The position numbers and the translations under genes are program-made. Source: Chromatiales bacterium (GTDB taxonomy: Bacteria; Pseudomonadota; Gammaproteobacteria; Chromatiales; Chromatiaceae). Taken from it: a stretch of DNA of 64,000 nucleotides. Location of the stretch: contig JANQRK010000008.1 in NCBI GenBank assembly GCA_028284585.1, positions 1,695-65,694 of the forward strand. Direction: 5' to 3'. The notes beneath the pieces were generated by a model. It saw only the letters and a list, made by a program, of their open reading frames with translations. It was not told where the DNA came from and ran no database searches. Shown here piece after piece: positions 1 to 64,000 of this stretch. Positions within the stretch are counted from its first letter, which is position 1. Each line of letters opens with the position of its first letter.

Positions 1-3000
1 TCAGTGACTTGGCATCGAGCACCGAGAGGTTGAATGCCTCGACGCTGATGTCTGCGTCGGCATCTGAGGTAATCAGCTCACTGTCCGTCACATAGGCCCG
101 TGCTGTGCTCAGGAGCTGGTTGTTTGCAATGACCCCGCCCCGCGAGCCCGAACCGCCAGAGCTGGAGGTGTTTTCGACCGTGCTCTCGTCCAGCGCCGTG
201 ATGCGTGCCATCTCGGTGGCGGTCACCGTGATGCCGCTGCCGGCGGTGATCAGGCTGTCGTCGATGAAGGCCTCGGTGCGGGCATCGACGTCATTGCGCG
301 CAATCAACCCGAAATTATTCTTGGCGGTGCCACCCGAGAGGCCGACCAGGGTGCGCACTGCTTTACCGATACTGCCCAGCGCGTTGAACTCGTCGACGCG
401 CTGCCAGATGCCGAAGTTCGTGTAGTCCGTTGTGCTGAGGACCTGCGTGGTGCCGTCCGCACCCATATAGCGGAAGATATCGCCCTCTTCGAGATCGTCA
501 TTCGGATCGAGGTCGGCGACATTCTTGCCGATGCGCACCTGGTCGCCGAATTCCATCGACGCGGTGCCGGACTCGGTGGTGAACTGGTAGTCCTGGAGTA
601 CCGTCGAGATGGCCTCGTCGACAATGCTGAAGCCGAGCGTATTGGTCTCGCTGGCCTCGGGCTCCATGGAGGTGGTCGCATCGATAATCGCGCTGTCGGT
701 CGCCGTGACATTTACGGCCCCCTCCGCGACCGGCGGGTCACCAAAGGTACCCCGCTCATCGACGTTGTCCATGCTGGCCTGCACCTCTGTGGCGAGCAGG
801 TTCGAGGCCAGGATGAAGGAGGTATTGACGCCGTCCGCACCATAGGCCGCCGCGGCCGCAGAGGTCGCCTGGGTATCTACCCGCGCCGTAATCAGCGCTT
901 CATTCATCGCCGTGACGTTCACATCGCCTAGGACATCCAGGTCGGAATCCACGACCGTTGCCATCACCCTGGCCGGATTGGCCGTGCCGATCGCATCGAT
1001 CAGGGCATCGATGCCCTGTGACAAGACATCCTGCGACTCGTAGCCGATGGTGTTGTAGGCGAGCATCACGCCGACTGACTCGGAGCCGGTCGAGACCGCG
1101 GTACTGTTGGTGGCGGTGATGGTCGACGAGTTCGTGGCGCTGACCGCAAAGTTGCCGGTAGCACCGCCACCGGCAACGCCGGCATCGACAGTGCTGTCCT
1201 CCACCGTCGCCAAGGCACTGCTAAGGATACCGTTGGTGGCGATGACGCCATTGTTGGCGGTCGATGTGCCTTTGCCGAAGATATTGCCGCCGGACGACTC
1301 GGCATCGGTGTCGGCAGTCGCTGTGATCTCGGCGTCGACGCTCGCCGTGACCGCGATATCGCCGGATGCAGTGCGTGCCGCGACATTGCTCAAGCGCGCC
1401 TCGACCTCGGTGGAGACTTCGTTGCGTACCAAAACGCCGCCGTAGGACAGCGAATTCGACGGCAGAAAATTATTGCCCTGCGGGATCAGGTCGGTCTCGA
1501 GGATCTCCTTCCAGAGATCGAGATTGCCGAAGTCCTCGTCGGCGAGGTCGAGATTGCGATTACTGCCGACGAACTCGTAGACCCGACCCGGCGATCCACC
1601 CTCGTCCGGGTCGGCCGCGAAGTCGGTGGTGAGGAATACGCTGTCGCCGAACTCCACCAAGGTGGTGCCGACCAGCTCGTTGCCGTCGGCGTCGAACACC
1701 ATGGTGCCGTCGGTCGAGAAGTCCGCGTCCTCTAAGCCGGCGATGGCCGTCCCGAGCAGGTTGGCACCGCCATCGCTTGACGTAATCGACGACGAGACCA
1801 GCTTGGAGTTGGAGAAGATGCCGGCGCTATCGCTCGCGTTGACCGTGATGCTGCCAGCGGCAAACACGGTCTCGGGCGACGCGGCCCCTGCGGTCTCGAT
1901 GTAGGCACGCGCCGAGGTGTTGGTGCGATTGGCCGCGATAGAGCCACTGACCGCCACACTGGCGACGCCCGCTGCGCCGAACAGCGCATCGGCAGTCGAA
2001 GAGGCTGCGTTGCTGACCGTCGCGTTGATCGCCGGTGAGGACTCGGCGTCGACGACGATGTCGCCACTGGTCGAGACCTCCGTGTCGACGATGAAGGCGC
2101 TGGTGTTACCGCCGTTGCTCGCGACCAGCTGGTCGAAGCCGACCACCACGTCACCGAAGCCCTCACCGACGGTCGCGCCGGTGGGGTTCGCGATTTCGAT
2201 ACCGATGGCATTATAGGCAAAGGCACCGCTGCCATTGCCGGTGACCGCGCCCGAGGTCGAGGACCCGGTCTTGGCCGTTGCCGTGATCAGCGCGTCATTG
2301 CTGGCCTGCACCTCGACGCCGCCGTCGGTCTCGACGAGGCTGTCGAGGATACTTGCCGTGATGTCACCGCCGATGATATTGGTCGCGATGGTCCCGTTGA
2401 AGGTCAGCTCGAGCGGATCGATCTGGGCACCGCCGCTATCAAGAATCTGTGCGTCGGTGAATGCCACTGCCTGGATCGCGCTGACCGCAGTGACGGCGAG
2501 CCCGCCGGACGCTACGGAAATCAGGCTGGAGTTGCCGTCGGTATCGTCGATGGTCGCCGATACCGAGCGCACGATGTCGTTGACCGCCGTGGCCGAACCC
2601 AGCTCCAACGGAAAGGTCAGCGCGCCGGGATCGAGCTGGAACTCCGATGAGGTGGCAGTGAGCTGGGCGGTGTCGCTGGCGCTGAGGTTGACGCCGGCAG
2701 CACCATCTATTTGCACCTCTGAGCCGGCGATGGACGCACTGGTCCCGCCGGTCACGGTGTTCTCCGCGCGCTTGGCCGTCGCCGTATAGGTCGCCATATT
2801 ACTGGCCTCGACATTCAGGCCATCGGCATTGATCTGCGCATTGGTGATACTGGCGGTTGCGGTGTCGCTGGCCGTGGTGACGTGTTGGCCGTACAGATCG
2901 GAAACGATGGTGCCGGCCGTCCCACCACCCGCATCATCGGCAATGCTCGCCGAGACGCTGGTGACACCGGCGTTGGTACTGCTGGTTCCAGATACTGTGG

Positions 3001-4606
3001 CAATGCCATTGGTGGCGTCACCAATGGCAGAAGTCGCCGAACGGGTCAGATCGATGGCCGAGCTGGCGTCGCTCAGATCGAGCTCGGTCAAATCAATGAG
3101 ATCGGCGCTGTCCTCGCTCGGGTCGTAGTCGATACGCACCGCAGAGGCGTCGGCGGCGTTCAAGCTCAAGCTGGTGTCGGCCACCACGGCGACGCCGCCC
3201 GCGATCGTGGCACTCGCGGTATGCGTACCGGTCACACTGGTGTCGCCATCGTCCAACAGACTGGCATCTTGGACCAGCACAGTGTAGAGACCGGAGACGT
3301 CGGCCGTGATGCCGACGACGCCACCGCTTAGCGCCGCATCGACCGCGACGCTCGCGTTGGCCTGATAGCTGAAATCGTCCAGCGTGGACTGACTGTCGCT
3401 GATATCGACCGAGGCATCCAACGTGATGTCGCCGGCCGCATCCAGGGCACCATCGACCACGATGGCCGCGTCCAGTCCGGTATCGACGTCGGCCGCGGCA
3501 GTGATGCTGACATCGCCAGCGGTCGAGGTGATGCTGGCGGTCTCGGTAAGGGTTACGCTCTCCGCGGTCGCGGAGAAATCGCCCGGCATACTCAGGATGG
3601 CATCGATTATCAGGGTATCGGTGCCGGTACCCAGGTCGATCAGCAGTGAATCAAATCCGGTTTCGAAGGTAACGAATTCGAAGGTGTCGGGCGTATCCGT
3701 GCTCTCGAAGGTGAAGACATCGCCGGACCTCGTCAGCGTCGCATTGTCGTCGCTGGCCAAGCTCAATAGGCCGAAGTCGAGCTCGATGGCGCTGACCGTC
3801 GCACCGAGAGGAATCGGTTCCAAGCCATCATAGCGCAGCGTCGCACCGTCCAAGACGACAACACCGGAATGGGGGCCGCTAAAACCGAAGGTCACGGTGT
3901 CATAGTGGCCGTCATTGATCTCCAGGGTATCGAAACCGCCGACGCCGCCGTCGAGCAGGCCGCTCGAGCCGGCACCTTGGTTCAGTACGAAGGTATCCTG
4001 GTTGTGCGCGGCGCCGAGCAGATTTTCCACCCCGCGGAAGCCGACGTGCTCGTTGAGGGTCCCGGCGTCGACGCCTGTGAGTTCCCAGAGGCTGTCCGTG
4101 GCATCGCCGGCCAGGGCATCGTCGCCGCCCCGGCCGTCGAAGGTGATCACCAGAGAACTCAGATCGTGTTCGAGACCCAGATCCAGGGTCAATAGATCAT
4201 CGAGCTCAGATCCCGTGATGACGACCTCGCTGACCGCGACCAATTGCCGTTGGGCGATTATTGGGGTCTGGGCATCCGTGTTATCCAGGATTTGGAGCAC
4301 CGGCGTGCCCGCATGTTCGACCAACCTCAGCGTAAGGTCGAAAGGGTTGTCGGCTTGTGCCGCAAAGCTCAGGGGGTCGGCTGACAGCAGCAGCCGGGGT
4401 TCGAGCGCCTCGAACTGAATCTTGGGGTGGCCCGGCAATGACCGTCGGATCGGGGGAGCCACACGCGGCCCTTCACGCCCTTTGATGCCGCCGCCCGGCC
4501 TGAGGAAAGGGGGTGTCGCTAGGGTCCGGCGGCCGGTTCGCCACAGTCGACTGCAAGCGGCCCGGAACGGCGTCTTGCCAGTCGCAGACACAAACGGGTG
4601 CGCCAT
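1..4606 (-). CDS. Giant LEPR-XLL-motif extracellular/surface protein, N-terminal part (>1535 aa, continues beyond left edge)
   Basis: Manual translation: ATG at 4606 with GGGGAAGAG RBS, then ...IQFEALEPRLLLSAD... (about 4380-4420), Gly/Asp-rich segments (FDGRGGDDAL, LDGGVGGFDTL) and long A/S/V/I/T/D-rich sequence. The ORF track lists no minus-strand ORF in this frame anywhere in 1-4606, consistent with no stop codon; spot checks agreed. Confidence 0.92.
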   Translation of the reverse strand, partial: MAHPFVSATGKTPFRAACSRLWRTGRRTLATPPFLRPGGGIKGREGPRVAPPIRRSLPGHPKIQFEALEPRLLLSADPLSFAAQADNPFDLTLRLVEHAGTPVLQILDNTDAQTPIIAQRQLVAVSEVVITGSELDDLLTLDLGLEHDLSSLVITFDGRGGDDALAGDATDSLWELTGVDAGTLNEHVGFRGVENLLGAAHNQDTFVLNQGAGSSGLLDGGVGGFDTLEINDGHYDTVTFGFSGPHSGVVVLDGATLRYDGLEPIPLGATVSAIELDFGLLSLASDDNATLTRSGDVFTFESTDTPDTFEFVTFETGFDSLLIDLGTGTDTLIIDAILSMPGDFSATAESVTLTETASITSTAGDVSITAAADVDTGLDAAIVVDGALDAAGDITLDASVDISDSQSTLDDFSYQANASVAVDAALSGGVVGITADVSGLYTVLVQDASLLDDGDTSVTGTHTASATIAGGVAVVADTSLSLNAADASAVRIDYDPSEDSADLIDLTELDLSDASSAIDLTRSATSAIGDATNGIATVSGTSSTNAGVTSVSASIADDAGGGTAGTIVSDLYGQHVTTASDTATASITNAQINADGLNVEASNMATYTATAKRAENTVTGGTSASIAGSEVQIDGAAGVNLSASDTAQLTATSSEFQLDPGALTFPLELGSATAVNDIVRSVSATIDDTDGNSSLISVASGGLAVTAVSAIQAVAFTDAQILDSGGAQIDPLELTFNGTIATNIIGGDITASILDSLVETDGGVEVQASNDALITATAKTGSSTSGAVTGNGSGAFAYNAIGIEIANPTGATVGEGFGDVVVGFDQLVASNGGNTSAFIVDTEVSTSGDIVVDAESSPAINATVSNAASSTADALFGAAGVASVAVSGSIAANRTNTSARAYIETAGAASPETVFAAGSITVNASDSAGIFSNSKLVSSSITSSDGGANLLGTAIAGLEDADFSTDGTMVFDADGNELVGTTLVEFGDSVFLTTDFAADPDEGGSPGRVYEFVGSNRNLDLADEDFGNLDLWKEILETDLIPQGNNFLPSNSLSYGGVLVRNEVSTEVEARLSNVAARTASGDIAVTASVDAEITATADTDAESSGGNIFGKGTSTANNGVIATNGILSSALATVEDSTVDAGVAGGGATGNFAVSATNSSTITATNSTAVSTGSESVGVMLAYNTIGYESQDVLSQGIDALIDAIGTANPARVMATVVDSDLDVLGDVNVTAMNEALITARVDTQATSAAAAAYGADGVNTSFILASNLLATEVQASMDNVDERGTFGDPPVAEGAVNVTATDSAIIDATTSMEPEASETNTLGFSIVDEAISTVLQDYQFTTESGTASMEFGDQVRIGKNVADLDPNDDLEEGDIFRYMGADGTTQVLSTTDYTNFGIWQRVDEFNALGSIGKAVRTLVGLSGGTAKNNFGLIARNDVDARTEAFIDDSLITAGSGITVTATEMARITALDESTVENTSSSGGSGSRGGVIANNQLLSTARAYVTDSELITSDADADISVEAFNLSVLDAKSL

Positions 4607-5022
4607 ACTCTTCCCCCTCGTCAACATTCCAGCCGCAAGATCGAATCCGGCTCAGTCAGCAGCAGCCGGCGGAAGACGCACACCCCGTCATCGACGGCGG
4701 GACCGGGCGCACCCAGCCGTCAGCGCAACCTACACTGCAGCGATACTCCGCCCAGACACCACCGCGTCACGCAGGGCTTGACGTGCCATCAGCCGATAGA
4801 CCGGACAGTTGCAATCTGGCACCGCAAAGGACGGTCCGTTGGGCCAGCTGAAGGTAGAGGGATCGCTATCCTAGTTCGAGGTTATTCTATGCTCAGCTTC
4901 CGAATTTCTTTCCTAAAGGATAGCGGCAAAACTATCGAATGCAATCCGCGGGATGCCCTGATGTGCACTCGGACTAGGCGCCGAGTCGAGACCTATTTGA
5001 GCAGTGCGGGCTATAAATAAAA

Positions 5023-5060
5023 TCAGTAAAAACTGAATTTTACAGACTACATTCAATGTA
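5023..5060. promoter_or_regulatory. Two short palindromes in an AT-rich patch upstream of the giant gene
   Basis: TCAGT-AAAA-ACTGA (5023-5036) and TACATT-C-AATGTA (5048-5060). Confidence 0.35.
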
Positions 5061-5086
5061 ACTTAGGAAGAGCTGCACGCGGGCTG

Positions 5087-5899
5087 CTAATCGGCGACGG
5101 TAGGCAGAAAGCGAATACCGCAACGTACACCGGCCGGTACGCGAAACTCGGTATTGGGCAGTACCAATCGAACGCCGAAGGTGTCGCTGGCCGGATCGAT
5201 CACGTTATCCACCACGCTGACGGTAGCAGTCTGGACCTCGGCACCCGGATAGCGGGGACTTACCTCGGCCTGCTGTCCTGCCTTAACGGCCCCAAAACGC
5301 TCCACGGGGAGGAGGACTTCGACATTCAGCGGATCGACTTCGGCGATCCGCAGTATCGTCGTGTTCTCGACCGACTCGCCGGGCGAGAGCAAGCGTTCGA
5401 CCACGATGCCTGCCACCGGACTGACCAGCGTCCTGCGCTTCAAGATCTTGCGCGCCCGTTCGAACTCCAGCTGGGCCAGCTTGCGCTGGTGTTGGGTCTG
5501 ACGCAGCCGCAACTGGGCGCGTCGCGCCTCGGTCGCCGCACGATCTTTCTCGGTCAAAGAGATCACCTTTTTCTCGAACAGATTCTCGATCCGCGCGAGT
5601 TCGCGCCGCGTCAAACCGACATCAGCGCGCCGCTCGGCCAGTTCGGCATCCATTTGCGCCCTCGCCTCGGCCAAGGCGACGCTAGCCTTCTCGACGTCCG
5701 CTTCCAACTGGACCACCACTTGCCCCGACTCGACCACATCACCCCGAGCGGCCAGGATGGACTCGACGATGCCCTCTTCGCGGGTGCTCAGGTCTATCAC
5801 CGAGCTGGGCTCGATCAGGCACCCGAAGCTCTTATCGTCCGACGCCTGACCGGCCGGCACCAAGACGCCGACGAACAACAGAACATGCCATTTCTTCAA
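5087..5899 (-). CDS. HlyD/RND-type periplasmic adaptor (membrane fusion protein), 270 aa
   Basis: Signal-like N-terminus, lipoyl-hybrid half motifs (GIVESILAARGDVVESGQVVVQL; LVSPVAGIVVER), coiled-coil hairpin, IDPASDTFGVRL beta-barrel; TTG start. Confidence 0.9.
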   Translation of the reverse strand: MKKWHVLLFVGVLVPAGQASDDKSFGCLIEPSSVIDLSTREEGIVESILAARGDVVESGQVVVQLEADVEKASVALAEARAQMDAELAERRADVGLTRRELARIENLFEKKVISLTEKDRAATEARRAQLRLRQTQHQRKLAQLEFERARKILKRRTLVSPVAGIVVERLLSPGESVENTTILRIAEVDPLNVEVLLPVERFGAVKAGQQAEVSPRYPGAEVQTATVSVVDNVIDPASDTFGVRLVLPNTEFRVPAGVRCGIRFLPTVAD

Positions 5900-5925
5900 A
5901 ATTCTAGACCCATGCGTGATTGCCC

Positions 5926-7962
5926 TTACTCGGCTGTGCCGCCGAAGGCAAGTAACTCATTCAACTGCTCGTCGGCGCGTAACAGCCTTTTGCGAAGCCG
6001 CGAGTTGCGTCGCTCCAGTTTACGTTGCAGATGGCCGAGCAGTAGCCGACCCGCGGTCCCCATAACCGGCTTGGCACGCGAACGCGCCGGACCGAACAAG
6101 CGATCCAGCCAGTGTTTCGAGCACCCCTGCGCCAACTCGTCCTGCAACGACACCAGGTATTCATGCGATCCAGGGTCACCCTGGCGCCCGCTGCGGCCGG
6201 TCAACTGTCGATCGATACGCCTTGCTTCGTGAAACTCGGTCACTATCACGTGCAAACCACCCGCTTTGGCGGCAGCCGGTGACAATTTGATATCCGTGCC
6301 CCGGCCGGCCATGTTGGTCGCCACGGTCACGCACCCGGCCTGTCCCGCCTGCGCGATCACTTGTGCCTCTTGCCGGTCCTGACGTGCATTAAGGATTTGA
6401 TGCGGAATACCCGCCGCCCGCAACCGCTCGCCGAGCACTTCGGATGCACCAAGGGTTCGGGTACCCACCAACACCGGGCGTTGCTCGGTACGCAATTCGC
6501 AAACCCGCGCCACCACCGCATCCCATTTGTCATCCAGGGTGCGATACACAGCCCCGGGCATGGCACGGCGCTGCGAGCGCCGATGGGTGGGTACTTCCAC
6601 GACATCGAGCCCGTAGACCGCCCACAGCTCGTTCACCACTTCCCGTGCTGTTCCGGTCATTCCGGCAAGCTTCAGGTAGCGCCTAAAGAAGCGTTGGTAG
6701 CTGATACGGGCCAAAGTGCGTGGTGTGCTGGTGATATCGCATGCCTCCTTCGCCTCGATCAGCTGGTGTAGATTACGCTGCCAGGAGCGATCAACCATCG
6801 TGCGGCCGGTGTTTTCATCAATGATTTCGATGCGGCCGTCCCGGACCAGGTAGTGAATGTCCCTCTCGTACAGGTGTAACGCGCACAGCGCCTGGCCCGC
6901 CAACTCTTCGCGGCGACGAGTCGACGACCAAGGGCCACCCAGCGATGCCGCCAGCGCTCGCAAACGGGACTTGCCCGCATCAGTGAAAGTGACGTCGCGA
7001 TGGGCGGCATCGATAGTAAACTCACGCTCCGGTGTGAACTGCTCAGCAACCCAAAGGGCTTGTTGATACATATCCTGATTCACTTCGCCTTGATCACGCC
7101 GTGAGATGATCAATGGCGTGCGCGCCTCATCCACCAACACGCTGTCCGCCTCATCGACGATCGCATAACAAAGGCCTCGCAACATCAGGCGCTGTGATCG
7201 CGGCTGCTCGGTATGTAGGCCTTCCAGCTCCATTCGCAATCGACCGTGCGACGTATCGGTCACTAGCCGATCCCTTAGATAATCGAAGACCAGTTGCTTG
7301 TTGGTGCAGTAGACGATATCGCAGGCATAGGCCGCCTGGCGTTCAGTCGTGCTCATCGCCGCGGTGACGCTCCCCACGGTAAGCCCCATGTAGTCGTAAA
7401 CGGGGGCCATCCACTGGGCATCGCGGGTCACCAAGTAATCGTTCAAGGTGACGATGTGAACAGGCACACCGGCGAGCGCCGATACCCCTGCCGGCAAAGT
7501 CGCCGTCAGGGTCTTGCCTTCGCCGGCCTCCATCTCCGCGACCACGCCGCTGTATATCAGCCATCCACCGAGGAGTTGCACGTCGAAGTGCCGCATGCCC
7601 AGGGTGCGAGACGCAACCTCTTGAACCATGGCGAAACCACGCGCAGCGTCTTTGCGGTGGTTGCCGGTAGCGGACAGACGCCGGCGCAGCAAGCTGATCT
7701 CGGCCTTTAGGGCCTGATCCGACAACCGACGCAGTTGCTCCGCCTCTTTGTGTATCAAGGGCAGAATTTTGCAATTCAGATCGGCACGGCGACGCATGAG
7801 TTGGCGTCTTTGCCCGCTGATCGCTGCGACGGCGCAATCAAGGGCGCCTAGGGGAGTTTCTGGTCGCTGTGGGTAACTGCCTAAGGCGACCCCTGGCCGC
7901 AATGCTGAGCTGAACATCGACTTATACCGTGCGTTGGAAATCTGCCAAATCTCGCGGCCCAT
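5926..7962 (-). CDS. SecA-like DEAD ATPase paralog lacking the C-terminal part (accessory SecA)
   Basis: MEAGEGKT Walker A (7510-7524 for GEGKT), DEADSVLVDEARTPLIIS, GMTGTA, ATNMAGRGTDIKL, RRIDRQLTGRSGRQGDPG; ends about 70 aa later. Likely start is ATG 7917 (MFSSALRPG). Confidence 0.93.
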   Translation of the reverse strand: MGREIWQISNARYKSMFSSALRPGVALGSYPQRPETPLGALDCAVAAISGQRRQLMRRRADLNCKILPLIHKEAEQLRRLSDQALKAEISLLRRRLSATGNHRKDAARGFAMVQEVASRTLGMRHFDVQLLGGWLIYSGVVAEMEAGEGKTLTATLPAGVSALAGVPVHIVTLNDYLVTRDAQWMAPVYDYMGLTVGSVTAAMSTTERQAAYACDIVYCTNKQLVFDYLRDRLVTDTSHGRLRMELEGLHTEQPRSQRLMLRGLCYAIVDEADSVLVDEARTPLIISRRDQGEVNQDMYQQALWVAEQFTPEREFTIDAAHRDVTFTDAGKSRLRALAASLGGPWSSTRRREELAGQALCALHLYERDIHYLVRDGRIEIIDENTGRTMVDRSWQRNLHQLIEAKEACDITSTPRTLARISYQRFFRRYLKLAGMTGTAREVVNELWAVYGLDVVEVPTHRRSQRRAMPGAVYRTLDDKWDAVVARVCELRTEQRPVLVGTRTLGASEVLGERLRAAGIPHQILNARQDRQEAQVIAQAGQAGCVTVATNMAGRGTDIKLSPAAAKAGGLHVIVTEFHEARRIDRQLTGRSGRQGDPGSHEYLVSLQDELAQGCSKHWLDRLFGPARSRAKPVMGTAGRLLLGHLQRKLERRNSRLRKRLLRADEQLNELLAFGGTAE

Positions 7963-8007
7963 TCTTCGCTCGGCCCCTCGCGTTGGACTGCCTGCGCGCG
8001 ATCGCCG

Positions 8008-10155
8008 CTATACCCCGAAATGGCTCAGAAACAACTGTCTGAGACTGCGGTACCACTGGCGTGCCAATGGCTCGACGCCATGATCAAAGCGCACATAGAC
8101 GCGATTGCCGATGCGCTCAATCGCCTGTAGACCCGGAACGGCCAAATCGAGCTGAAATACCCTCTGCAGCGTCTTCAATCCCGCGGGATCCTGTGGATCA
8201 AGCGCTAACGCACCACCGCCTTCGGTCGCCAAGGCCGCAGTCGGCAGACGATCCGCAGCCCCTGGCACAAAGCGGCTGATACTGGCGCGCATCGGTTCTG
8301 CTGTCCAGTCCGCCAAGCGTACATCAACCCGATGGGTTTGCTCGCGAACCAGCCCGATCTGCTCTTGATCGACGACAACTCTCACCGCGATATCTTCGGG
8401 TGAAAGAACATAGCCGACCAATTCGCCGCGTCGCAGGAACCGGCCCGGTAGATCTTCGGCATTGGGCACAATGAATACGCCGTCGGTCGGGCTAAGGATA
8501 ACCAGTGCCGCCAGGCGCTCGCTGGCGCGTGTCAACTCGGCGCGCACGCTCTCGATCTCAGCACGAATGACATCGGCACGGGTCGGATTGGCGAACTCTT
8601 GCTGCATATACCTGGCATCCAACTCCTCCAATCGGCTTTGCAGTAAGCGCACGTTCGCTTGCTGCAAAGTCGCTTCACAACGCACCAGGGGTTGGCCCTT
8701 GCGTACCAAGTCATTCGGTTGCGTCATCAGCTCCGCTACGAAGCCCTCCGCCTCGCTGCGTACCAGCGATTGTTGAGGCATCCAGACGACGCCTTCCGCA
8801 CGCGTCCACAAGGGCGCAGGAACGAGCAGCAGCAACCCGAGCATGCCACCCAGGATACACCCGGTCGACACCAGGGCACGTGCCCGAGTACGTTGCAACA
8901 CCGGGCTATGAAACACAAACCAAAGGCTCTTGAGCGACGGATAGACCACCATCACAACAACAGCCCAAATCGCCAAGATTAGCCCCAGCACAAAGAACTT
9001 GCCCGAAACAAACAGGACAATGACGAACACGATAAACAGGCGATAAACGAAGGAGGCGATGCCATAAATCAAGAACCAAGCCCGCTCGCCGGGCGCGGTT
9101 ACCGGTGAGCTGGCTTGCTCGGCCTTGAAGAGATAGCGCTGCACCAGGTACCCCAAGTACTTTTTGGAGCGCGTGGCAAGATTGGGGATCTCTATGGTGT
9201 CCGCGAGGACATAGTAGCCATCAAATCTAAGCAAAGGATTGCCGTTGAAAAGTAGCGTCGAAATACTGCCAATGAGCACGACATTGAAGGCGAAGGTACG
9301 AACCAATCCCGGCTCGACCAGCAACCAGATCATCAAGGCCAATGCCGCCAGCAGTAGCTCGACCATGATCCCTATTGCGCCCACGATCATGCGTTGGTGT
9401 TTGTCGCTGAACGCAGCCGCCGATGACGCCTCGACATAGGGTATGGGGGCCAGGACCAGCAAGATGATCCCCATCTCGTGTACCTCTCCCCCCCATACCT
9501 TGACCGCATAGCCGTGGCCGAACTCGTGCACCATCTTGATCAGGGGATAAGCCGCCCACAGCATCAATAGATTCTGGAACGTCAGCACACGATCCACGAC
9601 ATTGTCGGTCAATTCGCTCCAGTGCATACCGGCCAAGACAGCACCGGCACCGACGACGAGTAGCCACGCAAAGAACCCGAACCAACTAAACAGAGGGCGA
9701 ACCAACGGCAAGGTGGCGGACAAGAATCGTTCAGGATCGAGCAAGGGGAAGCGAATGGCCAAGGGATTTGTGAACCGCTGCCGCCACTTGGCGCGCCGCT
9801 GACGTTGGCCGCGCTGAAATACCTCTCGCGTATCCGGTATCACGTCCGATTGTAGGACGTCGGCCGCGTGTAGCTGGCCTAGCAGCCGCAGCAGTTCATC
9901 TTGCGTGGGGGCATGCTCACCGAGTTCGCGTTCGGCCAGTTCCCAAACCTGCTGGAGTGTGCGGTGCCCGTCGAGCAGGCCGATCACGAAGTTGGCCGCT
10001 GGGGTGAAGCGGAACGAGCGTTCGTTGGATGGATCGCGCAGCACGTACCAGATTTGGCCTCGGTACTCGTGTCGATCGAACTGCGCATGCCGCCGAATGC
10101 TCGGCTTCAGCGCCGCCACGCGGTACCAAGATGTGCTGGTCAGTGCCTCCCGCAT
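8008..10155 (-). CDS. PqqD/RRE-like domain + site-2 (M50) metalloprotease + HlyD-like adaptor fusion, 715 aa
   Basis: HEFGH (9514-9528) and NPLLRFDG (9217-9240) M50 motifs, multiple TM helices, C-terminal lipoyl-hybrid/coiled-coil region; N-terminal about 90 aa resembles the PqqD pattern (YVLRDP...FRF...LLDGHRTL). Confidence 0.88.
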   Translation of the reverse strand: MREALTSTSWYRVAALKPSIRRHAQFDRHEYRGQIWYVLRDPSNERSFRFTPAANFVIGLLDGHRTLQQVWELAERELGEHAPTQDELLRLLGQLHAADVLQSDVIPDTREVFQRGQRQRRAKWRQRFTNPLAIRFPLLDPERFLSATLPLVRPLFSWFGFFAWLLVVGAGAVLAGMHWSELTDNVVDRVLTFQNLLMLWAAYPLIKMVHEFGHGYAVKVWGGEVHEMGIILLVLAPIPYVEASSAAAFSDKHQRMIVGAIGIMVELLLAALALMIWLLVEPGLVRTFAFNVVLIGSISTLLFNGNPLLRFDGYYVLADTIEIPNLATRSKKYLGYLVQRYLFKAEQASSPVTAPGERAWFLIYGIASFVYRLFIVFVIVLFVSGKFFVLGLILAIWAVVVMVVYPSLKSLWFVFHSPVLQRTRARALVSTGCILGGMLGLLLLVPAPLWTRAEGVVWMPQQSLVRSEAEGFVAELMTQPNDLVRKGQPLVRCEATLQQANVRLLQSRLEELDARYMQQEFANPTRADVIRAEIESVRAELTRASERLAALVILSPTDGVFIVPNAEDLPGRFLRRGELVGYVLSPEDIAVRVVVDQEQIGLVREQTHRVDVRLADWTAEPMRASISRFVPGAADRLPTAALATEGGGALALDPQDPAGLKTLQRVFQLDLAVPGLQAIERIGNRVYVRFDHGVEPLARQWYRSLRQLFLSHFGV

Positions 10156-10171
10156 GTTGTGACTCCGCGAT

Positions 10172-12073
10172 CTACGGCTTCCAGGACCACAGCCAGAATC
10201 GCAGCCAGTGGATCAGCTTGTGGGTCCAGATCCAAACCTGCTTGCGCTGACCGATCTGGATCTTGCCGACGCCCTCCATTCCCGGACGAAGTCGCGACGA
10301 GGACCCTTCTAGGTTTGCTTCAACCCTGAAATAGTTGCCCCCTCCCTTAGCACTGGAGATCGGGGTGATCTTGGTGATCCGCATGGGCAAAATCTCGGTG
10401 CTCAATCCAGCTAGCACCAACTGACCTACCTGCCCCGGCTGCACCTGCGAGGCATCTCGCTCATCCACGTTGAGAATGACCCGATAGCTGTTCAGGGGTG
10501 CGATCTCGAACAAGGTATCGCCGCGTGCCACAGGTACGCCCAGTGACTGACTCATATCACCGGATACCACGACACCGTCGAACGGTGCCTTCAATCGGGT
10601 GCGCGCCAACTGCTCGTCTAGCAGCAACAATTGACTGTCGGCCTGGTCGATCTGCGCCTGTAACACACGTACTTGCGCACGATCGCGGTCTGCAAGCGCC
10701 TCGCTGTATTCGCGCTGTCGTTGTTCTTTCTGGCTCGCCCACTTGGCCCGTTGTAGGCGCAGATCTTTGTCTTCGAGCGTACACAAGACGTCGCCGGCCT
10801 GGACCACATCACCTGCCCGGTAGAACGCCTGGTCGACATAGCCATCGAGCAGTGCGGTGACTACCCGTTGAATCGAACCCTGCAGATGGGCATCAGCGGT
10901 AACCCGATAATCGCCTTCGGCGAAGTACGCGTAGGCCGCGACACAAGTCAGCAATGTTGCGGCCAACTTGAGTCCAAGGTGCCGGGGTCCGATCAACCGC
11001 CCTCCGAATCCCACTACAGAATCCCAGAGCTTGCTAACGATCCAGCGGTCGTCGCGGCGCTTGACCTCGAGGATTGGGCCGGCCAAGGTCGCAATGTTGC
11101 GACACAATTCCACAGTCGCTTGATCGAAAGATTGTCCCAGGGGACGGGCCAAAGTCATTGCGCCGACAAGCCGATCACCGTCTACCAAGGGGATGGTGCA
11201 AACGCCACCCAGGGTCGCCTGCTCCAAGAGCTGCGTCTGGGCACGAATCTGGACCAGGCTCGCCTCCGACTGATCGGGTGCTGGGCTGACCAAGACCCTT
11301 GCCTGCTCTATGGCTTCGTCCATCGCAGCACCGATCGAACGATGCAAGTTGGTCTTCTCGTTGATTGCCGCACTATGCGACCAGGCTGACACCCGAACTC
11401 GTCGGCCCGACCCGAAGCCCAGCGCGGCCCATTCGCAATCCAAATGCGTGGCAAGCTCGGTGGCCAGGGCGGTCACCGCAGCGCGAAAACTTGCTTGCTC
11501 CAAAGGCACAGCGATCAGTTCGAGCAGCGTCACCAGCCGCTCCTTGGAAGTGAAGGCTTTGCGCCTGACCAAGGCCTCCAACCATCCGCAGCTCCACTGC
11601 AATTGGCGCATGATGGAGCCTAGCTCGGTCGAGTCGCGGTCCTTGACTTCGACGGCGGCAACCCCGTGCAACAGTTCATCGACGACGATAGGGAAAGCTA
11701 CCGCATCTGGTCCACGGCGATCGCTGACTGTCGTCGAGTCACTACTACGTACGACACCCCGCCGCTCTGCCATGGCCAACTCGGCCGCCGCCACCAACAG
11801 AGGACTGCCGGATCCACCAACCGGCCAATAGGCGAGCGGCCGGTACGGGCCCACTCCGGCCTTGCCGAGGACGACAGCTGCATGTTGTACACCGCCGGTG
11901 AAGCGGCACAGCAATTCCAACCAGGCGGCCGCGAAGGCCTCGGGCGAAGATGCCCGTTGGAATTCGACCCAAGCTTGTTTATCGATGTAAGGTGCATCCG
12001 CCGCCGCGGTGACCTCACCCTCGCACTCGACCGAGGCAGAATCGTGCGACGTATCCTCAAGCCCAGTTGCCAA
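10172..12073 (-). CDS. GAF-domain-containing HlyD-family adaptor, 633 aa
   Basis: Two GAF-like segments (AFPIVVDELLHGVAAVE; CTIPLVDGDRLVGAMTL), one TM (LGLKLAATLLTCVAAYAYF), then hybrid motif, coiled coil, LKAPFDGVVVSGD, LRPGMEGVGKI. Confidence 0.88.
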   Translation of the reverse strand: MATGLEDTSHDSASVECEGEVTAAADAPYIDKQAWVEFQRASSPEAFAAAWLELLCRFTGGVQHAAVVLGKAGVGPYRPLAYWPVGGSGSPLLVAAAELAMAERRGVVRSSDSTTVSDRRGPDAVAFPIVVDELLHGVAAVEVKDRDSTELGSIMRQLQWSCGWLEALVRRKAFTSKERLVTLLELIAVPLEQASFRAAVTALATELATHLDCEWAALGFGSGRRVRVSAWSHSAAINEKTNLHRSIGAAMDEAIEQARVLVSPAPDQSEASLVQIRAQTQLLEQATLGGVCTIPLVDGDRLVGAMTLARPLGQSFDQATVELCRNIATLAGPILEVKRRDDRWIVSKLWDSVVGFGGRLIGPRHLGLKLAATLLTCVAAYAYFAEGDYRVTADAHLQGSIQRVVTALLDGYVDQAFYRAGDVVQAGDVLCTLEDKDLRLQRAKWASQKEQRQREYSEALADRDRAQVRVLQAQIDQADSQLLLLDEQLARTRLKAPFDGVVVSGDMSQSLGVPVARGDTLFEIAPLNSYRVILNVDERDASQVQPGQVGQLVLAGLSTEILPMRITKITPISSAKGGGNYFRVEANLEGSSSRLRPGMEGVGKIQIGQRKQVWIWTHKLIHWLRFWLWSWKP

Positions 12074-12238
12074 AGCTTTCCCCCACCCGCCAGCGGTAAA
12101 CTTTCGTCACTCCACATTAGCGCCAGGTGGCAGAACAGCACGGATCGCGGACGCGGCGACCACCCGTAGATGCGCGCCCGCGAGACCTAAGATTCACCGG
12201 CAACTGAATGCTAGAGGAATCCCTGGGGCTTCACCAGT

Positions 12239-12263
12239 CCGGCAGTGAGGGGAACACTGCCGG
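12239..12263. other. GC-rich hairpin, possible terminator or 5' UTR structure
   Basis: Perfect 9-bp inverted repeat CCGGCAGTG-AGGGGAA-CACTGCCGG between the M12 peptidase gene and the secretion cluster; no clear U-tract. Confidence 0.3.
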
Positions 12264-12598
12264 CCCAACCTTGCTTGACCCAAGGGGCCTGCTACCGCAA
12301 CCGGGGGCGTCAGCATCACCTGACGACACATGGGACACCCAGACTTGGATCATTTTGAGAGTTGTCTTTCGAGACAATACGCTAGCGTGAAGAATCTAGC
12401 GCCGAATACAGGCGATGGCGCTGAATTGCGGGGCATACTCATGCGGCATGCGGTGAATGTGACCACCTTGGCCGCATGGCCTCCCAAGAGGATTTGCCTC
12501 TTGGGAGGGTACGGCCAAGGCATCTTTCATTGCCCTATTCGCAAGATCACGCTATCCGAAACAGGGTCTCAAATGCAGCTGCGTTCGTAGTGACAGGT

Positions 12599-14767
12599 TC
12601 AAGGCGCTGCATCGGCCTTGACATTGTCAATGATGACGACAGTCCTTTCGTCGGAATAGGTCTTTTTGTTGTTGAATCCACCAATGGCGACCCTGTGCTC
12701 GCCGGCCGAGAGTTCGCCGAGGTCGACTTGGAACCTCTGCCAACCGGACGTCTTCCAAGGACCACCGTTTCCGTCACCCCTGATCCGCTTCAGAAAGCTA
12801 CCACCAGGTGCACCAATCAGGTTTCCATCGACAGACAGAAGTGCATCACTGTACTCGTCGCTCTCATAACCTGGGGCCTGGGCTATGCGATAGTCAAAGG
12901 ATAGGGTTACCTTGCTCGGGCTACTCAAGGAAAAGGTCCTCTGCCATCCACCCGACATATCCTGGACTGCGCGGTTGTCCCGGCCGCCCAGCACCACTGC
13001 TAGGAAGCCGTCGCCATTTCGCCAGGCGGCATGTCTTCCCGAGGCGTAACGCGGGTGATTGGTATTGCGGAAAGCATCAGCGACGAACTCGAAGCCCTCG
13101 GTGTCTTCAGTGAAGTCCGAATGAAAAATTGCCGGCCCGTCGTCACCGCGGACGTTGATTCTTACCTCTGCCGTATTGTTCGAAGGATTGTCGTCATTGT
13201 CCGCTGCCGAGTTCACGGTGCTTGTCAGCGTATCCGCTGCCGGCCCGGCTTGTAATCGCATGACGACCGTCCGTGTGGAACTGCTGTCAATGTCGCCAAA
13301 GTCACAGCTCACCTCCGACTGACTCTCAAAACACTGCGCCCCGCCGTCGGCGACGTCGATCATCGCCAAACTCTCTGGTATCGAGATCGCAGCCGTTACA
13401 TTTGTCGCGACGGCCACACCGCTGTTTCTCACCTCCACTCGATACTCGAATTCGCTCAGGACCGTCGTTTCGATCGGGTTCGTCGGAATGATCACTCGAA
13501 CGTCCGTGGTCGCAGGAGGCGGCTGATCAGGGTCGTCAACTTCTGTGATACAGACCGCGCGATCAATATGCGGTTGCATCTGGTCCAAACTGCACTGAGA
13601 GAATTGATCGCTGCCATTGCCGAACGGATTCATAATGAAGTTCCCTGCCGTATTCGCACAGGGTGAGCCGCCCTGATTATCGTGCGGCGCACCGAAGTTG
13701 TGGCCCATCTCATGCGCGACTATCAAGGCTCCCGCCGTGCCTCTACCAGTGGTTTGACTCAGCCCGACACCAAAGGCCTCGCGACACAAGGTGCCGACGT
13801 AGGCAATGCCGACGACGCCACCATTTAGATCTCTCCCGGTAAACAGGTGCGCCAAACCAGGATTGACAAAGTCGCTAGCGGCCACAAAGTCGCTGAACTG
13901 GTCCAGAAGAGTGCCGGCTTGCGAGGAACTCAATCCTCCGTTGCTCCGCAATGCACGAATCTCAGTGACATTGATTTGAACACCCACCTGCTCAGAGTAG
14001 ATGCCGTCAACAATGTTCATACGGGCCACCACAGCGGCATCCGGATTGCTGGGATTGGCGTCGACAAACTGCCTGTCCGCGACCACGGCGATGTCGAGCT
14101 TTCGAGCCGCCGCCGGGAGAGCCTGTCTCAATGTACGCAGCTCGTCCACCAAGCCTTGGTAATCATCCATAGGCCTCGCGCTTGGATGTACCGCACAGCT
14201 TCCCGTACAGGACTCGGTATCTGAAAGCCGATATATCACTGGATACGGCTGGCGCTGTCGTGCCTTTGGTGCCGCAGCGCCTTGCTGATCATCCAGCATC
14301 GGTTCCACTCGGTCGGATGTATCGATGATGTACAGCTCCTCGCCATCCCACATGGTTCCGGAGATCTGCTCTCCCGCACGATTGATGCGTACCCAAGACC
14401 CATCGATGCCTTCGATGTAGCCCTCGTAGGCCGTCATGGATTTTTCGAGTCGCTGTCTCTGCTCTTCGGGCAGATCAGCAATCAACCGGGTATTCGGCTT
14501 GAGGACTACAGCGAACCGCTTTCCAAAGGCCTCGAAAGTCAGCGTGGCCTCAGATGCCTGCTCGGCTTGCTGCGCCGCTTGGGCGTTATCAGTTGATAAG
14601 GAGGGCGGTAGGCCGAACTCCACCGATTGCATGGGCTCATGATGGAGTATGCGGAAATCTTCATCGACGGTGAGGGCACCTTCGTGAACACCATGAGCGA
14701 GTGAGGCTCGCCCTTGAATACCGATACACAGTATTGCTAACAAAATATACGTTGTAGATCTTCTCAT
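12599..14767 (-). CDS. Secreted reprolysin-like (M12B) zinc metallopeptidase with DUF11/Ig-like and C-terminal beta-sandwich domains
   Basis: Signal peptide, prodomain, HEMGHNFGAPHD zinc motif, Met-turn FIMNP, DUF11-like NSAADNDDNPSNNTA; ATG 14767 has a GGAG RBS. Confidence 0.9.
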   Translation of the reverse strand: MRRSTTYILLAILCIGIQGRASLAHGVHEGALTVDEDFRILHHEPMQSVEFGLPPSLSTDNAQAAQQAEQASEATLTFEAFGKRFAVVLKPNTRLIADLPEEQRQRLEKSMTAYEGYIEGIDGSWVRINRAGEQISGTMWDGEELYIIDTSDRVEPMLDDQQGAAAPKARQRQPYPVIYRLSDTESCTGSCAVHPSARPMDDYQGLVDELRTLRQALPAAARKLDIAVVADRQFVDANPSNPDAAVVARMNIVDGIYSEQVGVQINVTEIRALRSNGGLSSSQAGTLLDQFSDFVAASDFVNPGLAHLFTGRDLNGGVVGIAYVGTLCREAFGVGLSQTTGRGTAGALIVAHEMGHNFGAPHDNQGGSPCANTAGNFIMNPFGNGSDQFSQCSLDQMQPHIDRAVCITEVDDPDQPPPATTDVRVIIPTNPIETTVLSEFEYRVEVRNSGVAVATNVTAAISIPESLAMIDVADGGAQCFESQSEVSCDFGDIDSSSTRTVVMRLQAGPAADTLTSTVNSAADNDDNPSNNTAEVRINVRGDDGPAIFHSDFTEDTEGFEFVADAFRNTNHPRYASGRHAAWRNGDGFLAVVLGGRDNRAVQDMSGGWQRTFSLSSPSKVTLSFDYRIAQAPGYESDEYSDALLSVDGNLIGAPGGSFLKRIRGDGNGGPWKTSGWQRFQVDLGELSAGEHRVAIGGFNNKKTYSDERTVVIIDNVKADAAP

Positions 14768-15190
14768 TGGCACTCCAAGTTGGTGGATTGGGAAAGTGAG
14801 ATCCAGTCATATTTTTATTTCATTTAGATAGCTCCACGGCCGACCAGATACGTCCGAAAAATTGATTTCCACAGCTCTGCTTCACGGCCACCGATGGATA
14901 ATTCGCCAATTGGCAACATTGAGATATTGGAGAGTCATGCCACGGATAAGCGAAAAACCGAGATAATTGATAGTTGCTAGGAATATGGACTAGCGAAATC
15001 AACGAATACTCTCCACATCGATGTCCAATAAATGTCGTTCGGCGTCATTCAGATCGATCGTCGAAAACAAACCCAGTTCGAACATCCAGTTAGAGGTACC
15101 GCGGTCGTGCGCCAATGCATCACGCTCGCTTGGATGACCCATGGGTCAAAGCGACCTTAGCGCTTCAACAGGCATTCGGTCTGTTGGATT

Positions 15191-15215
15191 TTTGTAGCCT
15201 ATTTGTAGCCTTTGT
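15191..15215 (-). promoter_or_regulatory. Tandem direct repeat, putative OmpR-family (RstA-like) binding site
   Basis: TTTGTAGCCT repeated at 15191 and 15202 (11-bp period) plus a partial third copy; reads TACA-N7-TACA on the minus strand. Confidence 0.4.
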
Positions 15216-15418
15216 TTCATACATGGATACCTTGTCTAAGGTTTCATTTCATGCACTAGGCCGTTATAAACAGTAGCAATCCGAGAACTATATGAACGAG
15301 AAGCTCGATCTTTGACGGAAAGCGACTAGGTCGCTTACGGCACAGCGAAATGCCGCAAGAGAATGGGGGCTGACGATTGTCAATTCGCCCGAGAGATCAG
15401 TGGCATCGGTTATAGATC

Positions 15419-15454
15419 CCTAAGGAACTTCTGAAAAATCAGAGGTTCCTTAGG
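15419..15454. repeat. 16-bp near-perfect palindrome overlapping the kinase stop codon
   Basis: CCTAAGGAACTTCTGA-AAAA-TCAGAGGTTCCTTAGG, one mismatch. Confidence 0.7.
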
Positions 15455-16787
15455 TGCCTTTGCCGGAGTGCGCCACCTGAGCTTCGGCGGAAGCTGTGGC
15501 CAGGGGCCAGTCCAGGCGAAACCGCGCACCGCCGAGTGGGCTATCCTCGACGGTTACCCTCCCCTTGTGCTTGCGAGCAATGCGGGCAACGATTGCAAGG
15601 CCGAGTCCAGTGCCGCCGGAGATACGAGAACGGCTTGGATCCAGTCGGGTGAAGGGTTCGAAGATACGTTTGTGTTGGTAAGTTGGAATACCTAGGCCGT
15701 CATCGTCAACGGCTAGCCAGAACTCGTCGCCCCGTTTTTCCCAAGCAATCCGTACCCGACCCTGCGCAAAGCGAGACGCGTTACTGACCAGGTTCGATAA
15801 GGCGCGTTGAAAATACACCGGATCCACCTGGGCGCGCAGCGGAATGGTCATAGCTGGCTGGGTAGTGAATTCAATATCCGGGTTCGACTCTCGCTGATTC
15901 TGGACAATCTGCTCGACCAGCGGGTCCACTGCAACCCATTGCAGGGTAAGCAGTGGCGTGCCGGGTTGGAGACGGACATAGCCCAGCACCTCGGCCACGA
16001 GGTTGCGCAAATCGTCGATTGCTTCGTCCATGTCATTCCAGGCCATGCCACGGGGCTCATTCACGTCGACAGCAGCGATCTCGACAGCAAAACTCAAGCG
16101 GGAGAGCGGTGCCCTGAATTCGTGAGCCACGGCTTGCAATAGTTCTTGCTGTTCCTGCAGTAGCTGCTGGATCTCCGCAGCCATTCGGTTCAATGCCAAG
16201 GCAAGATCACCGATGGCATCGGGATAGCGATCATCGGCGCGCACATGCCAATTGCCTTGGCCGATAGCGCGCGCTGCCGACTCCAATGACTTCAACCGCC
16301 TTACCACAGGTATTGTCAGGAGGACACCGAACAAGCCGATGACCAAGGTTGCACCAATCGCAGCAGTCAGAATGTCCGAGGGATAAGGGTCTGCCAATGG
16401 CTCGGGCGGCATAATATGGGCCACCGTCGGGGTACCAGGGATCTTTAGAGTTAATTTGGGGCCGCCCTCGTTCTCGGTTACTACCAGGGGCTCACCCGCT
16501 GCAAGCACCGCCCTGATATCTTCGGGCCAGTCAGCTTCATCCAGCGGTGCCAGAGAGACCTTGAGACGAGACTGCTTGAAGTAGCGCTCTATCTCCTCGC
16601 TCCATTTGCCGCGATCCGTCGCAGCCAGTCTCTGCACCATACTGTGTCCGGTTGTTTGCAGTTCTGCCAGAAGTTCCTCAGTGTCTGGCCGGCCGGGCGG
16701 GTAACGTAACAACCAGTACACAATCGCGGATGCCGCCAGCAAGGCAAGCAGCATGCCGGCGAAAAACCGGAAAAAGAGCTGGATCAT
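15450..16787 (-). CDS. Sensor histidine kinase, RstB/CpxA-like (2 TM, HAMP, HisKA, HATPase)
   Basis: AVAHEFRAPLSRL H-box, NLVSNA, VDDDGLGI, GGTGLGL; ATGA overlap with the regulator. Confidence 0.95.
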   Translation of the reverse strand: MIQLFFRFFAGMLLALLAASAIVYWLLRYPPGRPDTEELLAELQTTGHSMVQRLAATDRGKWSEEIERYFKQSRLKVSLAPLDEADWPEDIRAVLAAGEPLVVTENEGGPKLTLKIPGTPTVAHIMPPEPLADPYPSDILTAAIGATLVIGLFGVLLTIPVVRRLKSLESAARAIGQGNWHVRADDRYPDAIGDLALALNRMAAEIQQLLQEQQELLQAVAHEFRAPLSRLSFAVEIAAVDVNEPRGMAWNDMDEAIDDLRNLVAEVLGYVRLQPGTPLLTLQWVAVDPLVEQIVQNQRESNPDIEFTTQPAMTIPLRAQVDPVYFQRALSNLVSNASRFAQGRVRIAWEKRGDEFWLAVDDDGLGIPTYQHKRIFEPFTRLDPSRSRISGGTGLGLAIVARIARKHKGRVTVEDSPLGGARFRLDWPLATASAEAQVAHSGKGT

Positions 16788-17530
16788 TGCATCAGAATGT
16801 AACCCACACCGCGCACGCTTTTGATTAGCGCGGGGTCTCTTGGGTCGTCGCCCAGCTTCTTGCGCAACTTGGAGATACGCAAATCGATCGTTCGATCCTG
16901 TCCGTCATGTGCTAGACCGCGCGTATGCCAGTGCATCACATCCCTACTCAGCACATGGCCGGCGTGGCGAGCCAGCAGCCACAGCAGCTCGAACTCGGCA
17001 CTCGTCAAGAAGACAGCTTGACCCCGCAAGAACGCGGCACGTGAGCCTGCAGTCAGCTCCAAGTCACCCACTCTTATCGATCGCGCCCCCTCCTTCCAAA
17101 CATCGCTTTTCGCGGGCACTCGACCGATCCGGTGTGATTCTTCAGTAGCGTCCTCCTTACAGCGGCGCAGTAAAGCTCGCACCCTGGCCAGCAGAACACG
17201 TGGTCGAACTGGCTTGGCAAGATAATCGTCAGCACCAGTTTCAAGCCCGGCAACTTCGTCAACGTCGTCACCCAAGGCTGTCAGAATCATGATCGGGCCA
17301 GCATAGGAGCTTCGAACGCTGCGACATATAGTGAGGCCGTCTGTGCCCGGCAGCATGACATCCAATATGACCAATGTCGGCTGCTCGCGAGCAATGCGTT
17401 CCAACGCGCGCGCCCCATCTGCTTCGGTATCCACTTGGAACCCGTTGCTCGTGAGGAACTTTGCAACCAATCTTGTGAGTTCAGCATCATCGTCGACCAA
17501 GAGGACCGGTGAAGACTGTGGATTCGACAT
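16784..17530 (-). CDS. OmpR-family response regulator, RstA-like
   Basis: VLLVDDD, ILDVMLPGTDG, ADDYLAKP, DGQDRTIDLRISKLRKKLGDDP, IKSVRGVGY; start refined to ATG 17530. Confidence 0.95.
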   Translation of the reverse strand: MSNPQSSPVLLVDDDAELTRLVAKFLTSNGFQVDTEADGARALERIAREQPTLVILDVMLPGTDGLTICRSVRSSYAGPIMILTALGDDVDEVAGLETGADDYLAKPVRPRVLLARVRALLRRCKEDATEESHRIGRVPAKSDVWKEGARSIRVGDLELTAGSRAAFLRGQAVFLTSAEFELLWLLARHAGHVLSRDVMHWHTRGLAHDGQDRTIDLRISKLRKKLGDDPRDPALIKSVRGVGYILMQ

Positions 17531-17994
17531 AGCTGGCAAGGTCACCCTTCTTTGCTAACCGCAGTCATCTCTACAACCAAAGCGCTACGGACTTTAGGGA
17601 AACTTTTGGGTCCCGTTTGGATCGCAAAGAAGGCTAACAAACGAGTATCCCGGGATGTTGGGCAACTGATCACAAAAGGTGGCGACGCGCACTGCTGCGG
17701 AGTTGGCCAACGACACCGGTCAATAAACCAACGAGGCCATCGCAAAGTGGAGCGTGGCAGCGGGCAGAAACCCAGAATACGGAGCAACCGTGACGGGCAG
17801 TCTGCAACGCAGCAGTCACAGCATATCGGCAGCCGCCTTAACGGCCGTTTCCTCGGTCGGCATAGCTCTGTGAGCTCCCTATCCGAACTGCGGATCCCGA
17901 GGGTGAGATTTCGTGCCCAGACTTTGTGATCGAGATCTGCTAACACTTAACCGCTTTCGGACCCTTTTCATCCGCTGACCTAGAGCAACAATCA

Positions 17995-18774
17995 GTGCAG
18001 AAAATTCGAAACATTGATCTGTATACCCAAGACCAGAGGATAGATATCAGGATTCCCGGCATGCGACGCGAGGTCACGCCGGAGGTGGTGCGACACGTCG
18101 ACACTTCGTCCCTGGGTGAGGGCATCATTACGTACAGCCAGCTAAGTGGGGTTGATGTTTCGAATGCAATTCGCGAGCAGATTGATTACTTCGAAGCCAT
18201 AGTTCAGGACTTTGAATGGAAAGTCTTCGACTATGATCGACCGCTAGATCTGAAAAGGCGGCTGGAAGCATTCGGATTCAAGGTAGGAGACGCTGAGGCG
18301 ATCATGGTCCTCGACCTCGAACATGCTCCAGAAGCGCTTTGGTATCCGGTCACCCATGATGTGCGGCGCATCACTGATGATGGACGTTTAGATCATGTTC
18401 AGGCCATCGAAGAACAAGTCTGGGATGAGGATTTTTCGTGGATAGACGATCATTTGCGCTGTCTGTTGACCGAGCATACTGAACGGGTAAGCGTGTACAT
18501 AGCTTACGTCAATGGGCAGCCAGCGAGCGCGGCCTGGGCGTTTTTCCCTGAACAGAGTCGCTATACCAGCTTGTGGGGAGGAGCCACAATAGATGCCTTT
18601 CGTGGGCAAGGATTGTATACCGCGCTCTTGGCGGTCCGTGCCCAAGAGGCCAAAGCGCGCGGAGTACGCTATCTAACAGTGGATGCGAGCCCCATGAGTC
18701 GTCCCATATTGGAAAGGTTTGGTTTTGAATTGCTTGCCAGCAGTCACCCCTGCAAATGGGTGACCAGTGCCTAG
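17995..18774 (+). CDS. GNAT-family N-acetyltransferase
   Basis: LWGGATIDAFRGQGLYTALL acetyl-CoA motif A; TVDASPMSRPILERFGF. Confidence 0.9.
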   Translation: MQKIRNIDLYTQDQRIDIRIPGMRREVTPEVVRHVDTSSLGEGIITYSQLSGVDVSNAIREQIDYFEAIVQDFEWKVFDYDRPLDLKRRLEAFGFKVGDAEAIMVLDLEHAPEALWYPVTHDVRRITDDGRLDHVQAIEEQVWDEDFSWIDDHLRCLLTEHTERVSVYIAYVNGQPASAAWAFFPEQSRYTSLWGGATIDAFRGQGLYTALLAVRAQEAKARGVRYLTVDASPMSRPILERFGFELLASSHPCKWVTSA

Positions 18775-18882
18775 TCGCTATTTGTTGTTACGATGCGCGG
18801 ACGCCACGCTTGGTGAAACCTGTCACATCCAACCGATTGACGCTAGGGAATATGATCTCAATCTTGTCCTCGTACCGTCGCC

Positions 18883-19506
18883 TCATAAGGCGTCGCGGAT
18901 CGACGGATTGTTAAACAGATATCCGATACGTTTGCTGAACTCTTGTGCCATATGCTGAGAGTTGCGGATTCCTGTCAGCTTGCCACCACCGACCGCGCTG
19001 TCACCCTGCATGGCTTTCTCGGCGAGCAGTTTGCCGTCGGCGTCCTGTACCGTTAGCTGAAGGTCGTACTGCAGACTTATCCCCATGAAGATATCGCTTC
19101 GCCACTCCCGCACCTTCAGCCGAATGATCCGCGTGGCCTGCTGCTGACGAGCGAGGTCGATCAGTGCGCGCGGTTCCAACCCGGGGTTCGCACCGACGAC
19201 CTGGTACGCGGCATTGCTCAGGCCGCCGGCGACGGCAACTTGCATGTCTTCGGTCAGCGGCTGACCCGATGCCGTCGTAACATCGAAGGGGTTTCCCCAG
19301 CCGCCGCGCTGCAGCCCGACGAACTCAGCATGCTTTTCACCGTTGAGTACATAGGGCCGTTGCTCTTCGATAGACAACACTACAGTTGTCGGTTCGGTGA
19401 CACGCAGCGGTAGAGTCACGGCCTGAGACCGATAATTGTAGCGATTACCAGAGGCACATCCGACAATCACCGGGCACAAGGCCAAGATGGTGGTCTTCTT
19501 CCACAT
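18883..19506 (-). CDS. Lipoprotein, YajG-like
   Basis: Lipobox VIVGC; alpha/beta pattern ending LFNNPSIRDAL. Confidence 0.7.
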   Translation of the reverse strand: MWKKTTILALCPVIVGCASGNRYNYRSQAVTLPLRVTEPTTVVLSIEEQRPYVLNGEKHAEFVGLQRGGWGNPFDVTTASGQPLTEDMQVAVAGGLSNAAYQVVGANPGLEPRALIDLARQQQATRIIRLKVREWRSDIFMGISLQYDLQLTVQDADGKLLAEKAMQGDSAVGGGKLTGIRNSQHMAQEFSKRIGYLFNNPSIRDAL

Positions 19507-19529
19507 AGTTTTATTCCCGTCTGACGAGG

Positions 19530-19976
19530 CTATTCTTCCGACATCGGGGACTTACGCAGCATATCTCGTAAGACTTCCTCGATCATGTATTCCTTGGATT
19601 TTCGGACCAGTGAGGTGCGGTAGCTGTTTCCGCTGGCGAACACATAGCGTGTTTCCGGATCGCGGAACTCGATGGTAATTTCTAACATGTACATTGTGAT
19701 GTCCCACATCCAGCGGTCGACATAGGTCACCACTGCATCGACCGGATCGGGTGGCGCTTCGGCCGTACCAGAGGCGACTTGATAACCGAGGGACTCCAAT
19801 TTTGCAGCGAGAAGAAGGTGCAGATCGCGCCCATCAGGCTCAAACTTTTGCACGTAAAAGGTGTTGAGTTCACTTAGATCGACGTTGGGGTCGCTATCGG
19901 ATTTCAACACCGTCTTGGCACAGCCCGATAGGAGTACGACCGCCACCAAAAGAACGGCAATTCTTACGATTTTCAC
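19530..19976 (-). CDS. Lipoprotein, DUF4136-like
   Basis: Lipobox LLSGC; DPNVDLSELNTFYV; RWMWDITMYMLEITIEFRD. Confidence 0.75.
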   Translation of the reverse strand: MKIVRIAVLLVAVVLLSGCAKTVLKSDSDPNVDLSELNTFYVQKFEPDGRDLHLLLAAKLESLGYQVASGTAEAPPDPVDAVVTYVDRWMWDITMYMLEITIEFRDPETRYVFASGNSYRTSLVRKSKEYMIEEVLRDMLRKSPMSEE

Positions 19977-20012
19977 AACGCTAACCTCCCTGTGTTAGTT
20001 CGACGTTTGTGC

Positions 20013-20627
20013 TCACTCCGCGATAGTCCCGCGCGAGGTCTTTCGAAGGTCCGCGCGAATCTCCTTGAAGATTGTCTGTAGTGCATCCAGCGACGACTGG
20101 CGCATCGCCGATTTCATTCCAAATGCACCGCCCCAGACCATTTTTGATCCCTGGCGCTTGCCCTCCGAGTCGTATCGACGATCATGCACTAGGACCATGT
20201 CCTCATCATAGACCTGGGTGCGGACGCTGAAGTAGGCGTGGAAGTCCTTGAACTCATAGTTGGGCACGGTCATCACGACGATCAATGCGTCCTGTTTTGT
20301 CTCCAGGGCACTAGCCGTATGCGAGAAACGGTAGTGGCGATACGTCTGGGGAAACTCGATATCCACCACCTGCTTCAACATCTCACCTGGGTAGGCATCC
20401 CAGCTATGCGCGATACCCGTGGCCCAGGACTTGATCGGAACCGCCTGCTGCATAGTGCCCTGGTCAATGACGGCGACCAGCGTGGTTGGTGACTGCTCGG
20501 TCGCCACCTCGTAATGCAGTTCTTGGAAGGACACATGGTGAGCGCACCCGTAGAACTGGGTTGCGAGGATCAATACGAAAAGCGCTTGCCAAAATTTCAC
20601 ACGCGCAACCGAGGTAATCAAGTGCAT
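20013..20627 (-). CDS. Hypothetical lipoprotein
   Basis: Hydrophobic leader ending FYGC; 204-aa ORF co-directional with two other lipoproteins. Confidence 0.7.
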   Translation of the reverse strand: MHLITSVARVKFWQALFVLILATQFYGCAHHVSFQELHYEVATEQSPTTLVAVIDQGTMQQAVPIKSWATGIAHSWDAYPGEMLKQVVDIEFPQTYRHYRFSHTASALETKQDALIVVMTVPNYEFKDFHAYFSVRTQVYDEDMVLVHDRRYDSEGKRQGSKMVWGGAFGMKSAMRQSSLDALQTIFKEIRADLRKTSRGTIAE

Positions 20628-20795
20628 GTGGCTGCCTACGAAGTTAGTCTCTATGATCGGATGGGGGGGGGTAGGAAACCCCTAAAAATGCCATTATGAT
20701 TATTGCGCTGTTGCGCTTCGGCCACACGCAACTGGTCGCCGCATCAATGAACGCCAGACACTATAAGTCTGCTAACCGGCTTAAGCCTTTGCGAT

Positions 20796-21611
20796 ATGAC
20801 CCTCCCTGCTGCTGATCAACGCGCGCTCGAAGTCGCTTGCCAACGGCTGGAGAACCCTTCCCTGGCCATCCGCCTGAGCTCGTCGATCGGCGTCCCAGTC
20901 GAAGCGATGATCAAGCGGGTCGGCGAGAAAGTCCCACCAGCGCTTGCTGATGCGGTCGGACAAGCGACCAATGACGCGCTCGAGTACGTGTTACTCAATA
21001 CCGCAAGGACAGTGAGCGACCGCGGGCCCTCAGGGGCAAAGGCCGGCCTGCATAAGGCGGCGGCCACGGCAACAGGCGCTGTCTCGGGTTTCTTCGGCCC
21101 ACATGCACTGATCGTCGAGCTACCAGTCACTACCGCAATCATGTTTCGTTCGATTGTCGACATCGCGCGTGCCGAGGGTGAGAACCCCCAAGATCAGGCA
21201 ACCATGCTGGAGGCAATGCAAGTATTCGCGATGGGCAGCGGCCATACTTCTGCAGACGACGCTGCCGACACCACCTATTATGGGGTGCGCTTGGCGCTTG
21301 GCAAGGCAATGAACGACGCGCTGAAGTACGTTGCTTCTCAGGGTGCGAGTAGTGCCACCGCGCCCGCACTCGTGCGCTTTATAACCGCCGTCGCCAGCCG
21401 CTTTGGTGTCGTCGTCTCGCAAAAGGCGATGGCCCAGACACTTCCCGTCATCGGCGCCGTTGGCGGAGGACTGGTCAACACCGTTTTTATCTCGCACTTT
21501 CAGGACATGGCGCGTGGCCACTTCGCGATTCGCCGACTCGAGCGCAGCTATGGGGAAGAGGAGATTCGCGAGGCCTACCGCCGACTGGCCGAAAATGCAG
21601 CACAGGTCTAG
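20796..21611 (+). CDS. EcsC family protein
   Basis: LENPSLAIRL, VELPVTTAIMFRSIVDIARAEG, QTLPVIGAVGGGLVN, ARGHFAIRRLERSYG. Confidence 0.9.
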   Translation: MTLPAADQRALEVACQRLENPSLAIRLSSSIGVPVEAMIKRVGEKVPPALADAVGQATNDALEYVLLNTARTVSDRGPSGAKAGLHKAAATATGAVSGFFGPHALIVELPVTTAIMFRSIVDIARAEGENPQDQATMLEAMQVFAMGSGHTSADDAADTTYYGVRLALGKAMNDALKYVASQGASSATAPALVRFITAVASRFGVVVSQKAMAQTLPVIGAVGGGLVNTVFISHFQDMARGHFAIRRLERSYGEEEIREAYRRLAENAAQV

Positions 21612-21724
21612 GCGCGCCGGCAGTCGTCCATCCACCGTGGAGAGGCCGTGTCACCCGATATGACACTTGTCTCTTCTGCTTGAAGATGACCACATCGCCT
21701 TCAGCGAACTCCACCTCAGTAGGC

Positions 21725-21751
21725 CGGCACGCCTCGAGTCTGGGCGTGCCG
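21725..21751. terminator. Possible bidirectional terminator hairpin between convergent genes
   Basis: CGGCACGCC-N9-GGCGTGCCG perfect 9-bp stem; no U-tract. Confidence 0.35.
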
Positions 21752-21770
21752 AACCACGCGCCTAGGAACC

Positions 21771-22943
21771 TCAGGGCATCCAAATCGACTTGAGCACGTT
21801 GGCGGCTGCGTCTGCGGTGGGGACGTCGGCGTGCAGTCCATCGCTGATCGTGTTGTAGACCCCTGTCCACGGCTGCACAGTGTTCCCACCGAACGTGCTC
21901 AAATAATCGGTCGCATTACTGTAGTAGCCCTGACCCTGACCTGGACAGGTGATCAAGCCCAAATTGAAGGTCGTGGGCAAGGGCCCAAAGTTCGTCATAT
22001 AGCCCGAGACGGTTGGCAGTGCCAGGCCGTGGTTGTGGAACAGCTTGAGCACGCGGTTCACGTTGACCTTTTTCTTGGTCCAATTTGGGGAGGGACACAA
22101 CACCTCGGCGCTCAGGCCTACGAGCACTTTGTCGATATTGTCCATTCTCTGCACGGCCGGCAACATCCAGGCGGCAATGTCAATAAAACCGTTCGAGCCA
22201 GGACACCAGGCAAGCACAATATTATGGGTGGTGCCGCTGATGTTGCTCTTGCGCATCGACTCAGCAAGGCGGGCATCAACGCTAGCACCGACCACCATCA
22301 CGGTCTTTTTGTTCTGGTCAATCGAACTGATCCCACTGGGGTAGAAGGTGCCGTTGTCATTCCAGCCCTGGGTCGAGCCATCCCAAATGGCCGCGGTGCA
22401 GGGCGGCGTACCGTTCGGGTACACCGAGCTCTTGACATAGCCCTGAAGACCTTCCAGAAAGCAGCCCTGATTGAGTAACGATTGCCTTCGGTGCGGGTCG
22501 GCGGTGCTGATATGGTTGGTGTTGGCCGGGCACCTCACTCGATACATTTCCCTCCAGCCAGGCTGGTTCACGGTCGACACGAAGCCGATCGGGTCCCCTC
22601 CCGCCTCCTCATGCCACAGCGGGTTGCTTTTCAGCGCCTGGCGTTCGGACTCCGACGTGGTGATCAAGTGGTCGCTGTTGCTCGGGGAGAAAAACCGGTA
22701 GATCGCGGCGCGGTCGTCCCCGCCCGAAGTATAAACGTAGCCGTCGACTCCGAAGTATCGCCACGACAAAGAATCAAGCAACGTCAACCTCTCGGCCGGT
22801 GCCACTGAGGTCAGCGAATCTGCCCCTGATTTCAGGTCGAAGGCCCAGAGTGGCTTGGTAGCGTTGGGGTCGGACGACACCTCGTGGCTGGTGAGAAAAC
22901 CAGTGGCCAACACAATGGCAAGGTACGCAATCAGACTCTTCAT
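21771..22943 (-). CDS. Secreted protein, DUF5648-like repeats + SGNH/GDSL-like domain
   Basis: Signal peptide from ATG 22943 (AAGGA RBS); AIYRFFSPSNSDHLITTSESE and MYRVRCPANTNHISTAD repeats; VMVVGAS and C-terminal DGLH. Confidence 0.7.
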   Translation of the reverse strand: MKSLIAYLAIVLATGFLTSHEVSSDPNATKPLWAFDLKSGADSLTSVAPAERLTLLDSLSWRYFGVDGYVYTSGGDDRAAIYRFFSPSNSDHLITTSESERQALKSNPLWHEEAGGDPIGFVSTVNQPGWREMYRVRCPANTNHISTADPHRRQSLLNQGCFLEGLQGYVKSSVYPNGTPPCTAAIWDGSTQGWNDNGTFYPSGISSIDQNKKTVMVVGASVDARLAESMRKSNISGTTHNIVLAWCPGSNGFIDIAAWMLPAVQRMDNIDKVLVGLSAEVLCPSPNWTKKKVNVNRVLKLFHNHGLALPTVSGYMTNFGPLPTTFNLGLITCPGQGQGYYSNATDYLSTFGGNTVQPWTGVYNTISDGLHADVPTADAAANVLKSIWMP

Positions 22944-23201
22944 GGTCGTTGTCCTTAACGGTGGCGAGAGTAGTGTAAACATATAGCACAGCTCGGCGTG
23001 ATGAGACGTGACCCGCGTTGTCTGGCAGCCGACTCACTGCGACGGGCAGGGCGCTCAACTCGCCCCGGGTGATGCGCCGACCAGGCCCTCGATCAGCACG
23101 CCGTGAGCGGCCGCCTCGCGGCGGGTTGCGGGGATTACCCATGTAGCATCTCGAAACTCTATCGATTCATATCAAGTGATGCGCCCCGCGAACGGTGCCC
23201 G

Positions 23202-24404
23202 TCAATCGAGTTCCACCGGCTCCTCCAAGCGGTGCAGCACGAAGCCACAGGGCACATCGAGGCTGCGACAGATATCCCGCAGAACCTGGAGCTCCGCAGC
23301 GGTGATCTCGCTGTCGGCGCGCGCCACTACACAGAGATCGCGCATTACCTGCATGCGCCGAGTGACACTGGCCTGCGACTTGACCGCCGCGATACGTGCG
23401 GGGAGCATCTGCCGCAGGCGCTCAGGGTTGAGCTTGCCCACATCCAGCTCGTCATCGAAGAACTTCTTTAGCACTGTCGTCTCGTCAGCGGCTAGCTCGC
23501 CGTCGGCAGTCGCAACAACCATGGCACCGGCCACTAGTAGGTCGCGCATCGCTTTCGCCTCGGCTGTCGTGCCTTTGATGTAGCTCGGCTCCATGAGGCT
23601 CATTGCCTCTTGCACGCTGAGCTCGAGGTCTTCCTTGGTCGTACCACCGTCCCGCATGAGTACAGAACGCTCGAAATACACCAGCGCCTTGACCCGAAGT
23701 GGGCTGAACGGATGGGTAGAGAACCAGTCCTGGGTCGGCGCGCCCTGTCCCGGCTCGCCGTCGACCACCGTCATGTCATCCACCTGACTCAGAAAGTTAT
23801 CGAGATCGAAGCGCACCACGCGATCATCGGTGAGACCCGAGGCCAACTTGAACAGTGCCCGTGCTACCGCCGACTTGTTTTGGGCACAGAACGCACCGGC
23901 GCGGTCGGCAGAGATTTCCGCATAACGCGACCAGGCGAACAACTGCAAGGCCAGCTCGGCCGATGGCTGCTCGCGGCCGCGCAGCAAATAGCCGATGGGT
24001 ACCGCGTGATGATCGTAGACATGATGTCCCAGCTCATGCCCCATTACGAACAGCAGCTCATCGTCCTGGAAGGCCTCGAGCAGACCAGATGAAAACATGA
24101 TGAAGACCCGCCCCGCTTCCGGCTTGAAGCAAGCAGCGTTGAACTGCGGGCTGTTGTACGCGTAGAGCTCGAGCGGTGTATCTATGCCCAGGCGCCCAAC
24201 ACAGTGATCGGCCATTGTATGGAGGGGCTCGGCCATGCTGCGGTCTAGACGCACCGAGGTGGCAAGGAGATGTCGCCGCGTACTCGGACCGCTGCCGTCC
24301 TCGGCACGCTCGATCTCCTCGCTGACACGCTTGACCAAGCGATCCTCGCACAGCGAGCGGTATAGTTCGAGGTCGTTGACACAGCGGATCTGCTTAGCGT
24401 TCAT
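23202..24404 (-). CDS. M48-family metallopeptidase with C-terminal TerB-like domain
   Basis: VMGHELGH, WSRYAEISADRAG, FSTHP; TerB-like VATADGELAADE and VARADSEITAAE; ATG 24404 with GGAGG RBS. Confidence 0.88.
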   Translation of the reverse strand: MNAKQIRCVNDLELYRSLCEDRLVKRVSEEIERAEDGSGPSTRRHLLATSVRLDRSMAEPLHTMADHCVGRLGIDTPLELYAYNSPQFNAACFKPEAGRVFIMFSSGLLEAFQDDELLFVMGHELGHHVYDHHAVPIGYLLRGREQPSAELALQLFAWSRYAEISADRAGAFCAQNKSAVARALFKLASGLTDDRVVRFDLDNFLSQVDDMTVVDGEPGQGAPTQDWFSTHPFSPLRVKALVYFERSVLMRDGGTTKEDLELSVQEAMSLMEPSYIKGTTAEAKAMRDLLVAGAMVVATADGELAADETTVLKKFFDDELDVGKLNPERLRQMLPARIAAVKSQASVTRRMQVMRDLCVVARADSEITAAELQVLRDICRSLDVPCGFVLHRLEEPVELD

Positions 24405-24734
24405 GGATAGCCCTCCACGGGTAGAAATGCACACGTTCGGCTTTGTTGGCAGTTCGGATCCTGATGTTGATCCTCGCGCTGACGCTGCATACACTCGAAC
24501 CGGACACGCCACACACGCCTGTCGGTGCACGGGCCGCAGAAATGCCCGTAATCCTGATCAGCACTACCTGGTAGTGTAATCGGGCCAGGCGCAGAAAAGA
24601 CCGCAGAGGGCCACTGATTATTCAGTCTTCCCTTGCCGTCGATGGACATTTCTTGGCCGACATTTCTTGGGTCTACCAAAAGGGTATCCATGGTAGCCTT
24701 TTGGCCTACTAACCGTGATGCGGGAAGAAAAATA

Positions 24735-25229
24735 ATGAAATCCGCTCGTCGCTTTCTTGGGTCAAAACTGCTACCGGGAATCCTGATCTTGCTGGGCGGG
24801 CTCGCGATGTGGGCCGCTATCGGTAACGTCTTGGACGGCTGGTCGAGCGATGATTGGCCGTATGTCGAGGGTGTGATCACCGCCTCGGAAGTGAGTTCGT
24901 CCAGTCAGAGTATGGGTTCATCCACCAGGTCGCGGACTTCTACGTCGTACTTTCCGAGCGTCGAGTATCAGTACACTGTCAATGGCGCGCCGCAAGAGGG
25001 CTATGAAATCGTGTTTGGTGGCTACTCGTTCAGCAGCCGGCAAGAAGCAGGGGCAATACTGCAAAAGTATCCTCTGGGCCAGAAAGTCAGGGTGTACTAC
25101 AAACCCAGAAAGTATCACAGATCAGTTCTTGAACCAGGATTACATGGACTACCCTACATCTTGCTGTTTGGCGGCACGATATTTGTCGGTGCCGGTTTCC
25201 TGATGATCAAGCTCTTCCCCAAAAAATAA
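24735..25229 (+). CDS. DUF3592-like membrane protein
   Basis: TM, WPYVEGVITASEV, YFPSVEYQYTVNG, YPLGQKVRVYYKP, TM. Confidence 0.8.
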   Translation: MKSARRFLGSKLLPGILILLGGLAMWAAIGNVLDGWSSDDWPYVEGVITASEVSSSSQSMGSSTRSRTSTSYFPSVEYQYTVNGAPQEGYEIVFGGYSFSSRQEAGAILQKYPLGQKVRVYYKPRKYHRSVLEPGLHGLPYILLFGGTIFVGAGFLMIKLFPKK

Positions 25230-25340
25230 TACACAGAAAGCAGACGTTCGACTGACTCGGTCTTCTCCCGATCGTCGCGATAGGTCCTGGCTGGAGAGTT
25301 CGCCTCGCTCCTAATAATCGAGTGCTATGCCCTGTGGCAT

Positions 25341-26441
25341 CTAGCGCGGAATACAATAAAGGACCGTGCTCAAGCCCATATGCGAGTGCACCCGCAGGTA
25401 CATGTGGTAATTGGGATTGAGTTCGGAGATCAGTATCGGCAGGTCCCAGAGATCTTCGGGCTTGTGGTAAACGCAGATCGCCAGAATGGGGGACGCTTCG
25501 GCAATGAGCTGCCGAGCCCCGAGAATTGCCTCTCGCTCCACGCCTTCGATATCCATTTTGATGAAGTTGGGCGCGGCAGCCATGAACATGTCGTCGAGAC
25601 ACACGACCTGGATCGTGCTTGCAAACTCATCGACACACTCCCCCGTCACAATGTTGCTGGAACTTGTATTGCCGGCGTTGAAACTCAGAACGGCGTTCTC
25701 TGACCACACCCCCTGGCAACAAGCGAAGAGGCGGGAACCAGGATGCACACATTGCTGTCTGGCCAACTCGCGGGTCAGTTTCCGGTAGTTTTTGGGATCG
25801 GGTTCGAAAGAAACCGCATACTCCAGCGGCACCCCCTTATTTGATAGAGCGCCGCTCAGCTCCACGATTGTGTCTCCCACATAGGCGCCACAGTCCACGA
25901 AGCGCAGTGCATCCAGGCCATGGAACAAATCAATATCATCGGGAAAGTACTCTAGCTGCCCATCCGGCGGCACATAGGTCATCCCTGACGGTGCTCGCCT
26001 GAAAGCGATAATGCGCTCCAGCAGGTCTCGGCTCTTGTCATCAGAGAGGAGCTCAGCGACATATGAGAGCCTCTCCTCGTCAAGCATCTCGGAAGACGCT
26101 GAGCGCATCCACAGATGCTGCAGGTTGAACAAGCCTGGGACGATACCCGAATAGTCATTCAGTGATTGTGCAAAACCAACGACATCTGTGAAACCGGAAT
26201 CACGAAGGTTTGAGAGAATGTCTGTGCTGGGATCCGATGGTAGCGGCACCAAGCCGACAGAAATGTGTATCCTGGCATCCCGGTTAGGGACTTCATTCGA
26301 TCGAAATACCGGGAGCCCTTCGACTTCCTTGCTACTGCAATACTGATCGATGAAGAAGTCGGGTTCGACACCTTGCTCCCGCATCGCTTGGAGGAACACT
26401 CTTCCGTACCCGCCAGCACCGTAGATCCCAATTGCAGACAT
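25341..26441 (-). CDS. FkbM-family SAM-dependent methyltransferase with N-terminal Rossmann-like segment
   Basis: FVDCGAYVGD, SFEPDPKN, FIKMDIEGVE, LAICVYH; N-terminal IYGAGGYG. Confidence 0.9.
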   Translation of the reverse strand: MSAIGIYGAGGYGRVFLQAMREQGVEPDFFIDQYCSSKEVEGLPVFRSNEVPNRDARIHISVGLVPLPSDPSTDILSNLRDSGFTDVVGFAQSLNDYSGIVPGLFNLQHLWMRSASSEMLDEERLSYVAELLSDDKSRDLLERIIAFRRAPSGMTYVPPDGQLEYFPDDIDLFHGLDALRFVDCGAYVGDTIVELSGALSNKGVPLEYAVSFEPDPKNYRKLTRELARQQCVHPGSRLFACCQGVWSENAVLSFNAGNTSSSNIVTGECVDEFASTIQVVCLDDMFMAAAPNFIKMDIEGVEREAILGARQLIAEASPILAICVYHKPEDLWDLPILISELNPNYHMYLRVHSHMGLSTVLYCIPR

Positions 26442-26597
26442 TTCATCCCCTCGCAAACCGTTTGTCGGGCTGAGACTAGGGAATGTAGCGGAGGAGTCAG
26501 TGAGAACTTAAGTCCCAGAGCCGCTCGTTCGGGCATGCCACCCGGGAGGGCACATGTGACCAGCTATCCCACCCTTGGGACACTCGGTCGGTATTGT

Positions 26598-26996
26598 TCA
26601 GTTCGCCAGAACCCAAACCAGCCTGCCGATCCAGACCATCACTAGCGTGTACAGGATCCAAGCCCCCAGCAGCACCCCTGCACGATTACGGAGCGCCCGC
26701 TGATCGAGTGCACTCACCATCATCGGGACAAATCGTGTTATCGCAGCCCATGGTCCTAGGACGAACACACCGAGCGCAGACAGCAGTAAGGTCATTGCTA
26801 GCTCGGGATCATCGGTGTTGTGGGCGACGAGCGCGAGTCCACAACTGATGGCCAATGACCCGACGAAGAGCAAGGCGCTGAACCCTGCACGCTGGATCAG
26901 CGCGTCGACAAACCCGGGCGCGGCGCCGCGCCAAACATGCTCGAGTCTGTGTCGGAAGCGCTGGATCAGTGTCGCCCTAGTCGCCGGCAAAACCAA
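26598..26996 (-). CDS. Hypothetical membrane protein
   Basis: 132-aa ORF with three hydrophobic helices; overlaps the upstream gene stop. Confidence 0.5.
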   Translation of the reverse strand: MVLPATRATLIQRFRHRLEHVWRGAAPGFVDALIQRAGFSALLFVGSLAISCGLALVAHNTDDPELAMTLLLSALGVFVLGPWAAITRFVPMMVSALDQRALRNRAGVLLGAWILYTLVMVWIGRLVWVLAN

Positions 26997-27711
26997 TCGA
27001 GGTAAGGCGCAGGCCCTGTAGATCTATACCTTTCTCGAGCAGATTGGCCTGCGTCGCATCAGCCAGCTCACGCTGGCGTGCCCGATCGCGGCGGCGCTCG
27101 GCGTCCGCCCGCTGACCCAGTGCAAACATCGTTTCATACACCAAGCCTTCCGCCACTTCCTGCCGCTGTCTTGGCGATGCCTTCGCGAGCATCGCATTGT
27201 CGAGCAGGTTGGTGGCAACCTGGCTGCGTACAGCGGCGACGCGTTTGCGTGTCGGTGCTGCCTTTTGATGCGCGATCATCCACATCGTGATCCAGTAGGC
27301 ACTCATGGCATCGGCGACATTGTTTGAGCGCAACCCATAGGGCGCCATATCACGGTCGAAATCGACGAGCACGTTATTCGAGGCCATCACTGCTGCGATG
27401 TGACCGGCCTTGGCGGGATCTGCCTTCTGCACAGCCGTGGTAAATTTCTGTTTGACGCGCTTGGAGACGAGCGGATCTGGTGTATAGGTGAGGGCTTGTT
27501 TTGCCCGAGCATGCAGCGCATCACTGGCCTGACCTTGGCGGCTACTCGCAGCATCACCCGCCTGTTTCTTGATTGCCGCATTGACTGCAATCGTCCCCGC
27601 GATATTGACACCGGCGGTGTTCGAAGCATTGAACATCCCCAGGTAATCCATGGCAGCCGCATGCTGCACGCAGCCGATCAGAACCAGCGAAACCCACAGT
27701 CGAAACATCAT
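26977..27711 (-). CDS. Secreted hypothetical protein, DUF6683-like
   Basis: AGGAG RBS 6 nt before ATG 27711; signal peptide (CVQHAAA); GLRSNNVADAMSAYWITMWMIAH; GIDLQGLRLTSIGF. Confidence 0.7.
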   Translation of the reverse strand: MMFRLWVSLVLIGCVQHAAAMDYLGMFNASNTAGVNIAGTIAVNAAIKKQAGDAASSRQGQASDALHARAKQALTYTPDPLVSKRVKQKFTTAVQKADPAKAGHIAAVMASNNVLVDFDRDMAPYGLRSNNVADAMSAYWITMWMIAHQKAAPTRKRVAAVRSQVATNLLDNAMLAKASPRQRQEVAEGLVYETMFALGQRADAERRRDRARQRELADATQANLLEKGIDLQGLRLTSIGFAGD

Positions 27712-28100
27712 CGTCATCTCCTTGTAGTCCTGGCAGCACCCGCTTCGAGAGTCGAGAACAACGCGGCTTAGCAAGCCCGTGAGCAGATCTGCCACTATCG
27801 AAGTGCCTCTTAAAGATACAGGGCACGGAACACGGGCGCAGGGTACTGACGCACAAACGCGGTTCGATCGGGAGAGACAGTCGAAGATGGGCGCCATGTT
27901 GATCTCAAGTCGTCCCAGAGTATGACTGAGAGACCATAGAGGCCTGCCCGTCGGATCGCAATATCAACGCCTTGGTGACTAATCCCACATAGGCGAGGCG
28001 CTCAGTGGGCTGTAATTCACTTAGGCGCCAATGCAACGGTCAGGTGTACCCGCGACAGCCGCGCGTCCCGGTATGCGGCATGAGATAAGGAGACAGGCTG

Positions 28101-28652
28101 ATGAAGACCTCTGTCGACGCGACCCGTAGGTCGAGCCGCCTACGCAACGCTTCCGTATCAACCAACAGCGCACTGTGCCTGCTCGTTGGAGTCGCTTTGT
28201 ATTTTCCTGATTCAATGGCCGACAATGCCTCAGGGTCGAAGCTCGCGACACTGCCCAGTGCGCTACAAGTCTATTTTCCCCCGCCCGGACTCCTCCCGCC
28301 GTGCGAATGTCTGGATGTCACGGATATCGATGTCGACGGCAAGAGAGACGAGTGGCGCCCCTGCGCAGACATTAATGGCTACAACGAATTCCTGAGCGGT
28401 TGCATCACCATTGATGGCCTAAGCCGTTCTGATTCGCCGCACGGTGTTGGGCCACAATCTCATCAGTTATTCTTCCCACCACCGGGTTTTCTTCCCTCAT
28501 GCAAGTGTCAAGACGTTACGGACTTGGACAGCGACGGCAGTACCCAGGAGCAACGCGCCTGTGCCGTCATCAACGGCTATAACGAATACCAAAAAGGCTG
28601 TATCCAGATCGACACCGGCGACCATGGTCCAGGATCACTGACTAGCCGTTGA
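28101..28652 (+). CDS. Small secreted Cys-rich protein with two tandem 50-aa repeats
   Basis: Signal-like N-terminus; repeats at 28266-28415 and 28464-28613, 32/50 residues identical by manual alignment, with divergence concentrated at synonymous positions. Confidence 0.8.
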   Translation: MKTSVDATRRSSRLRNASVSTNSALCLLVGVALYFPDSMADNASGSKLATLPSALQVYFPPPGLLPPCECLDVTDIDVDGKRDEWRPCADINGYNEFLSGCITIDGLSRSDSPHGVGPQSHQLFFPPPGFLPSCKCQDVTDLDSDGSTQEQRACAVINGYNEYQKGCIQIDTGDHGPGSLTSR

Positions 28653-29005
28653 CCCAATGATGCGCAGCCGGCCTGCGGTGTCCTAACCTGGGACCGAGTT
28701 GAGGCAGATGCCAAGTCGCCGACAGAGCAACCGGCGCGACAACAGATCGCAGTTCAAGTTGGGCCTGCCCTGGGAACCCAGTGCGCGCTGATTTGTCGCA
28801 ACCTAAGGTGCAGCGTGGTCGTGTGATCTCGACTACGACGAACCTGATCTGCAAGCTGCCAGCCTAGGATTTTCCCTCGGCAGCGGCCAGCCCCCTAGTA
28901 GCTGGTAGCATAGTAAGGAAATCAGCAGGTAGCAGCATGTGTATCTCGGGTATGGGCCCGAGAGCCACTGAGTGAAATTTCGCATCGGTAGAGTTGAGTC
29001 GTTGA

Positions 29006-29911
29006 ATGAGTAGCGCAAAATCGGCCAGTAGCGACTGTAGGAGCTCGACCCGCAGGCTAACGGGCACACAGCGTAGCGGCTATCTGGCGCGGCTATGCTC
29101 GATCGCCTTGTTCGCCGCATCACTGCAGGCCGCCGCACTACCGCCGAATGAACCGCTTGGGCGACCAGTGAATACTGGGTTGACGCTTCATTTCGATGAC
29201 CATGGTCTCGACATCGATGCGCGCAATGCGGAACTGTCCGAGGTATTGTCGCAGCTAGGCGAACAGGCGGGCATCCGTATTCGCTATAGCAAACAGCGGC
29301 TGGGACAAACCACCGTCTCGCTGTCGTTGAATGACACCCCTTTGAACAAGGCCATTGCGCTCATCTTGCAGGGCCACTCCTATCTTCTGAATCTCGATGA
29401 CCAAGCGCGCACCTTGGTTGTGCTGTCGACCGGTCGCGGGACGAAGAATAGGTCCGTCATTCCAAAGAGCATAGGTGTACGTAACCTCAAGACCAAGGCC
29501 AGCACAGCGCCATCCTCAACCAAGGATAAAAAAAACCCGGATAGCACCACTGCAACCGCCTCAGAACCGGCCTTGGAGTCGGTAATCGAAGACGCGGCGA
29601 ACAGCTTGTATGGCGAGGACTCCGATGAAGTGTCGGCGTTGGAGCCATCGATGGCCATGGAGCAACTCGCTGCAATCGATCACCCCGATGCCACCGAGCT
29701 GATCATTCGGGCAACGTCTGACAATAGTAATGTGGTCGATAGGGCACTGGCAGCAGATGCACTATGGCAGCATGCATCGAACCAAAGCTTCGCCGACCCC
29801 GAGGTGAACCAGGCCCTTGAAAGACTGGCCGCCGATGCCGATGCGTCGGTGCGCAACATTGCCGAGCAGGCGCTCAGCGATATGCAGGCCTATCTCGACA
29901 AGGAACAATAG
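29006..29911 (+). CDS. Hypothetical exported protein: secretin/TonB N-terminal (STN)-like domain + HEAT-like repeats
   Basis: LDIDARNAELSEVLSQLGEQAGI...SLNDTPLNKAIALIL; C-terminal ALERLAADADASVRNIAEQAL; start uncertain. Confidence 0.65.
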   Translation: MSSAKSASSDCRSSTRRLTGTQRSGYLARLCSIALFAASLQAAALPPNEPLGRPVNTGLTLHFDDHGLDIDARNAELSEVLSQLGEQAGIRIRYSKQRLGQTTVSLSLNDTPLNKAIALILQGHSYLLNLDDQARTLVVLSTGRGTKNRSVIPKSIGVRNLKTKASTAPSSTKDKKNPDSTTATASEPALESVIEDAANSLYGEDSDEVSALEPSMAMEQLAAIDHPDATELIIRATSDNSNVVDRALAADALWQHASNQSFADPEVNQALERLAADADASVRNIAEQALSDMQAYLDKEQ

Positions 29912-29987
29912 GTCACCGCGTAGATACGGTCCCAGTTGCCGCGCATTGTGGAGAGATGATGGGCACTTCCCAAGATGGACGTGCCGG

Positions 29988-30407
29988 TCAGTCGCCGATC
30001 CGCCGAAACTCGCGTTCCAACCGGTACTCCTCCGAAGCGACGAACGCTTCGATCCGCTTGGCACGTCGCTCGAGCTCCGCGAAGCGCTCTCGTAGGTCGG
30101 CAGCGGCACTCGGCCCGGCGGGTGGCACCTGAGATGATTCGTCCTGGTCGAGGTTGGAACCCGGAGTAGCCGTGTCAGAAACCCGCTCAGCGGACCGACG
30201 CTTCCTCTCTGTACGGCCGTTCCAGTACCAGAAGGCCAACAGGGCCGGCACGGTCAATAGCGGTGCCAAGATTAGGCCGATGACTAACAACGCGATGCTG
30301 GTCCCACGGCTGCAGCCGAAGGTGTCGGACAGTCGGCGGATGGCCTGCTGGATCGCGCCATCGCGATGGGGGTTGCGGCCTGGGCCGTCGTGTCGATATC
30401 CGCTCAC
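29988..30407 (-). CDS. pspC: PspC-like protein with atypical N-terminus
   Basis: C-terminal LERRAKRIEAFVASEEYRLEREFRRI; follows pspB with ATGA overlap. Confidence 0.75.
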   Translation of the reverse strand: MSGYRHDGPGRNPHRDGAIQQAIRRLSDTFGCSRGTSIALLVIGLILAPLLTVPALLAFWYWNGRTERKRRSAERVSDTATPGSNLDQDESSQVPPAGPSAAADLRERFAELERRAKRIEAFVASEEYRLEREFRRIGD

Positions 30408-30643
30408 TTGTGCCTCCAGTCCGGGGCGTCCGCGTCGAGTATGGTCTCGATGGAGACGAGCCTCTGCTCGAGCCTGTCCGCAAGCCCACGAAGCTCATCC
30501 AGTTCAGCGCTCGCAGTAGGATCCGCGCTGTCTCCCGAACGCATCCGCATCCATAGCGTGATGTAGTGAAAGACGATCCAGGTCGGAATGATGATCCCGA
30601 GAAAAATGATCACCGGAATCATCAGGGCCCAGAAGATGCTCAT
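30404..30643 (-). CDS. pspB: Phage shock protein B
   Basis: PTWIVFHY, LADRLEQRLVSIETILDADAPDWR. Confidence 0.92.
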   Translation of the reverse strand: MSIFWALMIPVIIFLGIIIPTWIVFHYITLWMRMRSGDSADPTASAELDELRGLADRLEQRLVSIETILDADAPDWRHK

Positions 30644-30801
30644 CGTTTGCTCCGATCGGGGTGATGGGATAGGCAGGCCAGGCTATGACGCTGCAACTTA
30701 CCCGGCGTCCATGGGCTCACCGGCGACGGCAGTGCGCCGGCCGACGCTTTCGCATGCCACATGGACTTCAACGAGAAATCCATTGGATAGCTGCCTCCCG
30801 A

Positions 30802-31473
30802 TCAATCGCGTACCTCAGTGCCTACCTGCGCCTTGAGGCGCTCGAGGTCGGCCTCGATCTCCGCCTCGGCCTCGAGATCTTCGAACTGTTCCTCGAGGGT
30901 CTTGGATTTCCCGAGATCATAGACCTCGGCGTTGGCTTCCAAGTCGTCGATGCGCCGCTCTAACGACTCATAGCGATTGAGTGCGTCGTCGACTCGACCG
31001 TCGTGCAGCGTAAGGCGAATTTTGACGCGTTCCTTGGCACTCTTCATCCGCATCTCGAGACCCTTTTTACGCGCCTTTGCCTCGTTGAGCTTGGCCTGAA
31101 GTTGCGCGAGGTCGGCATCGTGGCGCTGCAGACTCTCCTCGACCAGCATTAGCTCGTCGCGCAAGGTGCCCGCTTGCTCCTCCAGCTTGTGCTTGACCAC
31201 CAGCGCACTCTTGGCAAGGTCCTCACGGGACTTGCGCAGCGCGAACGTCGCCTTCTCCTCCCAGTGCGCTTGCTTTGCGACCAGCTTTTCTAACCTGCGC
31301 TCCAGCTCCTTCTTGTCGGCGATGGTCCGCACCGCCTGCGAGCGGACCTCGACGAGGGTGTCCTCCATTTCCTGGATCATCAGCCGGATCATTTTCTCGG
31401 GATCCTCGGCCCTCTCCAGAAGGGAGTTGATGTTGGCGTTCACGATGTCGGTGATGCGCGAAAAGATACCCAT
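30802..31473 (-). CDS. pspA: Phage shock protein A
   Basis: MGIFSRITDIVNANINSLLERAEDPEKMIRLMIQEMEDTLVEVRS. Confidence 0.97.
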   Translation of the reverse strand: MGIFSRITDIVNANINSLLERAEDPEKMIRLMIQEMEDTLVEVRSQAVRTIADKKELERRLEKLVAKQAHWEEKATFALRKSREDLAKSALVVKHKLEEQAGTLRDELMLVEESLQRHDADLAQLQAKLNEAKARKKGLEMRMKSAKERVKIRLTLHDGRVDDALNRYESLERRIDDLEANAEVYDLGKSKTLEEQFEDLEAEAEIEADLERLKAQVGTEVRD

Positions 31474-31517
31474 TGCCTGCTTGCCTCTCGGTAGAGTGAT
31501 TTGCCTATCTCCACCAT

Positions 31518-31533
31518 TGCGAACAGCATGCCA
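31518..31533 (-). promoter_or_regulatory. sigma54 (-24/-12) promoter of pspA
   Basis: TGGCATGCTGTTCGCA matches TGGCACG-N4-TTGCW with correct GG/GC spacing. Confidence 0.85.
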
Positions 31534-31538
31534 ACCCC

Positions 31539-31551
31539 TAAGGCGTTGATT
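31539..31551 (-). promoter_or_regulatory. IHF binding site
   Basis: AATCAACGCCTTA is a full match to WATCAA-N4-TTR, lying between promoter and UAS. Confidence 0.7.
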
Positions 31552-31585
31552 CCTGGTGCGTGAACCCGGCCAATCGAAGAAAAAT

Positions 31586-31599
31586 GGCGAATTACACTA
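31586..31599 (-). promoter_or_regulatory. PspF upstream activating sequence
   Basis: TAGTGTAATTCGCC, closely matching the enterobacterial psp UAS as recalled. Confidence 0.7.
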
Positions 31600-31641
31600 C
31601 CCATTATCGCTAATTAGTAGCTAAAAAAGTATTATTAGGCG

Positions 31642-32658
31642 ATGGAGACCCTACCTCCCATCCATGGTGAAGACCCCGTATTCCTGGAGGTGGTCGAGGA
31701 AGTCTCTCGCATCGCGGCACTCGACCGGCCCTGCCTGGTGGTCGGAGAGCGCGGCACCGGGAAAGAGCTGCTTACGTCCCGGCTGCACTATCTTTCGCTG
31801 CGCTGGGACGGCCCGCTGATCAAAGTCAACTGCGCCGCGCTGAGCGAATCCTTGCTGGAGACTGAGCTGTTCGGCCATGAGGCCGGCGCCTTCACCGGCG
31901 CGCAACGGCAGCATATGGGACGCTTCGAGCGCGCTGACGGCGGGACGCTGGTGCTGGACGAGATCGCAACGGCGTCGGCCGCGGTGCAGGAGAAAGTCCT
32001 GCGCATCATCGAATACGGCGAGTTCGAGCGAGTCGGCGGTCGCGAGACCATAAAGGTGGACGTAAGGGTGGTCGGCGCAACCAACGTCGACCTCCCCGGT
32101 CTTGCGATCGAAGGCGAGTTCCGGCCAGATCTCTTGGATCGCCTCGCGTTCGAGGTAGTCACCGTGCCGCCACTGCGCGCCCGCCCGGCGGACGTGACGG
32201 CGCTCACTGACGAGTTCGGTCTAGAGATGACTCGGACATTGGGGCGCGACCTCTATCCGGGTTTCAGTTCGCGCGCCCGCGCCGCGCTGCTCTCCCACGA
32301 TTGGCCCGGCAATGTGCGCGAGCTCAAGAACGTGGTCGAGCGCGCGGTAAGTCGAGCAAGAAATCTCCAGGCGCCGATCGACGCCTTGGTGATCGATCCC
32401 TTCGACAGTCCCTGGCGGCCCGGTATCGCCACCCACTCGCCCCCAGCCGCAACACAGGCCCGAACTGCAGCCTCGACCGCCGCAGCCGAGCGCCCGACGG
32501 CCACCGGATTCTCGGAGCGAGTCGCCGCCTTCGAGCGCCAACTGCTGGTAGACGCAATGTCTGAAACGGGCAATAACCAGACCAAGACCGCTCGCCGTCT
32601 CGACCTCAGCTACCACCAACTGCGCCGCCTTCTCGCCAAGCACGACTTGCGGAACTGA
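31642..32658 (+). CDS. pspF: Phage shock operon sigma54 activator
   Basis: GERGTGKE, ELFGHEAGAFTGA, LVLDE, WPGNVRELKN, C-terminal HTH; no N-terminal regulatory domain; divergent from pspA. Confidence 0.96.
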   Translation: METLPPIHGEDPVFLEVVEEVSRIAALDRPCLVVGERGTGKELLTSRLHYLSLRWDGPLIKVNCAALSESLLETELFGHEAGAFTGAQRQHMGRFERADGGTLVLDEIATASAAVQEKVLRIIEYGEFERVGGRETIKVDVRVVGATNVDLPGLAIEGEFRPDLLDRLAFEVVTVPPLRARPADVTALTDEFGLEMTRTLGRDLYPGFSSRARAALLSHDWPGNVRELKNVVERAVSRARNLQAPIDALVIDPFDSPWRPGIATHSPPAATQARTAASTAAAERPTATGFSERVAAFERQLLVDAMSETGNNQTKTARRLDLSYHQLRRLLAKHDLRN

Positions 32659-32838
32659 CAACTTATCACCAACGTGCCTCCCGCAAGGTCGGCCAAGCGG
32701 CTTGTTGGCAAGGACAGCGCATACCAATCAGCCCAGCAAGGCCGAATGTGGACGATCCCAGGGCAGCAAGTGCAGTCACCGACTTTTGGAAATCATCTTG
32801 ATCCGCAGCCGCCTTTTTTGCACTGCCCCGCAATGGCT

Positions 32839-32855
32839 CTAGACATCATGTCTAG
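32839..32855. repeat. 17-bp palindrome sharing a 13-bp core with the IS110 remnant end
   Basis: CTAGACAT-C-ATGTCTAG; ACATCATGTCTAG recurs at 41427-41439. Confidence 0.6.
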
Positions 32856-32881
32856 TTGACCTGGTGCCCTGGACCATCGTT

Positions 32882-33754
32882 TTACGCGGCAAAGAGCTCC
32901 CGCGCCAACGCGCGCACACCGGTTATTTGGCCACTCAGTTGATCGCTGACTGCATCGACATAGGGACTCATCTTGCCATTGCGCAGTGCTTGGTGCTTGG
33001 GCGCCTGGCGTGGTGCCTCTTCATCATCAAGCAGGATCGAGGCCATGGCCATGGCGGCCCGGACCACGCTGCCGATAGGCGTTGGTGCATCACCATCCTC
33101 TGACCCACCATGCGTCATCGCGTCAAGGATGGGTTCGGGAAGCCCCCAGGCGCGCCCGAGATGGGCACCGGCGAGTACATGGTCGATTCCCAAACGGTCA
33201 CGCAGCAAGCCGCCAAGCGAGCGCTCAGCGTCGGCCTGCTGCAACGCAAATATTGCATCCATTTCGCGCGGCAACTGGCTCGCCAGCCAGACCAAACCGA
33301 TGTTGTACAACAAGCCGGCCGTGTGTGCCGCTTGCGGGTCGACGGCCGCATCCATCATCGACCGGGTAGCAAACGCCTGTGCAGCCGAGGCCGTCAGCAT
33401 CGCATGCATCCAGTAGCGTTCACCATCGAAACCGGGACACCGCCGGAGATCGAATGGAGCCGCCACGGTCAAGGCGATCCCCACAGTGCGTACGATATCC
33501 CGACCCAGTCGTGCACAGGCGCCGGTAAGTGAATCGATCGGACTGGCGGGCGACGACCAGCCGGAATTGGCCAAGCTGACCAGGCGCAGGGTGACCGAGG
33601 GAAAGCGCTCCACCACCTCGACCAACTGTTGCAGATCATTGTCGCCGCTGGAAAGTGCCTGCAACAAAAATGGTGCACCCGGTGTCAGTACGGGCAGACC
33701 GTTCGCGTTCAGGCGATCGAGCACATCGTCTGTTGTCATCGGGAGGTCGCTCAC
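32882..33754 (-). CDS. HDOD-domain protein
   Basis: RLVSLANSGW, ACARLGRD, AHTAGLLYNIG, LGIDHVLAGAHLGRAWGLPE. Confidence 0.9.
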   Translation of the reverse strand: MSDLPMTTDDVLDRLNANGLPVLTPGAPFLLQALSSGDNDLQQLVEVVERFPSVTLRLVSLANSGWSSPASPIDSLTGACARLGRDIVRTVGIALTVAAPFDLRRCPGFDGERYWMHAMLTASAAQAFATRSMMDAAVDPQAAHTAGLLYNIGLVWLASQLPREMDAIFALQQADAERSLGGLLRDRLGIDHVLAGAHLGRAWGLPEPILDAMTHGGSEDGDAPTPIGSVVRAAMAMASILLDDEEAPRQAPKHQALRNGKMSPYVDAVSDQLSGQITGVRALARELFAA

Positions 33755-33769
33755 AACAAAAACCCGCCG

Positions 33770-36700
33770 CTAGGCAGAGGCGTTGAGCCCCGCCATCGCA
33801 GTCGAGAGGAAGTCTGTCGTGACCAACCCAGGTATCGCTGCGGGTTCAACCGGCGCACTGAAGTAATCGCCCTGAGCATCATCGCAACCGATCCCCGATA
33901 GCGCAGCGACCTCGTCCCGGGACTGAACGCCCTCGGCAACGACTCGGCATCCCATGGCGTGGGCAAGGCCGGTAACCGCCCCCACCAAGGTCGCTGCCGT
34001 CGGATTCTTGAGCATGGCGTTGACGAACTGCTGGTTTACCTTTAGACAATTCACCGGCAGATAAATAATCGATGCCAGCGAAGAATATCCGGTACCGAAG
34101 TCGTCGATCACAATATTGATCCGATGATCCCTGAAATCGGCGAATATGGCCTCGTGGTCATCACCGAACTGCATGGTGCTCTCGGTGATCTCCAATTCCA
34201 GATCCACTGCCGACAGGCCATTCTCGTGCAGGGTACGCACGAAGAACGCGAGCAGATCCGGATTGCGGAAATGCATCGGTGAAACATTCACCGCCACGGT
34301 AAACTCGGGCAGATCGCTGCGTCGCCACTCCGCCAATTGCTGGCAGGCGGTTTTAATTGCCCACTCGCCGAGCTGATCGATGACACCGGTCCGTTCGGCG
34401 ATCTTGATGCACTCGTCAGATGTCAACAGGCCACGTGCTGGGTGCCGCCATCGCAGCAGGGCCTCGACGCCGCTGACACGACCCTGCTGAAGATTGACCT
34501 TCGGCTGGTAGACGAGTTCGAGTTGCTCGCCCTCGATCGCAGCCTTCAAGTCGCCTTCGATCTGCAAGCGCTGCGAGGCATGCAAAGTCAGTTCGGGGTG
34601 ATAGAAGGCATAGCGATGCTTGCCAGCCTTCTTGGCTGCATACATGGCACTGTCGGCTGCCTTGAGCAAGCTCTGAGCGTCTGCACCGTCGTCGGGGAAT
34701 CGCGCGATCCCGACACTGGTCCGCGGATGCCGCAGTGCACCACCCAGCTCAAGCGGTTCCGCAACCGCCTGCAGACAGCGCTCGGCAATGTTCGCCAGGG
34801 CCTCGTCATCACTCCAGCCGTCGATCAGCACGCAAAACTCGTCACCACCGAGGCGGGCGGCAAAGTCCGACTCGCGCAGCAGTGCCTTGAGCCGTTGTGC
34901 CACGGCCTTCAGCAACTGATCACCAACGTCGTGCCCAAGACTGTCATTGACGTCCTTGAACGAGTCCAGATCCAGATAAAACAGGGCAAACGACTCCCCG
35001 CGCCGTGCGGAGGCCTTCAGTTGGTTTTCGAGATGTCGATGGAAGTAGGCCCGGCTGGCAAGGCCGGTCAGGGTATCTTCGTATGCCAACTGGCGGATGC
35101 GCTCCTGGTTTTCCCGCTGCCGCGTGACGTCCTGGACAGTACCCAGCACCGTCTGTGGCTCGTCTTCCGGGCGGCCGATCTCCTGGTGGATGACGATGAC
35201 CTTGTTGACATCTTCGAGTAAGCGATAGTCCATGACCCGGTTCGCGTCCCGGTCGACAGAGGCCCGGATATGTTGGCGTAGGTAATCGCGGTCTTCCGGA
35301 TGCACATGCTCGAGATAGCCATCCAGCGTAAGATCGCATTGCGTATCGCCGATACCACACATGCTGGCCAGCTGCTCTGAGACAGTGAATACGTCTTCCT
35401 CCTCGCTCCATCGCCAGTAACCCAGCTTTGCCATGCGTTGTGCAGCAGAAAGCTGTCGCTGCGACTCGCGCAATGCGCGGGCATCTGCTGCGGCGCGCAG
35501 CTGGAAGAGTATCCGCTGGGCGGTCGCCGCATAATTGAGCGGCTTAGACTCGAAGCCATTGGCACCGGCGGCGAAGGCAGAACGCGCCGCGCCCACGTCG
35601 TTGAGCCCGGTGACCATCAGGATCGGGACGTGTTTCATCGACCGTAGCTGGCGCAGTCGACGACAGGTCTCGAAACCGTCCATGTCGGGCATCAGCCCGT
35701 CGAGCAGGACCAACTCGGGTGGATTGTGTCGACAGATATCGATCGCCTCTGCACCGCCCGTTACCTCCCGCACATCGAAGCCCTCGACGGCCAGTGCTTC
35801 GGCCGTTGTGGCACGAAACGCGGCATCGTCGTCAACCAGCAGGAGGGTCGGCCCGTCCACCGCGCTCGCCGCCGGCAGCGGTGTCACCGACGGCGACGTC
35901 TCACGCTGGGCCCTGAGTGCCTGCAGGACCGCCGGGATGGCATTGCATAGCTCGCCAACCCCATGCTGTGCCTCATCCAAGCGCCCCGCCCGGGCACTGG
36001 CTTCGGTCATGGCGCACAATGCCGAGAACGCCGCGGCACCCAGGTTGGCACTGCCCGACTTGAGGCTGTGCGCAAGCCGCCGGACCGTCTCGGCATCGCC
36101 TTGGGCGCAGGCCTGGCGCAGTGCGTCCAGGTCGTCCGGCACGCTCTCCAAATAGCGATCAATCGCCTTGCCAAGCACATCCCTACCGCTATCGGCGCCG
36201 ATTGCACGCAATTGTTCGATGATTTTCTCATCGAGCACATCGGCCTCGGCGGCCCTGACAATGGTGGCTGGCGGCGCTGTGGCGTTCGGGACGGTCGCGA
36301 CCGCTGTCGCCGCGGGCAGCCATGTGTTCAGCAAGCCCGCCAATGCCCCCTGGCTGAATGGTTTGCTCAGGTAGTCGTCCATGCCGACCGCCATACAACG
36401 CTCCTGCGTGCCTTCCTGGATGTCGGCCGTCAGCGCGATGATGGGCACGCGCTGGCGTTGCTCGCGCTGTTCCCATTGGCGAATCGCCTCGGTCGCGGCG
36501 AACCCGTCCATCTCCGGCATGTGACAGTCCATCAACACCAGGTCATAGGTCTGCCGCGCCAGCGCTTCCATCGCAAAATTGCCGTTGTCCGCGACATCCA
36601 CGCCAAACCCCAGGCCCTCGAGCATGCCGACCGCCACTTCTTGATTGACCAGGTTGTCTTCGGCCAACAGGATGCGGAGGTCCCGTTGCGTTACCGGCGG

Positions 36701-38737
36701 CGTTGTCGCCGGCGGTTCACCCGGCTGCTCACCCACCAACCGCAGCAGGCAGCTGCGCAATCGCTCCTGGCGCACCGGCTTGTCGAGATAACAGTCGATG
36801 CCATATTCCTTTGCCTTCGCCGCTTGGTCGGCCAACCCACCCGAACTGAGCAGGACGAGATGCATCCGGGGCATGTCGGATGCTGCGCGAATCGCTGATG
36901 CCAGTTCCATGCCGTCCACGTCCGGCATGTGCAGGTCGAGCAACACCATGTCGAACGCCGACCCCGATGCCGTCGCACGGCGCAGGCTCTGCAATGCGTG
37001 GAATGCCGAGCCGACGCATTCGTCCGACATGCCCCAAGCGGTGACTTGCTCGTGCAGGATCTGCCGATTGACCTCATGGTCATCGACCACCAGCACACGC
37101 ACCCCGTTGAGACGCTCGGTCGGTGGTGCCGGCTGCGCCGGCGTCAAGGCCTCACGCAATGGGATGCGACATTCGAAACAGGTGCCCTTCCCCGCGTCGC
37201 TGTGCAACTCGATCGTGCCTTTCAACAATCGGACCAGCTGTTTGACGATGGCCAGTCCCAGGCCGGTACCGCCGTACCGCCGGGTCGTCGAGGCATCGGC
37301 CTGGGTGAAGGCCTCGAAGATACGCGAGCGCAACCCATCGTCGATGCCCGGCCCGGTATCCATGACGCTGAAATTCAACCAGTAGCCACCCGATGATTCG
37401 GCGATGACCTGGGCCTTGAGGCGCACCTCACCCTGCTCGGTAAACTTGACCGCGTTGCCTAACAGATTGACCAGGACCTGGCGCAGCCGGACCGGATCAC
37501 CGCGCACGTCGCTGTGCATATTCGGCGGTAGGTCGGCGAGCAGCTCCAGACCCTTGCGGTGGGCCGATTCGGCAAGCAATTCGAGCGCATCCTCAAGCAG
37601 CTCGCGCAGGTCGAAGTCCTCATCGACTAGTTCCAGTCGACCCGCCTCGATCTTGGAGAAGTCGAGGATGTCGTTGAGGACGGTGAGCAGTGATTCGGCG
37701 GAGCGATGCGCCGTGGCGGCCAGGCGTTGCGCACGCTCGCTTAGACCGGCGTCCAGCAGCAATTCGGTCATCCCCAGTACACCGTTCATCGGGGTACGTA
37801 TCTCATGGCTCATGGTCGCCAGGAACTCACTCTTGGCACGACTCGCGGCCTCGGCGGCCTCTTTGGCATCGACCAGTTCCTGGGTCCGATTCTCGACCTC
37901 GGTCTCCAGATTCTGCTGGTGCAGCAACAGCCTTTCCCGGCTGGCCCGCAGGTTTGAGCTCATTTGCGCAAACACCTTGCCGAGCTCACCGATCTCGTCG
38001 TTGCGCTTAATTTCGATCGCAGCTGTGTCGTCACCGCGGCCGATCTGCTCGGCATGACGGGACAACTGCTTGATTGGCCTGACCAGGTTGCGCGACACCA
38101 GAAAGGCCATCAAGAGTGCGATAAACAACATCCCCAGCAGGGCCCAGGCGGTGGTGATGAGACTGCTACGCACGCCCTCATCCCTGATCCCATCCAGGCG
38201 CTGGCGCACCTCGCTGACGTCGCCTTCGATCGTGGTCAACGACAGCCCCAGACGCAGCGTGCCGATTCGCTCATCGCCAATGTTCAGGGGCAAGGCGATA
38301 TCGACAAGACCCGGCGCCTGCTGGAACAACAGGCTCTCAGCGGCAATGGCCGCCGCAGTCAAGCCGTCGTCACTGACCTTGCCAAAACCCCTTAGCTCTT
38401 CGGTACCGTCATGGATGAGCTTACCGTCTGCTCCGATAATGTAGACATACAACACCTCATCCAACGCCAGTGCGGTACTGATGAGCTCATAGATGCCCTG
38501 CATGTCGTATTCGTAGAGCGGATTCACCAGGTTCTCGGCCAGTAACTTGACCATGCTCTCACCACGGTCCCGCAACTGTGACAGCAGACGCTGCTCCATC
38601 TGTTCGGCCGTGATCGCCGACAGCGCTTGTGCACTGCGCTGAAATTGCGTGGACAAGGCCGTGGCCAATGTCACCACGGCCACCATGACCAGGGCGAGAA
38701 TGGTCAGGGTATAGCGTACCTGGAGGGGTATCCGCAT
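33770..38737 (-). CDS. Hybrid sensor kinase fused to GGDEF-EAL (TM-HAMP-HisKA-HATPase-REC-REC-HPt-REC-PAS-GGDEF-EAL), 1655 aa
   Basis: [10 protein letters not shown]; [10 protein letters not shown]; three REC aspartate motifs (LLDLHMP, LMDCHMP, LLDGLMP); [13 protein letters not shown]; HVHPEDR; RLGGDEF; VEALLRW; [10 protein letters not shown]. Confidence 0.95.
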
Positions 38738-38739
38738 TA

Positions 38740-39708
38740 TCAGAGGTCGGCCCTGATGGCCTCCCTGATCTGCCGTGCCCGTTCGATCCCGGCTTGTACC
38801 TCGGCGTCGATTTCTTCGAATCGCTTGGTCCGCTGGTAACTGTGTAGCACGGAGTTCGCCGCCGGGTCGTTATGCGCAGCCAAGAGCGCCGCTTTCAGGC
38901 GCTCTTTGACATCGGGCCGCAGACCCTTGCGCACCAGTTCAAGTGCCCTTGGGAAGGGCTCACTGCGGTGAAAGATGTGCATGGAATCCCTGAAGGTACT
39001 GGGCAGGTGATCCTCTTTTTCCCAATCCAGGTTGGCAAAGGCACCGGCATCTACCAGGCCCTTGTGAACCCAGGTGGACATATTGATCTCCTCCTTGCCG
39101 AACACATAGCCGACCATACCGCTGGTCGGCACATCACGTGGCGTGTCCAGGCGTTCGAGCTGCAGGCCAGCATCGAGCAGAATCGCTGCAGGTACGAAGA
39201 AACTGGAAGTTGAGCCGGCATCCTCAAAGGTGATGACACGCCCCTTGAGGTCGGCCAGCGTCTTTATGCCTCTATCCTGACGGGCGAAGAAGACGGTATG
39301 GTACCAGGGCATGCCTTTTTTCTGTTTCAATAGCAGGATCTCGGCGCCCGCCTTCTCTTCAAATTCGATCGCCGAAAAGACCGTCTCGGTCACCCAGTCG
39401 ACCCGCCCCCGTTTCAGATAGCGGACCATCTGGCGGTTGTTGCGCGCCATCAACACCTTGACCTGGTCGATACCGAGGTCGCGCATGTGCTCGACCGCAT
39501 ATTGGGCCATCGGCTTCAGGTAACGGTAGTGTTTCTTTGGGTTGCTGCTGACTTTGCCGATGATCAGCGTCCGGTCGCGGTCGGATTCGGCAGCCGATAC
39601 GCCGCCACAGACCACCACCAGCGCACAAACCAGCAGCATCGGGAGTGCCCGATCGACCGGCATGGCGAAGTATCTAAGCAGGCGCATAGCAGCTGCCCTC
39701 GAAATCAA
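38740..39708 (-). CDS. PhnD/PtxB-like phosphate/phosphite/phosphonate-type periplasmic binding protein
   Basis: Signal peptide, [43 protein letters not shown]. Confidence 0.88.
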
Positions 39709-41021
39709 AAATCGAGCTGCGCGCGCAACTGAAAGATGCTGGGGTCGTCGTCTCCGGCCAGATCACCGGCGTCATCCGCGGCAGCATCGTTGTCGACAAT
39801 AATGTAGTTGGCCATGAACCGAAGGTGTGGATTGACATACCAATTGAGTCCCAGCGTAATCTGTTCGGCCTCGCCGCCAGAGATGTCATTGTCACTCAGG
39901 TCCAGCGAACTGTAGCGTAGCGCGAGTTCCCAAGCACCGCTGTCAGTGACCGGGTTGATACGCCCGAACTTACCACTCTTGGGCTTGTAGATACGCGATT
40001 CACCAGTAAGAAACCAGCTACCGTAGACATACCAACCGTCGAAATCGAGGCCGGACTGACCGGCATGACGATCGATGGTCGCGGCGACATATTCACCCTG
40101 CAGCGAAAACGGCCCCTCGACCCATGCCGCCTCCAGCCCGACCAAGTTGATATGGCTCACGTCGGCGATGTCGTCGGTATTGAGATACTTTACATCGGTG
40201 ACATGGCTCTCGGGCCGCGCATTGAACTTGATCTCGTCGGTATCGTCCGGCTCGCGGTGTGACACTGCCGCCCCCAGGTGCAAGGCGCGACGGTCGTCGC
40301 GCAAGGGCGCATAGGTCACACGGCCCGTCACACCCCATCCCTCATCACCCTCATCCTTGACATCATCATCGAACGACTCGCCGAACAGCCCAGCGGCTGC
40401 GGTCCAGCCGTCGCCACGCGACTGTACGCCGACACCGACATGCCGACCTGGCGCAAACTCGTTCGGCAATGCACGTTCCATGAACGTGATGTATTTGGAA
40501 CTCGTCAGCTCTTCTAAGCTGAACGGCTCCTTGAACTGACCAATTTTCACTTTCGTTGGCCACCAGCCCCGATACTCGATAAAGGCATCCTTGACGTCTG
40601 CGTCGCCACCACCGAAATCCACGCCAAACTCATACCCGTAGTCGGAGAACAGCACCCCCTCCACATCCAACCGGGCACGGCGCAACTCTGTGCCGTTACC
40701 CAAGTCGTTCTGGTCTTCTTGGTAATAGGCGCTGTCCACCATCAGCCGTCCGCCGAGCTCGAAACTAAAGGCGCCGTCATAAGTACTGGCCTCCAGACCG
40801 CCTTCGGTCTTCACTTGGACCTGCTGGTCTCGATCCGCCGCGGCCGCGCTGTCGTCCAGTGCCGCGACCAGCGAGTCGTATTGCTGTTGGGTCAGAGTGC
40901 CGTTCTGTAGCAGGATCTCCAGGAGCTGGTAGAACTCCTCCTGACCGGCGAACACAGGGGTGGCTATCAGATAGGAAAAAAAGCAGGCAGCGACCACCTG
41001 CTTGATGCGCGAGTTGGGCAT
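39705..41021 (-). CDS. OprO/OprP-like phosphate-selective porin
   Basis: LRRARL, GQFKEPFSLEELTSS, FMERA, FSLQGEY, GAWELALRYS, LGLNWY, terminal QLDF; ATG 41021 with GGAG RBS. Confidence 0.92.
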   Translation of the reverse strand: MPNSRIKQVVAACFFSYLIATPVFAGQEEFYQLLEILLQNGTLTQQQYDSLVAALDDSAAAADRDQQVQVKTEGGLEASTYDGAFSFELGGRLMVDSAYYQEDQNDLGNGTELRRARLDVEGVLFSDYGYEFGVDFGGGDADVKDAFIEYRGWWPTKVKIGQFKEPFSLEELTSSKYITFMERALPNEFAPGRHVGVGVQSRGDGWTAAAGLFGESFDDDVKDEGDEGWGVTGRVTYAPLRDDRRALHLGAAVSHREPDDTDEIKFNARPESHVTDVKYLNTDDIADVSHINLVGLEAAWVEGPFSLQGEYVAATIDRHAGQSGLDFDGWYVYGSWFLTGESRIYKPKSGKFGRINPVTDSGAWELALRYSSLDLSDNDISGGEAEQITLGLNWYVNPHLRFMANYIIVDNDAAADDAGDLAGDDDPSIFQLRAQLDF

Positions 41022-41113
41022 GAATTGCTCTCCAGGGGTGGGTGCCACGATCTGGCACACTCCTGGCAGCTATCGGCTAATCGGCTTGGTTTCTTTAGGA
41101 AGCAAAAGCTACT

Positions 41114-41439
41114 CCGCGACCGGACGAGGCGATGCAGCTCGGCATTCAAATCACCCGACCTCAGCAGCCGCACCAGCTTCAGCACATCACGGCGGTCCGT
41201 CTTGACCCGCTCGCTGGCCTTCTTCGGGATCAACGACGGGGCCACCACCTGGCAATCATGCCCGGCCGCGATCAGCTGCCGATACAACCCGTAACTATAC
41301 GGCCCTGCCTCGTAGCAGAACAGCAGCAACATGCCGCCAAATTCCTCATGCAACCACTTCAGCCAGCGCCTCACGGCTTGCGGTTCGTTATAACCCACGT
41401 GCGTTGAGGCTGGGCAGGTCAAAAGAACATCATGTCTAG
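41114..41439 (-). mobile_element. IS110-family transposase remnant (internal fragment of DEDD domain plus probable end)
   Basis: FCYEAGPYSYGLYRQL...VVAPSLIPKK..ERVKTDRRD..KLVRLLRSGDL; both N- and C-termini missing; boundaries approximate. Confidence 0.85.
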
Positions 41440-41452
41440 CCCGAATATCTCA

Positions 41453-43443
41453 GTGCGCCGTGAAAAGGCGCGTTCTCTCAGTGGGTGAGATTCCCACCCG
41501 GCAACTATCGCTCCAGCCGGTAGCAATCGGAGCGGCTGTGGAGGTAACGAAGCAGTCGAAGCCTCTGGTGTAGAGGGTCATTTTGGTGACTTGGCGAGCA
41601 TGCAGGCCGAACGAGCAGTGAACGCTGAGCAGGCCTCGAAAAGGGTAATGCGGAAGCCGACCCGCCTGACATACGGGGAAGGCCGCCGTTGCTGGGGAAG
41701 CGAGCGATGAGCGCACCCAGCGGTTCCGCCGGGGTAGTGGCGACGGCATGCATGCACAAGGGAGGACGACGCAACACGGGAAGCCCCAGGCGGTGGTGGG
41801 ACGTGCCCGCCAACCGGTCGCCCGCGAGGGCCAGTCCGGGCTGCTTGAGGTGGCGGGAGGCCCGTAGTACCGATGAAGCCGGGTAATGTCGGTAGAGGCA
41901 AGGGGCCTCAGTTCGAGGGCAGTGTTGAAAGAAGTGAGGACGAGGAGACTGGCATGGGCCTACAAGCTCCAAGCAAGGTACAGAAACTTCAGCAGACACT
42001 TCATGCGAAAGCGAAGGAGTTGCCCGATTTTCGCTTCTACGCCCTGTACGACAAGCTCTACCGGGAAGACATGCTCACCCATGCCTACTGGCTGGTCCGC
42101 CACAATGCTGGCAAGCCGGGAGTTGATGGTGAGGATTTCGCGGCCATCGAAACGTACGGGGTGGAGCGGTGATTGGGTGAACGGGCGCAAGCCTTGAGGG
42201 AGAAGCGCTACCGGGCGAGTCCGGTGCGCCGGGTATATATCCCCAAACCGAATGGCCAGCAGCGCCCGTTAGGTATACCGACGATCCGGGATCGGGTGGT
42301 CCAGACGGCGGCAGTCTTGGTACTGACGCCGATCTTCGAGGCCGACCTGCAACCGGAGCAGTATGCCTATCGGGAAGGACGCAATGCCCATGACGCAGTA
42401 CGTCAGGTGCACAAGCTGCTCAACACAGGTTACACGGACGTCATCGATGCAGACCTGTCAGGCTATTTCGATTCGATACCCCATGCCGAGTTGACGCAGA
42501 GCGTAGCGCGGCGGATCAGTGATCGCTACGTCCTTGCGCTGATCAAGCAATGGCTGGTGGTATCGGTCGAGGAGGAGGACGGGCGTGGCCGGCGGAAGCG
42601 GACGACGGTGGCGAAGGACAGTAAGCGCGGTATCCCGCAAGGGGCGCCGATCTCGCCGCTGCTAAGCAACCTGTATATGCGCCGATTCGTGCTGGGGTGG
42701 AAAACGTTGGGTTTGGAGGCACGCCTGCAGGCCCGGATCGTCAACTATGCTGATGATTTCGTCATCTGCTGCCGAGGGACGGACGAACAAGCCATGGAGG
42801 CCATGCGGGCGATGATGCAAAGGCTCAAGCTGACGGTCAACGAAGAAAAGACCGGGCGCTGCCGGATCCCGCAAGCGCACTTCGACTTCCTGGGCTACAC
42901 CTTCGGGCGGTGCTTTTCGGCCAAAACGGGGCGAGCCTACATTGGCACAAGTCCCTCGAAGAAGAGCATCAAGAAGGTCTGCCGTACGATCAGCGAGGCG
43001 ACCAGCCGTCGGTGGCTATTGAAGGACGCCGAGGAGCGAGTGGCCACCCTGAACCGCATCCTTGTGGGCTGGGCGAACTACTTCCACCTTGGGCCTGTCA
43101 GCAAAGCCTACCGGGCGGTGGATAGCCACGCGAGCGAGCGGCTGCGCCGGTGGTTGCGTAAGAAGCACCAATGGCCGGGGCAGGGTACGGCACGATACCC
43201 TGACGAGCATCTTTACGAGGAGTTGGGGTTGCAACGGCTGCCGGTGCGGACACGTGATCTTCCGTGGGCGAAGGCATGAGACCTCGTCCGAGCGCCGGAT
43301 GCGGGAAATCTGCACGTCCGGTGCGACGAGCGGCGACTGGAAACGGGACTAGGGTACGGACTGAGGCACCGGCTTCTAGCGAAAGCTGCCGGCAACGGCT
43401 ACTCCCCTGTACCTGTGGTTACCGCGCCAGTCGTCGACTCTAC
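41453..43443 (+). mobile_element. Group II intron (no endonuclease domain)
   Basis: 5' GTGCGCCG; domain V GAGCGCCGGATGCGGGAAATCTGCACGTCCGGTGCG (about 43290-43325); long domain VI ending GTCGACTCTAC; internal RT ORF. Confidence 0.93.
41954..43279 (+). pseudogene. ltrA: Group II intron reverse transcriptase/maturase interrupted by an in-frame TGA (42170-42172)
   Basis: ATG 41954 with GAGGAG RBS; [40 protein letters not shown]; both ORF-track pieces are in the same frame. Confidence 0.88.
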
Positions 43444-43738
43444 CTAGCCGAACCACGCCTGCCTCACAAGCCGCTGCGCGTAAGAGAGAAAATCACAGAT
43501 TAAGGACGAGTTCGCCAGTCACAGTTTGTACCCGGCGTGGTATTATCCCGATTCCGAACGGTTTCTCGCTCGCCATGGCTTGGTTTTCACGCAAGCGATA
43601 GCCATGGCTATCACTCTTGCTCCAAACCGGCGCCACAGCGGCTGCAAATTCCGCCGGCTCTTGGGATGCTGGTGACATGTTGGGGCTATTGGGTTCGGAT
43701 CGCCGTACAGAAATGCTGTTGCCGAGATCCTAGGAAGT

Positions 43739-45001
43739 CTATCCGGCCAGTAGTAGCGCGTCTGATCGGTCGAGCGCGCATTCTGCTTCTTCGACGATCG
43801 TAAGGCTGAGCTCGGGTGACGCGGCCCTCATCCCGAGCCGGCCGAACGCGGGTATCTCTTCGTGCGGCGGGGGGCGTCGGTACTGCGAGCCAATCGTGGC
43901 ATGCCACTCCGCGACCAAGAGGATATCGGTGTAGTCCGCTTCTCCAGGGTGTTCATAGCTCCAGTGTCCACACAGTGCAGCGGCCTGGACTGCCGCCCGA
44001 GGCAGGTCCCACATGGTGAGCAGGATACGACCCAGTTCGGCGCGGTTGCCATGGATGACGTTGTCTAGCGCCGCGGGGTCGCCGAGATCCGAATGCTGCT
44101 CGGTGTAGCTCAACAGGACGGGTTCCGCGATGCCGTGCAGTAGGCCGACTAGGTGCGCAAAATCGGGATCGAAGTGTTCGCACTGGCGGGCCAGCACTCT
44201 ACTGATCGCGGCCACCCGGCGGCTGCGCTTTCCCCATTCAATTACGCGCTGGCGCACAATCGGTGACTCGCAGCGCAGCGTTTCACGCAATACGCAGTGC
44301 GCGGCGAGTGCGTAAGTGTGCTCGTTACCTAAGCGGATGACCGCCTCGCGGAGGCTGCGCAGTGGAACACGCTGCGGGCCCACACCTTTGGCAGCGCGCA
44401 GGATTTTAAGGGTCAATGCTGGACAGGCCGCAAGGGCGTCGGCCATGGTCGACGGGTTGTTGATGTTGGCTGCGAGTGAGCGCCCAATGCGGACGGCTAT
44501 CTCGGGGTCGGATGGTACCACTATGCGCCCACCGTTGAGGTCGTGAAACACGTCGAACAGCAGCGGATGGGTCGCACTGTCATCGAGTAGCTCGTTTGGC
44601 GTATTTACAGGTAGGTTCTCTTCGACCACCATGGTTTTGGTTGGTTTAGGCGTGGTCAGGTCGTCAAGTAACTGCTCATCGAGAAGTAGATAGCGTACAT
44701 CGCTGCGTGCACCCACTCGGTAGCGCGATGGGCGTAGGCGTGAGACGGGCCCGGCGGCGGCTTTATCTGTGTCGCGAACGCAGTGGGCGATACCGTCGGC
44801 CGCGATCAACTCCAGCTCACCCTCCAGTAGAAACAATTGGCGTGGCTCGCGATCACCGAGTTCCAGCACGCATGACCCGCTTGCAGCTTCGTGCACTTGG
44901 GCCTGTTCGGCAATGCGATTGAGTTGCGTCTCGTCCAGGCCGGCCAGGCGATCGAAACGCCGCAGGGCATCGTTGATGAGGGTTTGCTTTGGCACAGACA
45001 T
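43739..45001 (-). CDS. cNMP-binding-like domain + HDOD protein (paralog 1)
   Basis: LFLLEGELEL...RLRPSRYRV; PALTLKILRAA, AVIRLG, LVGLLHGI, ILLTMWDLP. Confidence 0.88.
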   Translation of the reverse strand: MSVPKQTLINDALRRFDRLAGLDETQLNRIAEQAQVHEAASGSCVLELGDREPRQLFLLEGELELIAADGIAHCVRDTDKAAAGPVSRLRPSRYRVGARSDVRYLLLDEQLLDDLTTPKPTKTMVVEENLPVNTPNELLDDSATHPLLFDVFHDLNGGRIVVPSDPEIAVRIGRSLAANINNPSTMADALAACPALTLKILRAAKGVGPQRVPLRSLREAVIRLGNEHTYALAAHCVLRETLRCESPIVRQRVIEWGKRSRRVAAISRVLARQCEHFDPDFAHLVGLLHGIAEPVLLSYTEQHSDLGDPAALDNVIHGNRAELGRILLTMWDLPRAAVQAAALCGHWSYEHPGEADYTDILLVAEWHATIGSQYRRPPPHEEIPAFGRLGMRAASPELSLTIVEEAECALDRSDALLLAG

Positions 45002-45116
45002 TCAGTTCACCCCCGGTGCCCCATCTGGCATCGGGTCGATGGGAATCGATGTTATCGCTGTGCCGGTGGAATGGCTACGCTTCGGCCGGCTCAAGCGGCC
45101 CCCAGCGTGCCGGAAA

Positions 45117-46370
45117 TCACGCGTTTAGCTGGCGCCGCGCGGTCTCGATCTCTTCCTGGGCTTCGTTCAAGACTTCCAGGCCACCATCGATTTGCTCCTG
45201 AGTCAGGCCTAGCCTGTCCAAGGCGGGCACCTGAGCGGGGTCGAGATCGCCACCGATGCCCTCGTGCAGTTGGGCAACGATCACCAGGTCCGCAAGGTCG
45301 GCGGGCCCGGATTTAGCGCGATACCAGTTCTCGGCCTCTTTGGCGGCGTTGACCAGGTCAGAGGGGAGCTGCCATTTGGACAGGATCATGCCACTGAGCT
45401 GGGTGCGCAACGCTTGGATGCTCGATTCCAATGCCACCGGATCGCCTGCGACCTCAGGGAACTCGCGCGCATAGCCGATGACTGCGACCACGCCGATATC
45501 GTGTACCAACCCTGCTAGCAGCGATTCATGGCCATTGAAGTCGCCCACTTTTTCACCCAAGACTTGGGTCAGTACGGCGATCCGACGACTATGCTCCCAC
45601 AGCTCGAGCATGCGCTGTTCCAGATCTTTAGAGCCAGTCCGAAATAACTCGCGCAGTGCGAAGGTAATAACCAAGACCTGGGTATCTTGCAGCCCGACCC
45701 GGGCCACCGCCTCGACCACGGTCGAGATGCGCGAAACACCGCCATAGCGAGCGCTGTTGGCCGCTTTGACGATCTTCAGCGCGATCGCCGGGTCGGTCTC
45801 GATCACCTTCGCGACCCGACGCGCGTCGGCATCCTCGTCATTGACTGCTTCTCCGATGCGCAGTGCGACCAGCGGTAGGCTGGGCAGTAGCAGGCGATCT
45901 TCGTTCAAGTCTTCATAGATTTGCAGTGTCAGTCGGTTCTCTGCGGCCATGTGGCCGAGATCGTCTTCCTCCTCGACCTGATAGGTCTCGAGAGTCAGCG
46001 ACGAGGTCGGTTCGAACTTGCCGAGCGACTGTTCGAGCATGGCATTATCGATGCGCAGATAGCGTATCGAGGTCTCGGCCACCACCTGATAGTGGCTGGG
46101 ACGCAGCCTAGCCAGAGGCGCTAGGGCTGAGGGATCGGTGTGGTTGACGATCTTCTCTCCCCCGTCTTCGGCCACGAGCCGGCAGCTGCCCTCGAGCAAG
46201 TACAGGGTGGTTTCATCGGTGGCACCTAGTGCCAATAGCTCTTTTCCGGGCTGTTCTTCGCGTATTGAGAGCTCCTGTCTGAGCCGTTCAAGGCGGTCTT
46301 GCGGGATGTCACGCAGGGTACTGAGGCGCCGCAGGACGGCAAGGGAAGGGTGGTTGGAGCTATCTGTCAT
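45117..46370 (-). CDS. cNMP-binding-like domain + HDOD protein (paralog 2)
   Basis: LYLLEGSCRL...RLRPSHYQV; LPSLPLVALRI, DPAIALKIVKAANS, LAGLVHDIG, ILSKWQLP; start refined to ATG 46370. Confidence 0.9.
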   Translation of the reverse strand: MTDSSNHPSLAVLRRLSTLRDIPQDRLERLRQELSIREEQPGKELLALGATDETTLYLLEGSCRLVAEDGGEKIVNHTDPSALAPLARLRPSHYQVVAETSIRYLRIDNAMLEQSLGKFEPTSSLTLETYQVEEEDDLGHMAAENRLTLQIYEDLNEDRLLLPSLPLVALRIGEAVNDEDADARRVAKVIETDPAIALKIVKAANSARYGGVSRISTVVEAVARVGLQDTQVLVITFALRELFRTGSKDLEQRMLELWEHSRRIAVLTQVLGEKVGDFNGHESLLAGLVHDIGVVAVIGYAREFPEVAGDPVALESSIQALRTQLSGMILSKWQLPSDLVNAAKEAENWYRAKSGPADLADLVIVAQLHEGIGGDLDPAQVPALDRLGLTQEQIDGGLEVLNEAQEEIETARRQLNA

Positions 46371-46574
46371 CGCGGCCCTGGCTGTTTCATACTTCTCGTT
46401 CCCTAGGCATCGGCGAGAGCTTGAGAGTCTTGAACCTGCGATGTGCACTAGGCATCGGCCGTAAGGCCTAGGCTAGAGCGATTTCGGGCGGGGTTGGCGC
46501 GCGGACCGAGCGGCAACTCGGGCGGCGGCCCCATCAGGCGGATCGCTGTGCATTCTTCCCGCTGACCGGCGAGG

Positions 46575-47543
46575 TCAACCGCTACATTCGGATGCCCTCT
46601 CGGGTGCATTCAAGCGCAGCGCGCCGGTGATCTGCGCGACCTGATGGAGGCCGTGGCGGTCAAGGTAGTCGAGGATGCCCTGATTGATCTTGGGCAAGAT
46701 CAGCGGGTCGTAGAACAGCGCCGTGCCCACGCCGACCGTGCTGGCGCCGGCGAGCAAAAATTCGATCGCATCTTCGGGTGTCGTAATGCCACCTTGGCCG
46801 ATGATGGGGACGCCATGCGGCTTGCTGACCTGATAGACCTGGTGCACCTTGAGCAGAGCGATTGGCTTTATTGCCGGTCCCGACAGGCCACCTTGGTTGT
46901 TACCGATCCAGGGCCGGCGTGCCTCGATATCGATCGCCATCCCCATGAGGGTATTGATTACCGCCAGGCCGTCACTACCGGCCTCGATGCAAAGCCGTGC
47001 ATTGCCGGCGATGTCGGTTTGATTCGGCGATAGCTTGGTGATCAAGGGTTTGCGAGTCGCAGTGCGGCATGCCTCGACCACACGTGCCGACATAGCCGGG
47101 TCGTTGCCGAAGGCAACACCGCCTTCCTTGACGTTTGGACAGGAGATGTTGATTTCAATCGCATCGATCGGGGAATCGTCAAAGCGTTTGGTTACCTCGA
47201 TGTATTCCTCGAGTGTCGAACCCGAGACGTTGGCGATGAAACGGGTTTCCTCGAAATCCAAGGTCGGTAGGATCTCGTCGACCACGGTGTCGACCCCGGG
47301 GTTTTGAAGACCGATGGCGTTCAACATGCCGGCTGGGGTCTCGTAGACACGATGCGGCGGGTTGCCCAAGCGACGCTGGTCGGTCGTCCCCTTCAGACAG
47401 ATCGCACCGGCATCCCGGTTGGAGAAGCCCGCTACTCGCGTGTACTCTTCGCCGAAACCCACGCACCCTGAGAGCAGCACCAGGGGGGTCGCGAACGGCA
47501 TCCCGCAAAATTCCAGGGCCAGGCGCGGGTTGCGGTCAGCCAT
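46575..47543 (-). CDS. pyrD: Dihydroorotate dehydrogenase, class 1 catalytic subunit
   Basis: GMLNAIGLQNPG, EINISCPNV, KLSPN, INTLMGM, GGLSGPAIKP, IIGQGGI. Confidence 0.93.
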   Translation of the reverse strand: MADRNPRLALEFCGMPFATPLVLLSGCVGFGEEYTRVAGFSNRDAGAICLKGTTDQRRLGNPPHRVYETPAGMLNAIGLQNPGVDTVVDEILPTLDFEETRFIANVSGSTLEEYIEVTKRFDDSPIDAIEINISCPNVKEGGVAFGNDPAMSARVVEACRTATRKPLITKLSPNQTDIAGNARLCIEAGSDGLAVINTLMGMAIDIEARRPWIGNNQGGLSGPAIKPIALLKVHQVYQVSKPHGVPIIGQGGITTPEDAIEFLLAGASTVGVGTALFYDPLILPKINQGILDYLDRHGLHQVAQITGALRLNAPERASECSG

Positions 47544-47562
47544 CGAGTTCGAGTTCCTCGTA

Positions 47563-48027
47563 GTGTTTCATATCGTCCTGTACCAACCGGAGATACCGCC
47601 TAACACCGGCAACATCATACGCCTGTGTGCCAACACCGGCAGCACCCTGCATCTGATCCATCCGTTGGGATTCGAGCTCGACGACAAGCGCCTGCGGCGG
47701 GCTGGGCTGGACTATCGTGAAGCTGCGCGGGTTCACCAGCACGACGATTTCAGTGCCTTCCTCGGTGCGGTGGCTCCGCAGCGTTGGTTTGGTTTCTCTA
47801 CCCGCAACCGGCAACGCTACGATGCGATCGACTACCAATCTGGGGATGCGTTCGTCTTTGGACCAGAGACTCGAGGTCTACCGTCGGCGCTTCTCAACGG
47901 CCTACCCGCTGCACAACGTATCCGCCTGCCGATGCTCGCCGGCCAACGCAGCATCAATCTTTCGAACTGCGTTGCGGTGGTGCTGTTTGAAGCCTGGCGT
48001 CAGCACGGGTTTCCAGGGGGGACCTGA
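47563..48027 (+). CDS. trmL: tRNA (cytidine/uridine-34-2'-O)-methyltransferase
   Basis: GTG 47563, FHIVLYQPEIPPNTGNIIRLCANTG, LRRAGLDY, FGPETRGLP, RSINLSN. Confidence 0.95.
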   Translation: MFHIVLYQPEIPPNTGNIIRLCANTGSTLHLIHPLGFELDDKRLRRAGLDYREAARVHQHDDFSAFLGAVAPQRWFGFSTRNRQRYDAIDYQSGDAFVFGPETRGLPSALLNGLPAAQRIRLPMLAGQRSINLSNCVAVVLFEAWRQHGFPGGT

Positions 48028-48148
48028 GGTCGCCTGGATACCTGGCTGCGTCATATAGCTTGCCGGATTCGGGACTATTGTTGCTGCTCGCATTGCCGGT
48101 GCAGTCAAGAATGGTCAGCTAGCGCCGATTTATGCTGGAAGGGATCGC

Positions 48149-50185
48149 ATGCCCCTCGCCGGCTGCGACCGCGCTCATGGAGACCTCATGCAACACCCCA
48201 GTGGCAGGATGAGCGACCTGCACACCAGTTCGCGATTCGAACCGAGTGACGCGCTGCCTCGGCCACGCCGACCTGCTCGTCGTGGCCTGCTGCGATCGAT
48301 GTTTTTCCAGGCAGAGGCCGAGGTGACGCAGGAGCAAGGACAGGCCCTAGCTCGGATCGTACTGGCCGCCTTGGGCACCCTACTATTTTTTATGGCGCGC
48401 CAATTCGGCTATGGGGATCAGCCTTTGCTGGTGGCATTGGCCTACATGCTGGCGAGTTTTTTCTATTTGTCGTTCGTATCACGCAACAAAGAGCGCTATC
48501 TATGGCGGCGCTATGTACTCATCTTGCTCGATCTGGCAGTGGCGACGTACATCACGGCCTATTTTTCTTCGGCCGGGCTGGCTTTCTACCCGCTGTTCCT
48601 CTGGGTGATGATCGGTAACGGGATCCGCTACGGCGAGCGCTGTATGCAATTTGCGACCCTGTTCGGCCTGCTGAGTTTTAGTGGCGCAATGGCTATCAGT
48701 GGGTTCCTCTGGGAGCACCCGGGCACCTATCTCGGGTTGATGATCGGGCTGGTACTGATGCCCAAGTTCTTCATGGTGATGATCGACCGGCTCAGTGCGG
48801 CCAATATCGAACTCAAGGTCCAGAAAGAGCAGGCCGAGTTCATGGCCACCCATGATGTGTTGACCGGATTGCCGAATCGGGCCTATCTGCATACTCGAAT
48901 GGAGCAGACCTTGGCCGACGCCAAACGCACCGATACGCAGGTGGCCGTGGCCTTCATCGACCTGGATTCGTTCAAGTCGATCAACGACAGCTTTGGCCAT
49001 GAGTATGGTGATTTTCTACTTTGCCAGGTGGCCGATGCGATGCGCGGGGTGCTGCGTGCCGGCGACACCGTATCGCGGTTGGGCGGTGACGAATTCGTGG
49101 TCGTGGTCGAGGATTCAGACGACGGCGTACGAGTCAGTCGGGTGATCGAGCGCTTGTTTTCCTGCGTCGGGCGCTACTACACGATCGGTGAATATGAAAC
49201 CTATGTCACCTGGAGCTGTGGCGTGGCTGTGTATCCACGTGATGGCACGGATATTCACAGCCTGTTGAAGCATGCCGATACCGCAATGTACGCCGCCAAG
49301 TCTCAGGGGACGAATCGATTCGCTTTCTATGATGCGGCGATGTCTGCCCGAGTCGGGGAGCAGTTGGCCTTGCGCGATGATTTGCGCCAGGCACTGGATC
49401 GCGACCAGCTTGAGGTCTATTTCCAGCCGATCATCGATGTCCACACGGGCCGCGTAGTCTCGGCCGAGGCCCTGTTGCGCTGGCATCATCCGCAAAAGGG
49501 GACCTTGTCACCCGTGTGTTTCATCGAGGTGGCTGAGCAGAGTGGCCTGATCAACCCTATCGGTGAATGGGTGCTACGTGAGGCGCTGCGCATGGCGGTG
49601 CGCTGGCGCGCGCAGAGCGCTTCCGATTTCAAAGTGCATGTCAATGTCTCAGCACATCAGTTAAGGCAAGCTGGTTTCGAAGGTCTGGTTGCATCTTCAC
49701 TGCGTAGTGCCGGTCTGCCATCGCAGACACTGGAGCTGGAAATGACCGAGAGTGCGTTGATCGAAGACAGCGCACGCACCGGCGCCTTGCTCGAGGCCCT
49801 GAAGGCGATAGGCGTCAAGATTGCACTGGACGATTTTGGCACCGGATTCTCGTCGTTGTCCTATTTGAAATCGCTACCGGTCGACTCGATAAAGATCGAC
49901 AAGTCGTTCATCGACGACCTGCCCGCGGGCGGACGTAGCGGGGCATTGGTCGAGTCGATCCTGATGCTCGGCAAGCGACTCGACAACCACATCGTTGCCG
50001 AGGGGGTCGAGCGGCAGGCGCAGTTGGAGTGGCTGATTGCGCATGGCTGCCGCTACCTGCAGGGCTTTCATTTCAGCCCGCCAGTCCCCATGGAGCGTTT
50101 TCTGGCGCTGGCCGGCACCCGCTTCGAGATTTCCTCTGCATACCAACCGCCGCGCCGTGCCGATTGGGCCCAGCGTTCCCACTGA
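48149..50185 (+). CDS. Membrane-bound diguanylate cyclase/phosphodiesterase (TM sensor-GGDEF-EAL)
   Basis: 5-6 TM with LWVMIGNGIRYG; RAGD-TVSRL-GGDEF; AEALLRW, DDFGTGFSSL, KIDKSF, EGVE; true start may be 48188 or 48209. Confidence 0.93.
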   Translation: MPLAGCDRAHGDLMQHPSGRMSDLHTSSRFEPSDALPRPRRPARRGLLRSMFFQAEAEVTQEQGQALARIVLAALGTLLFFMARQFGYGDQPLLVALAYMLASFFYLSFVSRNKERYLWRRYVLILLDLAVATYITAYFSSAGLAFYPLFLWVMIGNGIRYGERCMQFATLFGLLSFSGAMAISGFLWEHPGTYLGLMIGLVLMPKFFMVMIDRLSAANIELKVQKEQAEFMATHDVLTGLPNRAYLHTRMEQTLADAKRTDTQVAVAFIDLDSFKSINDSFGHEYGDFLLCQVADAMRGVLRAGDTVSRLGGDEFVVVVEDSDDGVRVSRVIERLFSCVGRYYTIGEYETYVTWSCGVAVYPRDGTDIHSLLKHADTAMYAAKSQGTNRFAFYDAAMSARVGEQLALRDDLRQALDRDQLEVYFQPIIDVHTGRVVSAEALLRWHHPQKGTLSPVCFIEVAEQSGLINPIGEWVLREALRMAVRWRAQSASDFKVHVNVSAHQLRQAGFEGLVASSLRSAGLPSQTLELEMTESALIEDSARTGALLEALKAIGVKIALDDFGTGFSSLSYLKSLPVDSIKIDKSFIDDLPAGGRSGALVESILMLGKRLDNHIVAEGVERQAQLEWLIAHGCRYLQGFHFSPPVPMERFLALAGTRFEISSAYQPPRRADWAQRSH

Positions 50186-50293
50186 GTCGTGCGTGCCCCC
50201 AAATTGGCCACGCCAGGTCGTGTTGTGTACGCCGGTATCTGCTAGCTTTGGCCTCTCACACCAAGTAATACCAACAGCGTAGAGGAGCAGCCG

Positions 50294-50497
50294 ATGTCAG
50301 TGGCGAAAGTAACCGAGATCATCGCTTCGTCAGAAACCAGCTTCGACGATGCCGTCAAGCAAGGTATCGAGCGTGCGACCAAGACACTCAAGGGCGTCAG
50401 CTCGGCCTGGGTCAAGGATCAGCAGGTCGTCGTGAACGACGGAAAAATCACCGCCTATCGAGTCAACCTCAAGGTGACCTTCGTGCTCAACGACTGA
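50294..50497 (+). CDS. Dodecin (flavin-binding) family protein
   Basis: SVAKVTEIIASSETSFDDAVKQGIERA...AYRVNLKVTFVL. Confidence 0.92.
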   Translation: MSVAKVTEIIASSETSFDDAVKQGIERATKTLKGVSSAWVKDQQVVVNDGKITAYRVNLKVTFVLND

Positions 50498-50526
50498 GCT
50501 GCCGCCGATGCGATGTCTCGTTCACG

Positions 50527-51069
50527 CTAGCCGCTGAAGGCCTCGGCCGAAGCCAGATAGTCCAGCTCGTCGGGCGTACTGGCCCGGCCGAGGATCGCAT
50601 TGCGGTGCGGGAAGCGCCCGAAGCGTCGAATCAGATCGCGGTGATGCCGGGCGAATCGGGCGTTCGCCACGAGCCCTGCGGCCTCGAATAGCTGCACCGC
50701 GCGGTCCTGATGCGACCGGTCTTCGCTGTGCATCAGCGGCATGTACAAAAACGCCTGGTGGTCGTTCTCGAGCTGCTGGTCGAGTCCGGCATCGACTGCG
50801 TCGAGCGCTATCTGCACAGCCTTTGCCTCGGTTGCGAAGGCCTTGGGAGTCCCGCGATACATGTTGAGCGGCAACTGGTCGAGTACAACCACCAGGGCCA
50901 ACGCACCCTCGGCGCTCGCCGACCAGTGGTCATACTCGCCGTTAGCCGCCCGATGCCACAATGACTCAAAGCGGGTGCGGATTTGCTCATCAAGTTCCGG
51001 CGTCGAGCGAAACCAGCGTTTTTGCATTCCGTCGGCAAACCAAAATGCCAAGACGTCTTTGGGATCCAT
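50527..51069 (-). CDS. DUF924 family protein
   Basis: VLAFWF, LDQLPLNMYRGTPKAFATE, FLYMPLMHSE, RFGRFPHRNAILGRAST. Confidence 0.93.
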   Translation of the reverse strand: MDPKDVLAFWFADGMQKRWFRSTPELDEQIRTRFESLWHRAANGEYDHWSASAEGALALVVVLDQLPLNMYRGTPKAFATEAKAVQIALDAVDAGLDQQLENDHQAFLYMPLMHSEDRSHQDRAVQLFEAAGLVANARFARHHRDLIRRFGRFPHRNAILGRASTPDELDYLASAEAFSG

Positions 51070-51128
51070 GGTGCAATATTCGCACAGGTTGTCCGCGGGC
51101 ACGCAGTGACCTGGCGGGGTGCTGCGTG

Positions 51129-54100
51129 CTACGCAATAGGTTTGTGCAGGTGCGCCGGGCGTTGTTCGAGCACCGGGTGGTGTCGCCTCCAGAGCAGGTA
51201 GACGCTCGGGATCACGAACAAAGACAACAAAGGAGCCGTGATCATTCCGCCGATCATCGGCGCCGCGATCCGGCGCATCACCTCGGAACCGGTGCCTTCA
51301 CCGAAAAAGATGGGTAGCAGTCCGGCGACGATCACCGCGACCGTCATCGCCTTGGGTCGTACCCTTAGCACGGCACCCTCGATGATCGCGGCCCGCAGAG
51401 CCTTTTCATCAACTGGGCCCTGAGCGGTGCGCTCGCGCAAGGCGGCTTCCAAGTAGACCAGCATTATCACGCCGAACTCGGCAGCGACCCCGGCCAGCGC
51501 GATGAAGCCGACGCCGACGGCGACCGAGAGATGATAGCCGAGCAGGAAGATCAGCCAGAAGCCACCGACCAGCGCGAACGGCAGCGAGGCCATCACGATC
51601 AGTGCCGGAGTGACTTGGCGGAAGGTCAGATAAAGCAACACTAAGATAGTCAGCAATGTCAGCGGTATAACTTGCGCGAGCTTGGTCTGCGCGCGCAGCA
51701 TGTACTCGTACTGCCCCGACCAGGTGATCGAGTAACCGGCCGGCAGGTCAATCCCTCCGCGCACGGCGCGCTGGGCATGCGCTACATAACTGCCCAGATC
51801 GACGTCTCGGATGTCCACGAAGGTCCAACCATTCAGCCGCCCGTTCTCACTTTTGAGCATCGGCGGGCCGTCGACGATCCGGACCTCGGCGACCTGGGCC
51901 AGCGTGATTTGCGCGCCCGTTGGCGTGGCCAGCGGCAGGGCGCGCAGCCGTTCGAGGTTGTCTCGCCGCTCGCGTGGAAAGCGCAGGTTGACCGGATAAC
52001 GCTCCAAGCCTTCAACTGTCTGGGTGATATTGATACCGCCGACCGCGGCCGCGATGACCTGATTGAGGTCGTCGATACTAAGCCCATAGCGCGCCGCGGC
52101 CAGCCGATCCGGCACGATGTCGATATAGCGTCCACCGGTGACCCGCTCAGAGTAGGCCGAAGCGGTGCCCGGCACGTCGAGCAGTACCTGCTCGATGGCA
52201 CGCCCGATACGCTCGATCTCCGCCAGATCCGGGCCGGCGACCTTGATCCCCACCGGGGTCTTGATCCCGGTGGCGAGCATATCGATTCGGGTCTTGATCG
52301 GCATCACCCAAGCGTTGGTGACACCGGGATACTGCACTGCGGCATCCAGTTCGGCGATGATCGCCTGGGTGGTCATGCCCGGGCGCCAGGCAGTCCTCGG
52401 CTTGAGTTGGATAACGCTCTCGATCATGGTCAATGGCGCCGGGTCGGTGGCGGTGTCGGCCCGCCCGATCTTGCCGAACACTTGGGCGACCTCGGGCACC
52501 TGCCGGATCAGGCGATTGGTCTGCTGCAACAGTTCCTGCGCCTTGCCGATCGACAGCCCGGGCAGCGTGGTCGGCATGTACATCAGGTCGCCTTCGTCGA
52601 GCGCGGGCATGAACTCCGAGCCCAGCCCATCCGCAAAGCGCGCCAACCAAGGTGTTGTCCGAAAGGTATGTTGCCATCGCGTAACCAGGCGCCGCTGCAT
52701 GGCCTCCATCCGGGCGACGCCTGGTTGGTCGTCCCCGGTCAAGGTCTCGATGGCCTGGAACGGCCACTTGAGTGGCGCCAAGAGCCCGCCGATGCCGCCG
52801 AGCGGGATCGCCAGGCTCAGGGTTGTCAGCAGTGCGATCAGCAGGGCCGTCTTGGGCGTGTTCAACACGCGGTTCAGCAGCGGGCGATACAGCCAAATCA
52901 AGACACGATTGAGTGGGTTTCGGTGTTCATCGGGTAGGCGACCGCGGATGAAGTAGCCCATCAGTACCGGCACCAGGGTGACGGCGAGGCCGGCCGAGGC
53001 CGCCATGGCATAGGTCTTGGTATAGGCCAGGGGGGAGAACAGCCGACCTTCCTGGGCCTCGAGGGCGAATACCGGCAGGAAGCTCAGAGTGATGATCAGC
53101 AACGAGAAGAACAAGGCCGGCCCTACCTCGCAGGCGGCGCGCGTGATCAATTCCCAGTGTTCATTACCGCGTGGATTGCACCCGTGCCGCTGGCGATAGC
53201 GTTCGAGGTGCTTGTGAGCGTTTTCGATCATCACGATAGCAGCATCGACCATGGCACCGATCGCGATGGCGATACCGCCCAGTGACATGATGTCTGCATT
53301 GATGCCCTGCTGGCGCATGATGATGAATGCAGCCAATATGCCAAGCGGCAGGGTCACGATCGCGACCAGCGCCGATCGCAGATGGAACAGGAAGGCCACA
53401 CAGACCAGCGCTACCACGAGCAGCTCCTCGACCAGCTTGTCTTGCAGGTTGTGCACCGCGCGCTCGATCAGTGCCGAGCGGTCGTAGGTGTCGACGATCT
53501 CGACTCCAGGTGGCAGGCCCTGGCGCAACTGGTCGAGTTTGTCTCGCACCCGTGCGATCGTGGCCAGCGCGTTCTCACCGGAACGCATCACGATGATCCC
53601 GCCGGCCACCTCGCCCTCGCCATCGAGATCGGCCACCACTCGGCGCATCTCGGGCCCGATCTGCACTCGCGCGATATCGCGTAGCAGCACCGGGGTACCG
53701 GCTGCATCGACCTGGACCGGGATGTGCTCGAGGTCTTTGAGGCCGCGCAAGTAGCCACGGGTGCGCACCATGTACTCGGCCTCGGCCAACTCGATGACCG
53801 AGCCGCCGACCTCGCGGTTGGCTGCGCGGATCGCTGCCGACACGCTGGCAAGCGCGATGCCGTAGGCACGCAGCTTGTCCGGGTCCACGACGACCTGGTA
53901 CTGGCGCACCATGCCACCGACGCTCGCTACCTCGGCGACACCGGGCACGGCCTGTAGTTCGTATTTGAGGAACCAGTCCTGCAGGCTGCGCATCTCGGCC
54001 AAGTCGTGCCGTCCGCTGCGATCGACCAAGGCATAGCTGTATACCCAACCGACCCCTGTCGCGTCCGGCCCGAGACGGGGCTGCACGCCGTCCGGTAGGT

Positions 54101-54458
54101 CGGCGGTGGCCTGGTTGAGGTACTCGAGCACGCGCGCCCGTGCCCAATAAAGGTCTGTGCCGTCTTCGAAGATCACATAGACATAGGAATCGCCGAAGAA
54201 GGAATAGCCGCGCACGACCTGAGCGCCCGGGACCGCGAGCATGGTGGTTGTGATCGGGTAGGTGACCTGCTCCTCGACCACCCGTGGTGCTTGGCCTGGA
54301 AACCCGGTGTGGATGATGACTTGGACGTCGGACAGGTCGGGGATGGCGTCCAAGGGTGTCTTGTGCAGCGCAAGCCAGCCCCACCCAGTGATCACCAGCG
54401 CGGCGAGCAGGACCAGGAAGCGGTTGTGTACGGACCAAAGGATGACTCTTTGCAGCAT
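51129..54458 (-). CDS. cusA: CusA/CzcA-family heavy-metal efflux RND transporter
   Basis: [62 protein letters not shown]. Confidence 0.96.
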
Positions 54459-54468
54459 GCTATGGCCC

Positions 54469-55740
54469 TCAGTGTCGATGGCCGCCGGCCGGCGAGTTAG
54501 CTTCTTGCATGCGTAGGAAGCTGGCCTGCAAGCTGGATTCCGAATCGATCAGAAACTGTCCGGAGACCACGACTTGGTCACCCGGCGCCAGGCCGCTGAG
54601 GATCTCGACCTGCCCGTTGCTGGTCATGCCGGTGGTGACGTCCATCGCGCGGAAGCGCCCATCACCCAGTGCGCGTACCACACTCGATCGCCGGCCGGTT
54701 TCGATCACCGCCTCGGCCGGGACTGCGAGTACCTGGCGTTTGGGGCCTCCATAGATCACTACTCTGGCGAACATGTGCGCCTTGAGTAGTCCGTCCCGGT
54801 TGTCGAAGGCCAAGCGCACCTTGAGCGTGTGCGATCTTGGGTCGAGTTCCGGGTAGATGTACTCGACTGCGCCTTTCCAGACCCGTCCCGGGTAGGCCGG
54901 TACCCTGATCTCGGCACGCGCCCCGCTACGCAGCCAGTCGATCTGGTGCTCATAGACGTCGACCATCACCCAGATTCGCGTTAGGTCGGCGATGGTCAGA
55001 ATCTCCATCTCCGGGGTTACATACATCCCCTGGCGCACGCCGAGTCGGGTGACCACGCCACCGGCGTTGGCGACGATGGGTACGCGATTGAGCGACTTGC
55101 GGCGCCGCTGGATCGAAGAGATGGTGTCCTCGGTGACCCCGAGCAGGCGCAGGCGGTTGCGTGCCTTGTCTATCCTGATTCGGCTTCCCGACTGGTCCAG
55201 CGCGATCAGAAAATCGACCTGGGCGGACAGGATCTCTTCGGAGTACAGCTCTCCGATCGGTTGACCGCGTTGTATCGGGTCGCCCTCGGCGCGCAGCTTT
55301 AGGGTCTCCATCCAGCCGGTGGCCCGTGGGTGGACATGGGCCAGCCGGGTCTCGTCATAGGTAACTCGTCCGACCGTCTCGATGTGGCGCCACAGCGTCG
55401 TGGAACGCGCCGGCGCGGTGCGCACGCCGAGGCTGTTGATCACCGCGTTGCTGATCTCAACGGTCGGGGTGTTGCCGTGCTCTGCATCGATGATCTTCTG
55501 CACCAGGTCCATACCGCAGATCGGGCAACTGCCTGGTACCTCGCGCACGATGTGGGGGTGCATTGGGCAGACGTATTTGGCGTCACCCTGATGGGTGGCT
55601 TTGCCTAAGGTGTTGTCGCCCGCAGGCATGGTAAGTAGATCGGCTAGGGGTGCAGTGTCGGGTGCCGATCTGCCGTCTTCACAGCCGGACAGTAGAAGCG
55701 CTGCACAGGCGGCGCATACAAAATGTGTGTAAGTGTTCAC
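54469..55740 (-). CDS. cusB: CusB-like efflux adaptor with N-terminal metal-binding domain
   Basis: Lipobox LLSGC; YVCPMHP...CPICGM; [15 protein letters not shown]; YIYPELD. Confidence 0.92.
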
Positions 55741-55835
55741 TTTTTATATCTCCAAACAAGCAATAGGCATACATGCCAATGGCCCCGCTGTGGACCGGAA
55801 GGCTCGGCAGCGGTGGTCGGATGGCTAGCCGGTGC

Positions 55836-56240
55836 TTAGCTCAGGAGATGAATCGGGGGACGAAACCGGCCCTCGCCGGGTGATTCGGGCAGGCGGGTAG
55901 TGAGGCCATCGCGCAGCGGAGCCCCAGACGGCGTGTTATCGACCACCGACTCGGGTGGGCCGGAGATACCGGCGGGCACCGACTGAGCCGGGCAGGGACA
56001 GTGCGCCGCCGTCGCATCGCCAGTGCAATGCGGGGTGGTTGGAGGCGCCTGAGACGTGAGGTCGCCCATCGAGTGGCAAGGTGGTGTGCTCAGGGCCGCA
56101 GGATCGGAGTCTGGCAGGCAGGTCTTCGCCAGGGTTTGTGTGGCCGAGAGCAGCGGTGACAGCGCAATCAACAAGGCCAGCGCCATGCTGAGACAGCGCG
56201 TTGCGGAGTGGCTAGGTCGTTGCTTGCGGTACGGATTCAT
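55836..56240 (-). CDS. Small exported Cys/His-containing protein, CopL-like
   Basis: Hydrophobic leader, PCH...HC...HCPCP, ends FRPPI; located directly upstream of cusB. Confidence 0.55.
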   Translation of the reverse strand: MNPYRKQRPSHSATRCLSMALALLIALSPLLSATQTLAKTCLPDSDPAALSTPPCHSMGDLTSQAPPTTPHCTGDATAAHCPCPAQSVPAGISGPPESVVDNTPSGAPLRDGLTTRLPESPGEGRFRPPIHLLS

Positions 56241-56297
56241 CGCTCGTTGCGCGACAGATTGGGGGAGGGCCCCCGGGTTGGATGCCTTCGGCCACGG

Positions 56298-56591
56298 CTA
56301 GCCGCCAGGGTTGCCGGCCCGGTCGACTCGACCGATTGCGCAACTCACGAATGATTTGGCCTTTGCGGCAGCAGACTTAAATCCCTCGACTGAACCCACC
56401 TCGGGGTAGCCCAGCGCGGTGAGGGCCTGGACCGCCTGGGCGCGGCCCGCCGGGTCGCCCTGGATGCGCACCGCACCCTGTTCGACATCGATCGTTACCG
56501 CCTCGACCAGCGCATGATTTAACAGACGGTGGCGAATCGAATTAGCGCAGCCGCCACACTTGATGTTTTCGACAGCGATGCTGTAAGTCAT
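56298..56591 (-). CDS. Heavy-metal-associated (CopZ-like) protein
   Basis: VENIKCGGCAN (CxxC); AKAKSFVSCAIGR tail. Confidence 0.88.
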   Translation of the reverse strand: MTYSIAVENIKCGGCANSIRHRLLNHALVEAVTIDVEQGAVRIQGDPAGRAQAVQALTALGYPEVGSVEGFKSAAAKAKSFVSCAIGRVDRAGNPGG

Positions 56592-56769
56592 GGTCGTCCC
56601 CCAGTAAATTGACTGAGTCGATACTTCCTATGATGGCCCCGGCGTTATATTGGTTCAATCGGGGCCGGGATTGGCGTACCTGCTGACCCAATGCTCATGT
56701 CGCAACACTGCTGGCTGCCGCGCCAAGTCATTCGCTCTGTTAGGTGCTGCTGGGTCTGGGGCCAGGGCG

Positions 56770-57771
56770 CTACTCCGCTTTTGCCTGGCGACTCAGTAGG
56801 TTGTGCACGGCCGTCTTCGGCCGAAGACCCTCATAGAGCACCTGGTAAGTCTGCTCAGTTATCGGCATCTCGACGCCAAAGCGCTGCGCCAACATGCGCA
56901 CCTCGCGCGCGGTCGCTATCCCCTCGACCTCTTGCCCGATTTCACGTCGTGCGGCGGCGATGTCGCGGCCATCGGCCAACGCCAGGCCTAGGCGTCGGTT
57001 ACGCGACTGGTCGTCGGTACAGGTGAGGGCCAGGTCGCCCAGTCCGGCCAGACCCATGAAGGTGTCATGTCGTCCGCCCATCGCCAGGCCGAGCTGGGTA
57101 ATCTCATGTAGGCCACGCGTTATCAGCGCAGCGCGTGCATTGGCACCGAAGCCCAGACCATCGGATATGCCAGCAGCGATCGCCATGACGTTCTTGGTGG
57201 CGCCGCCGATTTGCACGCCGATCAAGTCGTCGCTGGTATAGGCGCGGAGATTGTCGCCGTGCAGGAAGGATACAACGCGCTCAGCGTGGCTCGGGTTGTT
57301 CGCGGCGACCGTAATCGCAGTGGGTAGTTTTCGTGCGACCTCATTGGCAAAGCTCGGGCCGGACAGTGCGGCAAGTTCGCAGCTCGGTAATTGGCGAGCC
57401 GCGACCTCACTGAGCAACTCGTGGCTGGCCGGGTCGAATCCCTTGGTGGCCCAGGCCAGCGCCGAGAGTTGCGGCCGAGCCACTGCGATCTGCTCGCAGA
57501 TCTTGGCAAAGGCGTGGCTGGGCACGGCTAGCAGGATATCGTCGGCGCTGCACACGCATGCCGGCAGGTCGAGCGACGGCGCGATACCTTCGGGTAGGGG
57601 TATGCCAGGCAGATAGCGCCGGTTTTCCCGGTCGCGGCACAGTGCCTCGACCTCGTCGGGATCGTGGCCCCATAAGACGACTTGGGCCCCCTTGCGAGCC
57701 AGGTGAATCGCTAATGCGGTCCCCCAGGATCCGGCGCCTAAGACTGCCAGCATACGGGCTGCGGTGGCCAA
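56770..57771 (-). CDS. gpsA: NAD(P)H-dependent glycerol-3-phosphate dehydrogenase
   Basis: GAGSWGTALA, ALSGPSFA, GGATKNVMAIAAG, GLAGLGDLALTCTDDQSRNRR. Confidence 0.97.
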   Translation of the reverse strand: MATAARMLAVLGAGSWGTALAIHLARKGAQVVLWGHDPDEVEALCRDRENRRYLPGIPLPEGIAPSLDLPACVCSADDILLAVPSHAFAKICEQIAVARPQLSALAWATKGFDPASHELLSEVAARQLPSCELAALSGPSFANEVARKLPTAITVAANNPSHAERVVSFLHGDNLRAYTSDDLIGVQIGGATKNVMAIAAGISDGLGFGANARAALITRGLHEITQLGLAMGGRHDTFMGLAGLGDLALTCTDDQSRNRRLGLALADGRDIAAARREIGQEVEGIATAREVRMLAQRFGVEMPITEQTYQVLYEGLRPKTAVHNLLSRQAKAE

Positions 57772-57772
57772 A

Positions 57773-58246
57773 TCAGTTCAAAGCTTCGCCCTGACCGGCT
57801 GCTGCCCGGTCCGATTTCTCTTGTCGCGTGCGCGCGAACATGGCTTCGAAGTTCACCGGTTGTAGAACCAGCTGTGGGAAACCACCACGGGTTACCAGAT
57901 CGGTTACCACCTCGCGGGCATACGGGAACAGTATGTTAGGGCCGGCGATGCCCATCAGTGATTCTTGCTCCTCCTCGTTGAACCCAGTTACGGTGAATAG
58001 GCCGGCGTGTTTAACCTCGACCAAGAAGACCGTCTTGGCGTCGTGTTTGGCATCGACACTGACGGTGAGAACCAGCTCCATCAAACCTTCACTGAAGGAT
58101 TTGTGCTCGGTGTTCAGGTTGATTTTTATTTCCGGCTTCCAGTTTTCTTGGAAGATTTGGGGGGTGGCGGGGGACTCGAAAGAGATGTCTTTCGTATAGA
58201 TTCGCTGCACTAGAAACTGCCGTGCGGGCTGCTGTTGTTCGCTCAC
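57773..58246 (-). CDS. secB: Protein-export chaperone SecB
   Basis: QRIYTKDISFESP, PNILFPYARE, RGGFPQLVLQPVNFEA. Confidence 0.97.
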   Translation of the reverse strand: MSEQQQPARQFLVQRIYTKDISFESPATPQIFQENWKPEIKINLNTEHKSFSEGLMELVLTVSVDAKHDAKTVFLVEVKHAGLFTVTGFNEEEQESLMGIAGPNILFPYAREVVTDLVTRGGFPQLVLQPVNFEAMFARTRQEKSDRAAAGQGEALN

Positions 58247-58271
58247 TGTGCTCTCCTAAAATTTAATGCGC

Positions 58272-58694
58272 TTAGGTGCGTTTCACCGGCAGATTGGCGC
58301 TTTCCCAGGCCATCATCCCGCCGCGTAGGTTTTTGACGTTTTCAAAGCCGTGTTTGCGCAGTCGGCGGCAGGCGCTGACAGACCGGGAGCCTGACTGACA
58401 CACGGCTAAGATGGGTTTCTTTCGATGTTTTTCGAGCTGTTTAAGGCTATTGCCGAGCCCATTTAAGGGGATATTGAGCGCGTTGACGATATGGCCGCGC
58501 TTGAACTCGGCCATCGAGCGTACGTCGACCACCACGGCGTCTTGGTGGTTGATAAGGGTGGTCGCACCCGCCGGGTCGACCCCGAACTTGCCACCAGGAT
58601 CGGCGATCAAGTGGATGATCAGGGCCAAGAGCACGGCGACGAAGGAGCCAACCAGGATGTAATGGTTGGAGGCGAACTCGATGATTTGATCCAT
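58272..58694 (-). CDS. Rhodanese-like domain protein (YibN-like)
   Basis: N-terminal TM, VVDVRSMAEFKRGHIVNALNIP, VCQSGSRS, LRGGMMAW; ATG 58694. Confidence 0.92.
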   Translation of the reverse strand: MDQIIEFASNHYILVGSFVAVLLALIIHLIADPGGKFGVDPAGATTLINHQDAVVVDVRSMAEFKRGHIVNALNIPLNGLGNSLKQLEKHRKKPILAVCQSGSRSVSACRRLRKHGFENVKNLRGGMMAWESANLPVKRT

Positions 58695-58811
58695 AGATAC
58701 CCCGCCAGAGCCGGCGCGCGGGCCGACATGGCAAACAACGGATGGGCGGCATGGGCCTGCCCTCAAGGTAAAAGACGACTGCCCGCAGGCACGCCACCGG
58801 GCGGGTGGCTG

Positions 58812-59168
58812 TCAGTGTTCCTGTGTGCAGAACACCTCGCGCATCATGCAGATCAGGCGCAGCGTGCGGCTGTCACTAACGCGATAAAATACCCGGTTGG
58901 CATCTTTGCGGGACGTGAGGATACCTTTATCGCGCAAGATCGCAAGGTGTTGCGAGATGTTGCTCTGTGAGGTCCCTACCTTGTCGACGATATCCTGCAC
59001 ACTCACCTCCTGGTCACCGAGCGTGCAGAGGATCTTAAGGCGCAGCGGATGCGACATGGCCTTGAGCGAGCGCGAGGCGCGATCGATGTCCTCGTCGCCT
59101 TTCAGCAGTGGGAGTTCTTTGTCAATTCCGTCATGCATGGCTACAACTGACTTTTCTTGAAGACTCAC
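58812..59168 (-). CDS. ArsR/SmtB-family regulator, BigR/SqrR-like
   Basis: LKAMSHPLRLKILCTL, SQSNISQHLAILR, terminal VFC; GGAGGAG RBS. Confidence 0.92.
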   Translation of the reverse strand: MSLQEKSVVAMHDGIDKELPLLKGDEDIDRASRSLKAMSHPLRLKILCTLGDQEVSVQDIVDKVGTSQSNISQHLAILRDKGILTSRKDANRVFYRVSDSRTLRLICMMREVFCTQEH

Positions 59169-59193
59169 TGGGATTCTCCTCCATCGGGCTATT

Positions 59194-59215
59194 TCATTAG
59201 CCTCTGATCTAATGA
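59194..59215. promoter_or_regulatory. Inverted repeat, putative ArsR-family operator
   Basis: TCATTAG-N8-CTAATGA, 25 bp upstream of the arsR-family start. Confidence 0.45.
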
Positions 59216-59456
59216 TAGATCGCTATTGGAACAGTAATTTGAAGCCGAGGGCGAGCTTTTTCCCAACGAGGTAGTTTTTTTAGCGCGCGGCGACAGTGGG
59301 CGATCGTGCCTCCCCCGGCTGGTGCGCCTTCAGCTAAGATGGTTCAATGCGGAACATCGGACGAATCCCGACATTCCGCTTTAGTGCGGCAAATCATCTA
59401 ACATCTTAGGGTAATTGGTCGCTGCCCATGCAGAGCCGGCTACAGCGAAGTGCAAA

Positions 59457-61007
59457 ATGAGTAATCGGGTACGCCCAGCGTCTCTCCTGATCCTCGACGG
59501 CTGGGGCTTGAGCGAAGACGCCGATCACAACGCCATCATGGCGGCCGAGACACCTGTCTGGGATCGTCTCTGGAATGATTTTCCTAGTACAGCCATCCGC
59601 ACCTCAGGATCGGCAGTAGGGTTGCCGGCTGGGCAGATGGGCAATTCCGAAGTCGGGCATATGAACCTCGGTGCCGGCCGGGTGGTGTACCAAGAGTTTA
59701 CGCGCATCAGCCGATCGATTCGAGCCGAGTCGTTTTTCAGCAACCGCACCCTTACCGACGCAGTCGATCTCGCCGTGGAGAACGGCAAAGCGGTGCATAT
59801 TCTCGGCTTGCTCTCGCCGGGCGGCGTGCACAGCCACGAGGAACATCTCCACGCCATGGCGCAATTGGCGGCGCAGCGGGGTGCCCGGCAGCTTTACATA
59901 CATGCCTTCCTGGACGGTCGCGATATGCTACCCAAGAGTGCCGAGCCGTCATTGGTGGCGATGGAGGAAGTCTTGGCGCGACTTGGCCACGGCCGCATCG
60001 CAACGCTGATCGGTCGCTACTATGCGATGGATCGAGACAACCGGTGGGACCGCGTCCAACAGGCCTATGATCTGATCACACAGGGTCGGGCGAAGCACAC
60101 GTCGGATGGTGTGGTCGAGGCCCTGCAAATGGCTTATCGGCGGGGCGAGACCGATGAGTTTGTCGCCGCCACGTGTATCGGGCCGCCGGTCACCGTCGCG
60201 GACGGCGATGTCCTGATAAATATGAATTACCGGTCTGACCGTGCCCGCCAGATAACGCGTGCCTTCATCGAACCGGACTTCTCAGGGTTCGAGCGCCAAT
60301 ACACACCCAGGCTAGCGGGATTCGTTTCGCTGACCGAGTACAGCAAGGATTTCGATATCCCAGTCGCCTATCCGCCGGAGCGGCTCGAAAATACCTTCGG
60401 CGAGTACATCGCCAACCTGGGTCTGCACCAACTGCGCATCGCCGAAACCGAAAAGTATGCCCATGTGACTTTTTTTCTCAATGGCGGAATAGAGACCCCG
60501 AACAGGGGAGAAGAGCGAATTTTGGTCCCCTCGCCGCAGGTCGCCACCTACGACTTGTTGCCGGAGATGAGCGCAAGGGAGGTGACCGATCGTTTGGTGG
60601 AGGCGATCCGAAGTGACCGTTTCGACGCCGTGATCTGCAACTATGCCAACGGCGACATGGTGGGCCATACCGGCAACTTCAGTGCCGCAGTCCAGGCGAT
60701 CGAGGTGTTGGATGAGTGCATCGGTCGCGTTGTCGAGGCGGTGCGCGAAGTCGGGGGCGAAATGCTCATCACCGCCGATCATGGCAACGCAGAGCAGATG
60801 ATGGATCCTAAATCCGGTCAGCCGCATACCGCACACACTACCAACCTGGTCCCTCTGATCTATGTCGGTGATCGGGCCCCGGCCCTAATGGAGAACGGGG
60901 CCTTGTGCGATGTTGCGCCGACCTTGCTCCAGATCATGGGACTGCGTCAGCCGGCTGAAATGACCGGCCGTTCGCTTTTATTGAAGGCCGACGCCGACGC
61001 TGCTTGA
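59457..61007 (+). CDS. gpmI: 2,3-bisphosphoglycerate-independent phosphoglycerate mutase
   Basis: [54 protein letters not shown]. Confidence 0.98.
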
Positions 61008-61044
61008 CCCATTCGCAAGCGCGAATGCGCTGCCAGGCTCCAAG

Positions 61045-62241
61045 ATGCGGTTTGTGCCGAATTCTATGCACTGCTCATGGCTCGCCGTGGCGATCTTGCT
61101 GGTCTTGTGTCCGGCCCTGGGTTGGATTGAGCACTCGGCTGCGGCAGAGAACACCGAACATCGTCAACGACTGGATAGCTTGCGCACCCGAATCCGGGGA
61201 CTGCGCGAGCGCATGGAGGCCAATCGCGGCGAATCGAATGAACTGTCGCGCCTGCTAAAGGCGTCGGAACAGGCGATTGGACGCTTGGCACGATCGCTAC
61301 GCTTGCTCGACGATCGCCTCCGTCGACAGCGTGCTGAACTCGGCCGACTGCGCAACGAACAAACCACGCTGCGTGCTTCGCTCGACTCGCAACGGCAGGT
61401 CTTGGCGCGCCAGGTGCGCGCCGCCTATCTGATGGGACGCCAGGAGCGACTAAAGATCCTGCTCAATCAGCAGGACCCCGCTACTGTTGGCCGCATCATG
61501 GTCTATTACGATTACCTCAGTCGGGCACGAGCGCACAAAATGCTTCAGATCCAAACAGATATGCAACTGCTTGCGGAGACGGAGGAGGGTATCCGCGACC
61601 AAGAGCGCAAGCTCAGCGGGCTGCAGATCGCTCAACAAAAAGAGCTGGCCGAGCTGCGCCAGTCTCAGGACAAGCGCCAAGGGGTGCTCGTCGTATTGGC
61701 CCGTGAATTCAACGATCAAGGTCAGCAATTGAGTCGGCTGCAAACCGATGAGCGGGAATTGCGTACCCTGCTCGAGGGAATCGAGGAGGCCTTGGCCGAC
61801 ATCGCAGTCGAACACCCACAACAGCTCGCCTTCGCCGATCAGCGCGGGCGCTTGGCGTGGCCGGCCCGTGGGCAGGTTGCCAATCGCTTTGGCGCCGCGA
61901 GGCTCGGAAGGCTAGTCTGGGACGGTGTTATGATCTCGGCACCCGAAGGACAGGAAGTACGGGCCATCCATCATGGCCGCGTAGCTTTCGCTGATTGGCT
62001 TAGAGGGTTCGGGCTATTGATGATCGTTGATCATGGAGACGGGTTCATGAGCCTGTACGGCCATAATCAGAGCCTGTTCAAAGAGGCTGGGGATTGGGTA
62101 GAAGTGGATGAGCCGATCGCGCTGGTCGGTAGCAGCGGGGGGCGTGAACGCTCGGGCGTTTACTTTGGCATCAGGCATCACGGTCGCCCGGTCGACCCAG
62201 TCAAGTGGTGTCGCCGGCTCGCCGGTAACAAGGTTGGTTGA
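61045..62241 (+). CDS. envC: Murein hydrolase activator EnvC (coiled coil + M23)
   Basis: RAAYLMGRQERLKILLNQQDP; ADWLRGFGLLMIVDHG; LYGHNQSL. Confidence 0.94.
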   Translation: MRFVPNSMHCSWLAVAILLVLCPALGWIEHSAAAENTEHRQRLDSLRTRIRGLRERMEANRGESNELSRLLKASEQAIGRLARSLRLLDDRLRRQRAELGRLRNEQTTLRASLDSQRQVLARQVRAAYLMGRQERLKILLNQQDPATVGRIMVYYDYLSRARAHKMLQIQTDMQLLAETEEGIRDQERKLSGLQIAQQKELAELRQSQDKRQGVLVVLAREFNDQGQQLSRLQTDERELRTLLEGIEEALADIAVEHPQQLAFADQRGRLAWPARGQVANRFGAARLGRLVWDGVMISAPEGQEVRAIHHGRVAFADWLRGFGLLMIVDHGDGFMSLYGHNQSLFKEAGDWVEVDEPIALVGSSGGRERSGVYFGIRHHGRPVDPVKWCRRLAGNKVG

Positions 62242-62279
62242 AGAGATCTCCGCGCCGGCAGGTGGAGTTTGAGGTTGTT

Positions 62280-63599
62280 ATGAAGCAGAGATTGGTCGCA
62301 TTGCTGGTGCTCGCGAGCTTGGTGTCCGCTAGCCCGCTGGCGGCGGATACGACACCGGCCGAGGATCAAGAGAAGAGCCCAGGTCTTCCGCTCGACGAGT
62401 TGCGGGTGTTCGCCGAGGTATTCAGCCGCATCAAAAATGATTACGTCGAGCCGGTACACGATCGCAAGCTACTGAACTTTGCGATTGAGGGCATGCTCAG
62501 CGGGCTCGACCCGCATTCGGCTTACCTCGACGAAGAGGACTACCGCGATATACGGGTAGGCACCAGCGGCCAGTTCGGCGGATTGGGTATCGAAGTCGGC
62601 ATGGAAAACGGCTTCGTGAAAGTCATATCGCCGATCGACGATACCCCAGCACAACGCGCCGGAGTCCTGGCTGGCGACTTGATTATTCGACTCGACGAGA
62701 AGCCGGTGAAGGGCATGGCGCTGGAAGATGCGGTCAAATTGATGCGCGGCAAGCCCGGTACGGCGATCCGTTTGACCATAGTGCGCGAGGGCCAGGACAA
62801 GCCAGTCGAGATCAAGGTGGTACGCGACATCATCAAGACGGTCAGCGTCAAACAGCGCATGCTGGAACCTGGCTTTGCCTATCTGCGGGTCTCGCAGTTC
62901 CAGGCGCGCACGCCGGAGGACTTGCTGAAGAGTATCAGCAAGCTGAAACGCAGCGCCGGTGGCTCGCTCAAGGGCTTGGTGTTGGACCTACGCAACAACC
63001 CGGGTGGGGTGCTCAATGCCGCGGTGGCGATCAGTGATGCCTTCCTCACCAGTGGCACCATCGTCTACACCGAAGGCCGGATTCGAGATTCCCAGCTCAA
63101 GTTCAAGGCCGCGCCGGATGACGTACTCGAGGGGGCGCCGATCGTCGTTTTAGTCAACAGTGGCTCGGCCTCGGCCTCTGAGATCGTCGCCGGTGCATTG
63201 CAAGACCACAAACGGGCCGTGATCATGGGCCAGCAGACGTTTGGCAAGGGCTCGGTTCAGACCATCGTGCCGGTTAACGAGCGGACTGCGCTCAAGCTGA
63301 CCACAGCCCGCTATTTCACCCCTAACGGACGCTCCATTCAGGCCGAGGGCATCGTCCCCGACATCGAACTCGCTAACCTGCGCCTGACGCTGCGCGAGGA
63401 GGCCGGCGATCCACTCAAAGAGGCGGATTTAGCCCGCCACCTCATCAACTCGGAAGATGATGATAAGGGCGACGCCGAAGAACCGGCCGCCAAGAAGCCC
63501 AAAAAAGATGATGGTGAAGCCCAGACTGACTATGCTCTTAGCGAGGCGCTCAATCTGCTCAAAGGGCTGGCCATACTGCGCCCGGGTGACGAGGCCTGA
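62280..63599 (+). CDS. ctpA: S41-family carboxyl-terminal processing protease
   Basis: GLDPHSAYL, PDZ, LDLRNNPGG, GSASASEIVAGALQD, FGKGSVQT. Confidence 0.95.
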   Translation: MKQRLVALLVLASLVSASPLAADTTPAEDQEKSPGLPLDELRVFAEVFSRIKNDYVEPVHDRKLLNFAIEGMLSGLDPHSAYLDEEDYRDIRVGTSGQFGGLGIEVGMENGFVKVISPIDDTPAQRAGVLAGDLIIRLDEKPVKGMALEDAVKLMRGKPGTAIRLTIVREGQDKPVEIKVVRDIIKTVSVKQRMLEPGFAYLRVSQFQARTPEDLLKSISKLKRSAGGSLKGLVLDLRNNPGGVLNAAVAISDAFLTSGTIVYTEGRIRDSQLKFKAAPDDVLEGAPIVVLVNSGSASASEIVAGALQDHKRAVIMGQQTFGKGSVQTIVPVNERTALKLTTARYFTPNGRSIQAEGIVPDIELANLRLTLREEAGDPLKEADLARHLINSEDDDKGDAEEPAAKKPKKDDGEAQTDYALSEALNLLKGLAILRPGDEA

Positions 63600-63612
63600 T
63601 CGGCGGATCCGC

Positions 63613-64000
63613 ATGCGGTTTTTGCTACTCGCGATTTGCTGCCTGCTGTCGATACCATCGATGGGCGAGTCGCCGGAGGCCAAGATCGCCGTTATCATCG
63701 ATGATCTTGGCAACAATTGGGAACTTGGTCGGCAGGCTGTCGACTTGCCCGGGGCGATAACCTATGCCGTGTTGCCGCGGCGGGTCTACAGTGTAGCGCT
63801 CGCGCAGCGCGCCCATGTCGCCGGTAAAGAGGTCATGTTGCACCTGCCAATGCAGGCTTCCGATGGACGAAGGCTCGGCCGGGGCGGCTTGCACCTGGGT
63901 CTGAATCGCGCCGAGTTCGCCCGTCAAGTGCGCCTTGGACTCGCTGCGATCCCGCACGCGGTCGGTGTGAACAATCATATGGGTAGCCTGCTCACACGCC
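63613..64000 (+). CDS. Divergent polysaccharide deacetylase (YibQ-like), runs off right edge
   Basis: Manual translation from ATG 63613: KIAVIIDDLG, MLHLPMQ, GVNNHMGSLLT; not in ORF track. Confidence 0.92.
   Translation, partial: MRFLLLAICCLLSIPSMGESPEAKIAVIIDDLGNNWELGRQAVDLPGAITYAVLPRRVYSVALAQRAHVAGKEVMLHLPMQASDGRRLGRGGLHLGLNRAEFARQVRLGLAAIPHAVGVNNHMGSLLTR

Follow-up and report, generated by a model that had tools for sequence, protein, structure and literature searches.

Calcium-binding loops of the DxDxDG type were reportedly set out as a structural motif class by Rigden and Galperin in 2004. The Excalibur signature, DxDxDGxxCE, places its acidic residue at position 10 of such a loop, and EF-hands place theirs at position 12 (PMC8391695). 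The thrombospondin-type-3-like (T3-like) repeats of bacteria, represented by the OmpA-family protein 5wtl and by the families TSP_3 (PF02412) and TSP3_bac (PF18884), are extracytoplasmic, come as tandem units of 23-27 aa and carry the motif DxDxDGxxDxxDxC. For gene neighborhood, DdvA/DdvS of Myxococcus xanthus provides the closest point of reference that we found; ECF sigma/anti-sigma signaling there is reported to proceed via a periplasmic TPR-CHAT domain (PMC11506125). The gene described here (P0001; 28101-28652, forward strand) lies in a 64,000-nt stretch of contig JANQRK010000008.1 from a Chromatiales bacterium, hereafter referred to as the window, and was defined by its ORF and translation together with two orthologues of the same architecture. 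By its sequence, the 183-aa product (miniprotein) is an uncatalogued, lineage-restricted tandem mini-domain that is kin in kind to the disulfide-framed extracytoplasmic modules built around a DxDxDG loop.

The original prediction described two 50-aa repeats with a 66-aa period and 32 of 50 residues identical, each with four Cys and a DxDxDG motif, and this description proved correct on every count, with all eight Cys invariant in the three known members. Repeat 1 (residues 58-107, YFPPPGLLPPCECLDVTDIDVDGKRDEWRPCADINGYNEFLSGCITID) is encoded at 28272-28421 and repeat 2 (residues 124-173, FFPPPGFLPSCKCQDVTDLDSDGSTQEQRACAVINGYNEYQKGCIQID) at 28470-28619, both on the forward strand and both delimited by self-alignment and by alignment of the six repeat copies. 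The FPPPG motif starts at residues 59 and 125, and a linker of 16 aa separates the two repeats. The best ungapped 50-aa self-match of the protein had 32 identical positions, compared to a maximum of 13 and a mean of 9.3 among 200 shuffles. A repeat search over the gene at the DNA level found none, and codon positions 1, 2 and 3 were identical between the repeats at 40, 37 and 19 of 53 sites, respectively. From the codon-position pattern and the missing DNA repeat, the duplication is old and has been maintained at the level of protein rather than DNA; it is not a recent DNA duplication. Repeat 1 copies from different lineages shared 48, 37 and 36 of 50 residues, compared to 30-36 (once 37) of 50 with the repeat 2 copies. 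Thus, repeat 1 copies are closer to one another across lineages than to repeat 2, which places the duplication before the lineage split.

The start of the gene was likewise found to be conserved. A ribosome-binding site, AAGGAG (28087-28092, forward strand), was read from the sequence 8 nt before the ATG; the block AAGGAGACA at this site is invariant in all three loci, which also share the opening codons MK[TA]S. Residues 1-40 (28101-28220, forward strand; core ALCLLVGVALYF) were assigned as a signal peptide from the hydrophobic window and the equivalent segments of the orthologues. By manual analysis, this segment has a basic n-region followed by a hydrophobic core that spans residues 24-35, and its residues at -3/-1 are small, as is expected of Sec-exported proteins, and its cleavage-type site, SMA/D, corresponds to TLA/E and ALA/D in the orthologues (AXA-type). 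The predicted mature protein is about 143 aa and 15.3 kDa with a pI of 4.3 and eight Cys. Two other export routes were considered and appear unlikely: the RR that Tat export would use is not conserved, and a lipoprotein reading is disfavored by a non-conserved Cys26 without lipobox.

Selection on the gene was estimated by the Nei-Gojobori method from comparison of the window to the 72%-identical L007 orthologue (overall dS of 0.74). The dN/dS ratio was 0.22 for the whole gene, 0.04 for repeat 1 and 0.16 for repeat 2, compared to 0.93 for the inter-repeat linker and 0.44 for the signal peptide plus N-terminal linker. The low ratios of the repeats relative to the linker and signal regions indicate that selection acts on the two modules. 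These ratios bear on whether the ORF may be spurious or a decaying remnant without function, a reading that draws on its position beside a pseudogene remnant in a degraded cluster (described below) and on its near lack of relatives. Against this reading, the 183-aa frame is intact in two lineages (the window and L007) at 78% nucleotide identity with dN/dS as low as 0.04-0.16 in the repeats, conservation also covers the ribosome-binding site and signal peptide, and the adjacent remnant has acquired stops and indels over the same time. We consider a non-functional ORF very improbable and 28101-28652 to be, with high probability, a genuine gene for an exported protein. The conserved start, ribosome-binding site, signal peptide, AXA-type site and purifying selection on the repeats thereby lend support to the original claim of secretion.

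Further upstream, two blocks, GTGACTAATCCCACATA (27975-27991) and CTGTAATTCA (28010-28019), both on the forward strand, are identical in the window and L001 within intergenic DNA that has otherwise diverged between the two. A sigma-70 consensus scan upstream of the gene found no promoter; the two blocks are possibly a promoter or operator of the miniprotein gene. With regard to annotation, the called start of the L001 protein, P0003 (L001 5913-5993), is probably 27 codons too far upstream, and the conserved MKTS start and AAGGAG box of L001 align with the miniprotein start of the window.

Relatives were found to be exceedingly few. Word-indexed searches of 5.8 billion proteins, both by sequence and with a profile of three members, returned only P0001, P0002 and P0003, of which P0002 (183 aa; the L007 orthologue) is 72% and P0003 57% identical to P0001. 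By phmmer against 1.84 billion representatives, one true relative was detected along with two spurious matches, which fell on long proteins of repetitive sequence that included a chlorophyll a/b-binding polyprotein. Back-translated patterns, including the degenerate DVTDxDxDG...CAxING, were scanned against contig collections from genomes, metagenomes and viruses and revealed no further miniprotein. The same was true when the repeat profile was compared to 100 relatives (most of the same genus) and to 400 genomes of the class, where matches at chance level fell on unrelated proteins with DxDxDG-type loops. The genome from which the window derives was searched for a miniprotein paralogue and none was found. 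On these searches, the miniprotein is confined to a single narrow uncultured lineage with three known members.

Alignment of the six repeat copies revealed 27 of 53 columns to be invariant, including D17, D20, D22, D24, G25 and all four Cys; the invariant residues run, in order, F, P, P, G, P, C, C, D, V, T, D, D, D, G, R, C, A, I, N, G, N, E, G, C, I, I. The Cys of each repeat are spaced CxC-x17-C-x12-C. The loop has the consensus D1-x-D3-x-D5-G6-x-x-x-[E/D]10-x-R12-x-C14, in which D1, D3, D5 and G6 never vary and 6/6 copies have an acidic residue at position 10, such that every copy combines DxDxDG with a further acidic ligand. Position 9 varies (D, Q, T or N); position 12 is Arg in all copies. 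In the window, conservation and direct reading of the sequence place the calcium-type loop of repeat 1 at 28323-28352 (D75-x-D-x-D-G-x-x-D-E84) and that of repeat 2 at 28521-28550 (D141-x-D-x-D-G-x-x-Q-E150), both on the forward strand. As judged from these residues, the loop is of a non-canonical type: Arg replaces the Glu12 of EF-hands, and the acidic residue sits at position 10, a feature shared with Excalibur.

The resemblance to Excalibur (PF05901) extends to that of a small, secreted, Cys-containing bacterial module with an acidic ligand at position 10 (DxDxDGxxxE). By contrast, the Cys at loop position 9 of Excalibur is absent from the miniprotein, and the remaining Cys pattern and flanks differ. 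Assessed by HMM and by the signature DxDxDGxxCE, the miniprotein is not an Excalibur protein, as Glu10 is present and Cys9 absent. Similarity to the EF-hand-like loops of envelope proteins is limited to the loop itself: over its first 11 residues, 'DIDVDGKRDEW' of the miniprotein is almost identical to 'DLDSDGRRDIW' of a chance-level profile match, but the miniprotein has neither flanking helices nor Glu12, and the rest of the protein is unrelated.

Models of known families did not recognize the protein. Scans with Pfam and NCBIfam assigned no family at E≤10, and six-frame genome scans with TSP_3 PF02412, TSP3_bac PF18884, Cu-binding_MopE PF11617 and Excalibur PF05901 never matched the ORF at the same threshold. 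The curated cut-off for membership in TSP_3 or TSP3_bac is 25 bits, and the miniprotein lies below it. With the whole-protein profile, a sequence search of the PDB returned nothing beyond a chance match to a nanobody. When the repeat profile was used instead, the sole PDB match was 5wtl (E of 0.35), of which five consecutive T3-like repeats share a single register with the profile (DxDxDG, C, G, GC) at the cost of one gap. Comparison of the repeat alignment to the T3-like repeats of 5wtl by hhalign gave a P of 6e-4 and a probability of 29%, with 42% identity over 26 columns. An HMM built from the 5wtl repeats scored 5/6 miniprotein copies above at least 99% of composition-matched shuffles and the sixth above only 91%. 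Taken together, Pfam/NCBIfam, the four additional models, the PDB and the structural search described below yielded no significant match, in agreement with the original statement that the domain could not be assigned to a known family.

The match to 5wtl raises the question of whether the miniprotein is a highly divergent but true homologue of the bacterial T3 calcium repeats, to which an N-terminal FPPPG..CxC element was added, and hence a variant of a known family. Like T3-like repeats, the miniprotein is predicted to be extracytoplasmic and is built of tandem units, in which DxDxDG is followed by a Cys at +8 from the Gly, a Gly at +13 and a closing GC; the spacing of its C-terminal Cys pair equals that of T3 (C14...GC26) to within one residue, with a weak profile match. 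Common descent is further suggested by the shared register with five consecutive repeats of the only PDB match, by the hhalign P value and identity, and by the five copies that exceed nearly all shuffles. There are also differences. The miniprotein unit is about 50 aa rather than 23-27 aa, has the extra FPPPGxLPxCxC element with two more Cys, and occurs in only two copies joined by the 16-aa linker. Of the T3 motif, D1, D3, D5, G6 and C14 are present, whereas neither of the ligands D9 and D12 is kept, position 12 being Arg. In addition, the PDB E value and hhalign probability are weak, one repeat falls at the 9% level of shuffles, and TSP_3 and TSP3_bac gave no match at E≤10. Thus, we regard T3 descent as fairly unlikely, and the resemblance to 5wtl as a weak lead toward distant ancestry or convergence, not as membership. 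T3 descent is a question of ancestry and is compatible with the calcium- and disulfide-based adaptor mechanism outlined below.

AlphaFold2 modeling of the whole protein from the three-sequence alignment gave a pLDDT of 34 and was unusable. For a single repeat with the six-repeat alignment, the pLDDT was 65, which is of low confidence; short strands flank the loop in this model and one short helix is present. Neither model includes ions. Foldseek comparison of the single-repeat model to the PDB returned 0 matches.

For the function of each module, we favor a scheme in which Sec would export the acidic protein of about 15 kDa to the periplasm or to the outside of the cell, where each module of about 50 aa would probably form a small beta-rich unit. 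As in Excalibur, the loop DxDxDGxxxE would bind one Ca2+ per module, with ligands from the side chains of three Asp, a main-chain carbonyl and the acidic position 10, and the four Cys (CxC...C...C) would form two disulfides per module in the oxidizing periplasm to clamp the loop. Calcium binding together with disulfide formation is likely on this evidence, although with considerable room for doubt. The four invariant Cys per module, in the arrangement CxC...C...C, are also compatible with a tetrathiolate site, and the protein is small, acidic and free of catalytic features; it might thus bind Zn2+ or Cu+ through its Cys in place of disulfides and serve as a periplasmic metal-binding or -buffering protein. 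Paired Cys in the periplasm are normally oxidized by the Dsb system, and the conserved Sec signal leads to this oxidizing compartment. The third and fourth Cys are spaced as in the disulfide loop of T3-like repeats. Neither His or Met ligands nor neighboring genes for metal homeostasis are present. We therefore assign the metal-site reading little probability. With disulfides and calcium as favored above, the rigid acidic tandem would act as a calcium-stiffened binding or adaptor element of the cell envelope; an adaptor role is the most likely because the miniprotein lacks catalytic features. If the scheme is true, the miniprotein represents a compact, uncatalogued scaffold of about 50 aa that unites a calcium loop of the Excalibur type and a clamp of four Cys, and it could be of interest to those who work on protein folds and on the design of metal-binding peptides.

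The gene neighborhood of P0003 provides an indication of where the miniprotein came from. P0003 is encoded on two metagenome contigs, L001 and L002, in a cluster with the order zf-HC2 anti-sigma-type protein, M48/TPR protein, TPS-domain exoprotein (829 aa), miniprotein, TPR-CHAT protease (734 aa), ShlB/FhaC-type TpsB (572 aa), HEAT protein (301 aa), pspF and pspABC. Every L001 cluster protein inspected has an export-type N-terminal signal. The psp proteins of L001 and the window are 73-91% identical (pspA 91%, pspF 83%), with pspC at 49%, and this high identity indicates that the L001 organism is a close relative of that of the window. DdvA/DdvS is the closest studied system that we found to this parent cluster, which has a zf-HC2 anti-sigma-type protein and an exported TPR-CHAT protein. 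In DdvA, CHAT is reported to be fused to the anti-sigma factor, and no mention of a miniprotein, TPS pair or HEAT/STN protein was found (PMC11506125). The window itself has lost the anti-sigma and TPR-CHAT genes.

Remains of the cluster were detected next to the miniprotein gene. Window positions 28760-28899 (forward strand) match the 3' end of the ShlB gene of L001 (10414-10551) with 70% nucleotide identity (E of 3e-12) and represent the last 46 or so codons of a ShlB/FhaC-type TpsB gene, now with stops and indels. Its translation, 'GLPWEPSAR*FVAT*GA...DYDEPDLQAASLGFSLG', aligns with 'GLRWEPDANWFVALYGA...DHDEHDLQDAGVHFSIG' of L001, and the C-terminal motifs are kept. L007 carries the same TpsB remnant at 816-862, after its miniprotein gene. 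Comparison of this remnant to the intact L001 cluster points to a deletion of about 3.9 kb in which CHAT and the greater part of TpsB were lost. In the genome of the window (94.75% complete), homologues of the TPS, CHAT, ShlB, anti-sigma and M48-TPR proteins of L001 are all absent. Since the window and L007 loci are collinear, we assume that the deletion in each is the same event; if so, the selection on the miniprotein estimated from the window and L007 postdates the deletion. The miniprotein is, as read from these comparisons, a survivor under selection of a largely deleted TPS/CHAT/TpsB envelope cluster, a context that the original prediction did not cover. The place of the L001 TPS exoprotein is occupied in the window by a DUF6683 protein (306 aa, E of 2e-11) encoded at 26977-27897 on the reverse strand, divergent from the miniprotein gene. 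A TpsA-type substrate was also considered as an identity for the miniprotein and rejected: it has no TPS domain (PF05860), which in L001 is on the separate 829-aa neighbor.

Homologous CHAT/TPS modules were found elsewhere in the class. Homologues of the L001 CHAT protein (35-43% identity) were detected in 17/300 genomes, and 6/10 of the CHAT neighborhoods that were fetched also had TpsB and/or TPS homologues. A secreted DUF928 protein (226-253 aa) is encoded in four of those neighborhoods, and the same four plus a fifth encode a CHASE2 nucleotidyl cyclase. Loci L030, L031, L033, L034 and L035 present a conserved envelope module of CHASE2 cyclase, TPR-CHAT, DUF928, TpsB and TPS in which the order varies. 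No functional study of CHAT with TPS or DUF928 was found in the searchable literature. Like the miniprotein, DUF928 is a small signal-peptide protein in clusters with homologous CHAT, TpsB and TPS (30-43% identity), and the conserved part of both begins with aromatic-x-P-P...P. By contrast to the miniprotein, DUF928 lacks conserved Cys, a DxDxDG loop and an internal repeat. It accompanies the CHASE2 cyclase, whereas the L001 cluster lacks both and instead has the zf-HC2 anti-sigma and M48-TPR proteins, the miniprotein and HEAT/STN. Homology of the miniprotein to DUF928 (PF06051) was examined and rejected, with no Pfam match and an hhalign probability of 0.16% against four DUF928 proteins. By analogy of position, the miniprotein may be a non-homologous stand-in for this small secreted component.

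Extended further, this analogy would make the miniprotein a periplasmic substrate, inhibitor or adaptor dedicated to the TPR-CHAT/TPS machinery, a positional analogue of DUF928 that in the window is a relic without its machinery. Its placement in L001 and L002, immediately flanked by the TPS gene on one side and the TPR-CHAT gene on the other, fits such a role, as does the small secreted DUF928 found in its stead in the homologous CHAT/TpsB/TPS clusters of the class. Small disulfide-rich proteins are often protease inhibitors, and this general knowledge also speaks for the proposal. In the hhalign comparison to DUF928, the best pairing, itself not significant, involves the Y-x-P-P...P start motif common to both. 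Against a relic stands the strong purifying selection on the miniprotein over a dS of about 0.7 in genomes without CHAT and TpsB; homology to DUF928 is, moreover, undetectable. The genome of the window also contains, on contig C79 (12553-15892), a trio of Crp-like regulator, CHASE2 cyclase (39% identical to that of L031) and DUF928, with no CHAT, TPS or TpsB beside it. This trio suggests that DUF928 follows the sensor and not the protease, such that the slot may belong to the sensor, and it weakens the stand-in analogy. We find a role tied to CHAT/TPS improbable, and return to the envelope adaptor: the miniprotein would have begun as an accessory to a two-partner-secretion/TPR-CHAT-protease envelope module, and purifying selection despite loss of CHAT, TpsB and TPS suggests that it works without them.

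The other gene retained from the cluster is located 353 nt after the miniprotein gene and is followed in the window by the inverted psp operon. It encodes an exported protein of 301 aa (29006-29911, forward strand) with a weak STN/secretin-N0-like N-domain and C-terminal HEAT repeats, assigned by Pfam matches to HEAT_2 (E of 2e-5) and STN (E of 8e-5) that are both below the curated cut-offs; a weak match to the PilQ N-domain was also observed (E of 0.059). This HEAT/STN protein is 64% identical to the product of the L001 gene in the same relative position. It has three members among 5.8 billion proteins and none in the 100 relatives, and in the known members its gene is always downstream of the miniprotein locus. 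Thus, from gene order and distribution, the miniprotein and HEAT/STN genes are a co-inherited pair that has outlived decay of the cluster. The present action of the miniprotein would most plausibly be exerted together with this co-retained, lineage-restricted periplasmic protein. The link is one of adjacency and co-distribution in three or four sequences of one lineage, and we view HEAT/STN as a possible partner, with the chances somewhat against it. The mechanism as a whole, that of a Sec-exported, disulfide-clamped, Ca2+-binding envelope adaptor that now probably acts with HEAT/STN, is on balance slightly favored.

A bolder proposal can be built on the same pair. The disulfide-clamped calcium mini-domain would be a new fold, and the miniprotein and STN/HEAT proteins would form a self-sufficient periplasmic ligand-receptor or adaptor pair, a lineage-specific replacement for DUF928 and the sensor arm of CHAT/TPS modules that outlived loss of the protease and the secretion pair. 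Taken in full, this proposal is distinctly unlikely. The history of the locus also suggests that the small secreted component and a periplasmic STN/HEAT protein of a CHAT-protease/two-partner-secretion cluster can stay under selection after protease and transporter are lost, and it offers a handle on the wiring of envelope modules that are widespread and unstudied. Downstream of this pair, gene order also differs between the two relatives, with pspF-pspABC (29988-32658 in the window, 11647-14323 in L001) inverted relative to the HEAT gene.

Follow-up and report, generated by a model that had tools for sequence, protein, structure and literature searches.

The closest described system to the locus reported here is the XAC2383-XAC2382 pair, a family reportedly first described in Xanthomonas in 2018 by Teixeira et al., in which the binding protein is said to bind the Cache domain and to prefer phosphate-containing anions, and whose homologues reportedly occur with diverse output modules in a number of phyla. 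XAC2383 is PDB entry 5UB3, and the orthologue of XAC2382 used here for comparison is annotated sCache_3_2-HAMP-GGDEF-EAL and is encoded with a 4-nt overlap with its binding-protein gene. The PDB entries of the Xanthomonas system are 5UB3, 5UB4, 5UB6 and 5UB7, and the 2018 publication is J Biol Chem 293:10767. We know of one studied member of this family and of no physiological ligand established for it. The output molecule, c-di-GMP, generally governs the motile-to-sessile switch.

The operon lies in a 64,000-nucleotide stretch of a contig from a Chromatiales bacterium (the window), and its features are shown in Table 1. Four co-oriented minus-strand open reading frames encode, in this order, an OprO/OprP-family porin, a binding protein, a large membrane sensor and an HDOD protein, as an earlier note on this DNA had described. 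The short distances it gave were also reproduced, being 2 nt from the binding-protein stop (38742-38740) to the kinase ATG (38737) and 15 nt from the kinase stop to the HDOD GTG (33754). The ATGA overlap it had placed between the porin and binding-protein genes is absent, the sequence there reading ...GAT TTT TGA TTTCGAGGGCAGCTGCT ATG, and the sole possible overlap is a TTGA that goes with the TTG start at 39708. The ATG at 39687, which lies 17 nt past the porin stop and is preceded by a GAGGG Shine-Dalgarno motif, is the likelier start of the binding protein, and its 315-aa product matches the public gene call. A scan of positions 32600-41500 gave no sigma-70 promoter or intrinsic terminator exceeding shuffled expectation, and no anomaly in G+C was seen across the operon. 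ABC permease and ATPase genes are lacking in the operon and its flanks, again in line with the note. The operon is a sensing unit and not a transporter, and on computational evidence we put the probability at roughly 75% that it spans the envelope as a sensor in three tiers, of the XAC2383-XAC2382 type, linking a phosphate-type anion to c-di-GMP.

Table 1. Features of the four-gene operon and its surroundings, with positions in the window.
Feature	Position	Strand	Remarks
Porin gene (OprO/OprP family)	39705..41021	-	438 aa from ATG at 41021
Porin signal peptide and barrel			signal peptide ~aa 1-26; Porin_O_P barrel ~aa 87-438
Porin N-terminal periplasmic helical hairpin	40830..40943	-	aa 27-64; motif LLxLLxxNGTLTxxQYxxL; SHOCT-like
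Binding-protein gene (PhnD/PtxB superfamily)	38740..39687	-	315 aa; alternative TTG start at 39708
Sensor gene	33770-38737	-	1655 aa, ATG at 38737
Sensor head	38093..38737	-	TM1, periplasmic single-Cache (PDC) ~aa 31-192, TM2; HAMP next, aa 213-265
Phosphorelay core	35453..37837	-	HisKA/HATPase_c, REC1, REC2, Hpt, REC3 (Pfam)
Output PAS-GGDEF-EAL	33851..35386	-	GGDEF aa 1297, I-site RESD; EALLR 1425; DDFGTG 1545
HDOD gene	32882..33754	-	290 aa, GTG start at 33754; last gene of the operon
Truncated IS110-family transposase remnant	41143..41422	-	directly upstream of porin promoter region; DEDD_Tnp_IS110 E 3.9e-4, profile 29-113 of 155
Group II intron RT	42173-43279		beyond IS110 remnant
Palindrome CTAGACATCATGTCTAG	32839..32855	.	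~27 nt past HDOD stop

The binding protein carries a Sec signal peptide ending near VSA/AE and matches the Pfam family Phosphonate-bd (PF12974, E 1.3e-38). Its residues 40-298 align with 5UB3 (phmmer E 3.3e-65), and it is about 38% identical to the Xanthomonas orthologue. The sensor head in turn shares 35% identity with the XAC2382 orthologue (E 2e-36, hhalign probability 99.9), and these two homologies together place the pair in the XAC2383-XAC2382 family of receptors and c-di-GMP enzymes. Since the homologous Xanthomonas system is thereby the nearest precedent, the receptor/sensor pair itself is not new. The earlier note had proposed that the binding protein, standing alone, serves as the receptor of a membrane enzyme, with an anion porin feeding it and c-di-GMP as output, and both homology and synteny support this reading with a presumptive ligand. 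Its receptor logic thus holds, but NspS-MbaA, which it had named as precedent, is more distant than the homologous Xanthomonas system.

The Pfam domain order of the sensor is HAMP-HisKA-HATPase_c-3xResponse_reg-Hpt-PAS-GGDEF-EAL. The AF2 model of the head has a Cache/PDC fold with a pLDDT of 89.2, and its Foldseek matches are the sensor domains of WalK, CitA, DctB and KinD. The phospho-acceptor motifs and the GGDEF/EAL metal-site motifs are all present in a motif check, with SHEIRTP from aa 310, LLDLHMPD from 599 in REC1, LMDCHMPE from 735 in REC2, HSLKS with H890 in Hpt and LLDGLMPD from aa 1011 in REC3. Two unusual acid-to-amide changes are found in the EAL domain, KxD to KVN and EGVE to EGVQ; at both positions D and E are kept in the eight related sensors compared (one of them undetermined), including that of the sister locus L016. 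In one relative (L018) these domains are divided between two open reading frames, HK-REC-REC-Hpt and REC-PAS-GGDEF-EAL. The HDOD protein matches PF08668 (E 1.4e-28).

The conservation of this arrangement was surveyed in 63 related loci for the porin and in 58 for the adjacency of binding-protein and sensor genes, covering at least four phyla. A homologous Cache-head sensor follows the binding-protein gene in 55 of the 58, with outputs that vary between hybrid kinase and GGDEF-EAL; the two genes have a median spacing of -1 nt, with overlapping start and stop codons in 31 of the 55 pairs. An OprO/P porin lies directly upstream on the same strand in 47 of the 63 loci, distributed over Pseudomonadota, Thermodesulfobacteriota, Acidobacteriota and Eisenbacteria, and the 16 loci without an adjacent porin include those of Xanthomonas. 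Presence of the porin is clustered on the tree of the binding proteins (none of 500 shuffles gave as low a value). Of the 400 class-level genomes scored, five others encode a binding protein of 52% identity or more, and all five carry the porin. The same gene order in dozens of unrelated genomes places the arrangement beyond chance. In the synteny survey that the note called for, the order is kept for porin, binding protein and Cache sensor but not for the HDOD gene, which follows the sensor only in L016, the locus of Thiorhodococcus minor, the nearest relative. On this limited recurrence the HDOD protein was rejected as a fourth conserved component, and it is probably a lineage-specific accessory. 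Genes 3' of the sensor are not conserved in the related loci and include no ABC component.

That the binding protein serves an ABC importer encoded elsewhere, and that the adjacent kinase is incidental, is very improbable. The Pfam and NCBIfam names it attracts are transport names, and the genome is only about 95% complete, so that a permease could lie in the missing part. However, the best PhnE-type permease match in the whole genome reached 38 bits against an NCBIfam cut-off of 216.7, which agrees with the transporter-less status claimed in the note. The binding protein itself scores 88.6 bits against a cut-off of 261.1 for the PhnD equivalog TIGR03431, and 90.7 against 112.05 for TIGR01098. 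The surveyed loci, 58 in all, yielded no ABC gene in their immediate surroundings and show a conserved pairing with a Cache sensor, and the sole other PF12974 gene of the genome, on contig C50, is likewise located 5' of a HAMP-PAS-GGDEF-EAL gene. As a candidate paralogue with the same kind of sensor this C50 pair was rejected, the similarity of the periplasmic domains being weak (hhalign probability 43%).

The porin matches Porin_O_P (PF07396, E 7.5e-84) and, by phmmer, OprP (2O4V, E 1.6e-44) and OprO (4RJW, E 4.9e-40), and its AF2 model is a beta-barrel with a pLDDT of 84.7. In an alignment of about 30% identity, examined for the arginine ladder and the central K121/D94 phosphate site, the OprP residues R34, R59, R60, S124, S125, K126 and R133 are retained and four are altered (Y62 to R, D94 to K, Y114 to K and K121 to E). 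Twenty porin relatives, 40-48% identical, were sampled outside the modules from loci without an XAC2383-like binding protein. Six of them are encoded directly upstream of PstS-type genes and three upstream of a large BPD_transp_1 permease, which is taken as PstC-like. Lying directly 5' of pstS or pstC, the closest non-module relatives of the porin look like phosphate-uptake porins. These pst-linked relatives share most of the pore-residue pattern of the module porin, with R62 and K114 in 9/9, K94 in 6/9 and E121 in 4/9, and a pore-residue signature specific to the module was therefore ruled out. A simple consensus scan upstream of 43 module porins detected no Pho box, the best match being 8.79 against a background of 8.77 out of 14.

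The porin could also be an ordinary phosphate-uptake channel that is merely co-operonic and not the way in for the signal, next to a pair sensing something unrelated to its cargo, and we consider this quite unlikely. The porin clade occurs in 66/401 genomes and the binding-protein family in 11/400, and the porin is found mostly elsewhere, including pst loci. The pore residues and the N-terminal motif mark the clade rather than the module, and 16/63 modules are without the porin. Against this stands the same-strand adjacency in 47/63 loci of four phyla, even though other neighbours are unconserved, and the similarities of porin, binding protein and Cache domain co-vary (rho 0.34-0.59). The genome moreover holds separate PstS, PstC-like and two other Porin_O_P genes, each on a contig different from that of the operon.

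The N-terminal hairpin of the porin is modelled by AF2 as helices 27-39 and 45-64 with a core pLDDT near 90, and Pfam SHOCT matches on two relatives are sub-threshold (E 1e-4 and 0.02). Its motif is conserved both among module porins and among the pst-linked members of their clade. This hairpin-bearing clade is repeatedly encoded just 5' of a binding-protein gene, that of PstS in uptake loci and of an XAC2383-like protein in sensory loci. A speculative and rather doubtful idea is that the hairpin tethers the matching binding protein beneath the pore, and that the sensory module arose by swapping the transport binding protein for a sensory one. If true, tethering would channel the passage from outer membrane to binding protein, and from there to transporter or sensor, and cells could detect phosphate species outside the cell instead of those in the bulk periplasm.

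Because the nearest relatives of the porin appear to serve the Pst importer, the likely signal is narrowed to phosphate-type anions, and we infer a ligand of this type for the binding protein. Its STS motif (S159-T160-S161) and hinge Y129 are retained. Relative to the PtxB set (Y49, Y94, S124-T125-S126 and H155), STS is kept, Y94 corresponds to Y129, Y49 is replaced by N84 and the H155 position falls beyond the aligned region; Asn or Lys occupies one of the PtxB ligand-tyrosine positions here. Residues K52, K121, K123, K124 and D156 hardly vary, if at all, within this binding-protein clade and are replaced in the Xanthomonadaceae clade, which suggests that the ligand may differ from the Xanthomonas one. 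The same architecture could be used for a non-phosphorus oxyanion (arsenite/arsenate, thiosulfate, sulfite or selenate), as in the PF12974 sensors AioX and ArrX, although we judge this unlikely. AioX-AioS is a documented PF12974 binding protein with an sCache-like kinase that senses As(III), and the binding protein resembles ArrX (E 9e-9) as much as PtxB (E 8e-9). It also gives a weak match to a putative selenate binding-protein model, one phosphite-ligating tyrosine is replaced, and the hosts of related loci are mostly sulfur oxidisers and sulfate reducers. In favour of a phosphate-type anion, XAC2383 is by far the nearest solved relative (E 3e-65 versus 6e-3 for AioX), the STS anion motif is kept and the porin clade is elsewhere tied to pstS/pstC. 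No linked genes for arsenic, sulfur or selenium enzymes were found, nor any oxidoreductase genes.

The operon is absent from the 23 same-genus genomes searched, and this absence together with the IS110 and group II intron debris alongside indicates that it was probably acquired horizontally. A half copy of the palindrome listed in Table 1 occurs at 41427-41439, beyond the IS110 remnant. Its 13-mer was considered as a target-site duplication around the operon and rejected, since it is part of the palindrome CTAGACATCATGTCTAG and the genome carries it four times, twice within a complete palindrome; more probably it is REP-like or an IS110 target motif. A tandem HDOD pair (43739-46448) is conserved in 23/23 congeners, but in the five congener loci examined no operon-side synteny was found next to it and no clean empty site. 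The sigma-54 activator adjoining the operon is PspF-like, lies beside pspA and is convergent with the operon, and 'PspF' matches in the congener loci were discarded as generic AAA+ similarity only.

In the proposed mechanism the OprP-like anion porin would let a phosphate-type anion into the periplasm, with orthophosphate, condensed phosphates and small phosphorylated compounds as candidates, and the transporter-less PhnD-superfamily binding protein would capture it there. The binding protein may dock on the periplasmic single-Cache domain of the sensor and alter kinase activity via HAMP. Intramolecular phosphotransfer would then run from the H-box His (~310) to REC, to His890 of Hpt and to REC3, which may tune the balance of the PAS-GGDEF-EAL output and thus the c-di-GMP level, the sign of this response and any role of the HDOD protein being conjectural. 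Counting against this mechanism are the modest identity of the binding protein to its Xanthomonas orthologue, the residues replaced between the two clades, the changed PtxB tyrosine position, the 16 loci that have no adjacent porin, the lack of Pho-box enrichment and the two EAL changes. In this genome the operon would be an acquisition through which the phosphorus status outside the cell may control c-di-GMP. With the porin, a c-di-GMP sensing pathway would gain a tier in the outer membrane, and the porin precedes the pair in most of a large sister clade, whose members include lucinid-clam and tubeworm symbionts as well as marine sulfate reducers. The cultured Thiorhodococcus minor DSM 11518 has the identical four-gene operon and is a suitable test organism.

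The importer proteins PhnD and PtxB differ from the binding protein studied here, which has sub-cut-off scores and no linkage to PhnC/PhnE. The systems NspS-MbaA (Vibrio cholerae), TorT-TorS and LuxP-LuxQ share the principle of a periplasmic binding protein modulating a membrane c-di-GMP enzyme or kinase, but by analogy only, since they use other sensor domains and unrelated binding-protein families (TorT being Peripla_BP_1). We take the families of NspS and LuxP to be unrelated to the PF12974 protein, and to our knowledge none of the three systems has a linked porin. OprP and OprO of Pseudomonas aeruginosa, specific for phosphate and diphosphate respectively, share with the porin the Pfam family, R34/R59/R60/R133 and S124/S125/K126. 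In the porin studied here, however, constriction residues are changed, the periplasmic K15, K25, K30 and K74 are lost, an extra N-terminal hairpin is present, no Pho box was detected upstream, and the gene precedes that of a sensory and not a transport binding protein. AioX-AioS-AioR, with ArrX and ArxX, is alike in having a transporter-less PF12974 receptor and an sCache-like kinase, but the similarity is remote and the locus has no sigma-54 AioR-type output and no aioBA, arr or arx genes, its output being c-di-GMP. XAC2383-XAC2382 shares the homologous binding protein and TM-sCache-TM-HAMP head, the abutting or overlapping genes, the lack of an ABC transporter and the c-di-GMP enzyme as output. 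The Xanthomonas locus differs in having no porin and a SpoU methylase gene upstream, and its sensor leads straight from HAMP to GGDEF-EAL, whereas a full His-Asp-His-Asp relay is inserted and fused here; the clade-specific K52, K121, K123, K124, D156 and N84 differ, and the HDOD gene is extra. The binding-protein/sensor pair is thus already known, and its porin-coupled three-tier form may be undescribed.

The binding protein and the sensor of the operon belong, on sequence and modelling grounds, to the XAC2383-XAC2382 family, the Xanthomonas pairing of a binding protein with a Cache-sensor c-di-GMP enzyme, and all testable features agree with this assignment. In the PDB search the binding protein matched 5UB3, 5UB4, 5UB6 and 5UB7 (E 3.3e-65) far ahead of all others, PtxB, ArrX, HtxB, AioX and PhnD giving E-values from 8e-9 to 9e-3. 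Entry 5UB3 represents the Xanthomonas citri protein XAC2383 (PMC10942540, Table 1). Residues 1-270 of the sensor are 35% identical (E 2e-36) to a Xanthomonas protein annotated sCache_3_2-HAMP-GGDEF-EAL, whose gene overlaps that of the XAC2383 orthologue by 4 nt, and a profile of 34 sensor heads matched this Xanthomonas partner with 99.9% probability. The periplasmic part of the sensor was modelled by AlphaFold as a single Cache/PDC domain (pLDDT 89.2) resembling the sensor domains of WalK, CitA, DctB and KinD. From these matches both partners are taken to be homologous to XAC2383-XAC2382.

Features of the operon, its surroundings and related loci (window positions unless a locus is named)
Feature	Position	Strand	Description
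Four ORFs of the operon	32882-41060	minus	all in the same orientation
Porin		minus	Pfam Porin_O_P, E 7.5e-84
Binding protein		minus	Pfam Phosphonate-bd, E 1.3e-38
Sensor, 1655 aa		minus	Pfam HAMP, HisKA, HATPase_c, 3x Response_reg, Hpt, PAS, GGDEF, EAL
HDOD protein		minus	Pfam HDOD, E 1.4e-28
Palindrome CTAGACATCATGTCTAG	32839-32855		just 3' of HDOD stop
EAL domain of sensor	33851-34552		
Porin hairpin	40830-40943		porin aa 27-64
Inverted repeat GTGCCA-N5-TGGCAC	41042-41058		perfect; ~20 nt 5' of porin start codon, immediately before GGAG ribosome-binding site
Palindrome half-copy	41427-41439		adjoins outer end of IS110 remnant
Tandem HDOD genes	43739-46448		one with cNMP-binding domain
Second PF12974 gene	L003 (contig C50) 7684-8520	minus	
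Membrane HAMP-PAS-GGDEF-EAL gene	L003 (contig C50) 5149-7617		
Two sensor ORFs	L018 10858-15889		HK-REC-REC-Hpt and REC-PAS-GGDEF-EAL, overlapping 22 nt

The synteny survey that the earlier note had proposed was run as a degenerate-pattern scan of species-representative genomes and gave 58 loci, in 55 of which a co-oriented sensor gene, with an N-terminus matching the Cache head of the window sensor, comes next after the binding-protein gene. The gap between the two genes has a median of -1 nt, with overlap in 31 of the 55 pairs, and the related sensors differ in their cytoplasmic part, where a hybrid kinase (one or two receivers), HAMP-GGDEF-EAL or a combination of the two is found. Neither conservation nor ABC components were found among the genes 3' of the sensor across the surveyed loci, and outside the window an HDOD gene follows the sensor only at L016, the Thiorhodococcus minor locus. 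The binding-protein family is rare, occurring in 11 of the 400 genomes scored in an unbiased class-level sample.

At 43 of the 58 surveyed loci the gene directly upstream is a co-oriented Porin_O_P gene, and at one more it is divergent; at loci without it the upstream gene is an unrelated housekeeping one, such as asparaginase, NadA or SelO. Five other genomes in the class-level sample of 400 encode a binding protein of 52% identity or higher, and every one of them has the porin; the five whose binding protein is at most 46% identical, Xanthomonadaceae included, lack it. When 64 binding proteins were placed on a maximum-likelihood tree (47 porin-linked, 16 not), the porin label needed 7 state changes, the starred branches forcing at least 4, and it is clustered, as 0 of 500 shuffles were equally low. 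The porin-linked state was found across Pseudomonadota, Thermodesulfobacteriota, Acidobacteriota and Eisenbacteria. Among loci L015-L072, the porin-linked module is carried mainly by sulfur-oxidising symbionts and free-living relatives (among them Thiodiazotropha, tubeworm endosymbionts, Sedimenticolaceae, Thiorhodococcus, Halothiobacillus and Ca. Venteria) and by marine sulfate reducers, a range that may be due to habitat (sulfidic sediments) or to function.

The porin aligns with OprP (2O4V, E 1.6e-44) and OprO. With pore residues transferred through the alignment in OprP numbering, it retains R34, R59, R60, S124, S125, K126 and R133, differs at Y62>R, D94>K, Y114>K and K121>E, and lacks the periplasmic K15, K25, K30 and K74. 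R62, K94, K114 and E121 are near-invariant among the 43 module porins, all of which carry after the signal peptide a motif of about 35 aa, LLxLLxxNGTLTxxQYxxL, modelled by AlphaFold as a helical hairpin; Pfam matches of this motif to SHOCT were sub-threshold only. The porin clade is far commoner than the binding-protein family (66 of 401 genomes at E<=1e-40). Twenty clade porins, 40-48% identical and all from genomes without the binding protein, were inspected: in six cases the next gene downstream is PstS-type (PBP_like_2), in three a BPD_transp_1 permease of about 750 aa, taken as PstC-like, lies downstream, and several of the porins adjoin a kinase or response regulator. The nine pst-linked porins have R62 and K114 throughout, K94 in six and E121 in four, and the N-terminal motif is also present. 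Since pattern and motif are mostly shared with pst-linked porins, the pattern marks a phosphate-uptake porin clade and was ruled out as a signature of the sensory module. As read from these alignments, the sensory module borrows a porin of the phosphate-uptake clade, and no other finding points as clearly to a phosphate-type signal as this pst kinship. With a simple scan, no Pho box was seen ahead of the module porins. The hairpin precedes the barrel throughout the OprP-like clade, pst-linked members included (seen at L093, L094, L098, L099, L100, L102, L107 and L112), and OprP and the window genome's paralogue on contig C34 appear to be without it.

Ligand-site residues were mapped through alignment with PtxB, using the binding residues in PMC5700983. 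The STS motif (S159-T160-S161) and the hinge tyrosine (PtxB Y94, here Y129) are conserved family-wide, and PtxB Y49 corresponds to N84, which is N or K across the clade and A in Xanthomonas. Outside Xanthomonadaceae, K52, K121, K123, K124 and D156 vary little or not at all (K52, K123 and D156 in 58/58 proteins), and inside that family they are replaced; the K52 position falls in the lobe-1 loop, which caps the pocket in PtxB. On this alignment the anion site looks intact, and ligand specificity may differ from that of XAC2383.

A remote ABC transporter served by the binding protein had been suggested as the finding that would overturn a sensory role. The binding protein scores 88.6 bits against the PhnD equivalog, far under the 261.1-bit cut-off, and in the window genome (94.75% complete) the search for a PhnE-type permease gave at best 38 bits against a cut-off of 216.7. 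The claimed lack of ABC genes near the operon was also upheld. That genome holds two PF12974 genes only, the second, at L003, directly upstream of a membrane HAMP-PAS-GGDEF-EAL gene and with no ABC genes at 5149-8520. The periplasmic domain of the L003 sensor is weakly similar to the Cache head (hhalign probability 43%), and the two genes may together form another, more remote pair of binding protein and sensor.

In the cytoplasmic part of the sensor all catalytic and acceptor motifs are present: the H-box, three receiver Asp pockets, the Hpt His, GGDEF with an RxxD I-site and the EAL metal ligands. The EAL domain carries two carboxylate-to-amide changes, KxD (KID)>KVN and EGVE>EGVQ, in the window sensor alone; eight related sensors examined, sister L016 included, keep D and E at both positions, one being unreadable. 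The phosphodiesterase activity may be weakened by these substitutions, perhaps recently. The hybrid kinase and REC-PAS-GGDEF-EAL form a single polypeptide in the window and in L016, and the same domains occur as two ORFs in L018, a gammaproteobacterial MAG locus, as either a true split or an assembly frameshift. From this division the 1655-aa sensor can be seen as a hybrid kinase fused to its c-di-GMP response regulator, an arrangement that fits a relay ending at REC3.

Of the gene junctions described earlier, the spacers of 2 nt (binding protein/sensor) and 15 nt (sensor/HDOD) agree with the ORF coordinates; the ATGA overlap of porin and binding protein is absent. The junction reads GAT TTT TGA TTTCGAGGGCAGCTGCT ATG, and the start is therefore either a TTG overlapping the porin stop (TTGA) or the ATG at 39687. 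The ATG is more likely; it lies 17 nt 3' of the porin stop, is preceded by a GAGGG Shine-Dalgarno sequence and agrees with public gene call P0005, whose product is 315 aa long. The inverted repeat before the porin might act as an operator or form a hairpin in the RNA.

On its porin side the operon is flanked by a truncated IS110 transposase and a group II intron reverse transcriptase, with two more HDOD genes farther out, and on its downstream side by pspF and pspA. In the tree the binding protein groups as sister with its counterpart from Thiorhodococcus minor (Chromatiaceae), a species that has an identical four-gene operon (54-76% identity), despite the presence in the sample of G370, a genome placed in the window genome's own family. 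The best match in 23 same-genus genomes reached E 4e-14 at 27% identity, so none has an orthologue, and congener synteny covers the tandem HDOD pair and ends there in the five congener loci examined. The sister relationship, the missing congener orthologue, the broken synteny and the mobile-element debris together indicate that the operon was probably acquired horizontally. Its G+C content is unremarkable. The tandem HDOD pair is kept in 23/23 same-genus genomes, and with the operon's own gene makes three HDOD genes inside 14 kb. A palindrome 13-mer has four genome copies, including C60:4535 and C107:13604 of the window's own genome; being part of CTAGACATCATGTCTAG and present in four copies, it is disfavoured as a target-site duplication, a REP-like or IS110 target motif being the more probable reading.

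The binding-protein/sensor pair is of an already known kind. Teixeira et al. reportedly found that the cyclase XAC2382 is regulated through binding of XAC2383 to its periplasmic Cache domain. Their crystal structures of XAC2383 are said to point to negatively charged phosphate-containing ligands as preferred, and homologous pairs with different output modules reportedly occur across several phyla. NspS-MbaA, TorT-TorS and LuxP-LuxQ are analogous systems with non-homologous binding proteins, and AioX-AioS is a remote relative only. Porins receive no mention in a 2021 review of binding proteins in signalling, and a literature text search, whose reach did not extend to Teixeira et al. 2018, found no paper on the combination of porin and pair. 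The Xanthomonas system, unlike the window operon, is without a porin, and the possibly new elements here are the conserved presence of a porin tier and the descent of that porin from pst-type ones.
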